From Nitrospiria bacterium (GTDB lineage: Bacteria; Nitrospirota; Nitrospiria; SBBL01; JAADHI01), in contig JBHHXH010000003.1 in NCBI GenBank assembly GCA_046756925.1, positions 1-62,749 of the forward strand: a stretch of DNA of 62,749 nt, in the 5' to 3' direction. Every line of letters starts with the position of its first letter. Position 1 is the stretch's first letter. The translations under genes and the position numbers were made by a program. Shown in pieces: positions 1-62,749 of the stretch. The notes under the pieces were generated by a model. It was not told where the DNA came from. It ran no database searches and saw only the letters and a list, made by a program, of their open reading frames with translations.

Positions 1-526
1 AGTTAGCCGTGGCTTCTTCTCCCGGTACCGTCAGACCCTAAGATTATTTACCTTAAGGTGTTTCTTTCCGGTCGAAAGGGGTTTACAGCCCGAGAGCCTT
101 CATCCCCCACGCGGCGTCGCTGCGTCAGGCTTTCGCCCATTGCGCAATATTCCTCACTGCTGCCTCCCGTAGGAGTCTGGCCCGTATTTCAGTGCCAGTG
201 TGACTGGTCGTCCTCTCAGACCAGCTACCCATCGTCGCCTTGGTCAGCCGTTACCCAACCAACAAGCTAATGGGATGTGAGCCCCTCAAAGGGCGATAGC
301 TTATAAATAGAGGCCACCTTTAATCTCTCGGCTTTGACTTCGAGATACCATGCGGTATTAGCCCCGCTTTCGCGGAGTTATCCCCCGCCCCTCGGCAGGT
401 TACTCACATATTACTCACCCGTGCGCCACTTTACTATCCCTCCGAAGAGAGAATTCTCGTTCGACTTGCATGTGTTAAGCACGCCGCCAGCGTTCGTTCT
501 GAGCCAGGATCAAACTCTCCGAATAA
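1..526 (-). rRNA. rrs: 16S rRNA, 5' portion (gene runs off the left edge of the window)
   Basis: 499-518 ctgagccaggatcaaactct is the reverse complement of the universal AGAGTTTGATCCTGGCTCAG site. 157-176 ctgctgcctcccgtaggagt is the reverse complement of the conserved 338-357 region. The 5' end is placed about 7 nt beyond the 8F site (approximate). Track ORFs 58-270 and 334-534 lie inside it and are spurious. Confidence 0.95.
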
Positions 527-567
527 AGGTTTGAACCTTTTGATCTGCTTTTGTTTCTTACATTTGT

Positions 568-595
568 TACTTACAGTAGACCCGCTACATGTCAA
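568..595 (-). promoter_or_regulatory. candidate sigma-70-type promoter for the rRNA gene
   Basis: Minus strand has TTGACA (~590-595), a 16-nt spacer, then TAAGTA (~568-573), with an AT-rich stretch upstream. The -10 element is a weak match. The implied leader is unusually short (~45 nt). Confidence 0.3.
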
Positions 596-622
596 TACAC
601 ACTATTTAGTTTTCAAAGAACG

Positions 623-664
623 AAAAAAAACCGCAAAGACCCACTTCATTTCGCGGCTTTTTCT
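623..664 (-). terminator. candidate intrinsic terminator downstream of tyrS
   Basis: Minus strand reads aaaaagCCGCgAAAtgaagtgggtcTTTGCGGtttttttt. This is a short stem followed by U8. It lies between the tyrS stop (751) and the rRNA promoter candidate. Confidence 0.4.
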
Positions 665-750
665 ATAGGGATATTGTACGCCACTGAGATCTCAAAATAC
701 AAGCTCAGCTATGAATAGATCCATCTTTTAACACAGCCCAATCTGGGTTG

Positions 751-1998
751 TCAATCCCCTCGAAGGAGACAATATCGCTTTTTCTTCCCTATTTTAATAT
801 CGCAACGATCTTCTTCTTTCAGGATGAGTACAAAATTGGGATCGATTATTTTGTTGCCGTTGATTTCGACAGCACCCTGTTGAATCAGTCTCCTGGCTTC
901 GCCCTTACTCGAGGCCCATCTTTGTTCGAACAACAGATTGAATAATTTATGCGCTTCACAACCGACAACAATCTCAAGATCCGTTTTCGACCGCGTCTCC
1001 CTGCCCACGGTTCGATCAAATTGACCCCTTGCCCTCTCCGCGGCCTTGCCCCCATGAAACCTGGCCACAAGCCCATGCGCCAATCGCAATTTGGCTTCCA
1101 TGGGATGCATTTTTTTTACCTCATTCAATTTTTCATCGGTTAAGAGTTCGAAATAACGCCACATCAGCTCATCTCGAATGGACATGGTTTTTCCAAACAT
1201 ATCGACAGGCGCATCTTCCAAGGCAATGTCGTTCCCATAACTCTTGCTCATTTTCCGAATACCGTCCGTGCCTTCCAGCAAGGGCATTGTCAGCACAACC
1301 TGTTGGGCCTGACCGTAGGCCTTTTGGAGGGTCCGACCCACCAATAAGTTAAATTTTTGATCCGTGCCGCCCAACTCCACATCCGCCCTAAGGGCAACCG
1401 AATCGTATCCTTGTATGAGCGGATATAAAAATTCGTGAACACCGATCGGATGGGACGCCTGGTAACGCTTTTGAAAATCATCTCTTTCGAGGATCCGCGC
1501 CACGGTGTATTCGGATGCCAGTTGGATCAACATCTCGGATTTCATGGAATCCATCCACTCACTGTTATATCGGATGATCGTTCGTTCCGGATCGAGGATC
1601 TTGAAGATTTGTGTTTGATAGGATTCCGCATTTTTCAAAACCGCTTCACGCGTCAGCGGTTGCCGAATTTCGGAACGGCCGCTCGGATCGCCGATCATCC
1701 CGGTAAAATCCCCGACCAGCACGACAACCGCATGCCCAAAATCTTGAAACTGTTTCAGCTTTTGAAAAAGAACCACATGACCGAGGTGGAGATTCGGAGC
1801 CGTCGGATCGATACCGAGCTTTACAATTAAGGGTTTTCCGAGACGTCGTGATTGCTCCAGTTTTTCCACCAGTTCAGCACGTTGGATGATGTCGATTACA
1901 CCCCGCGTGAGCACTTCGGCCATCGCCTCGACATCATCCAACACAGCGCGATCCGTTTTTATATCCATGACGCAAATACGTCCAGTCGCCCCATCCAC
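751..1998 (-). CDS. tyrS: tyrosyl-tRNA synthetase
   Basis: 415-aa ORF with class-I signatures APNLHLGH (HIGH) and KMSKS, plus a C-terminal S4-like region. The start could instead be the internal Met at 1968. Confidence 0.93.
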
Positions 1999-2161
1999 TG
2001 GGGGACATCGTTTTGAGATGATTGAATGTGCAACCCTTATTTATCTTCATGCTGCATTCGGCCAGGTGAGGCCGGAGGAACGAAAATCGAAGAGGCATTA
2101 ACAATACTGAATGGAACGAGTATCGATCGATCGGTCCGTTCGAAGTACGGTGGCAAAGCCC

Positions 2162-2578
2162 TTATTGCGAGGGCGATTCAAATCGAAGAAACGGCATCAT
2201 CTTTTCGAGTTTCTTTTCGCCGATACCTTTGATCCGGAGGAGATCCTTCGGCTCTAAAAAAGGTCCGTCATCCTCTCGTGATTTCAAAATGGCCTCGGCT
2301 AATTTCGGACCGATTCCTGGAAGCGCAACCAGGGCTTGCAAGGACGCCGAATTCACATCCAAGGTCCCTTCCAAAGGGTTTCCTAATTTTTCATCGGCCG
2401 CCGATTGTGCGGACGAAACGGACACCCCCACCGGAAATCTCAACGCGTACTGCCGATCCGCCCAGTTCCGAAAGTAGAACACGGCGGCCAGCATGAACAC
2501 TGAAAAAATAAATTTGCCAAATGCCGAAACGATCCGGGTCATCGCTGCTTTACGGCCAGCTTTATTGATTGGTTTCAT
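2162..2578 (-). CDS. ComEA-like helix-hairpin-helix DNA-binding protein
   Basis: N-terminal hydrophobic helix followed by tandem HhH motifs (LPGIGPKLAEAIL ... IKGIGEKKLEKM). An alternative start at 2542 would remove the overlap with gcvH. Confidence 0.75.
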   Translation of the reverse strand: MKPINKAGRKAAMTRIVSAFGKFIFSVFMLAAVFYFRNWADRQYALRFPVGVSVSSAQSAADEKLGNPLEGTLDVNSASLQALVALPGIGPKLAEAILKSREDDGPFLEPKDLLRIKGIGEKKLEKMMPFLRFESPSQ

Positions 2579-2951
2579 TTTCCAAGAACGCCCGATATTC
2601 GTTCGCCGCCATCAACTGATCGATTTCATTCGGTTGATCCATCTCGATCACGACGATCCACCCTTCTCCATAGACATCCGCGTTGATCAACTCAGGTGTT
2701 TCTTCCAATGCAGCATTGACCGCCACAATCTTGCCACCCACTGGCGCATAAAGCATGGAAGTCGTTTTTGTGGATTCGATTTCTGTAATTTCCTCACCTT
2801 TTTTTACGGATCTTCCAAGGTCCGGAATTTCGAGAAAAACGATATCTCCCAACGCGTCTTGTGCGAAATCCGATATTCCAATGGTGGCTTTCGTACCGTC
2901 CACTCGAACCCACTCATGTTCTTGATGATAACGAAGATCCTCTTGAATCAC
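2562..2951 (-). CDS. gcvH: glycine cleavage system protein H
   Basis: DLRYHQEHEWV, ISDFAQDALGDIVF and lipoyl-lysine context EIESTKT. GTG start at 2951 is preceded by GGAGGG. The track ORF start at 3014 looks like an upstream extension. Confidence 0.9.
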   Translation of the reverse strand: MIQEDLRYHQEHEWVRVDGTKATIGISDFAQDALGDIVFLEIPDLGRSVKKGEEITEIESTKTTSMLYAPVGGKIVAVNAALEETPELINADVYGEGWIVVIEMDQPNEIDQLMAANEYRAFLENETNQ

Positions 2952-3265
2952 GCCAATCCCTCCGCCACGAAAATGAACGCCATAGGTATATCCGAAACCA
3001 CGCGATGCTGTCAAGCAAACTGGGTGAATAATCCCCTATAAATGCTTCCTTTTCAAAATCTTGCAATGCAACCCCAATGAAACCCTAAATAAAGAACGTG
3101 CTAAATCGACGCATAAAGAATAGACCGAATATTTAATGACCCCAAGTACGAAGGCCCAAGAGTCACCTGAAAACATGACGTCATACAAGAAAACACACCA
3201 AGACCGTCTTGAAAGACGCGCGCCAAAGCTTGACAAAAGAGGCTGCAATGCTTTAGGCATAGACC

Positions 3266-3838
3266 ATGTCGACAAACGCAAGGGGTCCCGCCAGGTTGTT
3301 AAAGCTTCTACAAACACTCTCTTTTCGGGAAAGTTCTGAAACCGCCTTTCGGCTCACTTCCGGAAAAAAAACCGCTTACTATATCGATTGCAAAAAGGTT
3401 TCCCTGCATCCGGAAGGTGCCTACCTGATTGCTTCCGAAATATTTAATCGGATCAAAGACTTGCCCGTAGACGGGGTTGGCGGCATGACCCTGGGCGCCG
3501 ATCCGATCGCGACCGCGGTATCGGTCATCAGCCATATCAACAAGCAGCCGATCCCCGCATTCATCGTCAGGAAGGAGGCGAAAGGACATGGTAGCCGACA
3601 ACAAATAGAAGGATATTTAAAACCCGGTGCCAGTGTGGTGGTGGTCGAAGATGTGGTCACCACGGGTGGGTCAACCCTGCGCACATTGGCGGTTTTAAAA
3701 AAGGAAGGTTATTCGATTTTGAAGGTGATCGCCTTGGTCGATCGTAAAGAAGGAGGCGCCGAAGCCATTATTTCGTCGGGCACATCCTTCGAAAGCATGT
3801 TTACGCTGGATGATTTTACTCAAAAACATCCAAAATAA
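3266..3838 (+). CDS. pyrE: orotate phosphoribosyltransferase
   Basis: LTSGKKTAYYID and PRPP-binding loop VVVVEDVVTTGGS. No clear SD before the ATG at 3266. A TTG at 3296 preceded by AGGGG is an alternative start. Confidence 0.9.
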   Translation: MSTNARGPARLLKLLQTLSFRESSETAFRLTSGKKTAYYIDCKKVSLHPEGAYLIASEIFNRIKDLPVDGVGGMTLGADPIATAVSVISHINKQPIPAFIVRKEAKGHGSRQQIEGYLKPGASVVVVEDVVTTGGSTLRTLAVLKKEGYSILKVIALVDRKEGGAEAIISSGTSFESMFTLDDFTQKHPK

Positions 3839-4462
3839 AGACAAGCTTGTTTTCCATCGGCCTGTCTTCCTTACTGTTTAGAGAATACAAATATCTGAAA
3901 CCCCTCATTGGCCCCCAACCTGGTGTGCAGAGCCGGACCTCGAAAATTGGACAAGGTCTTTAAGTGTGATCTGCTGGGTTTGAATTCCTCTCATCATGCC
4001 GCTTTCGGCAGATTGAAGCGTTCTAAAAACGCCATTCGCCGAGGATCCAGCGCCTCTTGGGAGACCTTACTTCCACAGATAACCTTGCCCAGATTCCGGA
4101 GATCGAGATGGACAAACCTTCCCTATGCATGAAGTCTACCCGCTTTTCCAATACAAGAAAAAACGTTTTGGGCAGCTTACGTTGGCCAGGCTCACGGAAG
4201 CAGCGGAGCGATTTCTCGTCGTTCTGCCGCATGACCAGCGCATAGAGTGACCCAGCCGACAGATTTCTGAAGGGATCCTCGGGAGATTTCTCAAGGAGGC
4301 AATCATCTTTGCCTCCCGATGAATCAGCAATCGTCCTATGGTCGCAGGAAGTAACCATGACTTTGAATAAAACCCTTTGACAACCATCCTTCGGCCATCA
4401 CCGGAAGTAAAGATCCCCGCCCTTCCGGACGGGGCTTGAAGTGGACCCAATCGACTTGTGTT

Positions 4463-4840
4463 TTAAGTGTTCTGCCGACCCGTAAGATATTTCCATACAT
4501 CAATCATATCGATCGCCAAAGATATAGCGATACAAGTCGATAAGACAATCAGGTAACTTTTAAAAGAACCCGCCCTCCCTGGAATTTTCATCAGCACATA
4601 GATGAGCAATGGGATCCATAGTATGTGTCCCAGACCCAGTATTTTTTCAAACCCGAAAAGAGAATAAAGTGTCATCATCAACATTGCGGAAATGATGAAT
4701 ACCGTGAAGATAAGCTTTGCCAAGGGGGCAGGCCAATAAACGGCACTGACGAGATTAATCAGCGTTAAGAAAAACACCCAGACGGAAATCCATACCGGCT
4801 GTTTCATTAATTCGGCGAAGAATTTGAACGGATTTCTCAT
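4463..4840 (-). CDS. small integral membrane protein, family unknown
   Basis: 125-aa ORF with about four hydrophobic segments. Its start lies 3 nt after the stop of the upstream Cys-rich ORF, which suggests co-transcription. Confidence 0.5.
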   Translation of the reverse strand: MRNPFKFFAELMKQPVWISVWVFFLTLINLVSAVYWPAPLAKLIFTVFIISAMLMMTLYSLFGFEKILGLGHILWIPLLIYVLMKIPGRAGSFKSYLIVLSTCIAISLAIDMIDVWKYLTGRQNT

Positions 4841-4843
4841 ATT

Positions 4844-5179
4844 TTAAGGCTTTCCCGAAACAAAGGGATGGTCGCATGTCGTACAATGGGCAACATAGAA
4901 ACATTGCCGGGAGGGCAGTTCACAGCGCATATCCAGTTCGCATCTTGATCTCGAAAACCCCGGACAAACCGATGTCGGATAGTCTTTTTGCCCTTTTTCC
5001 AAAACACAGCGCTCTGTGGAAACCTCGTAAAGTGTTCCACACGTTATACAAGTGGCCACTGCGAGGCACTCTCCGTACCCTAGATCGCATCTCAATGTGA
5101 CATCAATGGTTGCATAGTGACATTCAGGACACGATACTTTATTTAGTTTATGCTGAATTTCTGTGAGATTTAATGTCAT
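4844..5179 (-). CDS. Cys-rich protein with an internally duplicated zinc-ribbon-like motif
   Basis: ATG at 5179 is preceded by AGGAGA with a 7-nt spacer. Two copies of the pattern C-x2-C / RC-x6-C-x5-C-x2-C are present (CPEC..RCDLGYGECLAVATCITC and CPGF..RCELPSRQCFYVAHCTTC). Confidence 0.5.
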   Translation of the reverse strand: MTLNLTEIQHKLNKVSCPECHYATIDVTLRCDLGYGECLAVATCITCGTLYEVSTERCVLEKGQKDYPTSVCPGFSRSRCELDMRCELPSRQCFYVAHCTTCDHPFVSGKP

Positions 5180-5556
5180 AATTGGTTCTCCTTTTCTTCG
5201 GGGTTGCACCCTTGACTAATACGATTCATGACGCTTTAAGATAAGGAAACGTCCTGTGTGGAAATTCCAAATCCCATTAAAAGACCGTAAGGAATGACAG
5301 ACCCTATCGTTTTCTATTGTTTTTATACCAAGCCCATAGATAGCACTATTTTTGTAAGTCAGGATGTGGTCTGGATTACATAAGAATATCCATTATGAAA
5401 ATAATATGTGTCTGTGCAAGCCTGCCTACAGCGTGCTTCGGTTGAGGCCGTTTAATATGACAATCGTGAGATCAAGGAAGGTTATAATCACTGGGCAACA
5501 CACAAAAAAACACATCATGAAACATATTAAGATTCGTGTTCTTGAAAGGAGGGGAA

Positions 5557-6354
5557 ATGTTCGGCCTTGATCTTCTTGGGCTTCTTAAGATTGCGTCGAG
5601 TCGATACTTGAACAAGCAGAATATCGCAACACTCAACCTGCTGGCGAATGTCATCGAAAGCCGGGACCCCTATACGGCGGGACATACCTGGCGTGTTGCC
5701 AAGTATGCCACTGCCATGGCGCGGCGTCTCGGTTGGTCGTCCAAACGGGTAGTCGGCATTGAAATAGGGAGCTTTCTTCACGATCTTGGAAAGATATCGA
5801 CCGAGGATCGCGTCTTAAAGAAAGCGGGCAAGCTGACGGCTGAAGAATACGAGCAAATCAAGGCGCACCCAGCCGAGGGAAAAAGATTGCTTCAAGGGAT
5901 TGCATTCCTCCAACCGGCCGTTCAAGGCATCTATTCCCACCATGAGCACTATGATGGGAGCGGTTATCCGGAGGGCTTACAAGGGGAAGCCATCTCCAAG
6001 GAGGGTCGTCTTATGGCCGTTGCCGATGTCTTCGATGCTCTTACAAGTAATCGCTCTTATCGAAGGCCCATCAGCGCAGAAGAAGGCCTTTCCTACCTTC
6101 AAGGACAAAAGGGGACGCTTTTTGATCCAAAATTAGTGGATCTGTTTACATCCATCTGGGACGAAGGGAAACTAGAGAAGACCGTACTCCATAGTGAGGG
6201 ACATATCCCGCTTCTCTCATGCCCTCATGACGGCCCGACCATTGCTGTTCAATCGGGTAGCTCGGAAGGAGACAGCATTTTTTGTCCTGTCTGTAAAACC
6301 CGCTTCGTTCTTGTCAATAGAAACGGAGATTGGCAACCGCAACTCACGCATTGA
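5557..6354 (+). CDS. stand-alone HD-GYP domain protein (putative c-di-GMP phosphodiesterase) with a C-terminal Cys4 tail
   Basis: HD (HTWRVAKYA...HDLGKI) and HHEHYDGSGYPEGL motifs. ATG at 5557 follows AGGAGG. C-terminus is CPHDG-x17-CPVC. No N-terminal receiver or sensor domain. Confidence 0.85.
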   Translation: MFGLDLLGLLKIASSRYLNKQNIATLNLLANVIESRDPYTAGHTWRVAKYATAMARRLGWSSKRVVGIEIGSFLHDLGKISTEDRVLKKAGKLTAEEYEQIKAHPAEGKRLLQGIAFLQPAVQGIYSHHEHYDGSGYPEGLQGEAISKEGRLMAVADVFDALTSNRSYRRPISAEEGLSYLQGQKGTLFDPKLVDLFTSIWDEGKLEKTVLHSEGHIPLLSCPHDGPTIAVQSGSSEGDSIFCPVCKTRFVLVNRNGDWQPQLTH

Positions 6355-6435
6355 TGATATTTGAAAGGGAACATACCGACGGGTTTAATCAGCGGGTTGT
6401 TGTTTAAAGAATTTTTAACAAAGACTGTTCTGGAT

Positions 6436-6789
6436 TCATACAGATTGTGCGCCATAGGATCGGGCAATGGTTCTCTCCTCTCGATAAGCATCTTGAAGTA
6501 CTTTCATCCGGCAGGCAATGAGTCCCTGTAACTCCTTGTTCATCAGAAGAATCCCTTCGATCTGTTCAGCCTTTCGACCCAGCTCACGAGGACCGGATGA
6601 TGCCCGCCCGTCCGACTCTTCCAGGCGCCGGCAGAGTGCTTGATGCTTGTTTTCGTCTAATTTTATATCCTCCCACTGGCCCGCCTTCGCCGCTTTCAAC
6701 ATCTTCTCCGAAACGGCATAGAGCGCCTCATAAAGATGCATCTCTGTTTGAGTACCATCGGTATTTGTTAGCGCTTCCGTCTCCAGCAT
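6436..6789 (-). CDS. FliT-like flagellar chaperone (tentative)
   Basis: 117-aa helical ORF directly after fliS. MLKAAKAGQWEDI and a later LLMNKELQGLIACRM segment resemble the FliT pattern (EEQWDEL ... RM). Position in the fliD-fliS-fliT order supports the call. Confidence 0.5.
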   Translation of the reverse strand: MLETEALTNTDGTQTEMHLYEALYAVSEKMLKAAKAGQWEDIKLDENKHQALCRRLEESDGRASSGPRELGRKAEQIEGILLMNKELQGLIACRMKVLQDAYREERTIARSYGAQSV

Positions 6790-6805
6790 ATTACGATCTC
6801 CTTTT

Positions 6806-7228
6806 TTATCGAGGCGCGCCGGTTTGCGGTTTCAGTGCGTCCTCCGGAAGATTGGCCAGCTCAACCCAGGCCTCTCTGAGCCCAGAGAGTAGCTTCTCGA
6901 CCTCTTCAATGGGGGCGGTGTCGTTCTTCAAGTTGCCTTCGACCAACCTTTTCGTCATATACCCGTAAAGGGCCTCAAGATTGGTCGAAATGTCTCCCCC
7001 CACTTCATGATTGAGGCAAGCGTTTAGTTCTTCAATAATGGCAATCGTTTTGGCGATCGCCTCAGCTTTACCCGAAATATTTTGCTGCTTCATGTGGGCT
7101 CGTGCCGCCCGGATCGATTTGAGCGCACCCTCATATAATATTTGAATGAGCCGAAGCGGCGTTGCGGTGGCGACACTGGTCGAAAGGTCGACTTGCGCAT
7201 AAGTATGATAACGGTCATTCGGGATCAC
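6806..7228 (-). CDS. fliS: flagellin-specific chaperone FliS
   Basis: ATPLRLIQILYEGALKSI ... AIAIIEELNACLN ... LYGYMTKRL is the typical FliS four-helix pattern. The gene is adjacent to fliD. Confidence 0.9.
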   Translation of the reverse strand: MIPNDRYHTYAQVDLSTSVATATPLRLIQILYEGALKSIRAARAHMKQQNISGKAEAIAKTIAIIEELNACLNHEVGGDISTNLEALYGYMTKRLVEGNLKNDTAPIEEVEKLLSGLREAWVELANLPEDALKPQTGAPR

Positions 7229-7238
7229 CTGTACTCCT

Positions 7239-8984
7239 TCAAGTTTTTTTATTGATATTTGAAATCGCCGAGAGCTGTTGGGTTAGAAAATCGCCGCCAG
7301 CCTGGAGTGTCGACAGCGTTTCTTCCAAAGCGGAAAACTGTCTTCTAAACGTCTCTTCCTTGGTAATGAGTCTTCTCCCAAGACTTTCGATGCGATCCTT
7401 GGTCCGATCGACCGAACTATTCAAACCATTCACCCGGGCGGGGATGAGGGTCTTAACATAGTCGTCGAGGGTATCCTCCAAGGACTCGGCCATGGCGTCG
7501 AAGGTGTCGATAACCCCCTGGAGATCATTATCGATGGCCTTATCAAGCACCGCGCTGTCGAGTGAAAGGACGCCTTCCTTGCTATGACTGAGCCCAAAAC
7601 TTGCGGGGATATTGCCTTTGAAAGATGTTGTGATCACCGATCGCAAGCTCGTCACAATTCCTCTTGCCGTACTGTCGCCGGTTAAAAGAAGATCCTTGCC
7701 ATCCGATAAACTCCTTCCGAGACCGGACGCCCGATTATAGGCCCCGACAAAGGCATCGATATTGTCGGCAATACTCGCAAGGTCTTTCGAAAGCGTCAGC
7801 GTGACGGTCGGCTTGGTCGTCGGCGCGCTGACCAAATCGAGGGTTACATCCGTAATGATATCCGAAATGGTATTCGAACTCCGGGTGATCGTCAGGCCGT
7901 TGACATCGAGGGATGCATCGATCGATGCTTGCGATTGCGTCAAGTTCCTCGTGCCGCCGGTCGCAGCGCCCGCCGAATCGTAAGTGGCCTTGAAGGCCAA
8001 TTTCGAAAGCCCCGTCGTATCAGTTTCCGAAGTGGCTTCCTCAAAGACCCCGTCATTGTCCTCATCGACGGTCAGGACGATTCGATTGGCCGTCCCCGTT
8101 GCATCGGCGGAGAGCACCAGTCGCACCCCGTCCACACCGTTGTCACTGGTCACCGAAGCGCCGACCGCGACGGAAGCGTGATCTGTCGTGTTAAAACCGA
8201 GAATCCCTTCCGACGTCGTTGAGGCATTTTCGAACAAAAAATCGACGGCGTTGGCGTTTCCCGTGTCGTTCGCAATCTTAAATTTTTTCGTGGACGCGTC
8301 GTAGGTCACCGTATAGGTATCGCTGCCGGCATTCGCCGCCTCCAGCGCCGTTTTTATTTCCGTCGCAAGCGCATCGCCCGTATAGGTCCCGGCGGTGAGT
8401 GTTGCCGTGCGATTCGAACCATCGTTAAACACAAGGGTATTATTCGTACTGTCGATCACGAAACCGACATTCACCAGCGAGGCCGTCGCACCCGCGTTGG
8501 CGGCATTGATCGCATCCTTAATACCGGCAACGGTGTTATTGGTCGAATCGATTGTAATCGTTTTCGCCGTAGCGCTGCCCACCTGTATCTTCAGCTTTTG
8601 AGTGGCCACGCTGGAAAGGTCTGCAACCGCGGAAGTCGAAGACGAAAAGATTTCCGAATAAAGACTCTGCGAGGTCGCCAACTGGTTCACCACAATACTG
8701 TAGTTACCCACGGAAGCCGTTGATTTTGCAGAGGCTGTTAGGATACTCGTGTCGGAGGGCTTTGCAGACATTGCAAAGATGGTATCTTTTTTTAAGGACC
8801 CTAAATTGGTCTTGAGTGTCGAAACCGCACTTTTTAATCCGCCGAAGGCGCTGATCTTCGCTTCGAAAGCCGCCTGCGTCTTGTTAAGCGAAGCAAGGGG
8901 CTGCTGTTCGACGGCCATGAGCTGTTCAATCAGCTGTGCCGTTTCGATACCCGAAAAAATCCCGCTTGAAACCGTAACGCCCAT
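7239..8984 (-). CDS. fliD: flagellar filament cap protein FliD
   Basis: N-terminal GIFSGIETAQLIEQLMAVEQQPL...KISAFGGLKS and a C-terminal coiled-coil FSALEETLSTLQ. 581 aa. Confidence 0.92.
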   Translation of the reverse strand: MGVTVSSGIFSGIETAQLIEQLMAVEQQPLASLNKTQAAFEAKISAFGGLKSAVSTLKTNLGSLKKDTIFAMSAKPSDTSILTASAKSTASVGNYSIVVNQLATSQSLYSEIFSSSTSAVADLSSVATQKLKIQVGSATAKTITIDSTNNTVAGIKDAINAANAGATASLVNVGFVIDSTNNTLVFNDGSNRTATLTAGTYTGDALATEIKTALEAANAGSDTYTVTYDASTKKFKIANDTGNANAVDFLFENASTTSEGILGFNTTDHASVAVGASVTSDNGVDGVRLVLSADATGTANRIVLTVDEDNDGVFEEATSETDTTGLSKLAFKATYDSAGAATGGTRNLTQSQASIDASLDVNGLTITRSSNTISDIITDVTLDLVSAPTTKPTVTLTLSKDLASIADNIDAFVGAYNRASGLGRSLSDGKDLLLTGDSTARGIVTSLRSVITTSFKGNIPASFGLSHSKEGVLSLDSAVLDKAIDNDLQGVIDTFDAMAESLEDTLDDYVKTLIPARVNGLNSSVDRTKDRIESLGRRLITKEETFRRQFSALEETLSTLQAGGDFLTQQLSAISNINKKT

Positions 8985-8990
8985 CGCTGT

Positions 8991-9329
8991 TTACGCCTCC
9001 AGATCTAGAATATTGCCAAAGCTCTCCTTGAGCGCTTCCGCTGCTTTCAGGAATTGTTCGGGGGGAATCTGCTTGACAAGTTCGCCCTCTTGATCCAGCA
9101 CTTTTATCACAACATTTCCCAGGTCATCCATCGAGAATAAGGCCTTGTAAGCCACAATATTTTTGGGCATTTCCGGCGAAGGATCGTTCGATCCTTCTAT
9201 TGGAACAGACGCATTCCTCTCGATGGAGGCCGTACCCTTTTGTATGGGCTTAACCTCTTTTTGCGAAGGATTCTCAAAAGGTTTTTGAGCCGGAGGCGAG
9301 ATTAGACTGATCGTTTTTATCTCCATCAT
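8991..9329 (-). CDS. flaG: FlaG family protein
   Basis: 112 aa with C-terminal FSMDDLGNVVIKVLDQEGELVKQIPPEQFL, typical of FlaG. Located between fliC and fliD. Confidence 0.8.
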   Translation of the reverse strand: MMEIKTISLISPPAQKPFENPSQKEVKPIQKGTASIERNASVPIEGSNDPSPEMPKNIVAYKALFSMDDLGNVVIKVLDQEGELVKQIPPEQFLKAAEALKESFGNILDLEA

Positions 9330-9439
9330 CTCTTCCCTTCAAGCCCATCAACTTCTATTCCTTATATACCGATTTAAAAAACCACCAAACAGCTTTTACC
9401 GTCCTTCTTAATTTCAGCTCAAATCGATGGGCTTTCGTT

Positions 9440-9479
9440 GGAATCGGGTCGGGAAAAATCTTTTGCCCCCCCCGATTCC
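9440..9479 (-). terminator. strong hairpin 22 nt downstream of fliC (terminator or 3' stabiliser)
   Basis: GGAATCGGG(tc)GGG ... CCCCC CCCGATTCC gives a 9-bp perfect stem plus a G/C extension. There is no U-tract after it on the minus strand, so it is not a canonical intrinsic terminator. Confidence 0.4.
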
Positions 9480-9501
9480 GTTATTGTTACGAAAATACGT
9501 C

Positions 9502-11034
9502 TTACTGTAACAAGGCCAACACGTTCTGCGTGGTCGAGTTCGCCTGCGAAAGCACGGAAATACCCGCCTGCTGAAGGATCAAGGCCTTGGTCAAATTCGC
9601 AGTCTCTTGTGCAAAGTCCGCATCCAAGATTCTTGAACGTGATGCGGTGATATTCTCCCGCACGTTTTCCAGGTTGGCAATCGTCCCTTCCAATCTGTTC
9701 ATCATCGCACCCAGGGTCGCCCGCTCACTATTGACGGCGTCGAGCCCTTCCTTAACGGCAAGGATGGTCAAATTGGCATTTCCGACCGTGGTCACGCTGA
9801 CATCATTGATCGACTGGGACTGTCCGAGCGTCACCGACGTGGTGCCGGAGGCAATCCCCAAGGCAAGACTGTCGCTGCCTGCATTTATGGCGCGGGAAGT
9901 CGTCCCCAAGGGCGTGCTGAATATGATCTGTCCGTTTGAACCGGCCCCAGCGCTTCCGCCGGAAGTACCGAAGAAAGCCGCGAACTGACTCGCCACCCCC
10001 GCATTGGCCGTGGCGACCGAAACGGATATCGCAGCACCCGACGTATCGACAAGGGCAACGCTATAGGAACTCGCAGCACCCGAATCGGCGCTTCCCAAAA
10101 GCACCGCAGTCACACCGGTATTGGCCGTCTGGGCATTGATGGCGGTGACCATCCCCGAGGACAACTCGGCAATACTCGTGCCGACGGCGGCGGAAGAACC
10201 GATCGAAATACCATTGATCGTTAAATACCCGGCATTCACCGCCAAATCCGTCGCGCCGGCGGCTTGGGCAACAGGCGCCGTCCCAACAAACGCGTTGCCG
10301 AAGGAAAAGGCCGTGGTGTTGTGGGTTGCCGTTTTTTCGTTGACCCGGTTGATGACGTTCAGGCTGTTGTTGACGACATTGCTGGTCAAGATCGACGCGC
10401 CGAGGTCGACGGTGGCGATGGTGGCGCCATCCGAAAGACCGGCGCTCCGAAGCGACATCGCAGCAAGGGAGCTCGCCAGGCTGTTCCGGTTGGCAGCCGT
10501 GTCGTCAAAATTGGTTTGACTTGCCTGCACACCGAATGAATCCGGTGAAACATTGGCCGTGCTGACCGTGATGGTTTCGTTCACCTCGGTCCCCACCTGC
10601 ATTGTCACACTCTTCGGTTGGTTCAAAAACGTTTCACCATTGAATCGTGTCTGACCGACAATACGGTTTAGCTCTGCAATCAGCTCCTGGACCTCGTTGT
10701 CCATTGAGCCCCGGTCACTCGATGTATTATTACTGGCCGACTGGACGGCCAGTTCGTTGATCCGCTGCATCGAATTGAGCATCTCGGCCATCGCCCCTTC
10801 CGCCGTCTGCGCAAAAGAAATACCGTCATTGGCATTACGGATATTGACGCTCAGACCCTTGATTTGCCGGGTCTGTCTGGTGGCAATGGCAAGACCTGCA
10901 GCATCGTCACTGGCCGAGTTGATTCTCAGGCCGGATGAGAGCCGCGACATCGCTTTCTGAAGCGGCTGATTGGTTTTCCTTAAATTTCTCTGTGCATTTA
11001 GAGAGAATAGGTTTGTATTGATTCCAAGTGCCAT
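9502..11034 (-). CDS. fliC: flagellin
   Basis: N-terminus MALGINTNLFSLNAQRNL...LSSGLRINSASDDAAGLAIA and C-terminus FAQETANLTKALILQQAGISVLSQAN. Long Ala/Ser/Thr/Gly-rich central region. SD GGAGG lies 6 nt before the ATG. Confidence 0.96.
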   Translation of the reverse strand: MALGINTNLFSLNAQRNLRKTNQPLQKAMSRLSSGLRINSASDDAAGLAIATRQTRQIKGLSVNIRNANDGISFAQTAEGAMAEMLNSMQRINELAVQSASNNTSSDRGSMDNEVQELIAELNRIVGQTRFNGETFLNQPKSVTMQVGTEVNETITVSTANVSPDSFGVQASQTNFDDTAANRNSLASSLAAMSLRSAGLSDGATIATVDLGASILTSNVVNNSLNVINRVNEKTATHNTTAFSFGNAFVGTAPVAQAAGATDLAVNAGYLTINGISIGSSAAVGTSIAELSSGMVTAINAQTANTGVTAVLLGSADSGAASSYSVALVDTSGAAISVSVATANAGVASQFAAFFGTSGGSAGAGSNGQIIFSTPLGTTSRAINAGSDSLALGIASGTTSVTLGQSQSINDVSVTTVGNANLTILAVKEGLDAVNSERATLGAMMNRLEGTIANLENVRENITASRSRILDADFAQETANLTKALILQQAGISVLSQANSTTQNVLALLQ

Positions 11035-11174
11035 AATTTACCTCCTTGTAAGTGTCCTTGTTCATGGACAACATCCGGTTATCCATCAATTCACAAGATA
11101 TCAGTGAATGGGTAAGATTACTTTGTTGCACGTTCGACCCCATTCGGTCTCGACCTTTTCCGGTCTTGCAGATC

Positions 11175-11200
11175 TTATCGGAGGTTTTTTTAAAAACTTG
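11175..11200 (-). promoter_or_regulatory. sigma-28 (FliA)-type promoter for fliC
   Basis: Minus strand reads cAAGTTT-N11-tCCGATAAg. The consensus is TAAAGTTT-N11-GCCGATAA. Predicts a 5' UTR of about 130 nt. Confidence 0.55.
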
Positions 11201-11256
11201 AGTAAAAGGACGGAAAATCAATCGCAGAAAAATTGAAGGAAAATCGTCTTCTCCAC

Positions 11257-11280
11257 AAAATAAAAAGGGGTGGCCACCCC
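11257..11280 (-). terminator. intrinsic terminator ending the glycosylation operon
   Basis: Perfect 14-nt palindrome ggggtggccacccc (11267-11280). On the minus strand it is followed by ttttttatttt. It lies about 80 nt after the stop of the 671-aa gene. Confidence 0.6.
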
Positions 11281-11359
11281 CAAAGAAGACAATTTTTATA
11301 GGAAATTCCAGTGCTTGTAACGGACCCTGAAGATATCTAGAAAATTTGAAACTATTAAC

Positions 11360-13375
11360 CTAAACATTCAATAATTCTTTTGCAAATTCAATAAAATTTT
11401 CGTCTCTTGGAAGCGCACCGACCCATTTGGCATAGAACCGCATCCGTCGTTTCCAGTTCTCCTCGGACAGATCCGCTCCAAAGAAACACGCTTTATATTG
11501 AACCGCTAAATCATCGGAACAATATTTTATCGGGATATCGTTCCGCCGGGCAGTGAGGGAAAAATCCGGTTCGATCAGATGATTCGCCAAACCCTCGTCA
11601 AATCGTTCGAGTTTCTCATAAGTTTCCCTTTTCATCGCGATCACCCCCCCTCCAACCGCCTCTACCTGTTTGGACGTAGCGCGAATATAATAAGGAGAAG
11701 CGTTGAAGTCGAAACCGATCCCGAGGCAAACCGGCTTCATTTCCGCATCTTTTATCGGAACACCCGCAATCCCTTTTTGGATACCTTCAAGCATCTGCTC
11801 CCCCCTGATATACAATGTCCCCGGCGTCATGAAAATAAGGGCATCGCCTGTGGCGGCTTCCACACCTTGATTATAAAGACACCCGAGCTCATCGCCCGAT
11901 GCATCAACAACATGAAGATCCCCCGAAAACCCGGGAATCATTTCCCGAACCGGCTCATGGTGGACAACAAGCACCACTTCCCAATCCGGGTAGGATACAT
12001 TCTGAGAAAGAGACATCAAGGTTGCCGCCAGGGTTTCGGGTTCCTCTCCTGAGGGAACAATGAAGCTGATTCGGCCGGGGATCACCGTCGACTCTTCAAT
12101 CGACTTCGCCCTTCGTTTCATCACTCCGCACTGACCGACTTCTTTCCTCACCGCGAAGATATAGCTCATGCGATCTATCGCCCTTTCGACGGACCGGCCA
12201 TCCAGCTTGTAGAAATACGCTTCAAGATGCCGTTTGACACTCGTTTGGATCTCCGGAGGAACCCCATCTTTCATTGTGTGAATAAGCTTTGACCAGTTTC
12301 CCGGCGGAAAAACGGTCTGCGCCACGCCGATCTTCACGTAATAGTCCTCCAAGGTGTCGGAAGTGGGAAGGGCAAAAAGGGGTTTGCCAAATGCGAGGGC
12401 TTCGATGGCCAGGGTTGTTTTTCCAAGGGTCACGCAATAATCCGAGGCGGCGATCAGCTTGTAAGGGTCATAGTCGTATAACAAAATGGCGGAGGGATAG
12501 AGTTTCTTGAACAATTTTCTAACATCCTCATAGGCCCCCTTCAAAACACTGGGATGCCACTTGAAAATCAGAACGGCTTCTTCATCCAGCTGATCCAGAC
12601 CCGTCAAAAACTGCTTCCACACCGTCTCCCTGCCGATCGCGCCGTACTTGATATCGACAAGAAAGAGGACGACCCGTTTATCGGGCGGCAGCCCCAGCGC
12701 CTGCTTCGTCTCGGCAATCTTCTTGGATCCGCCGTACGATTGAATCGCCGACTCGATATGTGTGTTCCCGATCAAAAACATTTTGTCGGTGGAACAGCGG
12801 TAGTCGTTTAACCGACGCCGGGTTTGCTCTCCCCACAACAGATCGGCGATCGAATATTCGGTATGCACAACAAATCCGATATAGTCGTTGTAGTAATCCC
12901 CCTCCTGAAAGGTGACAAAGGGGATTTCATGACGATCTGTGAGATGCCCAATCACCTGCCCCCAGCGGTTACATTCGTGATGCGCGATGAACATGTCGGG
13001 CTTCTCAACCTGAATGAAGCGCTCCACGCAAAAATATTCCTCAACCACGGACTCGAAAAACCAGCTCTGCTTGAACAAGGGCCAGCGGCTGAATCCGTCC
13101 CACTTAAAGCAGGTTTCCGACCATTGATCGATCAAGGACATCGTCGCCTCATGGATCTTTTTTCTGACATCATCCGTCATATAGTCACGAAAATACCGAA
13201 AGGACAGATTTCGTCTCATGAGGTCCAACTCGTAGGGATAGTCCGCCAAGGTCACGATAAAGATCAATTCGCCACCCTGTTTTTTGATCTCTTCCCGCAT
13301 CTTGATAAAAAACCGCGAATGGTGCGGGAGGGCCAGGAAGCAGGCGATTTTTTTGCCCTTCAATTTCATCTTCAT
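11360..13375 (-). CDS. two-domain putative glycosyltransferase: unassigned GT-B-like N-terminal domain plus C-terminal GT2-like domain
   Basis: Residues from about 436 onward (ISFIVPSGEEPETLAATLMSLSQNVSYPDWEVVLV) look GT2/GT-A. The N-terminal ~430 aa carry FQEGD (res 156-160) and KWHPS (res 272-276). It is the last gene of the Pse operon, with a 4-nt overlap with the upstream gene. Confidence 0.6.
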   Translation of the reverse strand: MKMKLKGKKIACFLALPHHSRFFIKMREEIKKQGGELIFIVTLADYPYELDLMRRNLSFRYFRDYMTDDVRKKIHEATMSLIDQWSETCFKWDGFSRWPLFKQSWFFESVVEEYFCVERFIQVEKPDMFIAHHECNRWGQVIGHLTDRHEIPFVTFQEGDYYNDYIGFVVHTEYSIADLLWGEQTRRRLNDYRCSTDKMFLIGNTHIESAIQSYGGSKKIAETKQALGLPPDKRVVLFLVDIKYGAIGRETVWKQFLTGLDQLDEEAVLIFKWHPSVLKGAYEDVRKLFKKLYPSAILLYDYDPYKLIAASDYCVTLGKTTLAIEALAFGKPLFALPTSDTLEDYYVKIGVAQTVFPPGNWSKLIHTMKDGVPPEIQTSVKRHLEAYFYKLDGRSVERAIDRMSYIFAVRKEVGQCGVMKRRAKSIEESTVIPGRISFIVPSGEEPETLAATLMSLSQNVSYPDWEVVLVVHHEPVREMIPGFSGDLHVVDASGDELGCLYNQGVEAATGDALIFMTPGTLYIRGEQMLEGIQKGIAGVPIKDAEMKPVCLGIGFDFNASPYYIRATSKQVEAVGGGVIAMKRETYEKLERFDEGLANHLIEPDFSLTARRNDIPIKYCSDDLAVQYKACFFGADLSEENWKRRMRFYAKWVGALPRDENFIEFAKELLNV

Positions 13376-14535
13376 TGCATGATCCGGTGCAGAATGTCCT
13401 TGATTCCGATGGCAGATTGCTTCTCTTGATATGCCGCGTTCAATGCCGCCCCGAGCGCATCCGGGTGGTTGATAAACCGGACACCGTTGACATTGGGCCG
13501 GGCCGCGGCGCAGGGGTTATAAACCCAGGCCGCTTTCTGATATTTCGAAGCGAACTCCAATGGAGAAATGAAGGTCGGCGAAATGACCACGTCGGCGATC
13601 ATCGTCATCGGCACGAGGCTTTTGTTCTCCACAAGGTAGAAACGGCATCCCGTCTTTTTGATCTCATCAAGATAGGTGTCGTTGATAATCTCCTGTTCAT
13701 CCACGTCTTTCACAACAAACTCCCGCTTGATCAGGCAGATGACAATCTGCTTTTTCGTCCGCCGGATCACCTGAAAAATCTCCCTGATCTGGGGGCGCAG
13801 CTTGGAATGATTGAGTACGGCAACGCACAAGGCCTCCCGTCCGATCTCGATCTGATCGTTGTACATGTGATTCTTATAATTTTCTTCGATGGTCGATAAG
13901 GCATAGATATCCCGTTGATCGCCCAGTAAAAAAAGCCTGTCTTCCGGGATGCCCATTTCGAGATAGTACTGCCGCTCGTATGCCTCCCTCACGATGATCC
14001 CGTCCAGCAATTTCGGCATCAATTTAAACCCGTTGAATACGGGATAGAGCTGATAGCCGCAAACCGGCGTTCCGGTCTCCTTGGCGGTAAAGGCGATGGA
14101 GGTGTAGAGGACGTCCGTTTCCTCCGTTGGGATATCCTCGTAAGACAAAAGCGGCAGGAGCACCAGATCGGCATCGATGGTTTTCATGGTCGGGAAGGAG
14201 CAGCCGGAGATATGTCCCCAAAAATCGTCGAAGGCGGCGGTTTTCCACATCTTCAAACCGGTGGATGGAATGCAGAGATCCTCGGTATATTTTATAAAGA
14301 TCTTGGCAAGGTTGTCGCGATAGCTGAAGGAGAGGGGAAGAAAGGTGGTTTCCAGATGCTTCGCGATGACATTGGGGGATTCACCTAATTTGACTTGAAT
14401 ATCCTCGTACACGGTTTTGGAGGTCGTGACGACCTCGACCATAAAATCGGCGGCCATCGACTTGACCAGCAGCGCCAATCGACTCTGGACACATTGATAT
14501 TCCTTTTCGCTGATCGGAAACAGTATCTTTTGCAT
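13372..14535 (-). CDS. hypothetical protein (387 aa), possibly GT-B-like, family not recognised
   Basis: Long ORF translationally coupled on both sides (1-nt and 4-nt overlaps). I recognise no motif. Alternating hydrophobic/charged segments are compatible with Rossmann-like halves. Confidence 0.5.
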   Translation of the reverse strand: MQKILFPISEKEYQCVQSRLALLVKSMAADFMVEVVTTSKTVYEDIQVKLGESPNVIAKHLETTFLPLSFSYRDNLAKIFIKYTEDLCIPSTGLKMWKTAAFDDFWGHISGCSFPTMKTIDADLVLLPLLSYEDIPTEETDVLYTSIAFTAKETGTPVCGYQLYPVFNGFKLMPKLLDGIIVREAYERQYYLEMGIPEDRLFLLGDQRDIYALSTIEENYKNHMYNDQIEIGREALCVAVLNHSKLRPQIREIFQVIRRTKKQIVICLIKREFVVKDVDEQEIINDTYLDEIKKTGCRFYLVENKSLVPMTMIADVVISPTFISPLEFASKYQKAAWVYNPCAAARPNVNGVRFINHPDALGAALNAAYQEKQSAIGIKDILHRIMQ

Positions 14536-15098
14536 CAGTGCTCCCGTTCGCTCCTGCAGCCGTCGAGGTCCGACATCACTTCATACGCCTTTTGGAGCCC
14601 TCGATTTCCCGTCTTTTGTGCGAGGCTTTCGACCACATTCCGGATCGACGCCGCTTGGAAAGCCCCTTTGTAGGCGGTTGGGAGCAGATTTTCGTACAGC
14701 TCCTTCAAGGCGCCTGGGTGCGCATATTGATAATGGCAGTCCTCCGCATCCCCCTCCTCCAAGGCCAACAAATAGTGCACGATCCCTTCCATCATTTCAT
14801 CGTAGCGCATTTCATCCATCAAAAGGAGGGCATTCAGATACAACAGGTCGGCGTGGTTGCGTTTCACCTTCAGCCCTTCATCGACAAAATTCTTTGCTGT
14901 CTCTTTATCGGAGGCCTCCAGGGCAAGGACGGCAAGGTGGGACAAGATGCTGAAATAAACGGCGTTATTCGGGTTTTTTTGTTCCCCCGTCAACTGGGAA
15001 TAAGCCCTGTTAAAACAATCGAGCGCTTCGTCTTTCATGGCAAGTTTCAAGAAGGACAGACCCGATTGGTAATTCGCATCGTAACTCTCGGCAGTCAT
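14535..15098 (-). CDS. TPR-like helical repeat protein (187 aa)
   Basis: Repeated A/L/Y-rich helix pairs (GLSFLKLAMKDEALDCFNRAY; YFSILSHLAVLALEASDKETAKNFVDEGL). 4-nt overlap with pseI. Confidence 0.55.
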   Translation of the reverse strand: MTAESYDANYQSGLSFLKLAMKDEALDCFNRAYSQLTGEQKNPNNAVYFSILSHLAVLALEASDKETAKNFVDEGLKVKRNHADLLYLNALLLMDEMRYDEMMEGIVHYLLALEEGDAEDCHYQYAHPGALKELYENLLPTAYKGAFQAASIRNVVESLAQKTGNRGLQKAYEVMSDLDGCRSEREH

Positions 15099-16156
15099 TG
15101 CACGACTCCTTCTACATGATGCCAGTGCAAGGGCGTCCCTTTGTTCATATCGATCTTGGATTTTTTACCCAAAACTTTCGGCCAATATTTCGGATGCAGT
15201 CCGAAGCCCGGCCGGACCGACCGTATATTTTTTTCCGTAAAGGGCTCGCCGGCCTGGATATTTTCGACGACAAACAAAGAACGGGCAAACTGTCTGTTTT
15301 TCGTGGCCGCCTCGCCAAGCGCATAGGAGACTTCTCCCAAGGCCGCTTCAACCTCCCTCACACCCTGGACCATCGCACGAAAGACCTCCGGTTCCATCGA
15401 AAATGCCGCATCGGCCCCGCCAAGCGCGCGATCCAGAATAAGATGCTTCTCAATGATTTTGGAACCAAGCGCAACGGAAGCCAGCGGAACGCTCCTACCA
15501 AGCGTATGGTCTGAAAGACCCATCACAGCGTCAAAGGTGTCTTTCATGTCTGCAAGCGTCTTTAAGTTCACCTCTCTCAAAGGCGTCGGGTAAGCCGATG
15601 TGCATTTTAATAAGGCGATCTGCTGGTTGCCCATTCGCTTGCAAGCATCGATCGCCTCTACGATATCCTCGCGCGAAGCGATGCCGGTGGAGATCAACAC
15701 GGGCTTTCCCTTCTCGGCAATGTACTCAATGAGCGGAATGTCCGTAATCTCGAAGGAGGCGATTTTGTAGGCGGGCATGGCGATCGTTTCGAGAAAATCA
15801 ACGGCACTTCGATCGAAGGGCGACGAAAAACAGATCAGCCCGAGATCTTCCGCAATCTTCTTGAGTTTCGGCTGCCACTCCCAAGGGGTATAGGCCTCCC
15901 GATAGAGTTGATGGAGCGAAAGTCCGTCCCAGGGGGTCCCCCCCTTGATTTGAAAACAGTCCCGGTCGGAATCGATGGTGAGGGTATCCGGTGTGTAGGT
16001 CTGCAGTTTGACCGCATCCGCGCCGATCGCCTTCGCCGTTTCGATCGTCTTGACGGCCGTTTCGTACTGTTGTCCGTGATTCGCCGACAGCTCCGCAATA
16101 ATAAAGACAGGCTGCCCTTCGCCGATCCATCTGTCTGCGATGCGAAACTTCATCAT
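15095..16156 (-). CDS. pseI: pseudaminic acid synthase (NeuB family)
   Basis: IIAELSANHGQ, ADAVKLQTY, SSPFD, IASFE and a C-terminal SAF-like domain. The operon context with pseB/pseC/pseG favours PseI over NeuB or LegI. Confidence 0.8.
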   Translation of the reverse strand: MMKFRIADRWIGEGQPVFIIAELSANHGQQYETAVKTIETAKAIGADAVKLQTYTPDTLTIDSDRDCFQIKGGTPWDGLSLHQLYREAYTPWEWQPKLKKIAEDLGLICFSSPFDRSAVDFLETIAMPAYKIASFEITDIPLIEYIAEKGKPVLISTGIASREDIVEAIDACKRMGNQQIALLKCTSAYPTPLREVNLKTLADMKDTFDAVMGLSDHTLGRSVPLASVALGSKIIEKHLILDRALGGADAAFSMEPEVFRAMVQGVREVEAALGEVSYALGEAATKNRQFARSLFVVENIQAGEPFTEKNIRSVRPGFGLHPKYWPKVLGKKSKIDMNKGTPLHWHHVEGVVQ

Positions 16157-17622
16157 GCCCCTTGTCTCAACCGGACGGCATAGGTCTTGGCCTTCTGCTT
16201 TGAAACCGTCGTTTCTTGAACATATTCAAAACCGAAGCGCTCAAAGAAGCGAGTCGACCCTTTATTCTCACCTTTAATATGGGCCAATACGGTATCGACC
16301 TCCGGCCGCCCTCTTTTCAAGGAATCGATCCCCTTGTTGAGCAGCCATGCGCCGACCCCGCATCCCCGTCCGATTTGGTGAATGCTGATACTGACCACCG
16401 CGACAGGATCCTTGAGATCAAACCGCACTTGTCCGACCAAATCGGACCCGGCCTCCGCCACATAAAACAGGCAATGGGGATCCCTTAATCGATCGCCATA
16501 CCAGGAACGATGTGATGCCAGGCCAATCGGGTCCGGATGAAACGACGCCGCGCGCACCATAGGATCGTTCGACAAGGCGAATACATCCATTAAGTCGTTG
16601 TGCCGGGCCTTTCTGAAAACCAGCAATTCCGTAAAGTAGGACTTGAGACATTCGCGGACGATGCGTTCCGCACCGGCACCATCGACGGCCTCCCTGCCCT
16701 GCCGGGACATATTGAGCCTGCATTGCCTGTCCCTCAACAATTCGATCTTCCCCAATACGGCATCGGCCCAATCATCGCGTTTCCAACTACTGGCAGATTC
16801 GAGAAGTCCGGCCTGTTGTCCTCCCCTTACATTCGCACCCTGATTCCCGGCAACTGCGACCCCAATCACCGGCACGCCTACCCGGGCGCACTCATAAAGG
16901 GTTTGGCCGCCTGCAGAAACGACAATGTCCGCAGACAGCATCGCGGTCTTCATGCCCTCGGCATCCGGTGAAAAAACCGGTTTTGTATTGTGATCGCACG
17001 CGGCCTCAATGTCGTCGACATTTCGAAAATCTTTTCCAACCACAACCGTTTTTCGCCAATCCGGATAACATTCGGAAACCGCCCTTAATAGCTTCGGCGT
17101 CAGGTTTCGAAAATCCCCCCCGCCGAAGGTGATCATGACGTGATCGACATCCGTCTTGATTTCCTTCAAAGGAACCGTCCGAAAGGCCGCCCGCAGCGCG
17201 ATGTATCGAGGACCCAGAAGATAATGCAGGCCAGGTTTTTTCGGATAATCAATCTCGTCTGCTGCAATCGCCCCGTTGACAACCATCCCTTTAGGAAAGT
17301 GACGCCGATTTCCGTCATCCATATAAACGGCATACTCGGACGATGCGGCAATCGATTCATAAACACCGGTGTCGGCAAGATAGGAATCGACAAGAGTAAT
17401 ATCCGATCCCGCGATGGCCTCGCGCAACTTCCCTGGGTCTTTATGCCAATCAACGATTTGGGACTGTCTCCCGGTCAGAATATCCGGAACAGGTTCCTCT
17501 GTATGCAGAACGAACATCGGATCGATACCCCTCGCCTCGAAGGCCTGGGACAAGGACAGACACCGCATGAGATGGCCGTATCCGATATCGGCCCCATATT
17601 CCGTGATAAAGTTCACCTTCAC
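16153..17622 (-). CDS. fused PseG (UDP-sugar hydrolase) and PseH-like GNAT N-acetyltransferase
   Basis: N-terminal GADIGYGHLMRCLSLSQAF and a GT28-like fold through about res 330. C-terminal ~150 aa have a GNAT acetyl-CoA motif (IGRGCGVGAWLL). Confidence 0.75.
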   Translation of the reverse strand: MKVNFITEYGADIGYGHLMRCLSLSQAFEARGIDPMFVLHTEEPVPDILTGRQSQIVDWHKDPGKLREAIAGSDITLVDSYLADTGVYESIAASSEYAVYMDDGNRRHFPKGMVVNGAIAADEIDYPKKPGLHYLLGPRYIALRAAFRTVPLKEIKTDVDHVMITFGGGDFRNLTPKLLRAVSECYPDWRKTVVVGKDFRNVDDIEAACDHNTKPVFSPDAEGMKTAMLSADIVVSAGGQTLYECARVGVPVIGVAVAGNQGANVRGGQQAGLLESASSWKRDDWADAVLGKIELLRDRQCRLNMSRQGREAVDGAGAERIVRECLKSYFTELLVFRKARHNDLMDVFALSNDPMVRAASFHPDPIGLASHRSWYGDRLRDPHCLFYVAEAGSDLVGQVRFDLKDPVAVVSISIHQIGRGCGVGAWLLNKGIDSLKRGRPEVDTVLAHIKGENKGSTRFFERFGFEYVQETTVSKQKAKTYAVRLRQGA

Positions 17623-17625
17623 CCG

Positions 17626-18372
17626 TCAACCCTTGTCGGCAAATACCCGGAGCCGAAGATATTTTTGCGTGCTGTCCCTTGCGATATCGTAATAGCTGCG
17701 ATAGCTGCCGTCGGATTGAATCGCATAAAAGGTCGGGAATCCACCGGTCTCGAAATACAAACCACCTTCCTTACTGCTGGCTGGCCTCGTCTGAAAGAAA
17801 TCCCGGCGTTGTTGATGCAAGGCCGCAATCTGTTCCATGTTTCTAAAATTTTGAGGATAGACATCCATCACGGTCTTGAGCTCGAATGTCATCGATAGCG
17901 GATACAGCATCGGCAGATCGACGGGATGAATATTCCAGATGCCTTCGACATCCAAGAGCGCCATCTTAAACCTCGCACAGGATTCGATCGCCGTTTTGAT
18001 GGGTTCCGTGGACCGGGCCGTATCCGAGTCCCAAACCAGACGGCAATCCTCTTTAAGGACCCAGCGATGTGCTTTATATCGCATTTTAGACATATACATT
18101 CCCGCGCCACTGCTGGGCGTATAACTGCAAAACAGATGACCGATATTGGTGTAACAGAAAGACATCGCCGGATGCGGCGGCTGCCCCGGTTCGTAAGCAA
18201 CGTGCGCTGTTTCGGTCTTCCCGAAAAAGCAGTCACCCTGGATCACCACATGGGGCAGGTTGTAGGTCTCGATATGCTCCGGGCTGTTTGAGGGGATGGC
18301 GTCATCCGGCACCATGTAGGTGCGCAGCGAGGCGCCGTCGATGAGTTTTTCTATGATCTCTTTATCCGTCAT
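17626..18372 (-). CDS. hypothetical protein (248 aa), no recognisable family
   Basis: ORF is embedded in the operon, with a 4-nt overlap upstream and a 3-nt gap downstream. No motif recognised. Confidence 0.5.
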   Translation of the reverse strand: MTDKEIIEKLIDGASLRTYMVPDDAIPSNSPEHIETYNLPHVVIQGDCFFGKTETAHVAYEPGQPPHPAMSFCYTNIGHLFCSYTPSSGAGMYMSKMRYKAHRWVLKEDCRLVWDSDTARSTEPIKTAIESCARFKMALLDVEGIWNIHPVDLPMLYPLSMTFELKTVMDVYPQNFRNMEQIAALHQQRRDFFQTRPASSKEGGLYFETGGFPTFYAIQSDGSYRSYYDIARDSTQKYLRLRVFADKG

Positions 18373-19661
18373 TTAATAAGCGAAATGAGCCCCTTTTCTT
18401 CATACTTTTGGATGTATCGATACAAGCGGTCGTATTCGATCTCATGTTTTTCGGCGATATCAAAAATGCTCGTCTCCCCGTCGAAGTACCGGATAAGGCA
18501 GTTCATGAGGTGATTCCATTTCTTTTGGTCTTCCGGCACCGTCGGCCGGATGCTTGGGTCAAAAGTCGAAATATAGAGATCGTATTTGGGGTTGCTCAAG
18601 GCAACAAGCCCCTTGAAGTGCCGCTTCATTGTTGTATTGGTTTCGAGGATGCTGAGGATGCCCACAACGGCGTCGACGGCCTCTTCCAATTTTTCTTCGA
18701 AGATGATGTTTTCGGTATCCAGGCTCGAATGGTATTCGGGGTAAGGCATGCGCGAGAGGGAGATGCAGGGAATTTCATAGCCGGGGGCCTCCCAGACCGT
18801 CTCGTCGTTTCCAACGATTTTTCTAAAGGCATCCCCGTGGTAAGTGGAATGGCATCGCTTCAGATAGTGATGCGCGGCCCGATCGAGCAGCGTTTTGCCC
18901 GTGAAAGATTCCTGCAGGGCCAGGCGATTCTTGTTGCCCAGCATTTCGAGAAACATGGCGTATTTGAAGGTGCGGCATACCTTGTCGGAGAGACCGTTCA
19001 GATAGAAGATCGTCCCGAAGTGTTCCGGGGCGATAATGAGGCGGTAACTGAAGCGCCGTCTTTCCAGTTGCATCAATCGTTTCATCGCCTCCATGCCGAC
19101 GACCATCCCGGCGATATCGTCGTTCGCCTGCGCCGGGTGGCAGTTATGCGCATTGAGGATGATCGTATCGTCCGTCTCTCCGGCCAGAAAATAGTCGAGG
19201 ACCTTCATCGTACCGTCTTCAGTCACCGTTTCCAGTTCCACCTCGTAGTCCCCTTCGGGAAGGGATCGGTACAGATGGTAGGGCACGCAGAGCCCCCAGT
19301 CCTTGAGCCAGGGTTTGTAGTAATAATCGCAGTGATACACCAGGGCCTCGGCATAGTTTGGATGATAAAAGAGATGCTTTTTGAGTTCCGACAGGGGCAC
19401 CGTCCCTTTGAAGGAGGGGGAATAGCCGGCGACGCCCAGGGGATGCTGCATACCGTCGTAGATCAACTTTCCATCCTTTCTTATTTCCGCCTTTACTGCC
19501 TTCCATTTCTGGGGCACCGTCCAGCCGTTGTGTTCCAGACCGGACCGGTACTCATGGACCTTAAAGGGAAGGACATTACACAGCATGGATGCCCCTTTAT
19601 CAGCATCTTCAGACACCGGCGCCCATCGCAGGGGATAGAGCGTTTTAAGCAGATCAATCAT
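18369..19661 (-). CDS. DUF4910/DUF2172 aminopeptidase-like domain protein (COG4310-type)
   Basis: HEYRSGLEHNGWTVPQKWKAVKAEIRKDGKLIYD...GYSPSFKGTVPLSELKKHL matches the family pattern. A C-terminal winged-helix-like tail is present. This family is common in sugar-modification loci. Confidence 0.65.
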   Translation of the reverse strand: MIDLLKTLYPLRWAPVSEDADKGASMLCNVLPFKVHEYRSGLEHNGWTVPQKWKAVKAEIRKDGKLIYDGMQHPLGVAGYSPSFKGTVPLSELKKHLFYHPNYAEALVYHCDYYYKPWLKDWGLCVPYHLYRSLPEGDYEVELETVTEDGTMKVLDYFLAGETDDTIILNAHNCHPAQANDDIAGMVVGMEAMKRLMQLERRRFSYRLIIAPEHFGTIFYLNGLSDKVCRTFKYAMFLEMLGNKNRLALQESFTGKTLLDRAAHHYLKRCHSTYHGDAFRKIVGNDETVWEAPGYEIPCISLSRMPYPEYHSSLDTENIIFEEKLEEAVDAVVGILSILETNTTMKRHFKGLVALSNPKYDLYISTFDPSIRPTVPEDQKKWNHLMNCLIRYFDGETSIFDIAEKHEIEYDRLYRYIQKYEEKGLISLIK

Positions 19662-20688
19662 GGTTGACCAGACCCTCCGTATCGTAGGAGGCTTGATAAG
19701 ACATGGACGCTTCCAAATATTGAACCGGCGTGTGAAAACGCTGCCCGGCCTTCAGCTCCGGCACGAGGTCTTTTCCGTTTTCGGCCAAGATCCCTTCAAC
19801 GACGATGCTGCCGGAACGCGTGGCGATCAATGCCGAAGGTCCGGACACCCTGTAGACGAGCCCGGATAGAAAGGGATGCGATGAAAAGTTGACGGGCGCG
19901 ACTTGACACCTTTTCAAAAAGACCCTTTGGCCGCCGAGAAAGGTCGAAGCCCCTGGATAGGGATCGTCGAAGGCGCAGATAAAGCGCGCGATTTCATCCC
20001 GATGCCAAGACCAGTCGATAAAGGCCTGTTTTATGGTTGAAAGCCGAGGGAAATAGCTGCGGTTCGCTTCATTAAGCGGGACCGGGGCGAATGTTTTGTC
20101 CGACTGGATTTCGTCCATAAATTCGATAAACAATTTGAGCCCTTCCTCATGCGCCAGTTGAAAATAATCCTTTGGAATGCGGGCCCAACTCGGAATTCCA
20201 TATTCCCGCGTCTTGATCAATTCCCCGGAATCGAACACGCCCGGCACCATTTCGTCGTTGATCACCTGTATATTCCAACATCCGACCTTGTCTTCTCTCA
20301 AGATCTGCCAAGTGAAATGCGCCCCGCCACGGTACTGCGGCAGCCGGATGACCATGAAGTCGAACAGCCTGCCTTGAAATCGCGCGATCGTCTCCTTGTC
20401 GAATCGATAGGTCTCTCCGAGGCCGATGCCCATCGTTTTTTCCGACACAAGCGATTGGAGTTCCGGTGAGACGTTGACATCCCTTGCATGAACCGTTGGG
20501 ATCGACGCCACGTCGAGGGCTGCTTCGAGACACAGGCCATCCTCATTGCTCAGCTGTTCTTCAAGGTGTCTTTTCACGGCAAAAACCGTTGGTTGAATCC
20601 CTCTTTTAAGGGCTTCCTTGGCAAAGGCAACCATCAAAGGACCACCGCCGAAAAGTGCCAATTTTTCTATCGGACCAATCTTCATCAT
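19654..20688 (-). CDS. formyltransferase-fold (Fmt-like) protein
   Basis: RLPQYRGGAHFTWQIL aligns by eye with the Fmt SLLPRWRGAAPI motif. Start is placed at the Met pair (20688/20685) after the GNAT stop at 20702. The track ORF start at 20739 overlaps the GNAT gene. Confidence 0.65.
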   Translation of the reverse strand: MMKIGPIEKLALFGGGPLMVAFAKEALKRGIQPTVFAVKRHLEEQLSNEDGLCLEAALDVASIPTVHARDVNVSPELQSLVSEKTMGIGLGETYRFDKETIARFQGRLFDFMVIRLPQYRGGAHFTWQILREDKVGCWNIQVINDEMVPGVFDSGELIKTREYGIPSWARIPKDYFQLAHEEGLKLFIEFMDEIQSDKTFAPVPLNEANRSYFPRLSTIKQAFIDWSWHRDEIARFICAFDDPYPGASTFLGGQRVFLKRCQVAPVNFSSHPFLSGLVYRVSGPSALIATRSGSIVVEGILAENGKDLVPELKAGQRFHTPVQYLEASMSYQASYDTEGLVNHD

Positions 20689-20701
20689 CGATGCCGTCCG
20701 C

Positions 20702-21229
20702 CTAATCCCGCAACTTTTCCACGAGCACCTCGTCCACATAGCCCCCCTTGTAAAAGCGGTGACATTTCATTCTGCCCGCCTCACGCCATCCCGCCTTGAG
20801 AAAGGCCTTGTGGCTTCCGATATTGTTGGCATAGAGTCCCGCCACGACCTTCTGAAGGTTGAGCTCCTTGAACGCATAAGTTGTCGCCATTTGAATGGCT
20901 TCAGTCCCGATCCCTTGTCCCCGCATCGATTGTTCTCCAATCAGGAGACCGATGTCCGCGAAGCGGTGAAGTGGAGCGATCCCGCCGATTTTGATGTTGC
21001 CGATCTGCCGGCCATCCTCCAATAAAAAAATGCCGAATAAATAAGCATTCGGATCCTCATTGAGGGTCTTTACGTAGGCCTTCAGCGCATCCAGTCCATA
21101 GACCGTCCATCGGCTCTCCAGAAACTGAATCACCGCTTCATCCTGCATCCAATCGATGTAAACCGGGGTCACATCATCAGGAGACAAGAGCTTTAAATAG
21201 ATCCGTTTTCCCGTCACGCGCATATCCAC
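20702..21229 (-). CDS. GNAT family N-acetyltransferase (RimJ/RimL-like)
   Basis: 175 aa. Acetyl-CoA motif RGQGIGTEAIQMATTYAF and C-terminal KAGWREAG. Confidence 0.8.
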   Translation of the reverse strand: MDMRVTGKRIYLKLLSPDDVTPVYIDWMQDEAVIQFLESRWTVYGLDALKAYVKTLNEDPNAYLFGIFLLEDGRQIGNIKIGGIAPLHRFADIGLLIGEQSMRGQGIGTEAIQMATTYAFKELNLQKVVAGLYANNIGSHKAFLKAGWREAGRMKCHRFYKGGYVDEVLVEKLRD

Positions 21230-21234
21230 TCCCT

Positions 21235-21996
21235 TCAGGCGTCCCGCACGGGCACCTTTTTCCCTGTTAGATAGGCCTTGATCCGCACGATATCGTAATC
21301 CCTTAAAAACAGCATCTTCCCGACGGCGGCCGCATCGCAGTCGCTCTGCTGAAAAAGCGACACCAGGTCGTCATAACAACCGGCGCCGCCCGATGCAATC
21401 AACGGGACATGGATAAAGGACCTCACATCTTGGTAAAGCGCATTGTCGTAACCGTTTAGGCTTCCCTCTCGATCGATGACCGTGAGCAGGACTTCGCCCG
21501 CCCCGTTTGAGATAAGCTGTTTGAGTACCGTCTCGAAATTGACATCGACCTTTTGTTTTCCAGAAAAGACATAAGGTGCGTAGTCGCCGTCCGCGGCCTT
21601 TTTCACATCCAATGAAACAACGACGGACTGCGCGCCGAATTCCGCCGCCAGTTCGCCGACCAGGGATGGATTGAGGACGGCATGGGTATTGACGACAATC
21701 TTGTCGGCCCCTGCTTCGAAACAGCGTCTGGCCTCTTTGACATTCCGGATGCCGCCACCCGCGGCAATCGGCAGGCGGCAGCGGCGGATCATGTGATCGA
21801 TCACCTCCGTATTGACCACCCTCCCCTCTCGGGAGGCGTCGATATCGACCAGAATGATTTCGTCCGCGCCTTGTGCGTCATAAATCATCGCCTGGGAAAG
21901 CGGATCACCCACGTCGGACAATTCGCCGAACCGCCTTCCTTTCACCAGGCGGTTCCCCTTCAATAAAAATAGCGGGATGATTCTTTTCCGGATCAC
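21235..21996 (-). CDS. HisF-like imidazole glycerol phosphate synthase cyclase subunit paralogue (WbuZ-type)
   Basis: IIPLFLLKGNRLVKG, DEIILVDIDASREG, LPIAAGGGIR and IPLIASGGAG. Located in a glycan locus next to the HisH-like and amidotransferase genes. Confidence 0.85.
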   Translation of the reverse strand: MIRKRIIPLFLLKGNRLVKGRRFGELSDVGDPLSQAMIYDAQGADEIILVDIDASREGRVVNTEVIDHMIRRCRLPIAAGGGIRNVKEARRCFEAGADKIVVNTHAVLNPSLVGELAAEFGAQSVVVSLDVKKAADGDYAPYVFSGKQKVDVNFETVLKQLISNGAGEVLLTVIDREGSLNGYDNALYQDVRSFIHVPLIASGGAGCYDDLVSLFQQSDCDAAAVGKMLFLRDYDIVRIKAYLTGKKVPVRDA

Positions 21997-22604
21997 GCAA
22001 GGGTCTCCACGACATTCTTGAGAAACCGGAGACCGTCCCCCTGACTCTTCTCCGGGTGAAACTGCACGCCGACAATATGGTCCTTCCTGATACTTGAAAC
22101 GATCGAGGAACTGCCATATTGGGTGGTCGCCGCAACGACCTCCGTTTCTTCCGGGATAAATCGATAGCTGTGCATAAAATAAAACGCGAGAGACCGAATC
22201 CCCCGGAACAAACCATCATTGATCGGCGCCACCGCGTTCCAACCCATGTGCGGAAGTCGAAGGGCCTCCCCTTGAATCTTTTCGACGCGTCCCTTGATCC
22301 ACCCGAATCCGGCATTCTCGCCATCTTCATAACTGACATCGCCGAAGAGCTGCATACCCAGGCAGATGCCGAGCAGCGGTTTTTTCTTGATTTGGACCGA
22401 TTCGTTCAAAGAATCCCAAAAATCGAGGGTCTTCAGCCGATGCACCGCCGTCGTGAAATTCCCAACGCCGGCCAATACAATCATGTCGACCGCATCCAAT
22501 TCTTTCGGATGGCTCACCAGACGCACATCGTATCGATAAAACTGGAACGCACTGTAAACCGAACCAACATTTCCGATACTATAATTCACGATACCGACCT
22601 TCAT
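21993..22604 (-). CDS. HisH-like glutamine amidotransferase subunit (WbuY-type)
   Basis: Start MKVGIVNYSIGN at 22604 forms an ATGA overlap with the upstream stop. Has the Cys nucleophile motif GICLGMQLF and GVQFHPEKS. Confidence 0.85.
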   Translation of the reverse strand: MKVGIVNYSIGNVGSVYSAFQFYRYDVRLVSHPKELDAVDMIVLAGVGNFTTAVHRLKTLDFWDSLNESVQIKKKPLLGICLGMQLFGDVSYEDGENAGFGWIKGRVEKIQGEALRLPHMGWNAVAPINDGLFRGIRSLAFYFMHSYRFIPEETEVVAATTQYGSSSIVSSIRKDHIVGVQFHPEKSQGDGLRFLKNVVETLA

Positions 22605-23743
22605 GCCCGCTCCCGGTACCACAGTTCCTGATCCCACAACTTCGGCCCATCGGGCAGTGTGATCGGATCGATCCTTTTCGCCGGCGGGATCACATGTTTG
22701 AGGACAATGGCGTTGAAGGTCTCCTCCGTCATGTCGAGATATTCCAAAAAGACTTCCAGGCTCCTCGGTTTTCTCGGTTCGTATTTTTCAATCAGGGCCA
22801 GGGCTTCATCCCGCATCATGCGGCCATGTTTGATATCCAACGTGGTCAGATGCGTGATCCGTGAAAACCCCCGCTTTAGATATTTGATATAGTCCCGCAT
22901 CCCTTGAAACATGCACTCGATCTTTTCATAGGTCGGGCCGGGCAGGGCGCTTTCTATTTCATCCTCCTCCCACCCCAGCTTCACCTTGTTGATCTCCACC
23001 TGTTTTTGAACATCCCATGGAATGAAATTACCGAGGGGCAGGCTCTTGACCCCCGCGGCATCCAGCTCCCTTTTCGTCGGATAGATATAGGGCTCCAGAT
23101 CCCGCAACGCGCATCCGATAAAGCCGGCCATGTCTTCCGCACGCATCCCCATGATGATGCGGCGGTTGTATTTCCACTCGTTGGTTTCCTCCAGGTCCTG
23201 ATATTTGAAGTAGGCCTCGTACTCCCCACCCCCTTCCCCCCAGATCACCAGCGGGATGCCGAGCTTAACGGCCATCTTCATCGGATAGGAAAAGATACCT
23301 GCATGGCAGTGCCAGCAAAAATCCCCCCGTCGGATCAGGGCCTCCAGCATCAAGCGCTTGACGATCTTCCAGTTCGGCGTGAAGGTCATCACATCGACGC
23401 CGAGGGTCCTGAAGGTCCGTGTGCGGTTCTCGATCGTCCTGGGACGATAAAATCCATGATCGAAGGAAACGACCAGGGGCTTCATGCCGTATTTTTTCAC
23501 GATGGCCCACAGGGTATAGGTCGAGTCCTTTCCGCCGCTGAAGGGCAGGATGCAATCGTAAGGCGCATCCGTTCGTTTGGCTGCTTCGATGACCTTTAGG
23601 AGACCTCTTTCACGTTCCTGCCAGTCGATCTCTTTCTCTTTCGTTTCCCAGTTCCGGCAGATGTTGCAGACCCCTTCGTCATCGAAGTAAAGGGTTTCCC
23701 AGGTCACCGGCAGTGTGCAGCGAAGGCATCTCTCTATGGCCAT
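22601..23743 (-). CDS. N-acetyl sugar amidotransferase (WbpG/WbuX/PseA-like, PP-loop)
   Basis: N-terminal Cys4 (CLRCTLP...GVCNIC) followed by PP-loop SGGKDSTY. 380 aa. Confidence 0.85.
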   Translation of the reverse strand: MAIERCLRCTLPVTWETLYFDDEGVCNICRNWETKEKEIDWQERERGLLKVIEAAKRTDAPYDCILPFSGGKDSTYTLWAIVKKYGMKPLVVSFDHGFYRPRTIENRTRTFRTLGVDVMTFTPNWKIVKRLMLEALIRRGDFCWHCHAGIFSYPMKMAVKLGIPLVIWGEGGGEYEAYFKYQDLEETNEWKYNRRIIMGMRAEDMAGFIGCALRDLEPYIYPTKRELDAAGVKSLPLGNFIPWDVQKQVEINKVKLGWEEDEIESALPGPTYEKIECMFQGMRDYIKYLKRGFSRITHLTTLDIKHGRMMRDEALALIEKYEPRKPRSLEVFLEYLDMTEETFNAIVLKHVIPPAKRIDPITLPDGPKLWDQELWYRERA

Positions 23744-23754
23744 CCGTTTTCTCC

Positions 23755-25797
23755 TTATACGCTCCGGAAGACCGGTTGCAATGTTTCTCCCTGAATCAAG
23801 TCATCGATCATCCGGTACGCGATGGCATAGCGGATGATGTCGAATACCTCTTCATAGACCGACAGGGTCATTTCAATCATGGACGCATCGTGCGGCAAAG
23901 CCAGGTTGTGAGCGCCTGTAAAGAGGATGCCTCGCCGCACACATTCTTGTTGAAACAAAGTCTTCACTTTTAGCGTGTCTTCTTCTTTTATATTTAAAAA
24001 AGACCGAACGGGATATCCTTCGATCGAAAAAGTGTGATGCATCTCTTTGGCGTCGATCAAATTCGATATGCCGGTTTTCAACATTTCACCCCTGGTCCAG
24101 AGCGTGTCGGTCACACTCTGCTCTTGGATATATTTTATGGTGGCAATCGCCGATGCGATCGAAGCGGTTTCTCCGCCAAAGGTCGTGGAGAAGAAGACTT
24201 CGTCAAAGCGTTCCATGATTTCCTTCTTTCCGACAAGCGCCGAAATGGGCAGACCGTTTCCCATGGCCTTGCCGAAACAAGCGAGGTCGGGAATGACACC
24301 GAAGTAAGTCTGACTGCCGCCCAGTGAAAACCGAAAACCGGTCACCACCTCATCATATATCAAGACGGCGCCGTGCTGATGCGCCAATGCCTTGACTTTT
24401 TCCAAAAAAGCGCCCTCAGGTGTTTCAAGGCTCACCGGCTCCATAATGACGCAAGCAATCTCTCCGGGATGTTCCAAAAACAGCTGTTCCAAAGTGTCAA
24501 TCCGGTTATAGGAAAAACACAGGGTCAATGGTCGGATATCGGGAGGGATGCCTTCGTTGCGTGTCGTGGATGCAATATACCAATCCTGCCAGCCGTGGTA
24601 ACCACAACAGGCAACCTTGTCTCTCCCGGTATAGGCCCGCGCGACCCTGATGGCGGCCGAAGTAACGTCGGATCCATTTTTCCCCAATCGCACCATCTCC
24701 GCACAAGGAATGATCTCGCATAGCATTTTCGATAATTCGTATTCCAGGCGGTGGGGCAAGGTATAACTGCAGCCGAGGTGCAGCTGTTCGACCGCCGCCG
24801 CCACAATCGGCTCAAAGGCGTAGCCAAGGATGCAGGCTCCCAATCCCATCGTAAAATCGATATAACGATTGCCGTCGAGGTCGTACAGCCACGCGCCTTC
24901 TCCCGCTTTAACATAAAGCGGGGCCGCCCCCTTGCTGAATTGGAGTGACGACTTGCTGAAGGTTTGAGATGCGCCGGGAATGATCTGCGTCACGGTCTGA
25001 TGATGTTTCATCGTTTCATCGAGCTTCAAAGGCGGGGCAAGGCGAGATTGGATCCAACGCGCATCTTTCTCGGCTGAAGCCCTATTCCCGAATCCGACTT
25101 TTGAAGCCATGCCGGAATGGACCAGGTCGGGAGAACGCTTGATCAGAGCGGCAACGTCATCGTAGCTGAAATCGGATCGATTCAGGCGGCCCAGAATCCG
25201 TGCGATCGTCTCGGCATCCTCACGATCGTCGAGGCTGAGATGAACCCAAGACAAGTCTTCATCGCGATAGTCGGCGAAGACTTTCCTGAATCGTTTCGCC
25301 TTTTTAATCCATGGAGTCACATGCTCCCGCTCCGATGGCAAGGCTGCATGCCGGGCGGCCTCCAGAAGGGCTTCTCCGGAGATGACCTCGACATCGAATC
25401 CATCGATCATATGGGTAAAGGTAAAATAATCGACCGGGTCCTTGATGAACCGTTCGAGCGCATCGGACACCATGGCCCCGTCCGTCAAAAGACAATCGCC
25501 GGTAATCCGCACAACCGTGTCCAGTTTAAAGGACCTCACCGCGGTCGCAAAGCGGCTCAACACATCCTGAACATCCCCTCGAACAATATGCCATCCTTCC
25601 TTTTTCGCCGTATCGGCCAGGATGTCGTCTTCCGGTTCAACCGTGGTGGCAAGAATCCGATACTCGCAATCGATGGTTGCGCAGCGTGACAACACCCAGG
25701 CCAGCGCGGATCGCCCATGAAAACGATGCAGCATTTTTTGGGGGTAACGCCGCGATCCATTTCTTGCTTGGACAATGATGCCTCGCGTCATATCCAT
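23755..25797 (-). CDS. fusion of a SpsF-like cytidylyltransferase domain and a class-III (GSA aminomutase-like) aminotransferase domain
   Basis: N-terminus GIIVQARNGSRRYPQKML is SpsF/CMP-sugar-synthetase-like. C-terminal ~430 aa have YHGWQDW, LIYDEVVTGFRF and FGKAMGNGLPISA. Start placed at the Met at 25797, 1 nt after the AKR stop. Confidence 0.75.
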   Translation of the reverse strand: MDMTRGIIVQARNGSRRYPQKMLHRFHGRSALAWVLSRCATIDCEYRILATTVEPEDDILADTAKKEGWHIVRGDVQDVLSRFATAVRSFKLDTVVRITGDCLLTDGAMVSDALERFIKDPVDYFTFTHMIDGFDVEVISGEALLEAARHAALPSEREHVTPWIKKAKRFRKVFADYRDEDLSWVHLSLDDREDAETIARILGRLNRSDFSYDDVAALIKRSPDLVHSGMASKVGFGNRASAEKDARWIQSRLAPPLKLDETMKHHQTVTQIIPGASQTFSKSSLQFSKGAAPLYVKAGEGAWLYDLDGNRYIDFTMGLGACILGYAFEPIVAAAVEQLHLGCSYTLPHRLEYELSKMLCEIIPCAEMVRLGKNGSDVTSAAIRVARAYTGRDKVACCGYHGWQDWYIASTTRNEGIPPDIRPLTLCFSYNRIDTLEQLFLEHPGEIACVIMEPVSLETPEGAFLEKVKALAHQHGAVLIYDEVVTGFRFSLGGSQTYFGVIPDLACFGKAMGNGLPISALVGKKEIMERFDEVFFSTTFGGETASIASAIATIKYIQEQSVTDTLWTRGEMLKTGISNLIDAKEMHHTFSIEGYPVRSFLNIKEEDTLKVKTLFQQECVRRGILFTGAHNLALPHDASMIEMTLSVYEEVFDIIRYAIAYRMIDDLIQGETLQPVFRSV

Positions 25798-25798
25798 C

Positions 25799-26686
25799 TC
25801 AATGCGCCCAATGGTAGGGCAGCAGAATCCGCTCGTCGTCAATCGCAAACGTTTTCCATAAAGGTCCTATCCTTCGATAAGCGGCCCGGTATCGCTCCGA
25901 AAGACAGGCAATATTCCGATTAAAATGGGCCAGCGTATCGACACCGATAATGATGCCGTCTAAGAAACGATTGGACAGTCCGAATAAGAGGGGCAGACTT
26001 TCGAACGGCAAAGCTGCGGCTTCGGATATTTCTCTTAACCTGGCCAGTTTTTCTTTCACCTTCAAAAAAGGACCGACGAGCTTCGCGTCATCAAGAAAAA
26101 ACAAGCCTTGCAAAAAAGCGGAACGTCCAAACAAGGTAAACCCATCTTTTTTAAGCCTTTCAAGCAGTGCTCCGGCAAGAAAACGTTGGTCAAACAGATT
26201 CACAGGAAACGCGAAGGCCATTTCCTCGTGGGCTTCATCGGCAATCTGCTTCATTTCTTCCGGATGATAAACGGACACGCCGTATTGTCCAATGACCTTC
26301 TTCCTTTTATAGCCCTGCAGAACGGGAAGTATTCGATCTCTATACTTCCGGTAGTCCTGAAAAGAATGCATCAAGAGGATATCAATCGACGGTATCTGCA
26401 ATCGATGTAAAGATATTGCGATGGCTTCTTCCACCGCCTCGGGCGTGGAATAGTCCTGCTCGCGAAGTTTTGATATCACCTTAAAGACCTTTCCGTTTCG
26501 TTTTAAAAATCCTCCAATGCGTGCTTCGGCATCCCCATACGCTTGGGCCGTGTCTATCCCCCAAATCCCGCCCGCCTGGGCGGTGGTCAAAATCCGGTGG
26601 ATCCGGCTGCGATCGAGCTGGCGGCCGTTTGCGATCCCATAATTCAATCCGAAATTTGCCGTTCCGAGCACCAGCTTATCCTTCAT
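25799..26686 (-). CDS. aldo/keto reductase family oxidoreductase
   Basis: MKDKLVLGTANFGLNYG N-terminal AKR signature. The start at 26686 gives an ATGA overlap with the pseC stop. The track start at 26803 is an upstream extension. Confidence 0.8.
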   Translation of the reverse strand: MKDKLVLGTANFGLNYGIANGRQLDRSRIHRILTTAQAGGIWGIDTAQAYGDAEARIGGFLKRNGKVFKVISKLREQDYSTPEAVEEAIAISLHRLQIPSIDILLMHSFQDYRKYRDRILPVLQGYKRKKVIGQYGVSVYHPEEMKQIADEAHEEMAFAFPVNLFDQRFLAGALLERLKKDGFTLFGRSAFLQGLFFLDDAKLVGPFLKVKEKLARLREISEAAALPFESLPLLFGLSNRFLDGIIIGVDTLAHFNRNIACLSERYRAAYRRIGPLWKTFAIDDERILLPYHWAH

Positions 26687-27861
26687 ATATCCTCCGGAAT
26701 CCGACTGACGGTGTCCATCACATACTCGACATCCTCCGGCCGCATGCCTGGATAAATCGGAAGGCTGATCTCCCGTGCGTAGAAATCTTCGGCATCCGGA
26801 CACAAGCCTTTTCGGTAACCAAGGCCCCGATAATAAGGTTGGAGGTAGATCGGTATGTAATGGATTTGCACCTGGATACCGGCAGCCATCAAATACCGGA
26901 CGATGGCCTGCTTCCGGGTTTTATAAAAATCCTTCAAGCGGATGGGATAGAGATGGTAAGCGGCATAGACGTGACGCCGTTCGACCGGGCAATCGAAAAG
27001 AGGATTGCCTTCGAAGGCGTCGTCATACAAACCGGCAATCTCCCGTCTTCGCTGGATAAAGCGTTCGCTCTTTTTCAGTTGAGAACAACCCAAGGCGGCT
27101 TGAATATCGGTCATTCGGTAGTTAAACCCGAGGGATTGCATTTCGTAATACCAAGGTCCATCCGGTTTGTTGAGAAATCCATCCCGAACCACGCCATGCT
27201 CCCTAAGTTGAATCAATCGATTGTAAAAACCCTTGTCGTTCGTCGTAATCGCGCCCCCTTCTCCAGTCGTAATCTGCTTCACGGGATGAAAGCTGAAAAC
27301 CGTGAGATCGGAATACGACCCGATGCGTCTCCCCGACACCTCCGCGCCCAAGGCATGGCAGGCATCCTCGATCACAACCAACCGATGCTGGTCCGCAATT
27401 TTCGTAATTTCTTTCATGTCGCATGGAAACCCCGCAAAATGCACCGGAACAATCGCCTTGAGACGCTTGTTTTCGGATAGGGCGGACGTACAGATTTCCG
27501 CGATCCTCTCAGGTTGGATATTTCCGGATGTAGGGTCCACATCGGCAAACACGGGCCCGGCGCCGACATAGACGGCGGCATTGGCGGTCGCCAGAAAACT
27601 GATCGGACTCGTAATCACGGCCTCTCCCCTTCGAAGGCCGGCGGCAAGATAGGCCAAGTGAAGCGCTGCGGTCCCGGAAGAACAAGCGACGGCATACCTT
27701 GCACCGCAATACTCCGCAAAGGCCGCTTCGAAGCGGCCGACACGCGATCCTTGGGTGAGGCGGTCGGATTTCAGGACATCGACAACCGCCCTGACATCAT
27801 CCTCTTCAATAGTTTGCCGCCCGTAGGGGATGCTCTGTATCCGTGATAGGGTCCGTGACAT
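26683..27861 (-). CDS. pseC: UDP-4-amino-4,6-dideoxy-N-acetyl-beta-L-altrosamine transaminase (DegT/DnrJ/EryC1 family)
   Basis: IPYGRQTIEEDD, SSGTAALHLA and PLP-lysine context SFHPVKQITTGEGG. Immediately follows pseB. Confidence 0.85.
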   Translation of the reverse strand: MSRTLSRIQSIPYGRQTIEEDDVRAVVDVLKSDRLTQGSRVGRFEAAFAEYCGARYAVACSSGTAALHLAYLAAGLRRGEAVITSPISFLATANAAVYVGAGPVFADVDPTSGNIQPERIAEICTSALSENKRLKAIVPVHFAGFPCDMKEITKIADQHRLVVIEDACHALGAEVSGRRIGSYSDLTVFSFHPVKQITTGEGGAITTNDKGFYNRLIQLREHGVVRDGFLNKPDGPWYYEMQSLGFNYRMTDIQAALGCSQLKKSERFIQRRREIAGLYDDAFEGNPLFDCPVERRHVYAAYHLYPIRLKDFYKTRKQAIVRYLMAAGIQVQIHYIPIYLQPYYRGLGYRKGLCPDAEDFYAREISLPIYPGMRPEDVEYVMDTVSRIPEDI

Positions 27862-28837
27862 CTAATACACCCTTGATAATCTTAGTGATGGCCGTGCGGG
27901 AAAGACGTTGTTTGTTCGATCCACTGGAATACACGAATTTTTTTGAAACCGGCTTTCCGCCGTTGGTCCGCTTCTCCTCCGTCCACCAGGGAAACTGGGG
28001 TTGTATGACATAGTATTTTCCGCAGTCGAGCGTCAGCCGGCCGTCTTCTTCCGAAATCAATACTTCGTGCAGCTTCTCGCCCGGACGGATTCCGATCGTC
28101 TCGATCCGGCATTCCGGCGCGATGGCTTGCGCGATATTCAGAATCGAGGCGCTGGGTATCTTCGGCACGAAAATCTCGCCGCCGTGCATCTTCTCCAAGG
28201 CGCTAACCACAAAGTGGACCCCCTGGTCCAAGGTGATCCAAAACCGTGTCATTCTTCGGTCGGTCACGGGAAAAACACCTGTTTTCCGCAAGGAAAGGAA
28301 AAGTGGAATCACACTGCCTCTGCTCCCAACGACGTTGCCGTACCGCACCACGCTGAAGCGGGTTGCACTTTGACCGGCATAGGTGTTACCCGCCGTAAAG
28401 AGCTTGTCCGAACATAATTTTGTCGCGCCATAGAGGTTGATCGGGTTGCAGGCCTTGTCGGTGCTTAAAGCCACGACTTTTTTGATGCCGAGGTCGATCG
28501 CCACATCGATGATATTCTGTGCTCCGATGATATTGGTCTTGATACACTCGAAGGGATTGTATTCGGCCGTGGGAACCTGTTTGAGCGCTGCCGCGTGGAC
28601 GACGTAGTCCACGCCCGCAAAGGCCCGCCGAAGCCGGGGTTTGTCTCGGACATCCCCGATAAAAAACCGAATGGCCTCATGACGCAAACGCTTTTGCATC
28701 TCATATTGTTTGAATTCATCCCGGCTGAAGACAATCAGTCGTTTGGGAGAATATTTTGAAAGCATAGTCTGAACAAAACGTTTTCCAAATGATCCAGTCC
28801 CGCCCGTAACCAAAATGGTTTTTCCAGCCAAGGTCAT
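27806..28837 (-). CDS. pseB: UDP-N-acetylglucosamine 4,6-dehydratase (inverting)
   Basis: KTILVTGGTGSFGK, FSRDEFKQYEM and STDKACNPINLYGATK (FlaA1/PseB pattern). ATG at 28837 has GGGAGGA 8 nt upstream. The 3' end overlaps pseC by 56 nt. Confidence 0.88.
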   Translation of the reverse strand: MTLAGKTILVTGGTGSFGKRFVQTMLSKYSPKRLIVFSRDEFKQYEMQKRLRHEAIRFFIGDVRDKPRLRRAFAGVDYVVHAAALKQVPTAEYNPFECIKTNIIGAQNIIDVAIDLGIKKVVALSTDKACNPINLYGATKLCSDKLFTAGNTYAGQSATRFSVVRYGNVVGSRGSVIPLFLSLRKTGVFPVTDRRMTRFWITLDQGVHFVVSALEKMHGGEIFVPKIPSASILNIAQAIAPECRIETIGIRPGEKLHEVLISEEDGRLTLDCGKYYVIQPQFPWWTEEKRTNGGKPVSKKFVYSSGSNKQRLSRTAITKIIKGVLDVTDPITDTEHPLRAANY

Positions 28838-28877
28838 CAAAATTGTCCTCCCAAACGTTCCATAGGCTGACTAACTA

Positions 28878-28892
28878 GCAATAAACTTGCCG
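28878..28892 (-). promoter_or_regulatory. candidate sigma-54 (-24/-12) promoter upstream of pseB
   Basis: Minus strand cGGCAagtttaTTGCt has GG-N10-GC spacing, versus consensus TGGCAC-N5-TTGCW. It lies about 40 nt upstream of the pseB ATG. Confidence 0.3.
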
Positions 28893-29026
28893 TCATTTCT
28901 TCGATATAAAAGCACCCTATACGGCGCAATTCCCTGATGGAACCGGCCATCGTCAGTTATTTGACTCTTCCCCCGCGTTCTCATGACGGCACAATCAAAC
29001 AAAAAGAAGAGATCCAACGCAGGTAA

Positions 29027-29512
29027 TCACTTATTGACCGAGAGGCGACTTGAAACCATTTCTTGTTTTTTCATTGGAAATTTTATGATCGGTTCGCGAA
29101 TGGGGTATCCCGATTCATTCAAGACGATCTGTCTCCCTCTCCGCAATTGATAATTGATGACCAGCGGCGCCATCAGGTTGGCGGATAACTTTATCGGATC
29201 GTCTTTCGGGAGATTGACGATCGACAAGAAAACAAGGTCCTTGAGACCCTTCGCCTTAAGGTAAAGCAGATCGGGCGAAGCAATTTCAGGCCGGTATGCG
29301 GGTTTGACGATGAGCGGATCGATAACGACGAAACCCAAATCGTTATTCTCCACCGACTGAAGCCATAAAAGCGGGTGTCCTTTTTCGTACTCGATCAATA
29401 GGTATTTTTTTAAGCTCGGAAATCCGAGTATGCCGTCTGGAAACGTCATCAGCGAATCCTGATCGCACGTATTCGAACAATCACGCTGAACATGCTTCGT
29501 ATCCTTCATCAC
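29027..29512 (-). CDS. fliW: flagellar assembly factor FliW
   Basis: FPDGILGFPSLKKYLLIEYEKGHPLLWLQSVENNDLGFVVIDP is the FliW core pattern. ATGA overlap with the csrA stop. Confidence 0.88.
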   Translation of the reverse strand: MMKDTKHVQRDCSNTCDQDSLMTFPDGILGFPSLKKYLLIEYEKGHPLLWLQSVENNDLGFVVIDPLIVKPAYRPEIASPDLLYLKAKGLKDLVFLSIVNLPKDDPIKLSANLMAPLVINYQLRRGRQIVLNESGYPIREPIIKFPMKKQEMVSSRLSVNK

Positions 29513-29772
29513 TTTTTTGGCTTCTCCCTTCGTCCGGTTTCTTCCATCTTGAATTTATTGGCAAGCAAGTTCCGCAACTCCTGAATATTGGCGCCCGCAG
29601 CCGATCGGTTTTCGCGAATCGTTCTCGCAAGTACTTCTTCTCGATAAATGGCGATATTTCTGGGGGCCTCAACGCCCAACTTCACATAGGTTCCATGAAT
29701 CCCAGTCACAACCACCGTAATATCGTTTCCGATCGAAATCTTTTCTCCCAACTTCCTTGTCAGGACCAGCAT
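29509..29772 (-). CDS. csrA: carbon storage regulator CsrA with C-terminal extension
   Basis: MLVLTRKLGEKISIGNDITVVVTGI...VKLGVEAPRNIAIYREEV. 87 aa, about 30 aa longer than enterobacterial CsrA, as in FliW-partnered CsrAs. Confidence 0.93.
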   Translation of the reverse strand: MLVLTRKLGEKISIGNDITVVVTGIHGTYVKLGVEAPRNIAIYREEVLARTIRENRSAAGANIQELRNLLANKFKMEETGRREKPKK

Positions 29773-29781
29773 AGGACCTCA

Positions 29782-31008
29782 TCACCTTAAAAAATCCATC
29801 AATGACATATTAAAAATCCGGGAAGCCAGCGAACGACTGATCTCCAGCGCATTCTCTTCGAAAACAAGCTCGGAAACGGCTGTCGCAATATCCACATCTT
29901 CCTGCTCGGATTTCAGTCTTATCGTGACGGACTTAAAATCTTCAAGCGCAGCAGTCGTCGTCGTCACCCTGTTCAACCTTGCCCCGAGCAACACCCGCTC
30001 GTTGCTGACCTGATCACTCGCGCCATTGAGACTGGACAGTGCCGTTTGTATACCGGCGGGTGCATTCGACTCCAATGCAAGCTGCAGTCCTGCGACCGCC
30101 GCCAAGACATCCGTTCCGCCAAAGGCGCCTTTGATCAGCCGATCCCCCGGTAGATTCTTAATGATCGTATGGTTCTGATCGATGGCGATACGCGCCTCAC
30201 CCGAATCTCCCAAATAACTTCCCACCGCGCGGCTGGTGCCGGCAAGGGTTTCTATCGCAGCCCTGGCCGTTCCACCGGTAATATTGGCGCTGGAGCCACC
30301 GCCCACCGCGTTCGATTGAACCACCAAGTGCGCAGGTGCGGTCGTATCGAAAGTTACCGTTGCAGAAACACTCGCCGTTTGAAAAGTCGTATCCGCATTG
30401 ATCACTGTTTGAATCATACCGGCGAGAGCGGCTCCGGTATTGTAAGTCCCCGGTGTTAAGGTGACCGTGGATGTGATTCCGTCTAAAGACAGGCTCAGCT
30501 GGTCATTCACTGCAGCCGTGATCGTAATCGGAAGCGCCGGAAGCGGGCCGGCGATATAGTCGCCCTTCTGGAGAAACGGCACCGTCCCGGTCTCGTTCCC
30601 GGCAAAAATATAGCGTCCCCCTTGGGAGGTGTTGGCCAAAGACACGATGTGATCGTAGATCTGTCGAACCTCCTTGGCGATATTGGCACGGTCAACGGCG
30701 CTGTTGGTATCGTTCGCTGCCAGAAGGGCCAACTCTCGGGTTCGAATCAGCTGGTCTTCCATGGTCTGCAAGACCGTTTCACTGAGCGAAAGCGATGCGT
30801 CGGCTTGATCGTTATTTCTGATGAATTGGTCAATTTCAGAAAGGGTCTTTTCACTACCAATGATCCCTGCTTGGTTCACCGGATCATCTGAAGGACGGTT
30901 GACCTTCTTTCCAGTTGAAATTTGCTCTTGAATACGGAAAATAGATTCCTGTTGCCGACGCATCCGGTCCGTAATGGCGCTAAAAATCATCTTGTCGGAC
31001 ACTCGCAT
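29782..31008 (-). CDS. flgL: flagellar hook-associated protein 3 FlgL
   Basis: MRVSDKMIF...QISTGKKVNRPSDDP N-terminus and a flagellin-like C-terminus. Follows flgK. Confidence 0.88.
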   Translation of the reverse strand: MRVSDKMIFSAITDRMRRQQESIFRIQEQISTGKKVNRPSDDPVNQAGIIGSEKTLSEIDQFIRNNDQADASLSLSETVLQTMEDQLIRTRELALLAANDTNSAVDRANIAKEVRQIYDHIVSLANTSQGGRYIFAGNETGTVPFLQKGDYIAGPLPALPITITAAVNDQLSLSLDGITSTVTLTPGTYNTGAALAGMIQTVINADTTFQTASVSATVTFDTTAPAHLVVQSNAVGGGSSANITGGTARAAIETLAGTSRAVGSYLGDSGEARIAIDQNHTIIKNLPGDRLIKGAFGGTDVLAAVAGLQLALESNAPAGIQTALSSLNGASDQVSNERVLLGARLNRVTTTTAALEDFKSVTIRLKSEQEDVDIATAVSELVFEENALEISRSLASRIFNMSLMDFLR

Positions 31009-31021
31009 GTGATACCCCTAT

Positions 31022-31055
31022 AAAAAATAAAACAGCCCTGCGCTTTCCAGCAAGG
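31022..31055 (-). terminator. terminator-like hairpin plus U-tract between flgK and flgL
   Basis: Minus strand CCTTGC-tggaaagc-GCAGGG is followed by ctgttttatttttt. It lies only about 14 nt upstream of the flgL ATG, so it can only be a partial terminator or attenuator. Confidence 0.3.
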
Positions 31056-31143
31056 ATAACCCTCGGACTTTCAACATTGTCCTACACAGCAAAATCTTCA
31101 TCGATAAATCCAATTCCCGCAGAAACCATTCCGCAATACCGTC

Positions 31144-32793
31144 TTATCTCATGATCCCCAACACAGTCTGTAAAAGCTCGTCTGCCATCGTAATGACCCT
31201 GGCGGAGGCTTCATAGGCTCGCTGGAAGCGAATGATATTCGTCATCTCTTCATCGAGCGAAACACCGGATACTTCTTCTCTCAAATTTTGGAGCTGAGAT
31301 CGAATCGCTTCCTCTACCGCAGCGTTCCGCTGGGTCGCTTGGGAACGGACCCCGATGCGTCCCATAAAAGCGCTGTAATAGCCCTGGAGGCTGGACGACG
31401 ATAGGGCGGTGATCTGCCTGTCTTGTATACCGGAGAGAAGAAGGGCATTGCCATTGTCGCCTGGAATGCCGGCCAGTGTCGATGAAGCGGCGACGCGATT
31501 TGGATCTGTTAGAGACACCGACATCAACCCGGATGCGCCCTTGTGGGCGCTGATTTGGAAAACATCTCCGGCCGCGGGTGTGCTGCTGATGGCCACATCG
31601 AGCCCTTCGAAGGTAACTGTGGTGGGATCGACATAAACCCCCGTGGTCGAAGCCCCTGTGTCCCGATTCGTCAGGGTATAGTTGCCTCCCGCAAAAGTCA
31701 GATCATATGCATCGAAGGTCAAAGCAGTCGGGTTTGAAATGGTCACAGCCACCACCGCAGATCCGGTATTCGCACTCAAGCCGGTCGATGAAGGGGTCAA
31801 TGGAGAAAAAAAGTCCGTCGCGGTCGAACCGTCGAGCCCGAAACCGGCCCGATGTTGTTGATTGATTTCGTTGATGGTTGCCGCGGCGAGTTGGTCGAGC
31901 GTATTGAGGTAATCGGGAATGACCTGATCGCGCATGTCCAGCAAACCCTTCAGACGACCGCTGGAAATCAAAGCAGTGATATCGACTGCCGAACCGCTAC
32001 CGACCTTAAAACCGACATTGACATATCCATTGTCCGCCGCATCGGCCATGCCTTCCAAAACGCCGGAAAGCTCTCCGTCGATTAAGGGTTTTCCGGAACC
32101 GACAAAAACCGTGGTTTGTCCAAAACCATCTTCTATCGTTGTAATATCGATCTTATCGGCCAAGTCGTTTAGATGGCGCTGCCGGACATCGCGAAGGTCG
32201 TTGGCATTCTGTCCCGTAAATTCGGCTTGTTTGATCTCCCCATTCAGCTTCGCAATCTGCCCGGCAAGCAGATTGATATCGCCAATGACCGCGACGGCAT
32301 CTCTGTTGGCGTCATTTCTGATGTCCTGAAATTGCGTGTCGCTTTTATGAAAACGTTGTATGAGCGCCTCCCCTCGCTCAATCAGGGAAACCCGTGCTGA
32401 AAGATCGTGCGGATTGTTCGACACGTCGTTTAAGGATGCGAAAAAATCGTTTAAAGCTTGGTTGATCCCCGTCCCCTCCGCATCGCCGAAGGCCGACTCG
32501 ATCCTGCGGAAGAGACTCTCCTCTATCTCAAGACGGCCGAAATTTGATTTGCTTGAGACAATCTGCGCTTCGACAAAGCGATCGACGATACGCCGAACCT
32601 CCTTGGTTTCCACACCCGTCCCGATCTGACCCGGCCGGCCGTTCTCGGGATTGGTCGCACTGAAAACGGCCTCTTGACGCGAGTAGCCGACGGTGCTGAC
32701 ATTGGCGATGTTTTGAGAGGTCGTCTGCAGGGCCTTTTGATTGGCCGAAAGGGAACGTCTCCCGATATTAAATACCAATGAGATCCCTGCCAT
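31144..32793 (-). CDS. flgK: flagellar hook-associated protein 1 FlgK
   Basis: GRRSLSANQKALQTTSQNIANVSTVGYSRQ N-terminus and C-terminal EEMTNIIRFQRAYEASARVI. Confidence 0.92.
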   Translation of the reverse strand: MAGISLVFNIGRRSLSANQKALQTTSQNIANVSTVGYSRQEAVFSATNPENGRPGQIGTGVETKEVRRIVDRFVEAQIVSSKSNFGRLEIEESLFRRIESAFGDAEGTGINQALNDFFASLNDVSNNPHDLSARVSLIERGEALIQRFHKSDTQFQDIRNDANRDAVAVIGDINLLAGQIAKLNGEIKQAEFTGQNANDLRDVRQRHLNDLADKIDITTIEDGFGQTTVFVGSGKPLIDGELSGVLEGMADAADNGYVNVGFKVGSGSAVDITALISSGRLKGLLDMRDQVIPDYLNTLDQLAAATINEINQQHRAGFGLDGSTATDFFSPLTPSSTGLSANTGSAVVAVTISNPTALTFDAYDLTFAGGNYTLTNRDTGASTTGVYVDPTTVTFEGLDVAISSTPAAGDVFQISAHKGASGLMSVSLTDPNRVAASSTLAGIPGDNGNALLLSGIQDRQITALSSSSLQGYYSAFMGRIGVRSQATQRNAAVEEAIRSQLQNLREEVSGVSLDEEMTNIIRFQRAYEASARVITMADELLQTVLGIMR

Positions 32794-32796
32794 CGA

Positions 32797-33312
32797 TTAG
32801 ACCTTTCCGATTGTTCTGCCATGTTTTGGCGGGTGGTGGATCACTCCCGTCTGCTGATAAACGGGCGTCTCCCGGCACATCTGTTTAAAAAGCCCCAGAA
32901 GGCTTGAAATTTGTCCCAAAACACGCTCAACGAGGATGCCGTTCATCTGGTTGATTTCATGAATACTGGCCGTCAAGGCTTCCAGCTTGGCTTGCACATC
33001 ACGAAGTCTCCGGCGATGTTTCTCTGAACAACCGGGAAGCAGGGCATTGAGGGTCTGAGGCGGGTTCGGATGATTCAACTGTTGTAAGAGGTCGATCCGT
33101 TGTCGATTCAAACCATTCAAATCGTAGAGCACTTTTTCCTTATCGATGCTGCATTGGACCAGTTTTTCGACCGCCCCTTCAATGATATGCCGCTTTTCGT
33201 TTTGAAGCAGGGTAAGAAGTTGTTGATGGGATGGAATCATCTCTTCCAGAACCTTCAACAGTCTCATCAGTTCGGTCTCGGGGAGACCCTTAGAGCAAGG
33301 CGCAAAATTCAT
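32797..33312 (-). CDS. FlgN-like export chaperone (tentative)
   Basis: 171-aa helical protein between flgM and flgK. LLTLLQNEKRHIIEGAVEKL resembles the FlgN N-terminal pattern. Confidence 0.5.
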   Translation of the reverse strand: MNFAPCSKGLPETELMRLLKVLEEMIPSHQQLLTLLQNEKRHIIEGAVEKLVQCSIDKEKVLYDLNGLNRQRIDLLQQLNHPNPPQTLNALLPGCSEKHRRRLRDVQAKLEALTASIHEINQMNGILVERVLGQISSLLGLFKQMCRETPVYQQTGVIHHPPKHGRTIGKV

Positions 33313-33341
33313 GGATTCAATCCTATTTAAGAAAGTTCATC

Positions 33342-33659
33342 TTAAGAAAGTTCATCCAGAAGGGACGATCGAATGATGCCTTCGGCGATTTTTTGAGCAT
33401 CCGCGTTATATTCGCCCTGGGCAATCTTTTCTTCGATCTGTTTGATACGTTCCGGGCGCACTTCGGGGAGTTCCGTCGCAAGCTTGTTTAACTGTTGTAT
33501 ATGCTGCGCTTTTTCAGAAATATCGACCCGGTCTGCAGCCGGCGGAAGAGAGTTCTCAGTTTGGTTTGAGGCCTCTTTGTCCTTGGACCCATGGGAACCA
33601 CGCGTTCCTAAGAGCGTCTTCTCGAGAACCAAATAAAGATTTTTATCTGGAATTTTCAT
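33342..33659 (-). CDS. flgM: anti-sigma-28 factor FlgM
   Basis: 105 aa. C-terminal VRPERIKQIEEKIAQGEYNADAQKIAEGII is the FlgM sigma-28-binding region pattern. Confidence 0.8.
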   Translation of the reverse strand: MKIPDKNLYLVLEKTLLGTRGSHGSKDKEASNQTENSLPPAADRVDISEKAQHIQQLNKLATELPEVRPERIKQIEEKIAQGEYNADAQKIAEGIIRSSLLDELS

Positions 33660-34083
33660 GGTGTTCTCCTGTTCCTACACTGATCTTATCGGTCGATTTA
33701 CCCAAAACCTTAAGATTTTTTGACAAGTTTTTTATTAAACTCCTTGCCAAACCCATCCCCCCCATCTCCGCGATTTCTTTTGAAATCGCCTCATCAAACA
33801 TCGATTGGTAAAATGCTCCGCCATAACCGGATCCGCCTCCGGTAAAGCCGCTTTGGGCAAAACCGGATTGGGATTGTTGAATCGATTTTCGCATCTCTTT
33901 CAGGAGGGACTGCACAAAATAAGACTCGAAGGCCTTGGCTCCTTTTTCGAGTTCGGCCCGTCGCGCCGCGGGATCTTCAGGCTTCTTTTCCAAACGAGCG
34001 GCCGTACTCTGAAGAGATTTCGTATGATTCACGTCCCGAAAGACCTGCGCTCCCGCAGCTTGTGGATCGATTTTATGCATCAC
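33643..34083 (-). CDS. FlgJ-like rod-binding protein (no muramidase domain)
   Basis: GAKAFESYFVQSLLKEMRKS rod-binding motif. Only 146 aa. Follows flgI. Confidence 0.75.
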   Translation of the reverse strand: MMHKIDPQAAGAQVFRDVNHTKSLQSTAARLEKKPEDPAARRAELEKGAKAFESYFVQSLLKEMRKSIQQSQSGFAQSGFTGGGSGYGGAFYQSMFDEAISKEIAEMGGMGLARSLIKNLSKNLKVLGKSTDKISVGTGEHHENSR

Positions 34084-35255
34084 AATATCTCCAAATCGGC
34101 GTGCAGCGCTCCGGCCGCCTTGATCGCCTGTAGGATCGAGATGAGGTCCCGCGGCGTCACGCCAATGGTATTGAGTCCGCGGATCAAGTCTCCGATGGTC
34201 GTCCCCCCCTTCATGAATACAATTTTTGAATCTTCTTCGATGACCTCGGTGTCGCGCTTTGGCACAACGACCGTCTCGGAACCTTTCGGCGCCAATGGAG
34301 GCGGTTGAGACACCTGAAAATCCGTTCTCACGCGAATCGTTAAATTTCCATGGGCAATGGCAACATCGGCGATTCGAACCTGGTCTCCCATCACAATGGT
34401 CCCGGTCCGCTCATTGACAACCACCTTGGCAGGATAATCAACCGATACATCGATGCCCTCAATCAACGCCAACAAGGCCACTTCCCGACCTCGATAGGCC
34501 TCGGTAACACGCAGTTCGACCGTCCCCCCGTCGATAGGGTGGGCGACGGGATGGGCAATGGTCTGCGAAGACGCATCCGCATTAAACAAGCTATTAATCG
34601 CCTTGGCCATCCGCAAGGCGGTTGTAAAATCTTGTCGTCTTAACAGGATCTTAAACCGTTCGACTGCATCGAAACGGAACGCCACCTCCTTCTCCACCAA
34701 GGCCCCGCCGGCAACGCGTCCCGCCGTCGGATGGTTCTTCTGGCTGGTATCTCCCGAAGCCCCGCCGATAAATCCACCGATGGAAACCGCGCCCTGCGCC
34801 GTTGCGTACACGTTTTGATCCGGGCCTTTCAGAGGGGTCAAAAGCAGGGTGCCGCCTTGGAGACTGGTCGCATCCCCCAAGGACGAAACAGACACATCGA
34901 GCCGGCTTCCCTGTTTCGTGAAGGGCGGCAGCTTGGCCGTCACCATCACGGCCGCCACATTTTTAACCTTCACCGCATTCGAATCGACAGCGATACCCAT
35001 TTTGTTCAGCATGCTGGACAAGGTTTGCACGGTAAAAAGGGTCCCGGTCTTGTCCCCCGTTCCATTCAGGCCGATCACCAAGCCGTATCCGATGAGGGAA
35101 TTGTCGCGTACCCCCTCGATCGACGCGATGTCCTTAATCCGGGCCGCCTCGGTCTTAAGCGGAATTAGAAAAATCGCAATAGAAACCGCCACAATAGAAA
35201 TGCGCCCCATCGATGCGATCCGCAAACTTCTCATCCTAAAACAATTCTCTCTCAT
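34080..35255 (-). CDS. flgI: flagellar P-ring protein FlgI
   Basis: Signal peptide followed by RIKDIASIEGVRDNSLIGYGLVIGLNGTGD. The start is either the ATG at 35255 (TGATG overlap with flgH) or the ATG at 35234. The track start at 35294 is an extension. Confidence 0.92.
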   Translation of the reverse strand: MRENCFRMRSLRIASMGRISIVAVSIAIFLIPLKTEAARIKDIASIEGVRDNSLIGYGLVIGLNGTGDKTGTLFTVQTLSSMLNKMGIAVDSNAVKVKNVAAVMVTAKLPPFTKQGSRLDVSVSSLGDATSLQGGTLLLTPLKGPDQNVYATAQGAVSIGGFIGGASGDTSQKNHPTAGRVAGGALVEKEVAFRFDAVERFKILLRRQDFTTALRMAKAINSLFNADASSQTIAHPVAHPIDGGTVELRVTEAYRGREVALLALIEGIDVSVDYPAKVVVNERTGTIVMGDQVRIADVAIAHGNLTIRVRTDFQVSQPPPLAPKGSETVVVPKRDTEVIEEDSKIVFMKGGTTIGDLIRGLNTIGVTPRDLISILQAIKAAGALHADLEIL

Positions 35256-35998
35256 CAAAATGGCCAGATAAAGTCGATGATCCGCATCAACCATCCCGGC
35301 CGTTGCTTGTCGTCAATGGCGCCGCTGCCGGAATATTCGATCTTTGCATCTGCGATCACGGTCGACAGCACGGTATTGCCCGGTCCGATATCCTCCGGGC
35401 GAATCACGCCGCTGACGGATAAATATTCTTTTTCATTATTAATCGACACCTCCCGCTCCCCCTTGATCTGCATATTGCCGTTCGGATACACGGCGGAAAC
35501 CACGGCCGTCACATCCGCCGTGAGGCTTCCGCTACGGCTTGTCGAACCGTCTCCATCAAAGGCATTGGAAAACTCGGTGCCCGCTTCAAGGTTCGCCAGG
35601 GTATTGGCCGGTGTGCCGAAGAACGAGGGGGTCGACGCAGAGAGGCTTGAAGACCGCGCGGTTTTGGTCTTGGCGTCTTTCGAACCTTTGGCATTTTCGA
35701 CGATGCGCACCGTGACGATGTCCCCTACAAACCCTGCCTTGGCATCTTGAAAGAAAAAGTTTCTTGATTGATCGGCCTTCCATAGCGATCCGGTCGAATG
35801 GCTTTTTTGCTTGGAGATCCGATTGGGGCTCACAATGGAAATTTTCACCGATTGCGGGCCTTTCCGGGACGCGTCTACGGACGAGACGCCGGATCGATCT
35901 GTCACATGAATCATGCCACATGCGTTGATCAGCGGCAAGGCCAACAAAACCAACAAGGTCCATGGCGCCGGCCCGGTTCTTTGAATCAACATGTTCAA
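35255..35998 (-). CDS. flgH: flagellar L-ring lipoprotein FlgH
   Basis: Lipobox-like LPLINAC, then SLWKADQSRNFFFQDAKAGFVGDIVTVRIVE and ISGVIRPEDI. Confidence 0.92.
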   Translation of the reverse strand: MNMLIQRTGPAPWTLLVLLALPLINACGMIHVTDRSGVSSVDASRKGPQSVKISIVSPNRISKQKSHSTGSLWKADQSRNFFFQDAKAGFVGDIVTVRIVENAKGSKDAKTKTARSSSLSASTPSFFGTPANTLANLEAGTEFSNAFDGDGSTSRSGSLTADVTAVVSAVYPNGNMQIKGEREVSINNEKEYLSVSGVIRPEDIGPGNTVLSTVIADAKIEYSGSGAIDDKQRPGWLMRIIDFIWPF

Positions 35999-36720
35999 TG
36001 TCCTCCGTTCAAACCCGCAATGACATGACCTGCGGCAATGACCTTTGCAAAAATCACCTTCCTGGAGTCGATGTTCATCACCTTGATCACCTCGCCCAAG
36101 AACCCGTCTTCCTTGGCCTTCCCAAATGTCGATAGCCTCAGACCTTTTAAGGCAAGGGTGATCATGATGCGTTCTCCCCTCAGAATGACGGGCGCTTTTT
36201 CCACAAGGTCCGACCGAAGCGCTTCGCCCTTTCTCACCGAGCGCACCATTCTTTTTCCGATGAACACGTCTGGATTGTTTTCAAAAACCACGGCCTGCCG
36301 CCGGATGCGGACGCTTTGTGTTTCCAAGTCTTCAGGGCGGATGACATGATGCCGCCGCAGCACCCGCTTGGCAACGACCGCCTCCTGAAGGCGCGAGACC
36401 TCTCCAGACACCCATTGGACGATGGGCGGTTTCCCAGGCTGCCGCATTGTCACAATAAAAACGACCCGGCCAAGCAGTTTTCCGGGATTCGATGGTCGCA
36501 AATCCATAACATCGCCGGAAATAAGCGGCCCATGACCGTTGTTGATGGGAGCCAGCCGCGCCACTTCGATCTCGGGCAGGGTGACCGACAGGCGCTTGGC
36601 GACATAAGCCTGGATCCGACCGGAGATGCCGACCTCTATAGAACCAGCCAGGGCCGGTCCCGTGCCTTGGTAAGCCCAACCGATCATCGATATAAAAAGG
36701 GGTAAAATCGTCTGTTTCAT
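35995..36720 (-). CDS. flgA: flagellar P-ring assembly chaperone FlgA
   Basis: Signal peptide, SAF-like region and C-terminal GEVIKVMNIDSRKVIFAKVIAAGHV. Located between flgG and flgH. Confidence 0.82.
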   Translation of the reverse strand: MKQTILPLFISMIGWAYQGTGPALAGSIEVGISGRIQAYVAKRLSVTLPEIEVARLAPINNGHGPLISGDVMDLRPSNPGKLLGRVVFIVTMRQPGKPPIVQWVSGEVSRLQEAVVAKRVLRRHHVIRPEDLETQSVRIRRQAVVFENNPDVFIGKRMVRSVRKGEALRSDLVEKAPVILRGERIMITLALKGLRLSTFGKAKEDGFLGEVIKVMNIDSRKVIFAKVIAAGHVIAGLNGGH

Positions 36721-36724
36721 CTCA

Positions 36725-37510
36725 TTAACGCTTCAAATTATTGGCGACGGACAGCATTTCGTCCGTGGTTTGGATGGCCTTCGAATTAAGTTCGTATGCC
36801 CGCTGCGCCACAATCATATTCACCATTTCTTCAGCGATATTGACATTCGAACCTTCCAGAGACCCCTGTAAAAGCGATCCAAAACCGTCCAATCCCGGGG
36901 TTCCCGTGGTGCCCGTTCCCGATGCCGCCGTCTCTTGAAAGAGATTTTTACCCAAGCTGTTTAATCCGGCGGGATTGGCGAAGCGGGCCAGTTCAATGCT
37001 GCCGACCAGGGTCGGGTCGGCATTTCCAGGTGTGAGGGCAAAGACATCGCCATCGGGATCGATGGTCAAGGTCAAGACATTGGTCGGGATCGAAATATTA
37101 GGAAGAATCGGGTAGCCCTCCGCCGTCACCATATTCCCCTCGCTGTCCAATTGAAACGAACCGGTGCGCGTATAAGCCGTCGTACCGTCAGGCAGGGTCA
37201 ACTGAAAAAAACCTTCTCCCTCGATCGCCAAATCGAAGGGGCTCTGTGTATCCTGAAAATCGCCCTGCTTAAAATTACGGTGCACCGCAACGGCCCGCAC
37301 CCCGGACCCGATCTGGATACCGACCGGCGTGGTGCCGATATCGGTTGTCGTCCCGGGAACCTTTAATGTTTGGTACAATAGATCCTGAAAATCCCAATTG
37401 CTCTTTTTAAATCCCACCGTCGATACATTGGCCAAATTATTCGCAATCACCTCAACGGATAGCTGTTGCGCTGCCAGCCCCGTGCTGGCCACCGATAATG
37501 CCCTATTCAT
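36725..37510 (-). CDS. flgG: flagellar distal rod protein FlgG
   Basis: MNRALSVASTGLAAQQLSVEVIANNLANVSTVGFKK and C-terminal EEMVNMIVAQRAYELNSKAIQT. The ATG at 37510 follows GGAGGAAGG. Confidence 0.93.
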   Translation of the reverse strand: MNRALSVASTGLAAQQLSVEVIANNLANVSTVGFKKSNWDFQDLLYQTLKVPGTTTDIGTTPVGIQIGSGVRAVAVHRNFKQGDFQDTQSPFDLAIEGEGFFQLTLPDGTTAYTRTGSFQLDSEGNMVTAEGYPILPNISIPTNVLTLTIDPDGDVFALTPGNADPTLVGSIELARFANPAGLNSLGKNLFQETAASGTGTTGTPGLDGFGSLLQGSLEGSNVNIAEEMVNMIVAQRAYELNSKAIQTTDEMLSVANNLKR

Positions 37511-37569
37511 AGACCTTCCTCCAATCTTTCCCCTCAATGCCTTTCGAGAACGATCCAAGCGAGAACGTC

Positions 37570-38322
37570 TCAGACCGCTGCGATTTCATTGGACACCTTC
37601 CCCTGAATTTCATCCGCAGTCTGAATCGCCTTCTGAGAAGCCTCGTAGAGACGCATCACTTCGATCATCGCCACCATCTCTTCAACCGGATTGACGTTCG
37701 ACCCTTCCAATGCCCCCTGCCGAAGTTGCCCATCCAATGACGGAACCGCCGTTTCGTTAACCGCCTCAAAAAAGTTTTTCCCGACCTTTTTCAGGTCACC
37801 CGGCGATGAAAATCGATAAATAGGCAGAAGATCGATCTCCACCGGCTCGGCGCCGGCCTCGACCCCTTTGACCGAAATCCTCCCATCCGCTTGGATAATA
37901 ATGTCGCCTGGAGGCAGTGTGATCGGTCCGCCGGAACCCAACACCGGAAAGTCGCCCAAAGCGAGGAAACCCTCCGAATTGATGGTAAAATGCCCGTTCC
38001 GCGTATATCGAAGACCCTCCGGCGTTTGAACGGAAAAAAAGCCCTTACCTTCGATCGCGACATCGAGCGCCGCTGAGGTTGTCCGGATCACACCCGGAGA
38101 AAGATCGGTGACGACTTGTTTTAAAATACCGAAGGCCGCGACCGGATCAATCGGACCTTCCGCCGAAACACGCAAGGGATCGACAGAGGCCATCACCCCC
38201 TCGAATACCGGAACATCCTTTTTAAACCCGCTCGTGGCGGCATTGGCCAGATTATTCGCAATCACTTCCATCCGTTTTTCTTGTGCCAGGGCGCCGGAAA
38301 GAACCGGGTAAACAGACTCCAT
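37570..38322 (-). CDS. flgF: flagellar proximal rod protein FlgF
   Basis: LSGALAQEKRMEVIANNLANAATSGFKKD and C-terminal EEMVAMIEVMRLYEASQKAIQT. 250 aa. Confidence 0.88.
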   Translation of the reverse strand: MESVYPVLSGALAQEKRMEVIANNLANAATSGFKKDVPVFEGVMASVDPLRVSAEGPIDPVAAFGILKQVVTDLSPGVIRTTSAALDVAIEGKGFFSVQTPEGLRYTRNGHFTINSEGFLALGDFPVLGSGGPITLPPGDIIIQADGRISVKGVEAGAEPVEIDLLPIYRFSSPGDLKKVGKNFFEAVNETAVPSLDGQLRQGALEGSNVNPVEEMVAMIEVMRLYEASQKAIQTADEIQGKVSNEIAAV

Positions 38323-38366
38323 GCAAGCTCCTATTTATGTCAAAATCATCTCGTTAAAGGATTATA

Positions 38367-38382
38367 AGCAAGACCTATACCA
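38367..38382 (-). promoter_or_regulatory. candidate sigma-54 promoter for the flgF operon
   Basis: Minus strand TGGTATaggtcTTGCT versus consensus TGGCAC-N5-TTGCW, with correct GG-N10-GC spacing. It lies about 45 nt upstream of the flgF ATG. Confidence 0.5.
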
Positions 38383-38591
38383 CGACAAGAGGGTCCAAAA
38401 AACCAGGCGTTCGCGCCCATAGAACCAGAAAAAGACGACCGGCCGGTGAATCTTGCCCATGCCGACCGGCAAAATTTTCCCGCACACCGTTGACGCCTTG
38501 ACAGGGTCCATTCCAATGGTTTTGAATGAATTCACTTGAGCAGAGGTCTTTAACTTCGTCAACTGCCAAAAACCCATGTGGAGGAAAAACA

Positions 38592-39626
38592 ATGGTTCAG
38601 GAAGATAAAACGACGCAGAAAGCCACCTTTGCGGGCGGCTGCTTTTGGTGCATGGAAGGCCCCTTTAAAGGCATCGACGGCGTGCTCAAAGTGGTTTCGG
38701 GATACATCGGGGGCACGGAAGCCGACGCCCACTACGAAGCCGTCTGCTCCGGAACAACCGATCACCTCGAAGCGGTGCAAGTAACCTATAACCCAGATCA
38801 AGTCGATTATGAGCGCTTGCTGGATACCTTCTGGCGGCAGATCGATCCGACGGACCCCGGCGGCGCCTTCGCCGATCGCGGCACCCAATACCATACCGCG
38901 ATCTTCTATCATAATGGAGCACAGCAAAAAGCCGCCCGTGCCTCGAAGGAACAACTCGGACAAGGCGGCAAGTTCGATCGTCCCATTGCCACCGAAATTC
39001 TTGAGGCGACGCCCTTCTATCCGGCCGAAGATTACCACCAGGGCTATTCCGAAAAAAATTCCACGCACTACCGACTGTATCGAAGTGGCTCGGGACGCGA
39101 AACATTCATTCAGGAAAACTGGGGCGATGAAAAAAATGTGCGCCCATCCACCCCGTCATTCACAAAACCCTCCAAAGAAGAATTAAAAAGAAAACTCAGC
39201 CCGCTTCAATACAAGGTCACGCAGGAAGACGGGACGGAACCGCCCTTTCAAAACGATTTTTGGGACAACAAAGCGGAAGGCATCTACGTGGATATCGTCT
39301 CCGGCGAAGCCCTCTTTAGTTCACGTGACAAATACGACTCGAAAACCGGCTGGCCAAGCTTTTTCAAGCCCATCGAAGCCGATGGCATCGTCGAAAGAAA
39401 AGATCGCTCTCTCTTTATGGTAAGAACGGAGGTCCGAAGCAAAGCAGGCGACTCCCACCTTGGCCACCTTTTTGACGACGGTCCGCCGCCGTCCGGACTC
39501 CGCTATTGCATCAACTCGGCCTCGCTGCGTTTTATCCCGAAGGAAGATTTGAAAAATGAAGGTTATGGAAAATATAAGGCGCTGTTTGAGGCTTCAAATC
39601 GAATTGGTTATTTATATTTTTTCTAA
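38592..39626 (+). CDS. msrAB: bifunctional peptide methionine sulfoxide reductase MsrA-MsrB
   Basis: MsrA active site GGCFWCMEG. MsrB motifs SGWPSFF and RYCINSASL with [11 protein letters not shown]. The ATG at 38592 follows GGAGG. Confidence 0.92.
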
Positions 39627-39712
39627 ATCCCCCTTATTCCGATATCGTTTCAGTTTTCTCTTTCCTTTCCCCCCTGACAAATATCCTAAATTTGGGATAA
39701 TAATATTGGAAG

Positions 39713-39832
39713 ATGATTAAAGCCCTTTATTGGATTGGAACAACACACGATGATTTAGAACCCCATGGACACCTAGAAGTTATGTTGTCGAAGCATCCTG
39801 AACTAATTGCCCATTTGGGGTTACGCAGCTAG
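39713..39832 (+). pseudogene. 39-codon remnant resembling the N-terminus of a Gp49/HigB-like toxin (tentative)
   Basis: MIKALYWIGTTHDDL resembles the conserved N-terminus (x-W-x-G-S/T-x-x-x-D-L) of phage Gp49/RelE-superfamily toxins. The ORF stops after 39 codons. It lies in an AT-rich intergenic islet. Confidence 0.25.
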
Positions 39833-39842
39833 TAGACATAGC

Positions 39843-39926
39843 GCCTAACAGTCGCTCAACCCAGCCGCGAATCTGTGTTATCAATTATAGGCCGTGTCGT
39901 CTTGCGGCGGCTCAGCATAGTTGTTC
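39843..39926 (+). repeat. attC-like imperfect inverted repeat (possible solitary integron cassette recombination site)
   Basis: Starts GCCTAAC (RYYYAAC inverse core). It continues AGTCGCTCAACCCAGCCGC ... GCGGCGGCTCAGCATA and ends GTTGTTC. AGCCGC/GCGGCT and AAC/GTT can pair. 84 nt long, beginning 10 nt after the stop of the remnant ORF. Confidence 0.25.
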
Positions 39927-40098
39927 TATCTTTCTTCTGGAATTCGTTAATTTCTACAGTTTAAGAATTTATCGAGTTGTAAGATAAGTTTAATACCTTC
40001 AGGATTTTGAATTTTGAAGGGTTGCAGGTGAAGACGACGGGGAATGAAAGTAGGCGTTTTCGTAGTGCCGCGTGAGATCAGGTTTTAACGTAACTGCT

Positions 40099-40986
40099 TT
40101 AAGACCGCTTAAAAGCCACGACCGAATTTTTAACGGAGCGGTCGGCACGCCAGCCGCCGATGAGGTAGACAGTATCGTTCAAGATAACGATGCCCATGGC
40201 CGCGCGGTCGAAGGGCATCGGCGGGAGGGTGTGCCACTTTTTTTCTTTGAGATCATAAACCGCGCCGTGCTTTCCGATCCCGACGCCTTCTTGAAAGCCC
40301 CCAAAACAATAGAGTCGATCTTTGAGGAGGCAGCTCCCCTGCCCTGCCGATGAATAGGGCATCTTCACTTCGCTGCGATGCCAGGCGTTTTGTTTCGGAT
40401 CGTAGACTTCGATGCGGTCGTATTCGTGGAAACCCTCGGGCGTGAAAGCCACGCCCCCCATTACCCAGATTTGGTCGTTGACGGCAACTGCGGATGACGC
40501 AAAGCGCGGTGTTGGCATCTCTGGGATCGCTTCCCACTGTGCGGCCTTGCCGTCCCAACGCTGTGAAAAGGCAAAGGCCGGGTCGGTCTGCGGTCCGCCC
40601 TCGGTGGCATCGGGATGATGCCCGCCAATGATATAGACCTGCCGGTCAAGCACGGCGGAAGCCGGATAATCGTGCGGCTGCAAGAGATCGGGCTTGGTCT
40701 CCCAGCGGTCTTCCTTCGGATAGTAGGCCTCGACCGCACGCAGAAACTTGAACTTCCCGTCCGGCTTTTTAAAACCGCCCCCCATCACCACAATCATCTT
40801 TCCCATGGCCGCGGCCATCGTCCCCGAGCGCGCCGTCGGCATCGGCGTAACGGGAGACCACTGATTCGTCACGGGATCGTAGACCTCGGAACAGTTCAAA
40901 CTTTTAAAATTCGGTCCGCCCCCACCGAAGGCATAGATCTTCCCTTCGAAAACGGCCACGCCGGGATGCGAGCGCGCCGTCGACAT
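40099..40986 (-). CDS. Kelch-repeat beta-propeller protein
   Basis: Repeated pattern (G..IY.FGG....... .Y.P..N.W....MP..R). About six blades. No obvious signal peptide. Confidence 0.8.
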   Translation of the reverse strand: MSTARSHPGVAVFEGKIYAFGGGGPNFKSLNCSEVYDPVTNQWSPVTPMPTARSGTMAAAMGKMIVVMGGGFKKPDGKFKFLRAVEAYYPKEDRWETKPDLLQPHDYPASAVLDRQVYIIGGHHPDATEGGPQTDPAFAFSQRWDGKAAQWEAIPEMPTPRFASSAVAVNDQIWVMGGVAFTPEGFHEYDRIEVYDPKQNAWHRSEVKMPYSSAGQGSCLLKDRLYCFGGFQEGVGIGKHGAVYDLKEKKWHTLPPMPFDRAAMGIVILNDTVYLIGGWRADRSVKNSVVAFKRS

Positions 40987-41048
40987 CGGGCTTAGGGTTT
41001 GCCATGTGCCGGAAAAGATGGGAAGTGAAATCGTATGACCTCTAGTCT

Positions 41049-41318
41049 TTAGGAGTCGGATTTTAAGGGAAAGCGTTCGGGATGCTCAAGGGTTTCAAGA
41101 CCCAGATCGATATCCAATTCCGGCCAATAAAAATGACCGGGAGAAAGTTCTTCCACTTTCAGAATCTTTCCCACCGGCGCATCTTTAAACCAGGGGAAGT
41201 CGTCATAAGCCATGAACAGCTCCTTATCGTTTGAAAGCAGCCAGAGGCCATGACATGATATATTCGTCACCTCAACTTTTGAAGTGTCTGTTCCATGCAG
41301 TTTCGAGCTCATTGCCAT
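41049..41318 (-). CDS. DUF2442 family protein
   Basis: FMAYDDFPWFKDAP...YWPELDIDLGLETLEHPERFPL is the DUF2442 pattern. Start is uncertain (ATG at 41318/41312, or GTG at 41270 just after the upstream stop). Confidence 0.75.
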   Translation of the reverse strand: MAMSSKLHGTDTSKVEVTNISCHGLWLLSNDKELFMAYDDFPWFKDAPVGKILKVEELSPGHFYWPELDIDLGLETLEHPERFPLKSDS

Positions 41319-41511
41319 GCGCCTTTATAATTTGTTCGATCTTTTTCAACTGTCCGTTCGAAAACCGATAACTTTTCGCAAGCGCGATTCTCGGAAGCAA
41401 CCAATACTTCGCCTCGCCGGTCCCACTCAATACATGCACATGCATGCGCGATTCTTCGCGCGAGAAGAAAAAGAACCGATAACCGCCTTCCTTAAATACC
41501 GTCGGGGACAT
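41272..41511 (-). CDS. DUF4160 family protein
   Basis: GYRFFFFSREESRMHVHVLSGTGEAKYWLLP is the DUF4160 pattern. 79 aa. Paired with the DUF2442 gene. Confidence 0.78.
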   Translation of the reverse strand: MSPTVFKEGGYRFFFFSREESRMHVHVLSGTGEAKYWLLPRIALAKSYRFSNGQLKKIEQIIKAHGNELETAWNRHFKS

Positions 41512-41543
41512 TCGACTTTATTTTAACACATAAGCCGGTCATC

Positions 41544-43235
41544 CTAACTCGTGATCGCCCCTTCCGAAGCCGAGGACACGTGCCGGGCGTACTTCGCCAT
41601 CACGCCGCTTTTGTAGCGGGGGACGGGTGCCTTCCAATCTTTTAAACGTGCTTGCAGTTCGGCCTCGCTGAGCTCGACATTCAAGGTCCGCTTTTCGATG
41701 TCGAATGTGATGGTGTCGCCGTCTCGCAATGCGGCGATGGGGCCGCCAACCGCCGCCTCGGGGGCAACGTGTCCGGCCATGAGGCCGCGTGTGGCGCCGG
41801 AGAAACGGCCGTCCGTCATCAGCGCGATGGAATCGCCCAGGCCCGCACCGACGATGGCCGCCGTCACGCCGAGCATCTCCCGCATCCCCGGTCCGCCCCT
41901 GGGCCCTTCGTAGCGTATCACGACGACATCCCCGGCTTGGATTTGGTTCCCCTTCACCGCGGCAAAGGCCGCCTCCTCGCAATCAAAGACCTTGGCGGGG
42001 CCTCGATGCTGTAAGCGTTCGTAACCCGCGACTTTAATCACGCAGCCCTCCGGCGCAAGATTGCCTTTTAAGATGACCAAACCCCCGGTTTTTTTGATGG
42101 GATCGGACAAGGAGTGCACCACCTGCTGGCCTTCCGTTTCTTTTGCGCTCTGCGCCTCCTCGCCGATGGCCTTGCCGCTCACCGTCATAACATCGGGGTG
42201 GAGGATGCCCGCGTCAAGCAGGCGCTTGGCAACGAGACGGATGCCGCCGGCTTGGTGCAGGTCGGAGGCCACGTACCTCCCGCCGGGTTTCAAGTCGGCA
42301 AGCAAAGGCGTCTGGCTGCTGATCCGGTCGAAGTCGTCCATGTTGAGTGGAATGCCCATCTCCCGGGCCACGGCAATAAGGTGTAGGACTGCATTGGTCG
42401 ATCCACCCGTCACGGCCACGGCCGCGATGGCGTTTTCGATCGATTCTTTTGTGATCACCTGGGCGGGCCGGATGTCGTTTTCAAGCGCCGCCATCACCAT
42501 CCGTCCGGACTCGAAGGCAACGGTGTCTTTGTCGGCATCTTCCGCCGGGACATCAGCGCTGCCCATGAAAGAAATCCCCATCACCTCGAAAGCGGTCGCC
42601 ATCGTATTGGCCGTGAACTGCCCCCCGCAGGCACCCGGTCCCGGACAGGCGTGGTCTTCCAACACGGCCAACTCATCCGTCGTCATCGTCCCTTTGGCCA
42701 CCGAACCAACGGCCTCGAAGACATCTTGAATCGTCACATCGTGATCTTTGTAACGACCCGGCGCAATGGAACCGCCATAGAGCATCAGCGAAGGGAGATT
42801 GAGCCGCGCCAGCGCCATCACTGCGCCGGGAATGGTTTTGTCGCAGCCCGACAAGGCGACCACGCCGTCGAAGAAATGCCCGCGCGCGACGAGTTCGATG
42901 GAGTCTGCCACGATCTCGCGGCTAATCAGCGAGGTCTTCATGCCCTCCGTGCCCATCGTAATGCCGTCCGAAATCGCGATCGTGTTGTACTCGATGGGCG
43001 TGCCGCCCGCCGCGCGGATGCCGTCCTTCACCTGCGCCGATAGCCGCCTCAGATGATAATTGCAGGGCATGGTTTCAATCCAGGTATTGGCGACGCCAAT
43101 GATCGGTTTATGCAAATCTTCATCGATCAAACCAATGCCCTTCAACATCGCGCGGGCCGGAGCACGGTCCGTGCCGTCGAGAATGGTGTGGCTCTGCTTT
43201 CTCAAATCGGAACTCATTTTTTCTTTCTCCTTCAT
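41544..43235 (-). CDS. ilvD: dihydroxy-acid dehydratase
   Basis: 563 aa with [26 protein letters not shown] and [16 protein letters not shown] Fe-S cluster motifs. Confidence 0.95.
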
Positions 43236-43250
43236 TGCATCAAATCGGTT

Positions 43251-44267
43251 TTACTGAACTTGTACCAAGGGTTGTTCATGGCAAGACGAGGCGTGCTTGA
43301 GGTCCAAGTCTTCGATCATGCGCAGATCGTCTTCCGGCTTGCGGCCCGAGGTGGTAAGATAGTTGCCGACGAGGGTATGGCTCGCGCCCGCCGTAAACAT
43401 CCAGGACTGGAGATCGCGCAGATGCACTTCCCGCCCGCCCGCCGTCATAATGTCCTTGGACGGAAGCATCAAACGGAAGACTGCGATGACCTTGAGGATC
43501 TCCATCGGACGCAGCGGCTGCACATCCTCGAGCGGCGTGCTTTGTATGGCGTGCAGAAAATTGAGCGGCACCACATCCACATCCAAGTCCTGCAATGCCA
43601 CCGCCAATTCGACGCGCTGATCGCGGCTTTCGCCCATGCCGAAGATCCCACCGGAACAGATGCCCATCCCCGCCTTTTTGCAATATTCGATAGTGCGGAT
43701 GCGGTCCTCGTAAGTATGGGTCGTACAGATCTCCGGAAAATAAGACCGGGCGGTTTCCAGGTTGTGATTGTAATATGCGATTCCCGCGTTTCTGAGTTTA
43801 TAGGCAATCTCTTGCGTGTCGATGATCCCCAGGGAGGCGTCGGTGCGCGTATGGCCGGCCGCCGCCAGCGCACGGATGCGTTCGAGCATGGCTTCGAGAT
43901 CGGGTCCATCGCGCAAACCCCACCAAGCGGCAACCAGCCCGAAGGCCTCTGCCCGATTTCCAGCCGCTTCTTTTGCAGCATCCTCGAGGTTGTCAGAATC
44001 GAGCAACGGATAGGTCGTGACGTCTGTGCCGTGAAGGGAGGACTGGGCGCAAAAGCTGCAATTCTCCGAACAGGCCCCGGACTTGGCATTGACAATCGAA
44101 CACAGATTAATTCGATCTCCGTAGTAATGCAACCGCACCCGGTTGGCCGAGGAAATGAGATCCATCACATCCGGCCCCTCGGCGGCGATCAGCTTGCAGC
44201 CTTCTTCATAGGACAGCCGCTCACCTTCGATGGCTTTCTCTTCCATTTCCCGAATAAAATCCCGCAT
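43251..44267 (-). CDS. bioB: biotin synthase
   Basis: Radical-SAM CSENCSFCAQS plus YNHNLET and GGIFGMGE. 338 aa. Confidence 0.93.
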   Translation of the reverse strand: MRDFIREMEEKAIEGERLSYEEGCKLIAAEGPDVMDLISSANRVRLHYYGDRINLCSIVNAKSGACSENCSFCAQSSLHGTDVTTYPLLDSDNLEDAAKEAAGNRAEAFGLVAAWWGLRDGPDLEAMLERIRALAAAGHTRTDASLGIIDTQEIAYKLRNAGIAYYNHNLETARSYFPEICTTHTYEDRIRTIEYCKKAGMGICSGGIFGMGESRDQRVELAVALQDLDVDVVPLNFLHAIQSTPLEDVQPLRPMEILKVIAVFRLMLPSKDIMTAGGREVHLRDLQSWMFTAGASHTLVGNYLTTSGRKPEDDLRMIEDLDLKHASSCHEQPLVQVQ

Positions 44268-44289
44268 ACCTTCTCCTTAACTTATCAAC

Positions 44290-44582
44290 TTATTTTTTCC
44301 GTCCGGTCCAGTAATCCGGTCTCCGATGTTGATGCACGATGGCGATCGCAAAAATATGATCTGCTTCGATCACATAGAGCTTCTTATATGGAAAGGTGTG
44401 AAGCAAACATTTTCTGATCTCGTTCCACTCAATCGACCAGGCCTTCGGATATGCCGTAATCCTGATGGCCGCCTTTTTAAACTCTTCCTTAAATTTCCGT
44501 CCAAGGCTTTGTACTCAAGCTCATAATACCGGACGGCATCATTCAATTCCCGCATTGCGTATTTCGAGAAAACGACCTTCAA
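44290..44582 (-). pseudogene. ParE/RelE-family toxin gene disrupted by a frameshift
   Basis: The TTG-start frame gives KVVFSKYAMRELNDAVRYYELEY. After about 44495 the family-like sequence continues in another frame (KFKEEFKKAAIRITAYPKAWS...FPYKKLYVIEADHIFAIAIVHQHRRPDYW, stop at 44290). This is consistent with loss of one G in a G-run (ttgg-acgg). Confidence 0.7.
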
Positions 44583-44787
44583 AGGTCATCCTTGAACACT
44601 TCCTCCATGGACACGCCTTCTAGTTTTTCCTCGCGATAGGCCTTTAGCCTTTTCTCGGCCTCTTCCCCCCAAATTTCATCGATTTTTTATCCGGTTCGTC
44701 AGGGCTTTTCAATAAGCCCTCAACAACCGTGAAGCACTCTTCGGGCTTTAAATTTAATGCCTGTTTAAGAATATCCTTGCTTTCCAT
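44579..44787 (-). pseudogene. addiction-module antitoxin gene disrupted by a frameshift in a homopolymer
   Basis: MESKDILKQALNLKPEECFTVVEGLLKSPDEPDKK runs to the A6 run (T6 on plus strand, 44683-44688). The expected IDEIWGEEAEKRLKAYREEKLEGVSMEEVFKDDL continues in the +1 frame. That frame ends in a TGA overlapping the toxin start. Confidence 0.65.
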
Positions 44788-44874
44788 TGCGATCATCCTC
44801 ATATTTGTCCGAAAGATAACACAGGCCGCTTTCGAAATCCATCTCGAAGCCACCTTGCATGACCAGCGTGGAAA

Positions 44875-46653
44875 TCACGCGCCACCACGACTAAACGGCG
44901 GCGGCATGGACGACGGCGATGAAGACGCATGGGCCGCCTCGCGCAGCAGTCCCAAGAAAAATGGCCCATAGCTCGCGAGTTTTTTTGGACCGACCCCGTT
45001 GATCTCAAGAAATTGGGCTTCGGTCTGTGGCAATCTTGAGGCCATTTCGATCAGAGCCGCGTCGCTGAACACCAAGTAGGCTGGGATTTTTTTTTCGTCG
45101 GCCAGGCGCTTCCTGAGCTGTTTCAGGCGGGCGAGCAAGTTTTCGTCTATCGCGCTTTCAGTCCCCACAAAATCTGAGACCACGAATGCCCCCTTTCGCT
45201 TGGCACGTTTTTCCGCCTTTTCCAAGGGCCGGATCTCGGCCAGAATGTCGCGGCTCTGACAATGATCGCAGGCCTTTTCGCAATCGGCAATAACCTCGCC
45301 AAAATAGGCCACAAGCGCTCGATGACGACAGCCTTCCTTCTCGGCCAGCCGAAACATCTCACGGGTCTGTTGATAGATGCGTGTCTTGAGTGCCGGGTCC
45401 TCCAATTCGACCAAGAACTGTTCGTAACTGATCACCTCCGACCAGGAATAAAAAAGAATACAGTCGCTGCCAACACCGTCGCGCCCGGCCCGGCCGATCT
45501 CCTGATAATAGCCGTCGATGCTCTTGGGCATGTCGCGATGGATGACATAACGGATGTTGGGTTTGTCGATTCCCATCCCGAAGGCCACCGTCGCCACGAT
45601 CACATCGATGTCGTCGCGGCGGAAGGACTCCTGGGCATCGGCCCGTCTTTCGTGATCCAGGCCTGCATGATAGGGCATGACACGAATGCCGTGCTCGCCC
45701 AAATAGGCCGCCATCTGTTCCACGGCCTTGCGGCTCAAGCAGTAGACGATGCCGGACTGTCCCTTGCGCGACTGAATCAGGCGTAGGATATCGCGCCGCG
45801 TGTTCCGCCCACCGCCCTTTTTGTAAGCATGAAGCCGGAGGTTCGGGCGAAAAAAGGAGCCCCGATATCGAAAGGGCGCGGACATGCCCATCTGCTCGGC
45901 GATGTCGTCGGCCACATGGCCGGTCGCCGTCGCCGTGAGCGCCAAGACGGGCACATGGCCAAATTGCTCTTTCAGACCGCTGAGATTCCGGTACGAAGGG
46001 CGAAAGTCGTGGCCCCACTGGCTGATGCAGTGGGCTTCGTCGATGGCGATCAGGTTGATCTCGCAGCGCGAAAGCAGCTCGAACAAGGTCCCGTCCAAGC
46101 CCTCCGGTGCGACATAGACCAAGTCGTAATGCCCGGCCATCAAGTGACCGATCCGTTCCCTACGCGCGTCCGCATCGAGGCTGGAATTGACAAAAGCGGC
46201 CCGGATGCCAACTTCGGTCAAGGCATCGACTTGATCCTTCATGAGGGAAATCAAGGGTGAGATGACGACGGAGGTGCCCTTTAAGATCCGGGCGGGGATC
46301 TGATAGGTGAGTGACTTGCCCGCCCCGGTCGGCATCACGCCCACGCAGTCGCGTCCGGCCAGCACGGCCTGAATAATCTCCTCCTGACCGGCGCGGAAGG
46401 CATCGTAGCCGAAAACCGATTCCAGTACCGATTGCGGCGAGTCCGCTGTCCTAGCCCCATCGGCCAATCTGCGGAGCCACTTCACCAAGGAAGGATCGAA
46501 TAAAATGGGAGCGCCGCGATAAACCTCCCGGAGTTTTTCGATACGGGACCAATAACCGGCATCCCGTGCAACCGGCGCGTGTTGGGCAGCGATTTGGGCC
46601 AGGGCCGCCACCTCTTCCATCAGCGTTTCTTTTGACCAGGTTTCAGACATCAA
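44875..46653 (-). CDS. recQ: ATP-dependent DNA helicase RecQ
   Basis: GYDAFRAGQEEII, PTGAGKSLTYQ, DEAHCISQWGHDFRP, a zinc-binding region and a C-terminal HRDC-like region. Confidence 0.93.
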   Translation of the reverse strand: MMSETWSKETLMEEVAALAQIAAQHAPVARDAGYWSRIEKLREVYRGAPILFDPSLVKWLRRLADGARTADSPQSVLESVFGYDAFRAGQEEIIQAVLAGRDCVGVMPTGAGKSLTYQIPARILKGTSVVISPLISLMKDQVDALTEVGIRAAFVNSSLDADARRERIGHLMAGHYDLVYVAPEGLDGTLFELLSRCEINLIAIDEAHCISQWGHDFRPSYRNLSGLKEQFGHVPVLALTATATGHVADDIAEQMGMSAPFRYRGSFFRPNLRLHAYKKGGGRNTRRDILRLIQSRKGQSGIVYCLSRKAVEQMAAYLGEHGIRVMPYHAGLDHERRADAQESFRRDDIDVIVATVAFGMGIDKPNIRYVIHRDMPKSIDGYYQEIGRAGRDGVGSDCILFYSWSEVISYEQFLVELEDPALKTRIYQQTREMFRLAEKEGCRHRALVAYFGEVIADCEKACDHCQSRDILAEIRPLEKAEKRAKRKGAFVVSDFVGTESAIDENLLARLKQLRKRLADEKKIPAYLVFSDAALIEMASRLPQTEAQFLEINGVGPKKLASYGPFFLGLLREAAHASSSPSSMPPPFSRGGA

Positions 46654-47019
46654 CGGGAAGTTTAAAAGAGAAGGACGAAAAAGGCAAGATCGATGACGAT
46701 TCGAAGAACCGTCAACCTTAAATTTGGAATGCGCTATTTCCCCTGTAGATCGTCGACTGCCGTTTCATCGGATGTATGGAGTGATGCGCACACTTGGCGG
46801 ACTCATAAAAACAGGACAAGCAAAGTGCCGGTTTTAAAAGGAACCCACCAAAAAGGACTTGGATGCCGCTGGTCTACAGCGCCGGTTCCCGACAAAAAGC
46901 AACACCATCTTTAATCCTCAAAAGAGGGTTCTTAGGCAAAAAAATGCGAAAAAGAGAGGCAAGTAAATCGTGAACGAATCAAAAAAAAGGTCTCAGTAAC
47001 CGGACAAGGTAACGGCAGT

Positions 47020-47466
47020 TCAATCGTTTTTCTCGGCTTTTTTGCTTGTTTTCTTTTCTTTCTTTGGGTCTTTCTTCCCCGCTTTTTCATCCTTGGCCGA
47101 TTCCACGGTTTCCGTCTTGGTCAGTTCGAGGATGGCCATCTGAGAGGCGTCTCCCTTTCGAATTCGGCTCTTGACCAAACGGGTATAGCCTCCGTTTTGG
47201 TCGGAAAAACGGGGAGCAATATCGGAAAATAGCAGAGTGGCGACGGATCGATCGAATAGATATGAGGCGGCCAGCCTTCTTGAATGCAGGTCGCCGCGTT
47301 TGCCTAACGAAATCATCCGCTCCGCAATAGGACGGATCTCCTTGGCCTTCGACTCGGTTGTTTCGATTCGCCCGTGTTCGAGAAAGGAGGTCACCAGATT
47401 CCGGAAAAGAGCCCGTCGATGAGAACTGTTCCGCCCCAAGGGACGGCCTGATTTACGATGACGCAT
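47020..47466 (-). CDS. rplQ: 50S ribosomal protein L17 with a Lys-rich C-terminal tail
   Basis: MRHRKSGRPLGRNSSHRRALFRNL. About 30 extra C-terminal residues are rich in K/E. Confidence 0.95.
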   Translation of the reverse strand: MRHRKSGRPLGRNSSHRRALFRNLVTSFLEHGRIETTESKAKEIRPIAERMISLGKRGDLHSRRLAASYLFDRSVATLLFSDIAPRFSDQNGGYTRLVKSRIRKGDASQMAILELTKTETVESAKDEKAGKKDPKKEKKTSKKAEKND

Positions 47467-47478
47467 AAAAAGTATTCC

Positions 47479-48480
47479 TTATGTCGTTTCGCCTTCCTGA
47501 ACATCTTCAGGAAGCGCACCCTTATCCACATCCATGCCGAGCGAAAGCCCCATGTCAACAAGGATCTCTTTAATTTCGTTCAGCGATTTCCGGCCGAAGT
47601 TTTTCGTTCTCAACATTTCCGACTCCGAACGTTGAACCAGATCCCCAATGGTTCGAATACTCGCATTCTTCAGGCAATTGGCGGCGCGAACGGAGAGCTC
47701 AAGTTCATGGACATTTTTCAGTAGATTTTTATTGAATCCCTGGCTGTCTTCCTTGTCCTGCTCCATAGGCGGTACGGGTTCTTCAAAATTGATAAACAAA
47801 TCCAAGTGGTCTTTGAGGATTTTTGCGGAAAACCCAAGCACATCATCCGGACGGACACTGCCATCGGTCCAAATTTCCATAATCAATTTGTCATAATCGG
47901 TGACACGGCCGACACGGGCATTTTCGACGGAAAAATTCACTTTTCGAATGGGTGAAAACACGGCGTCGATCGGAATCGTTCCGATCGCCATGTCCTCGTC
48001 TTTATTGCGTTCCGCTGGCACATAGCCACGGCCGATTTGAACAACCATCTCAATATCGATCTTGCCGTCTTTATCGAGGGTCGCAATATGCAAATCGGGA
48101 ACAAGCACTTCGACATCCGGGTCCGGCGTAATATGTTTTGCCAACAATTTTCCGGCCCCCTTTTTCCTGAGCGTGAGGACTTTCGGTTGATTGGAATGAA
48201 GCTTCAAACGCAGATTCTTGATGTTCAAGATGATATCGGTGACATCTTCTTTCACGCCCGGAACCGTCGAAAATTCGTGAAGGGCACCCTCGATCTTTAC
48301 GGAAGTCACCGCCGCGCCGGCAATGGACGAAAGCAGGATGCGCCTTAAAGAATTTCCGATGGTACTGCCATAACCGCGCTCGAAGGGTTCCGCCGTGAAT
48401 TTTCCATAGGTATTGGACAGCGTTTCCTTATCCACTTCCAGCTTTTTAGGGATTTGAAAATCTTTTGTTCTAATGATCAT
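47479..48480 (-). CDS. rpoA: DNA-directed RNA polymerase subunit alpha
   Basis: [25 protein letters not shown] and C-terminal domain [20 protein letters not shown]. Confidence 0.96.
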
Positions 48481-48552
48481 AATGCCCTCATTTAATCGTT
48501 GGGTAAACGAACAGGTTGCAATATAATATGCGATCCTCGCCCATTCCCTGCA

Positions 48553-49176
48553 TTATCTTGAATAAAGCTCGACCACAAGCTGTTCATTGACAGGCAGTCC
48601 AATCTCCTCCTTGGTCGGAAACGTTTTGACTTCCCCCCTAAAATGCGCTTGATCGAGTTCCAGCCACTCAGGTGTTCGACCTCCTGACACCTCAAGTGCG
48701 CTCTGAATAGGAAGGAGGCTCCGGCTCTTGTCCCTGACCTCGATGACGGTGCCGATCTTTACCAAGAATGAAGGAATATTGACAGTTCTCCCGTTGACTG
48801 CAAAATGATTTTGACGAACCAGCATCCGGCTTTGCTTACGAGATGCAGCAAAACCAAGACGGTATATCACGTTATCGAGACGAGACTCGAGCAAGACCAA
48901 CAGGTTTTCCCCCGTCACCCCTTTTTTCCTGTCCGCCTTATAGAAGTAGTGTCTAAATTGCCGCTCCAGCAAGCCATAAATTCTTTTTAATTTCTGTTTT
49001 TCGCGCAATTGCGTGCGGTACTCCGACACCCGCGATCGCGCCTGGCCATGTTGTCCCGGCGGGTAACCTCGCCGGTCCACCGCGCATTTCTCGGAGAAAC
49101 ACCGCGTTCCTTTAAGAAAAAGTTTTGTCCCTTCGCGCCGACACAGCCGACAAGCCGGCCCAATATATCTTGCCAA
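48553..49176 (-). CDS. rpsD: 30S ribosomal protein S4
   Basis: [23 protein letters not shown]. Confidence 0.96.
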
Positions 49177-49253
49177 TCAATCCTCCTGTTTCATTTTGCG
49201 GACGATCCCCAAAACCCGCTGAATGGTTGCTGACCTTAAATCAGACAAGTACA

Positions 49254-49637
49254 CTATACGCGCCTTTTCTTTGGGGGACGACAACCGTTATGCGGCACCG
49301 GCGTGACATCTTTTATAAGATTGACTTTCAGGCCGGCAGCCTGCAAGGCCCGAATCGCCGATTCCCGACCTGACCCCGGTCCTTTTACATACACATCCAC
49401 CTGCTTCATGCCGTGATCGATGGCTTTCTTCGCCACGACCTCCGCCGCACGCTGCGCGGCAAAGGGGGTACTTTTTCGCGATCCCTTAAACCCGAGGCTG
49501 CCGGCACTTCCCCAAACAATCACGTTGCCGTTCATGTCCGCGATGGTGACGAGGGTATTGTTAAACGTCGCTTGAATATGGGCAACGCCGGTTTGAACAT
49601 AGCGTTTTTCTTTTTTCTTCGTTCCTTTCTTTGCCAC
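49254..49637 (-). CDS. rpsK: 30S ribosomal protein S11
   Basis: [18 protein letters not shown]...[14 protein letters not shown]. Confidence 0.96.
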
Positions 49638-49678
49638 TCCTCATCCCTTTCTCTCGTGAAAAAGCATGATCGATCTTT

Positions 49679-50050
49679 TTATTTTTTCTTACCGCCCACC
49701 GCATGTTTCTTCGGACCTTTGCGGGTCCGGGCATTGGTTTGGGTTTGCTGCCCCCTCACCGGCAGTCCGCGGCGATGACGCAATCCCCGATAACACCCTA
49801 TGTCCATTAAGCGTTTGATATTCATCGATACTTCACGCCGAAGATCCCCTTCCACCTTGTAGTCCCTCAATATGGCATCTCGCAAGCGAACCACTTCATC
49901 TTCGCTGAGATCCTTGATACGCGTATTCGGATCAATGGCGTTGTTTTTTAATATTTTATTGGACGAGGCCCGACCAATCCCCAGGATATAGGTCAAGCCA
50001 ATCTCGGCCCGCTTGTTTTTTGGCAGGTCTACCCCTGCGATCCTCGCCAT
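49679..50050 (-). CDS. rpsM: 30S ribosomal protein S13
   Basis: [14 protein letters not shown] at the internal ATG at 50050. The track ORF start at 50119 reads through the rpmJ region. Confidence 0.95.
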
Positions 50051-50069
50051 ATGTGCTCCCTGTTCATGT

Positions 50070-50183
50070 TTATCCTTGCCGTTGTTTGTGCCGAGGATTC
50101 GGACAAATGACTCGGACAATCTGCTTTCGTCGGATCACCCTGCACTTGGCACAAATCGGTTTGACTGAAGCGCGTACTTTCAT
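50070..50183 (-). CDS. rpmJ: 50S ribosomal protein L36 (37 aa, absent from the ORF track)
   Basis: Hand translation of the minus strand gives [37 protein letters not shown] followed by a stop. It sits in the canonical infA-rpmJ-rpsM position. Confidence 0.9.
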
Positions 50184-50203
50184 ATCTATTCACACCACCA
50201 TAT

Positions 50204-50422
50204 TTATTTCGAAAATCGGTAAGTAATCCGTCCCCGCGTTAAATCATATGGAGAAAGTTTTACGGTCACCTTATCTCCCGGTAAAATCTTAATATAGTGC
50301 ATCCGCATCTTTCCGGAAATATGGGCGAGAACACGGTAACCGTTCTCGAGTTCGACCCGAAACATTGCATTGGGAAGCGTCTCAATGATCGTCCCCTGCG
50401 CCTCTATCGATTCTTCCTTCAT
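50204..50422 (-). CDS. infA: translation initiation factor IF-1
   Basis: [34 protein letters not shown]. Confidence 0.96.
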
Positions 50423-50463
50423 TAGAAAATAATGTTTCTCATCGCGGATACACTGCCCTTCGG

Positions 50464-51210
50464 CTATACCTTGCTCAAAATCGTCGGCCCGTCTTTCGTA
50501 ATCGCAATCGTATGCTCAAAGTGGGCCGAAAGACTACCGTCCGTCGTCACGGCCGTCCAGCCATCGTCCTGAACGCTCACATGATGCTTGCCCATATTCA
50601 CCATCGGTTCGATGGCAAAAACCATCCCTTCCCGCAGACGAGGCCCTTGCCCTTTCGGTCCGAAGTTCGGAATCTGCGGTTCCTCATGCAAAGACCGACC
50701 GATGCCATGCCCCACAAAATCGGTAACAATCGAGTAACCGTCTTTTTCAACACAGCTTTGGATGGCATGCGATATATCGGACAGCCGTCCACCCTCCCTT
50801 CCTTGATCGATGCCTGCGTACAAGGAGGCTTCGGTGACCCGAAGCAATCGAAGAATCTCTTCGGCCACCTCCCCGACAGGAACCGTGATGGCCGAATCAC
50901 CATAGAAACCTTCATAGATGGCGCCAAGGTCGAGACCGACAATATCTCCGTCCTTGATGATTTTATCTGAAGGTATCCCGTGAACAACCTCTTCATTGAT
51001 GGAAACACAAAGCGTGGCGGGGAAATCATGATATCCCTTAAAAGCCGGCATACCGCCTTGCTCTCGGATCCTTTCTTCGACGAAGGTGTCCAACATTTTA
51101 GTGGTCATACCCGGCTTCATATAAGCCTTTAATGCCTGCAAGGCATTGGCGACCATTCTGCTGGCAACTGCAATTTTCTCTACCTCTTCTTTGGACTTTA
51201 AAATGATCAT
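50464..51210 (-). CDS. map: type I methionine aminopeptidase
   Basis: [22 protein letters not shown] and FAIEPM metal-ligand motifs. Confidence 0.95.
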
Positions 51211-51267
51211 CTTTTCTGGTGAACATAACCAAAACCGTCCGCCGGTCCGACGCCTGCGAGCGATCGC

Positions 51268-51918
51268 TTAGGATATACTTGCTCCGATCAGTGCTTCAAC
51301 TTTCCCTCTGACCTCCTCCAAGCTCCCTGACGCATCCACCTCGGCCAACAAGTCCTTTTCCTTGTAATAAGCGATTAAAGGAGATGTCTCGTTCCGATAT
51401 ACCAGAAGACGTTCCTTGACGGTGTGCGGAACATCGTCTTTCCGTTGAATCAGTTTCGTGCCGCAATCGCAAACATCGTCGTTTTGAGGCCGGTTGAAAA
51501 TAACATGATAGACCGATTGGCAAGCGGGGCAACTTCGCCTTCCGGAAATTCTCCGAACCAGATCCGATTCGTCCAAGGAAAAATAGATGACCCGGTCAAT
51601 GTGACTTCCCTCCCGATCGAGGACCCCCTGAAGTGCATCCCCTTGACCCAGGGTCCTTGGAAACCCATCCAGAATAAAGCCCGATTTTGCATCTTCTTTG
51701 TTGAGGCGATCATGAACCAGCTCGATAACCAATGCATCGGGAACGAGTTTTCCGGAATCGATATACGATTTGGCTTGTAAACCGAGCGTCGTCCGATCCG
51801 ACATGGATTTTCTTAAAATATCACCCGTCGCAATATGGGGAATGTCATATTTTTTGGAAAGTTTTCCGGCTTGGGTTCCTTTTCCGACACCCGGCGGCCC
51901 CAAAAATACAAGACGCAT
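51268..51918 (-). CDS. adk: adenylate kinase (Cys4 zinc lid)
   Basis: FLGPPGVGKGTQ P-loop. Lid is CPACQSVYH...CDCG. Confidence 0.95.
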   Translation of the reverse strand: MRLVFLGPPGVGKGTQAGKLSKKYDIPHIATGDILRKSMSDRTTLGLQAKSYIDSGKLVPDALVIELVHDRLNKEDAKSGFILDGFPRTLGQGDALQGVLDREGSHIDRVIYFSLDESDLVRRISGRRSCPACQSVYHVIFNRPQNDDVCDCGTKLIQRKDDVPHTVKERLLVYRNETSPLIAYYKEKDLLAEVDASGSLEEVRGKVEALIGASIS

Positions 51919-51922
51919 GTCT

Positions 51923-53236
51923 CTAAAACCCCTTGCCTTTCAGCTTGCCCTTCTTCATAAAGCCATCATAGTTCCGGGTCACCAAATGTGTTTCGATCTG
52001 CTGAGCCGTATCCATTCCGACACCGACAACAATGAGAAGAGAAGTCCCCCCGAAGGCAAAGGGCACACTAAAGCGATAGATAAGAATCTCGGGAATGATG
52101 GCGACAATAGCGAGATAAAGCGCGCCTGCAAAGGTCACACGGGTTAAAACTTTATATATAAAATCGGATGTTCTTTGTCCCGGCCGGACCCCGGGGATAA
52201 ACCCACCGTATTTTTTCATATTGTCGGCCATGTCCACTGGGTTGAGCACGACTGCCGTATAGAAAAAAGCAAAAAAGATAATCAGCAATGCATAGAGCAG
52301 GGTGTAGAAAGTCGTCCCGGGAGCCAGGTTCCGGCTGAGAGATTGCACCCAGGGAACCGTAATAAATCCGGCAATAGTGGCGGGAAAAGCAATGATGGAG
52401 GACGCAAATATCGGCGGAATCACACCGGCGGTATTGATTTTAAGCGGAATATGCGTGCTCTGTCCGCCGTATATCTTCCGCCCCACAACCCGTTTTGCAT
52501 ATTGAACCGGAATCTTCCGCCGGCCGCTTTCCAAAAATACGATCGCGAGGATCACACCGATCATCATCAACACAAGCACCATGACGAAAATAAAACCGAT
52601 CTGTCCGTTTTGAAATAGCTGTATGGTATTGATCACCGCCGCAGGCAATCGTACGACAATGCCGGCGAATATAATCAGCGAAATACCGTTTCCAATGCCC
52701 CGCTCTGTAATCTGCTCCCCCAACCACATCAAAAAGGCCGTGCCGGCCGTAATGGTAATAATCGCCATGAGCCGAAAACCCCAACCAGGTCTTTGAACAA
52801 AAGCGCCGCCTTCCATCCCCTCCAATCCGATCGCAATACCCAGAGCTTGCACAAGACCAATCCCGATCGTCGCGAAACGGGTATACTGCGTAATCTTCTT
52901 TCGGCCCATCTCCCCTTCTTTGGCAAGCTTCGACAAAGTGGGGATCACCACCGTCAGGAGCTGAATAATGATGGAAGCCGAAATATAGGGCATAATACCC
53001 AATGCAAAAATCGTCAGCCTCGAAAGTCCGCCGCCCGAAAACATGTCGAGAAAACCCATCAAGGCGCCTCCGCGTTCCGACAAAAACTGGCTGAGTTGTT
53101 CGTTGTTAATACCGGGCGTGGGAATATGGGCGCCCATGCGATAAACGAACAACATCATCGCAGTAAAAGCGATCCGTTGCCGGAGCTCCTCGATCTTTAC
53201 AATATTTTTAATGCTGCTGACGAACCTGTCGAACAA
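51923..53236 (-). CDS. secY: preprotein translocase subunit SecY
   Basis: 437-aa polytopic protein. LGIMPYISASII and GISLIIFAGIV. Confidence 0.96.
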   Translation of the reverse strand: MFDRFVSSIKNIVKIEELRQRIAFTAMMLFVYRMGAHIPTPGINNEQLSQFLSERGGALMGFLDMFSGGGLSRLTIFALGIMPYISASIIIQLLTVVIPTLSKLAKEGEMGRKKITQYTRFATIGIGLVQALGIAIGLEGMEGGAFVQRPGWGFRLMAIITITAGTAFLMWLGEQITERGIGNGISLIIFAGIVVRLPAAVINTIQLFQNGQIGFIFVMVLVLMMIGVILAIVFLESGRRKIPVQYAKRVVGRKIYGGQSTHIPLKINTAGVIPPIFASSIIAFPATIAGFITVPWVQSLSRNLAPGTTFYTLLYALLIIFFAFFYTAVVLNPVDMADNMKKYGGFIPGVRPGQRTSDFIYKVLTRVTFAGALYLAIVAIIPEILIYRFSVPFAFGGTSLLIVVGVGMDTAQQIETHLVTRNYDGFMKKGKLKGKGF

Positions 53237-53250
53237 GCCCGATCTCCCTT

Positions 53251-53694
53251 CTAAGAGAGGATTTCCGTTCGTCCACCGGCCGCCGTTATCTTTTCGGTGG
53301 CTTTTCGGCTAAACTGATGTGCCGAAACAACCAGCGGCTTGGTGAGAGCGCCATCGCTCAATATTTTGATCTGTCGCCTGGTGTTTTTAACCACGCCCGA
53401 CTCTCGTAAGAGTTGTGGAGAAACGACCGTGTCGGAATCAAAACGCTCGAGCTGACCAATATTGACGAGTTGGTATGTTTTTTTGAAGATATTCTTAAAT
53501 CCACGTTTTGGTACCCGGCGTGTCAAGGGCTGCTGCCCCCCTTCAAACCAAGGGGCTTTTGTACCCCCGGAACGGGCGGCCTGACCTTTATGACCCTTGC
53601 CGGCAGTTTTACCCTGTCCCGATCCCGGTCCCCGCCCGATCCTTCTGCGTTTTTTATTTGAACCGTCCGAAGGCGCAAGATCCGAAATCTTCAT
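53251..53694 (-). CDS. rplO: 50S ribosomal protein L15
   Basis: KKRRRIGRGPGSGQGKTAGKGHKGQ. Confidence 0.95.
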   Translation of the reverse strand: MKISDLAPSDGSNKKRRRIGRGPGSGQGKTAGKGHKGQAARSGGTKAPWFEGGQQPLTRRVPKRGFKNIFKKTYQLVNIGQLERFDSDTVVSPQLLRESGVVKNTRRQIKILSDGALTKPLVVSAHQFSRKATEKITAAGGRTEILS

Positions 53695-53876
53695 TCGACC
53701 TCCTCCACATGAATCATGTGGGAAACCTTTCGAACCATTCCCCTGATTTCAGGCGAATCGATACGAACGACCACCTGACGAATGCGTTTTAAGCCAAGAC
53801 CCGAAATAACACGACGATGCTTTTCCGGTCTGCCGATGCAACTTTTCCGCAACTGAATCGATAATTTTTTAGCCAT
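53691..53876 (-). CDS. rpmD: 50S ribosomal protein L30
   Basis: 61 aa. LSIQLRKSCIGRPEKHRRVISGLGLKRI. Confidence 0.93.
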   Translation of the reverse strand: MAKKLSIQLRKSCIGRPEKHRRVISGLGLKRIRQVVVRIDSPEIRGMVRKVSHMIHVEEVE

Positions 53877-53902
53877 TTAAATATTCCGGACCCCAACACC
53901 AC

Positions 53903-54379
53903 TCAACGTCTCATCTCCCTGATCCGGTCAGGATGCTTTAATTTCGAGAACCCGTCCAGCGTTGCACTGACCACGTTGATCGGGTTGCCGCCACCCAAAC
54001 ACTTGCTCAATATATTGGACACGCCTGCCATTTCCATCACGGCCCGGACGGGCCCGCCCGCAATAATGCCCGTCCCGTCCGAAGCCGGCTTCAACATCAC
54101 CCGCTCCGCACCAAAGCGCCCGGTCACTTCGTAAGGGATGGTCGAACCTTTTAAAGGCACCCGTATAAGATGTTTTTTCGCATCCTCTATCGCCTTCCGG
54201 ATCGCTTCCGGAACCTCCGAGGCCTTTCCTTTTCCCGCGCCGACATGACCCTCTCCATCACCCACCACGACGATCGCCGAAAAGGAAAACCGTTTCCCCC
54301 CCTTGACGACTTTTGCAACCCGATTGATAAAGACAACTTTATCTTTCAGGGTTAGGTCATTGGGATTGATTTTCTTCAA
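53903..54379 (-). CDS. rpsE: 30S ribosomal protein S5
   Basis: [27 protein letters not shown] start. Confidence 0.95.
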
Positions 54380-54434
54380 ATATAAACTCCTTATCCAAGT
54401 GCTGCTTCAGAAGTACTGTTTCACAAGTACTGTT

Positions 54435-54788
54435 TTAGAAGATAAGACCGCCTTTTTTGGCTGCATCCGCAAAGGCCTTCACCCTCCCATGATAGAGGTT
54501 CCCCCCCCGGTCGAAGACCACTTTTTGAATCTTCGCAGCCATTGCTTTTTTCGCCAACTGCGCTCCGACCTTGGCGGCTTCTTCGATATTGCCTTTCAAA
54601 CCTTGACCGAGGCTCGATGCAGAAAGAAGCGTTTTGCCAGTGACATCGTCGACGATCTGCCCGTAGATATGGTTTAAGCTTCGAAAAACGGAAACTCTCG
54701 GACAAGCAGCGGTGCCCTTCACTTTCCTTCGAATGCGGCGATGCCTTCTGAAACGGGCAATCTTTTTTTCTTTTGCTGGACTCCTCAC
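54435..54788 (-). CDS. rplR: 50S ribosomal protein L18
   Basis: [20 protein letters not shown] ... [23 protein letters not shown] start. Confidence 0.95.
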
Positions 54789-54797
54789 GATATTCCG

Positions 54798-55334
54798 CTA
54801 CTTTCCTTTCTTCCCCTCTTTCCGCACAATGCGCTCGTCTCGATATTTAACGCCCTTTCCTTTATAGGGCTCGGGCGGTCTAAAATCACGAATCTTCGCG
54901 GCGGTTTCTCCGACGAGGTACTTGTTAATCCCTTTGATTGCCACGAGTGTTTGTTTTTCGACAACGGCATCGATACCGGCAGGGAGGTCGAATCGAATGG
55001 GATGAGAATATCCTAGATTCAACACCAATACCTTACCCTCCAATGTCGCTCTATAACCCACGCCGTGGAGTTCAAGAACCTTTTCGAAACCCTGTGTAAC
55101 ACCCTGGATGACATTGGCTATCTCACTCCGAAGCAATCCATGAAGCGATCGGACCGAAGACATATCGGATGCGCGCTTTACAAGCACCGCTCCCCCCTCG
55201 ACGGCAACGTCCAACATCGATCCGATGGCTTGAGAACCCTCTCCTTTTGGGCCCTTAATGTATACGAAACCCTTTTCGACACGAACTTCCACCCCATTCG
55301 GTATTTGTATTTTTTTATGTCCTATTCGAGACAT
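54798..55334 (-). CDS. rplF: 50S ribosomal protein L6
   Basis: MSRIGHKKIQIPNGVEV ... GYSHPI ... PEPYKGKGVKY. Confidence 0.95.
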   Translation of the reverse strand: MSRIGHKKIQIPNGVEVRVEKGFVYIKGPKGEGSQAIGSMLDVAVEGGAVLVKRASDMSSVRSLHGLLRSEIANVIQGVTQGFEKVLELHGVGYRATLEGKVLVLNLGYSHPIRFDLPAGIDAVVEKQTLVAIKGINKYLVGETAAKIRDFRPPEPYKGKGVKYRDERIVRKEGKKGK

Positions 55335-55352
55335 AACGCAGCGTCCATTCGC

Positions 55353-55745
55353 TTACCAAACATAACAGAGTACTTCACCGCCTATTTTTTCTCTTCGTGA
55401 TCTGCGACCGGTCATGACGCCACGCGAGGTAGAAAGGATGACGATGCCAAGACCTCTCTTCACATAGGGAATCGATTCGCAATCGACATACACACGGCGG
55501 CCCGGCTTGCTCACCCGTTTCAGCTCCGTAATCACCGGCTCTTCTTCCTCGCTATACTTTAAAGAAATTTTAATATCTCCCAAACCGGACGACCCGAGTT
55601 CCTTATAAGCCCGTATATAACCTTCTTCTTTTAAAATACGCGCGATCTCTCGTTTGATCTTCGAGAAGGGAACATGCACTTCCGGATGCTTCCGCATCTT
55701 CGCGTTTCGAATCCGAGTCAGCATGTCGGATATCGGATCTGTCAT
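55353..55745 (-). CDS. rpsH: 30S ribosomal protein S8
   Basis: MTDPISDMLTRIRNA ... ILSTSRGVMT. Confidence 0.95.
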   Translation of the reverse strand: MTDPISDMLTRIRNAKMRKHPEVHVPFSKIKREIARILKEEGYIRAYKELGSSGLGDIKISLKYSEEEEPVITELKRVSKPGRRVYVDCESIPYVKRGLGIVILSTSRGVMTGRRSRREKIGGEVLCYVW

Positions 55746-55849
55746 TCCTTACCCCACTTCCATATTAATTAAGACGGCGAAACAAAAAACATTCCGACCT
55801 TTTAAAACATATTAAACCTACAGGCATTGAAGGATTCCATCGACCGCAC

Positions 55850-56035
55850 CTACCAGCTCGACTTTGTCACACCTGGAAGTTCACCTCTCAGCCCAAGGAT
55901 CCTAAAACAGATCCGGCAAAGCGAAAATTTTCTAATATACCCGCGAACCCTTCCGCAGACCAGACACCGGTGATACCGCCTCACCGGAAACTTCGGGTCG
56001 CGAAGTGATTTTGCGATCAGGGCTTTTCTGGCCAC
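55850..56035 (-). CDS. rpsZ: 30S ribosomal protein S14, type Z (zinc-binding, 61 aa)
   Basis: MARKALIAK...[23 protein letters not shown] with CxxC...CxxC. Confidence 0.94.
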
Positions 56036-56051
56036 GCCTTCCCCCTTACCA

Positions 56052-56666
56052 TCAAGTCCGAAATGGAAATCCGAGAAACTTCAAGAGCGCTCGGCCTTCG
56101 ACATCGTTTATGGCTGTGGTGACGATCGTAATATCCATGCCGTGAATGGCCAACACATCATCGTAATTGATTTCCGGAAAAATAAGCTGTTCCTTGATGC
56201 CCATTGCATAATTTCCATGACCATCGAAAGCCTTTTGAGAAAAACCCCGAAAATCCCGTATTCGCGGAAGTGCCGCATGGAATAAACGATCGAGAAATTC
56301 ATACATCCGCTTCCGACGAAGCGTCACCGCGCAACCGATGGCCACACCTTTGCGAAGCTTGAAACCGGCAATCGATTTCTTCGCACGCGTCACCACTGGC
56401 TTCTGTCCGCTGATCACGTTGAGTTCGTTGACAACGGCATCCAGCAATTTTACATTTGAAATCGCTTCTCCCATGCCGACATTCAAGACGACCTTCTTCA
56501 AGCGAGGCACCTGCATTTTATTCTGATAACCGAATTCCTGAATCATCTTCGGGATTACATCTTCGGCATACCGGTCCTTGATTGGTGCGACGGGAGAGCG
56601 CTTTGTCTTTTTCGTCTCCGATTTTTTGGAACTGCCTTTTGCGTCAACGCGTTTTGCCACGACCAT
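56052..56666 (-). CDS. rplE: 50S ribosomal protein L5 with a ~30-aa Lys-rich N-terminal extension
   Basis: The core begins at [18 protein letters not shown]. There is no in-frame ATG/GTG/TTG between 56666 and the core. The ATG at 56666 has GGAGG/AGGAAG upstream. Confidence 0.9.
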
Positions 56667-56695
56667 ATCTTCCTACTTGCACCTCCCCAAGCGCC

Positions 56696-57040
56696 CTAAG
56701 CTTCTTTATCCAAAGCGTCTCCGCAGCGTTTGCAGATGCGCAATTTTTTTCCGTCGGGCAATATTTTTTTCCCGATACGCGTCTGTTTATTGCAACTTCG
56801 GCAAACCAACATGACATTCGATAGGTGCATTCGGCCTTCCCGCTCGACGATACCGCCCTTTGGCTGACTTTGGCTCGGTTTCACCGCGCGTTTCAGCAGG
56901 TTGAGGCTCTCGACATACACGGCCTGCTTTTTGGGGAAAACGTGCAGCACTTCTCCTTCTTTTCCCTTTTCCTTCCCCGTAATAACACGCACCAAGTCAC
57001 CTTTACGGATACGGGTTCTATATGTCGTTCGTTTCATCAT
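56696..57040 (-). CDS. rplX: 50S ribosomal protein L24 (Cys4-containing form)
   Basis: KOW motif IRKGDLVRVITGKEKGKEG. C-terminus is CRSC...CKRC. Confidence 0.94.
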   Translation of the reverse strand: MMKRTTYRTRIRKGDLVRVITGKEKGKEGEVLHVFPKKQAVYVESLNLLKRAVKPSQSQPKGGIVEREGRMHLSNVMLVCRSCNKQTRIGKKILPDGKKLRICKRCGDALDKEA

Positions 57041-57048
57041 CGATTTCT

Positions 57049-57417
57049 TTATAAAACCTCAGGCGCCAGCGATACGATTTTGGCAAACTTTTTCCAACGG
57101 AGTTCCCTTGCAACCGGACCAAAAATACGCGTTCCGATCGGCTCCCCTTGACCATCGATTAATACGGCGGCGTTACGGTCGAATTTTATATAAGAACCAT
57201 CGTCCCTTCGAACCCCTTTTGCCGTTCTCACGATGACCGCTTTGACGATCTGACCTTTTTTAACATTTCCATTCGGAATGGCCACCTTGACGGTTGCGAT
57301 CACAATGTCTCCTAAGCTCGCATACCGTCTCCGGGTCCCTCCCTTCACGTTGAAACACATCACCTTCTTCGCTCCGGAGTTATCCGCGATATCGAGCATC
57401 GTTTGGATCTGTACCAT
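57049..57417 (-). CDS. rplN: 50S ribosomal protein L14
   Basis: [22 protein letters not shown]. Confidence 0.96.
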
Positions 57418-57425
57418 TTAAAAAA

Positions 57426-57704
57426 CTAGCTCCTTTTCTCGATCCCTTGGCCGGCGGGACGCAAGATCTCCATGACAAGCCATCGCTTCCGTGCGCTTAA
57501 AGGTCGCGTCTCGATCATCTTCACCTGATCGCCCACCCGACAGGCGTTTGCCTCGTCATGGGCCATCATCTTATGGGTTCTCCTCAGGTATTTCTTATAA
57601 CGAGGGTGTTTTACGCGACGATCAATCGCAACGACCACCGTTTTATCCATCTTGTCGCTGACAACCGTTCCGAAATATTCTTTTCTCTTCATCTTAAACG
57701 ACAT
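57426..57704 (-). CDS. rpsQ: 30S ribosomal protein S17
   Basis: [27 protein letters not shown]. Confidence 0.94.
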
Positions 57705-57765
57705 CCAAAGAAAGCTTGTTCACTACCTCGCCCACCGAAAAAGTAAATGCAATGAATCCGACACC

Positions 57766-57966
57766 CTATGTTTGCTCCTTCTCTTTTTTGATCTTTAAAA
57801 AGGTTAATACCCGCGCAATTTCCCGCCGCACTTCCCGAAATCGGTTGGTGTTTTCAATATGACCGGTCGCCGCCTGAAACCGGAGATTAAACAATTCCTT
57901 ACGCAAGGCCTGTTCTTTTTCGCTGAGTTCCTCCAAAGTTGCCTCGATGGATGTTTCGGGCTTCAT
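57766..57966 (-). CDS. rpmC: 50S ribosomal protein L29
   Basis: 66 aa. [33 protein letters not shown]. Confidence 0.93.
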
Positions 57967-58380
57967 CTACAATGCACTCCGGGACACAAACTTGGTCGCG
58001 ATGGGCAGTTTATGCGAAGCAAGGCGAAAAGCCTCCTTTGCCACCTCATGATCAACGCCATCCATCTCATATAGAATACGACCCGGCTTAATCACCGCCA
58101 CCCAGTATTCCGGAGACCCCTTTCCTTTTCCCATTCGCGTCTCGGCCGGCTTTTTGGTAATCGGCTTGTCCGGAAAGATCCGAATCCAAATTTTTCCACC
58201 CCGTTTAATAAATCGGGTCATTGCAATTCGCGCGGATTCGATTTGCCGTGCCGTCATCCAACAGGGTTCAAGCGCCTTCAGGCCGTATTCGCCGAAACTC
58301 AGATCCGACCCGCGATAGGCCTTCCCCGTCATGCGCCCCTTCATCTTTTTTCTGTATTTAATCTTTTTCGGAGAAAGCAT
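57967..58380 (-). CDS. rplP: 50S ribosomal protein L16
   Basis: [16 protein letters not shown] at the internal ATG at 58380 (TAATG overlap with the rpsC stop). The track start at 58560 is an extension. Confidence 0.95.
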
Positions 58381-59054
58381 TACTTCACCCACGCCCCCGC
58401 ATTGTTCGGACCGCGATTCGACTCCATTCCAGGCAAAATCTCTCCGAGATAGATCCAGACCTTTACCCCAATCCGCCCCATTGTCGTCATCGATTCCGCC
58501 AAACCGTAATTGACATCCGCCCGCAGGGTATGCAGCGGCACCCTCCCGTCGCGATACCATTCGGTTCGCGCGATCTCAGCCCCGCCCAAACGGCCTGCGC
58601 AATAGACTTTAACCCCGAGCGCGCCCAAACGAAGCGTCGAGGCGACGGCTTTCTTCATGGCACGCCGATAAGCCACCCGTCTTTCCAACTGCAATGCGAT
58701 GTTTTCAGCGACCAATTGCGCGTCCAACTCCGGTTTTTTAATTTCCTTGATATTGATATAAATTTGGTGCTCGGTCGTCTTCTCGAGATCCGCTTTGAGC
58801 TTGTCGACTTCGGCACCCTTTCGCCCGATAATGATTCCGGGTCGAGCGGTATGGATCGACACCTTCAGCTGGGTTCCGGATCGCTCGATTTCGATACGCG
58901 AAACACCTGCGTGATACAGTTTCTTCTTGACCAGCTTTCGAATCTTCAAATCTTCGTGAAGCTGTTTGGCATAGTCTTTTTCGGCATACCACCTTGAATT
59001 CCAGGTCTTGATATACCCCAGCCGAAAACCGAATGGATGAACTTTTTGCCCCAC
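58380..59054 (-). CDS. rpsC: 30S ribosomal protein S3
   Basis: GTG at 59054 gives (M)[12 protein letters not shown], preceded by GGGAGAAGG. The track start at 59114 is an extension. Confidence 0.95.
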
Positions 59055-59120
59055 TACCTTCTCCCTATCAATCCACCGAAGCGGTGGCGTGTACCCAGTT
59101 CCATGAAAGACCAAAACCTT

Positions 59121-59495
59121 CTATGCTGTTGTTTTCAAAGACCCTTTTGCCTCGGAAACGTCCGTTTCTCCTGTAAGAATCAGCGTAATATGGCTCGTGC
59201 GCTTCAAGATGGTATTCGCCCTTCCCATCGCGCGAGGACGCATGCGCTTCATTGTTGGACCTGCGTTCACATAAGCCTCGGTAATGCGGAGGGCATCGAC
59301 ATCTCCCATTTCCTTTTGAGTGGCGTTGGCCACGGCGGAATGAAGCACTTTATGAACCACCGCCGCGGCGCGCCTTGGGCTATACTTCAATACCGTCAGT
59401 GCTTCGTCGGCTTTTTTACCCCGAATAAGGTCGATCACCAAGCGCGCCTTTCGCGGGGTCACGCGTGCATATCGCAGCACTGCCTTCGCCTCCAT
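59121..59495 (-). CDS. rplV: 50S ribosomal protein L22
   Basis: [23 protein letters not shown]. Confidence 0.95.
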
Positions 59496-59527
59496 ATTCG
59501 CAACATTCGATTCGATGAGAACGTCTC

Positions 59528-59818
59528 CTATCTAAACTTCGCCATCTTTTCTGTCTTCTTACCACCGGCATGGCCCTTAAAAACCCGTGTCGGGGCAAAC
59601 TCGCCCAATTTATGACCAACCATGTTCTCAGTGATATAGACAGGAATAAACTTCTTGCCGTTATGAATCGCGATCGTATGCCCGATCATGTCCGGTATAA
59701 TGGTCGAACGGCGCGACCAGGTCTTGATGATTTTTCGGTCATCCGTGGAGTTCATTTTAGCAATCTTTTCTGCGAGAGGGGTGTCTACAAAAGGCCCTTT
59801 TTTAATCGATCTCGGCAT
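59528..59818 (-). CDS. rpsS: 30S ribosomal protein S19
   Basis: [12 protein letters not shown] ... [23 protein letters not shown]. Confidence 0.96.
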
Positions 59819-59864
59819 ATGCTTTCATCTTCCGCGCGACCCGACAACAGCGGGACCGGCTTGG

Positions 59865-60692
59865 CTATTTTCTCCTCTTTTTCAATATAAACGGATCCGA
59901 CGCGCGGCGCCGTCTCGTTTTATATCCCTTTGCAAGCTGCCCCCAAGGCGAAACCGGATGAGGATTCCCCTGGCCAGCCTTTCCCTCCCCACCACCGTGG
60001 GGATGGTCGACCGGATTCATCGCGGCACCGCGCACATGGGGACGGATCCCCTTCCAACGGCTTCTCCCCGCCTTGCCGTACGATACGTTTTCGTGGTCGA
60101 GATTCCCGACCTGGCCGATGGTCGCCATACATTCGGAACGGATGAGCCGAACTTCTCCGGAAGTCAATCGCACATGCGCCCATACGCCTTCCTTCGCCAT
60201 CAGTTGCGCTGAAGAGCCGGCGCTCCTGACAAGCTGCCCCCCCTTCCCTTTCTTCAATTCGATATTATGGATGGTGCTCCCAAGAGGGATATTCAACAAA
60301 GGCAGCGCGCAACCGGCCTTGATCTCGGCATGCGGGCCGGCCATCACTTGATCCCCGACCTTTTGACCCTCCGGTGCGATAATATAGCGTTTTTCTCCAT
60401 CCGCGTAAAACAGAAGCGCGATCCTTGCAGAACGGTTCGGATCGTACTCGATGGCAGACACGGTCGCTGGAATATCCCATTTTTGTCGCTTAAAATCAAT
60501 CACGCGATAGGCGCGTTTGTGTCCCCCGCCACGGTGCCGGCTCGTCATCTTTCCGCGTTGGTTTCGGCCGCCAGATGAGTAAAGCGGACGCACAAGTCCT
60601 TTTTCGGGCCGGGTCTTGGTGATCTCGTCAAATGTCAACCCGGTCGCGGAACGGCGACCCGGCGATGTCGGCTTATGCTTCTTTATACCCAT
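59865..60692 (-). CDS. rplB: 50S ribosomal protein L2
   Basis: [20 protein letters not shown] ... [13 protein letters not shown]. Confidence 0.96.
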
Positions 60693-60730
60693 AAAATCAT
60701 CCGTTTTCGTCTAAACAATGCTTCATCGAA

Positions 60731-60758
60731 CGTACATCAGGTCATGACCTGATGTACG
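60731..60758. repeat. perfect 28-nt palindrome in the rplW-rplB intergenic spacer
   Basis: cgtacatcaggtca|tgacctgatgtacg is self-complementary over all 28 nt. It begins 2 nt after the rplW stop codon and lies 38 nt before the rplB ATG. Confidence 0.85.
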
Positions 60759-60759
60759 A

Positions 60760-61044
60760 CTAAGCTTCAAACAAATCAATCTTTTCACCCGCTGCCAAGG
60801 TCGCTATCGCCTTTTTCCAATCCGGACGCTTACCGACAAAACGATTTAAGCGTTTTACCTTTCCGGTCATATTCATCGTTCGGACTTTCCGAACCTTTAC
60901 ATTTAATGTTTCCTCGATGGCGTGTTTGACGGCTTTCCTGTTGGCTTCGCGCCGAACCACAAAGCACACTTTATTTTCCTGTTCCCTCAGAGAGGTGCTC
61001 TTTTCCGTCATGAGGGGGCGGATAATCAAATCATGCAGATTCAC
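60760..61044 (-). CDS. rplW: 50S ribosomal protein L23
   Basis: GTG at 61044 gives (M)NLHDLIIRPLMTEKS, preceded by GGAGGG. It overlaps the rplD end by 14 nt. Confidence 0.92.
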   Translation of the reverse strand: MNLHDLIIRPLMTEKSTSLREQENKVCFVVRREANRKAVKHAIEETLNVKVRKVRTMNMTGKVKRLNRFVGKRPDWKKAIATLAAGEKIDLFEA

Positions 61045-61672
61045 GAATCCCTCCCCATACCTCGCACAGCCTTGCAATATCGCGCTCGGAAATCAACAAG
61101 GTGTCCGAGCGAACCAAATCATATACATTGAGGTTTCGAATCTCCACCACCTTTACATTTCGGATATTCCGGGTCATTCTTTCAAAATCTTCCTCAAGCT
61201 GCGAAACCGCAATTAAAACAATGCCGCCCAAATGCAATCGGTCAAGCAGATGGACAATGGACCGGGTTTTGACATCCGAAAAGCGCCATTCCTCCAAGAC
61301 AACGAGGCGCCCCTCTTGAACCGTTGCAGAAAGGGCGGCATAGAGCGCCTTTCTCGATTTTTTTTTGGGCATGGAATAGGCATAGCTGCGGGGAGTCGGA
61401 CCGAATACCGTTCCCCCGCCTTTCCAAAGCGGCGACCGATTGGATCCCGCTCTTGCACGCCCCGTCCCTTTTTGCCGCCACGGTTTTTTTCCACCGCCCC
61501 GAACAAAGCCTTTCGATTTGGTGGATGCGGTACCCTGACGCCTTGAAGCAAGTTGCATCTTTACAACTTCATGAAGAAGAGAAAAAGAAACCGTTGCACC
61601 AAAGATCCGATCATCCAAAGTGACCGAACCCGATTTTTCGTTATGCTGATTAACGACATCAACTTCAAACAT
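61031..61672 (-). CDS. rplD: 50S ribosomal protein L4
   Basis: MFEVDVVNQHNEK...GGGKKPWRQKGTGRARAGS. ATG at 61672. Confidence 0.95.
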   Translation of the reverse strand: MFEVDVVNQHNEKSGSVTLDDRIFGATVSFSLLHEVVKMQLASRRQGTASTKSKGFVRGGGKKPWRQKGTGRARAGSNRSPLWKGGGTVFGPTPRSYAYSMPKKKSRKALYAALSATVQEGRLVVLEEWRFSDVKTRSIVHLLDRLHLGGIVLIAVSQLEEDFERMTRNIRNVKVVEIRNLNVYDLVRSDTLLISERDIARLCEVWGGIRESA

Positions 61673-61680
61673 ATTCCGAC

Positions 61681-62325
61681 TCAATCTCCTCGGCACACAC
61701 GATGCTTGATGGATTTTATTACAAGCACCAAGCCGTTTCGACTGCCCGGGACGGCGCCCTTTACCAGCAAAAGATTTTGGTCCGGACGAACTTCAACAAC
61801 TTCCAAGCCCTGCACCGTTACGCGTTTATTTCCCATCTGACCCGGCATCCGCATATTTTTAAACACGTGGGAGGGATAGGCGCTTTGTCCAATCGATCCG
61901 GGCGCCCGATGAAAATTCGAACCATGAGATGCAGGCCCGCCCGAAAAGTGGTGTCGTTTCATGACACCCTGAAAACCCTTGCCCTTCGAAATCCCTCTGA
62001 CATCGACAAAATCCCCTTTTTGAAAAATCTCCGCCGTGACGGTTTGCCCCACCGAAATCTCCTCGGAATCGGATTGAAATTCCCTCAAATAGCGCGCAGT
62101 GGATACACCCGCTTTTTTATAATGGCCCAACACCGGTTTTGTCGCATGCTTTTCTTTCAGTGCTTCAAAAGACACTTGCACGCTCCGATAGCCCTCTTTC
62201 TCGATCGACTTTAATTGAACAACCGTGCAAGGCCCCACCTCCAAAACAGTCACAGGAACGAGGTCTCCGCCTTCCGCAAAAACCTGCGTCATTCCCAATT
62301 TTGTTCCGATCAAACCGCTTAACAT
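61681..62325 (-). CDS. rplC: 50S ribosomal protein L3
   Basis: [16 protein letters not shown] from the ATG at 62325. The track's TTG at 62334 is the alternative start. Confidence 0.94.
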
Positions 62326-62338
62326 GCGTGACAAATCC

Positions 62339-62644
62339 CTATAATTTAATTTCGACGTTGACGCCCGCCGAAAGATTCAGTTTCATCAAAGCATCGACCG
62401 TTTCCGGGGTCGGCTCCAATATATCAATAAGGCGCTTGTGGGTTCGAATTTCAAATTGCTCCCGAGATTTTTTATCCACATGGGGAGATTTCAAAACCGT
62501 GTACTTGCTAATCCGCGTCGGCAAGGGAATCGGCCCCGACACCTTTGCGCCGGTTCGAACAACCGTATCGACAATTTCACCCACCGACTGGTCCAGCAGG
62601 CGATAATCGTAGCCCTTTAGTCTGATTCTAATTTTTTGACTCAC
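62339..62644 (-). CDS. rpsJ: 30S ribosomal protein S10
   Basis: [18 protein letters not shown]...[18 protein letters not shown] start. Confidence 0.95.
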
Positions 62645-62699
62645 TGAAGGTAACCGCCGTTTTTCATAGCCATTTTAAAAACCGGTTTCGCCGGCATCT

Positions 62700-62749
62700 C
62701 TATTTAATCACCTCTGTGATCACGCCGGCGCCGACGGTACGACCGCCTT
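62700..62749 (-). CDS. tuf: elongation factor Tu, last 16 codons (partial, runs off the right edge)
   Basis: The minus strand translates to GGRTVGAGVITEVIK followed by TAG. It sits in the canonical position upstream of rpsJ. Confidence 0.85.
   Translation of the reverse strand, partial: GGRTVGAGVITEVIK

Follow-up and report, generated by a model that had tools for sequence, protein, structure and literature searches.

Deletion of a BFO_1060-family gene in Tannerella forsythia leads to the loss of terminal Pse or Leg from the O-glycans, the transferases of this organism attaching Pse or Leg to ManNAcA in an O-glycan assembled on a lipid (PMC5420450). Factors which bind flagellin have published precedent both fused to the enzyme, as in FlmG and Maf-1, each with a TPR domain, and as a separate protein, GlfM. 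The locus described here lies in a stretch of 62,749 nucleotides from a Nitrospiria bacterium (contig JBHHXH010000003.1 of assembly GCA_046756925.1), called the window in the following. It carries three genes between pseI and fliC, referred to as the trio, and its features are given below by window position.

9502–11034, minus strand: fliC, a 510-aa flagellin with Flagellin_N and Flagellin_C domains, the presumed acceptor
11175–11201, minus strand: sigma-28-type promoter-like site of fliC, TCAAGTTT-N11-TCCGATAA, a consensus match with 2 mismatches
11266–11281, minus strand: intrinsic-terminator-like hairpin, GGGGGTGGCCACCCC plus a T run, which closes the pse/glycosyltransferase operon after the 671-aa gene
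11360–13375, minus strand: 671-aa protein (ORF list)
11363–12082, minus strand: its C-terminal GT2-like GT-A domain, residues 432–671 (PF00535; the PDB profile matches are GT2 enzymes)
12122–13375, minus strand: its predicted N-terminal GT-B domain, residues 1 to about 418 (AlphaFold2 and Foldseek), a candidate CMP-pseudaminic acid transferase
12551–12562, minus strand: K272-W273-H274-P275 ("HP") motif, after strand 267–273 of the model, the second beta-strand of the second Rossmann half
12896–12907, minus strand: Q157-E158-G159-D160 motif, following beta-strand 153–157 of the model in the first Rossmann half
13372–14535, minus strand: 387-aa orphan protein with a predicted GT-B fold (ORF list), proposed as a second, remotely GT4-like glycosyltransferase
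14535–15098, minus strand: 187-aa soluble, TPR-like protein (ORF list), proposed as a flagellin- or enzyme-binding adaptor
15095–16156, in the operon of the next line: pseI (TIGR03586 PseI, E 6e-146, above cutoff)
15095–28840, minus strand: pseudaminic acid operon (Pfam/NCBIfam-type domain matches)

The original prediction had described three tightly coupled genes between pseI and fliC and had suggested that they could be a split or expanded FlmG-like flagellin glycosylation system; the observation is confirmed and the interpretation partly supported. From pseI through the TPR and 387-aa genes to the 671-aa gene, all on the minus strand, successive genes overlap by 4, 1, and 4 nt, and fliC lies downstream of the trio after a gap of 325 nt. 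Four sigma-28-type sites were found in the window versus 0.45 expected by chance, and fliC is predicted to have its own sigma-28-like promoter, apart from the trio operon, which appears to end in a terminator. Serine plus threonine make up 26.7% of the central region of FliC (residues 141–425), and flagellar genes are found on both flanks of the pse/trio operon. This operon carries pseB, pseC, an aldo-keto-reductase-like ORF, and a pseF–aminotransferase fusion. It also carries WbuX, HisH, and WbuZ (an acetamidino module), a GNAT protein, a formyltransferase-like protein, a DUF4910 protein, a 248-aa unknown, a pseG–GNAT fusion, and pseI. PseB, PseC, and PseI score above the equivalog cutoffs and WbuX above the subfamily cutoff. 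All six Pse steps are present in the window (PseB, PseC, PseH-like GNATs, PseG, PseI, and PseF), and the trio is therefore unnecessary for making CMP-Pse.

Each of the three trio proteins belongs to a genuine family with full-length homologues of matching length, and no transmembrane segments were predicted in any of them. The window ORFs scanned against Pfam comprise nearly all of those of at least about 170 aa up to position 53,236; the unscanned ones have at most 275 aa, and most of them lie beyond position 47,000 in a stretch flanked by rpoA and secY, which was taken to consist of ribosomal-protein genes. Among the scanned ORFs no Wzx, Wzy, ABC-transporter, or initiating phosphoglycosyl-transferase domain was found. 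Neither was a TPR plus GT-B fusion or a Maf (PF01973), the enzymes with the MAF_flag10/DUF115 GT-A-like domain, and for all these ORFs the claim that the window lacks a Maf holds.

The 671-aa protein is predicted to combine a GT-B domain with a GT2-like GT-A domain in one polypeptide. The AlphaFold2 model of the N-terminal domain has a pLDDT of 90 and matched GT-B proteins in Foldseek at an E of about 1e-13, with UDP-GlcNAc 2-epimerases as the top matches. FQEGD (residues 156–160) and KWHPS (272–276), which had been called reminiscent of motifs of CMP-sugar GT-B transferases, are present exactly there. In 46 homologues of 39–67% identity Q157, E158, G159, K272, W273, and H274 are invariant and D160 and P275 are kept in 45 and 44 members, a conservation well beyond chance. 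The NF046086 (BFO_1060-family) and TIGR04396 models match the window protein over residues 253–408, covering the WHP motif; the NF046086 match reaches 37 bits against a cutoff of 200 and is limited to the C-terminal third of the model. Across the 46 family members NF046086 is matched by 38 (best E 8e-16) and TIGR04396 by 19, with weaker matches to Epimerase_2 (13 members, best E 1e-6), Glyphos_transf PF04464 (7 members), and DUF354. The sole PDB sequence match of the domain, a marginal one, is the UDP-GlcNAc 2-epimerase 4NEQ, whose EAG and HPR motifs line up with QEG and WHP; in this marginal alignment the epimerase GDT reads HE-N and the first-strand HR(A)EN reads LVD-WG. As QEG and WHP also match epimerase motifs, the motifs alone are no proof of CMP-sugar use. 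The predicted GT-B fold and the BFO_1060-family homology support the earlier interpretation; QEG in place of [DE][DE]G and the epimerase alignment do not. By remote homology the closest characterised sequence relatives of the domain are the T. forsythia transferases for Pse and Leg derivatives.

The C-terminal domain had been called GT2-like, which agrees with PF00535 matches in 40 of the 46 family members and with the GT-A-like alternation of strands and helices in the AlphaFold2 secondary structure, although the window protein scores 22.3 bits at a Pfam cutoff of 23.3. A DXD motif is absent from this domain in the comparison of the 46 homologues; the position reads F-x-[K/R]-P-G (F515, then M, L, or I, then K or R in 35 of 46, P518, and G519). 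F592-D593 and D604 are invariant, and G591 and E602 are kept in most members. Because the domain has no DXD motif, a longer glycan cannot be deduced with confidence from the additional GT2 domain, as had been suggested.

For the 387-aa protein no match was found in Pfam, NCBIfam, or PDB profile searches, and at the sequence level the earlier description as a protein of no recognisable family was apt. At the fold level it has to be revised, as the AlphaFold2 model (pLDDT 91) with its two Rossmann-like halves clearly predicts GT-B; Foldseek gave GT-B proteins at an E of about 1e-9, the top matches being UDP-GlcNAc/UDP-sugar 2-epimerases. Only 63 relatives were found in 1.84 billion representatives. 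The most distant of these is a Pfam GT4 protein (hhalign probability 93%, residues 172–375), which suggests that the C-terminal half is remotely GT4-like. The family has 28 invariant residues, many of them charged (D103, D104, H108, D141, H243, R247, E280, and D315). The 187-aa protein matches TPR_12 weakly (E 1.5e-3), ten of the 14 members of its family match TPR_8 or TPR_2 (best E 8.6e-8), and every match in the PDB profile search was a TPR protein, though marginal. The family is thus predicted to be TPR-like, as had been proposed. In Dissulfurispira, a Gammaproteobacteria MAG, and Syntrophorhabdus the equivalent position is held by homologues of 28–34% identity.

Comparison with other genomes showed the trio to be a conserved module, which in three phyla lies between fliC and genes for nonulosonic acids. 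The order TPR-387-671-fliC was found in Nitrospirota, Gammaproteobacteria MAGs, and Syntrophorhabdus, beside nonulosonic-acid/CMP-sugar genes. Of the GTDB-species loci, 37 have upstream DNA long enough for adjacency to be scored; by script the 387-aa gene was adjacent in 25 and the TPR gene in 23 of them, and the locus L040, read from its ORF coordinates, is the 26th and 24th case, respectively. Downstream DNA is available for 22 of the 387-positive loci, and 15 of these have fliC within 4 kb (16 of 23 including L040); Pse genes lie within 10 kb in 19 of the 25 387-positive loci. Even at loci with a different neighbouring sugar pathway (SDR, aldehyde dehydrogenase, transketolase, and Methyltransf_21), a CTP_transf_3 CMP-sugar synthetase stands directly before the trio or one gene upstream. 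The 10 kb to each side of six Pfam-annotated trio loci contained no PF01973 gene. In a second-copy variant a 709-aa multi-TPR protein overlaps the start of the 387-aa homologue. In the Magnetobacteriaceae, magnetotactic Nitrospirota, the 671-aa homologue occurs by itself in unrelated surroundings away from flagellar and sugar genes, and certain 387–671 pairs have neither a TPR gene nor fliC nearby.

The analysis shows the gene structure, the folds, the conservation of the motifs, a remote homology to a Pse/Leg transferase family that has been validated genetically, and a synteny with fliC and CMP-sugar genes across phyla. Judging from the genomics, we lean towards the trio being a cytoplasmic, Maf-independent flagellin O-glycosylation module with a separate TPR adaptor, because of the overlapping operon, the complete Pse pathway, the synteny with fliC, the constant CMP-sugar synthetase, the BFO_1060-family homology, the lack of transmembrane and export domains and of a nearby Maf, the recurrent TPR protein, and the published precedent. 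The trio would then hold the place taken by Maf or FlmG in other bacteria and is probably a third, unstudied route for attaching sialic-acid-like sugars to flagellin. Points against such a module are the partial, sub-cutoff NF046086 match, the epimerase-like best structures, the QEG motif, the missing DXD, the solo Magnetobacteriaceae homologues, and the 387–671 pairs without TPR gene or fliC.

We infer the acceptor, donor, order of action, and adaptor role as follows. The trio would share a transcript with the genes of the CMP-pseudaminic acid pathway, and the TPR protein may act as a separate acceptor-recognition or assembly factor binding flagellin, the enzymes, or both, in the manner of the stand-alone GlfM and of the TPR domains in FlmG and Maf-1. 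Within the 671-aa protein, the N-terminal GT-B domain would use CMP-Pse as donor and transfer the nonulosonic acid either directly to serine or threonine of the flagellin central domain or to a sugar placed there earlier. The 387-aa GT4-like protein would be a second transferase, its donor probably being either a common nucleotide sugar or another Pse derivative, and the DXD-less GT2-like domain might either act as a third transferase or have no catalytic role.

It is conceivable, though rather improbable, that the trio elaborates the glycan only, adding sugars to flagellin-bound Pse or capping a sugar with Pse like the accessory glycosyltransferases of other flagellin glycosylation islands, while a Maf or FlmG encoded elsewhere links Pse to flagellin serine or threonine. 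The T. forsythia enzymes Tanf_01245 and TFUB4_00887 use a sugar rather than a protein as acceptor, a single linkage needs one enzyme whereas three glycosyltransferase-like modules are present, and the view of this genome spans 62.7 kb. Against this, neither the scanned window ORFs nor the surroundings (10 kb) of the six annotated trio loci contain PF01973, and the module has its own TPR partner, which is typical of acceptor-recognising flagellin glycosyltransferases. We give little credence to a target other than flagellin (LPS, capsule, pilin, S-layer, or another protein), with the fliC adjacency explained by a shared Pse operon. The solo 671-aa homologues and the pairs lacking fliC show that the enzymes are not tied to flagellar loci, and the T. 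forsythia relatives serve general protein O-glycosylation; yet fliC follows within 4 kb in most assessable loci of three phyla, flagellar genes flank the window operon on both sides, and neither transmembrane segments in the trio nor lipid-carrier or export domains in the scanned window ORFs were found.

The epimerase-like matches raise the idea, in our view an unlikely one, that the GT-B proteins are sugar-nucleotide modifiers of the 2-epimerase/hydrolase type (compare NeuC and PseG) which diversify the nonulosonic acid instead of transferring it. Epimerases head the Foldseek matches of both proteins, Epimerase_2 is matched in the 671-aa family, and EAG/HPR of 4NEQ align with QEG/WHP. The BFO_1060 model, however, is matched by more members than Epimerase_2 (38 versus 13) and with better E values (8e-16 versus 1e-6), the GDT and HR(A)EN positions are changed in the marginal 4NEQ alignment, and the complete Pse pathway needs no 2-epimerase. 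The GT2-like fusion and the TPR coupling are a better fit for transferases, and in the 387-aa protein the C-terminal half shows remote homology to GT4 enzymes.

Read as a flagellin glycosylation module, the trio resembles several known systems in part. The sialyltransferases of GT52 and GT80 and the TagF-type Glyphos_transf proteins (PF04464), which are CMP- or CDP-dependent and have an HP motif, appear to share the GT-B fold with the N-terminal domain of the 671-aa protein. Like them it has an acidic-Gly motif in the N-terminal half, and in the C-terminal Rossmann half K-x-H-P comes directly behind the second strand, a placement which presumably matches PmST1 and TagF; their first motif is [DE][DE]G in contrast to QEG, and no significant sequence or PDB match to these families was found for the window protein. 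KpsS1 (GT118) of Acinetobacter baumannii, a retaining Pse5Ac7Ac transferase related to KpsS/KpsC/WbbB, is by description likewise a non-Maf, GT-B-type enzyme, but acts on capsule rather than protein. Tanf_01245, TFUB4_00887, and BFO_1060 (NF046086) are homologous to the second Rossmann half of the N-terminal domain including the HP motif, and the T. forsythia enzymes likewise belong to the GT-B/TagB-like superfamily, have no transmembrane segment, and are encoded near nonulosonic-acid genes (PMC5420450). Unlike the GT2-fused 671-aa protein they stand alone (the Tanf_01245 gene has 1338 bp, about 445 aa), and unlike the trio they are non-flagellar with no TPR or GT4-like partner. In Shewanella oneidensis, Maf-2/GlfM and Maf-1 follow the same principle as proposed here, a glycosyltransferase needing a separate, cis-encoded factor (GlfM) or a fused TPR to bind flagellin, with GlfM described as a predicted four-helix bundle versus the TPR-like 187-aa protein. 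FlmG, the flagellin Pse/Leg transferase of Caulobacter and Brevundimonas, is a single 596-aa polypeptide with a 313-aa TPR domain, whereas the trio has a separate 187-aa TPR protein and two further glycosyltransferase-like modules; the likeness is one of functional logic, TPR and GT-B modules without a Maf, cytoplasmic and linked to Pse and flagellin genes.

The three genes between pseI and fliC, referred to here as the trio, code for a TPR-like protein of 187 amino acids and for proteins of 387 and 671 amino acids. Their predicted position on the minus strand was confirmed, each gene being backed by an open reading frame call and by conserved full-length homologues. These genes and the features around them are the following.

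9502-11034, minus strand: fliC, 325 nt after the 671-aa gene
11175-11201, minus strand: sigma-28-type promoter-like site in the fliC spacer, 2 mismatches against the consensus
11266-11281, minus strand: intrinsic-terminator-like hairpin in the spacer between the 671-aa gene and fliC
11360-13375, minus strand: gene of the 671-aa protein
13372-14535, minus strand: gene of the 387-aa protein
14535-15098, minus strand: gene of the 187-aa protein
15095-16156, minus strand: pseI (TIGR03586, E 6e-146, above the cutoff)
29027-29512: fliW, paired with csrA
29509-29772: csrA, paired with fliW
33686-33712, minus strand: second sigma-28-type promoter-like site (TAAGGTTT-N11-ACCGATAA), 2 mismatches, upstream of small ORFs before flgN

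From pseI through the 187-aa and 387-aa genes to the 671-aa gene, successive reading frames overlap by 4, 1 and 4 nt. The hairpin and the sigma-28-like site in the spacer indicate that the sugar/transferase operon ends past the 671-aa gene and that fliC is transcribed separately; four sigma-28-type sites were observed in the window, compared to 0.45 expected by chance. Plus-strand reading frames over the trio (e.g., 14538-15119 and 12824-13429) were treated as antisense shadows, since it is the three minus-strand frames which have the conserved full-length homologues. The closest relatives of the window proteins are proteins of metagenome-assembled genomes (MAGs), Manganitrophaceae among them, with 65-67% identity, and a megablast search of the region against E. 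coli genomes gave no match.

The window is a flagellar stretch, whose gene order on the minus strand is flgF, flgG, flgA, flgH, flgI, then flgN, flgK, flgL, csrA, and fliW, followed by pseB and pseC (each scoring over its equivalog cutoff), an aldo-keto-reductase-like ORF, a pseF-aminotransferase fusion, and the acetamidino module WbuX/HisH/WbuZ. After WbuZ come a GNAT gene, a formyltransferase-like gene, a DUF4910 protein, a 248-aa unknown, a pseG-GNAT fusion, and pseI, then the trio, and finally fliC, flaG, fliD, and fliS. As all six steps to CMP-pseudaminic acid (CMP-Pse) are encoded in the window, the trio is not needed for making the donor. The PseF-like protein (697 aa; 23755-25848, minus strand) is a CTP_transf_3 CMP-sugar synthetase fused to a class-III aminotransferase, and a fusion of about 680 aa occurs also in two related loci (L055 and L057). 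The stretch 16153-22637 (minus strand) is unusually full of tailoring genes, with the PseG-GNAT fusion, the acetamidino module, the extra GNAT, the formyltransferase-like protein, a DUF4910/DUF2172 aminopeptidase-like protein with an HTH tail, and the 248-aa ORF without a family (17626-18372). This wealth of tailoring genes implies a heavily modified Pse derivative. The fliC leader (11035-11110, minus strand) carries two AAGGA motifs which lie just ahead of the Shine-Dalgarno sequence and overlap it (ACAAGGACACTTACAAGGAGG), and together with the csrA-fliW pair this suggests, by analogy, a FliW-CsrA control of flagellin translation resembling that of Bacillus. A Kelch-repeat beta-propeller protein of 295 aa (40099-40986, minus strand), encoded away from the flagellar and Pse genes, matched the Pfam model of NanM, the N-acetylneuraminate epimerase, with E 5e-25 at sub-family level.

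The 671-aa protein belongs to a family with 139 matches, the best 120 of which are full length or nearly so, share 39-67% identity, and come nearly all from Nitrospirota MAGs. An AlphaFold2 model built on an alignment of 46 homologues (pLDDT 90, pTM 0.88) predicts two Rossmann-like halves for residues 1 to about 418, the N-domain, and a low-confidence linker at residues 418-425. Foldseek placed the N-domain among GT-B proteins (E ~1e-13, target-normalised TM ~0.7), the top matches being UDP-GlcNAc 2-epimerases and then MshA and BshA. Residues 253-408 matched NF046086, the "BFO_1060 family glycosyltransferase" model, with 37.4 bits and E 1.6e-9, which is far below the 200-bit cutoff and spans only positions 219-360 of the 365 in the model; TIGR04396 matched the same residues with E 1e-7, again far below its cutoff. 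NF046086 was matched by 38 of the 46 family members (best E 8.4e-16) and TIGR04396 by 19. Judged by these profile matches the protein is a remote homologue of the BFO_1060 family and not a member of it. Weaker Pfam matches among the 46 were to Epimerase_2 (13 members), Glyphos_transf (7), and DUF354 (4). DUF354 was considered as a family for the N-domain but not adopted, its support being weak: the four Pfam matches, and a score of 22 bits against a DUF354 protein encoded nearby in L001, one of the loci carrying a homologue.

The two motifs which had been read by eye are present, FQEGD at residues 156-160 and KWHPS at 272-276, and they are strongly conserved: all 46 sequences have Q157, E158, G159, K272, W273, and H274, while D160 is missing from one of them and P275 from two. 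Their likeness to the D/E-D/E-G and HP motifs, pointed out by the authors for the Tannerella forsythia transferases (PMC5420450), is closer for the second than for the first. The HP motif of BFO_1060 and GT-B sialyltransferase-like enzymes is there and falls within the stretch matched by NF046086. The first motif deviates, its first position in Q157-E158-G159-D160 being an invariant glutamine instead of an acidic residue, and it lies outside the NF046086-aligned region.

An epimerase had to be weighed against a transferase for the N-domain. The fold similarity to UDP-GlcNAc 2-epimerases is strong, the sole match of the N-domain profile in the PDB was one marginal epimerase, and in the marginal alignment (E 0.065) to 4NEQ, the UDP-GlcNAc 2-epimerase of M. 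jannaschii, the EAG of the epimerase pairs with QEG and its HPR with WHP. This pairing, together with the departure of QEG from [DE]-[DE]-G, means that the motifs alone fall short of establishing use of a CMP-sugar. PF02350, the UDP-GlcNAc 2-epimerase model, gave no match in the window protein and weak matches in 13 of the 46 homologues. A transferase is nevertheless favoured because the transferase model finds more of the family members than the epimerase model does, and with stronger matches, because the Pse pathway requires no 2-epimerase, and because two epimerase motifs are not kept in the marginal 4NEQ alignment, GDT being replaced by HE-N and HR(A)EN missing. VEAG corresponds to LQEG there, and the alignment as a whole is too weak to decide the matter.

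The C-terminal domain, residues 432-671, had been considered GT2-like, a reading which the family supports better than the window protein itself. PF00535 was matched by 40 of the 46 homologues at E<0.01 (best 1.3e-9), the window protein staying, with 22.3 bits, just under the cutoff of 23.3, and the AlphaFold2 model predicts an alternation of strands and helices as in the GT-A fold. Searched against the PDB, the family profile matched GT2 enzymes only, on this domain. The DXD motif after strand 4 is absent, the position being occupied by F515-[M/L/I]-[K/R/T]-P518-G519 with no conserved acidic residue in the 46 sequences and with lysine or arginine at residue 517 in 35 of them. F592-D593 and D604, by contrast, do not vary at all, and most members also keep G591 and E602. 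By its sequence this DXD-less domain may be metal-independent or noncatalytic. With the DXD missing, the proposal that an extra GT2 domain points to a glycan longer than a single sugar is not secure.

No family had been recognised for the 387-aa protein, and none was found in Pfam, NCBIfam, or, by family profile, among PDB sequences. The family is very small, with 47 word-based matches and 63 relatives at E <=1e-3 among 1.84 billion representatives. The AlphaFold2 model (pLDDT 91) consists of two Rossmann-like halves, and Foldseek found GT-B proteins at E ~1e-9 with low TM-scores, which are attributed to a differing hinge angle between the halves. The idea that it is a paralogue of the N-domain was rejected, as no relation between the two was detected by hhalign (probability 0.8%). 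Among the relatives found, the one furthest removed is a true Pfam GT4 (PF00534) protein, to which the family profile aligned over residues 172-375 with 93% probability and E 3.5e-7. Of the GRL-RK and EX7E motifs that mark the C-terminal half of GT4 enzymes, only the second glutamate of EX7E (E327) appears to be kept, according to our own reading of the alignment. The 28 invariant residues of the family are rich in aspartate, histidine, arginine, and glutamate, a pattern expected of an active enzyme. The 387-aa protein is read as a predicted orphan GT-B transferase, remotely GT4-like.

The 187-aa family fits TPR repeat models, the window copy itself weakly. TPR_8 or TPR_2 was matched in 10 of 14 members (best E 8.6e-8), the window protein matched TPR_12 with E 1.5e-3, and the marginal PDB matches of the family profile were all TPR proteins. 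Homologues with 28-34% identity occupy the equivalent position in three phyla. None of the three trio proteins contains a transmembrane segment.

A synteny scan with one genome per GTDB species yielded 47 loci, 37 of them with enough upstream DNA. By script, 25 of the 37 had the 387-aa gene as a direct neighbour, or 26 when a locus missed on account of an over-extended ORF (L040) is included; a TPR gene was seen in 23 (24 with the same locus). Among 387-positive loci with downstream DNA, fliC followed within 4 kb in 15 of 22 (16 of 23 with L040). Pse genes were located within 10 kb in 19 of the 25 387-positive loci, and none of six Pfam-annotated trio loci had a Maf gene (PF01973) within 10 kb on either side. 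The order TPR-387-671-fliC-fliD-fliS is shared by these six loci, which come from Dissulfurispira thermophila, a Gammaproteobacteria MAG, Syntrophorhabdus, and other Nitrospirota. In loci with a differing sugar pathway a CTP_transf_3 CMP-sugar synthetase still lies directly before the trio or one gene upstream. Trio loci of this kind, without the Pse core (L002 1762-7646, L056 2421-8270, and L003 1598-3017), have SDR, aldehyde dehydrogenase, transketolase-like, Methyltransf_21, and CTP_transf_3 genes upstream, a set which suggests a different CMP-activated sugar; further upstream are a 745-aa TPR protein in L056 and a 493-aa GT2+TPR protein in L003.

Other arrangements were also encountered. 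In one variant the 387-671 pair stands at the head of a Pse operon without a TPR gene. In front of a second 387-671 pair (L054 6484-11992), which shares its contig with a trio locus (L009), there is a 709-aa multi-TPR protein whose reading frame runs into the beginning of the 387-aa homologue. This pair does not adjoin fliC; downstream of it, the opposite strand carries B12-radical-SAM and methyltransferase genes. The magnetotactic Magnetobacteriaceae of the Nitrospirota have solo 671-aa homologues with about 40% identity and all motifs kept. The solo loci (L051 10001-12001; L052 10001-12010; also L022, L025-L027, L029-L034, L037, L039, L041, and L042) have signalling and housekeeping genes as neighbours, and their surroundings lack 387-aa, TPR, flagellin, and sugar genes. 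In the complete-genome MAG of Ca. Manganitrophus sp. GAC4 (CP114561, L047 10119-14240) the 671-aa homologue and fliC are each in several ORF fragments, which may be due to assembly frameshifts or to genuine pseudogenes.

The trio locus is classed as a putative flagellin glycosylation island made of uncharacterised protein families. A function in capsule or LPS synthesis is considered unlikely, as no export, polymerase, or lipid-carrier domain (Wzx, Wzy, ABC transporter, or initiating transferase) occurs in any scanned ORF of the window and the trio lacks transmembrane segments. The most economical reading, and one which is held to be somewhat better than evenly balanced, is that the trio forms a cytoplasmic flagellin glycosylation module filling the role of Maf or FlmG. 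Less confidence attaches to the roles of the individual domains. The TPR protein would be a separate acceptor-recognition factor, and the N-domain is the leading candidate for a transferase using CMP-Pse. As its characterised relatives use a sugar acceptor, the N-domain may act by capping a sugar which the 387-aa enzyme has put in place, instead of modifying serine or threonine itself. The original observations are upheld, and their interpretation as a split or expanded FlmG-like system is supported in part.

In the literature consulted, two classes of enzymes, Maf and FlmG, have been described to attach pseudaminic or legionaminic acid to flagellin, and the way they select donor and acceptor is under study. 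Fused as well as separate recognition factors have precedents: FlmG and Maf-1 each need a fused TPR domain, by which they bind flagellin, and Maf-2 depends on a separate, cis-encoded factor, GlfM. In T. forsythia, BFO_1060 is the strain 92A2 member of the Tanf_01245/TFUB4_00887 family, and when those genes are deleted the O-glycan on proteins lacks its terminal Pse or Leg derivative (PMC5420450). In the literature on TIGR04396, DUF354, and Nitrospirota flagellin glycosylation no description of the present module was found. It is put forward, tentatively and with slightly less than even confidence, that the trio represents a third class of system for glycosylating flagellin with nonulosonic acids, one which has no relation to Maf and differs from FlmG in its domain layout, and in which a TPR adaptor serves a two-protein, three-module assembly making a cytoplasmic Pse-oligosaccharide. 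The stand-alone adaptor would recruit flagellin to an orphan GT4-like GT-B and a sialyltransferase/TagF-like GT-B fused to a DXD-less GT-A, the assembly would build the Pse-containing oligosaccharide in the cytoplasm, and the system would be spread over Nitrospirota, some Gammaproteobacteria, and Syntrophorhabdus. If true, the conserved, Maf-less module and its separable TPR partner would stand as a third solution beside Maf and FlmG. Functions could then be assigned to two protein families so far uncharacterised, glycoengineering would gain new soluble CMP-nonulosonic-acid transferases, and flagellar glycosylation in the Nitrospirota, to our knowledge a phylum without experimental glycobiology, would be accounted for.

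In agreement with the first impression, no Maf was found in the window, PF01973 (MAF_flag10/DUF115) being absent from the trio and from every other scanned ORF. Maf has a central GT-A-variant fold resembling GT29 and GT42 sialyltransferases, whereas the 387-aa protein and the N-domain are predicted GT-B proteins and the only GT-A module of the trio is GT2-like. A TPR+GT-B architecture in one protein was likewise not found among the scanned window ORFs; the TPR and GT-B parts, which are fused in FlmG, are separate reading frames here and in all homologous loci examined. According to a recent proposal, flagellin glycosylation systems switch back and forth between bipartite and tripartite forms, and the separate-adaptor layout would offer a direct test of this idea.
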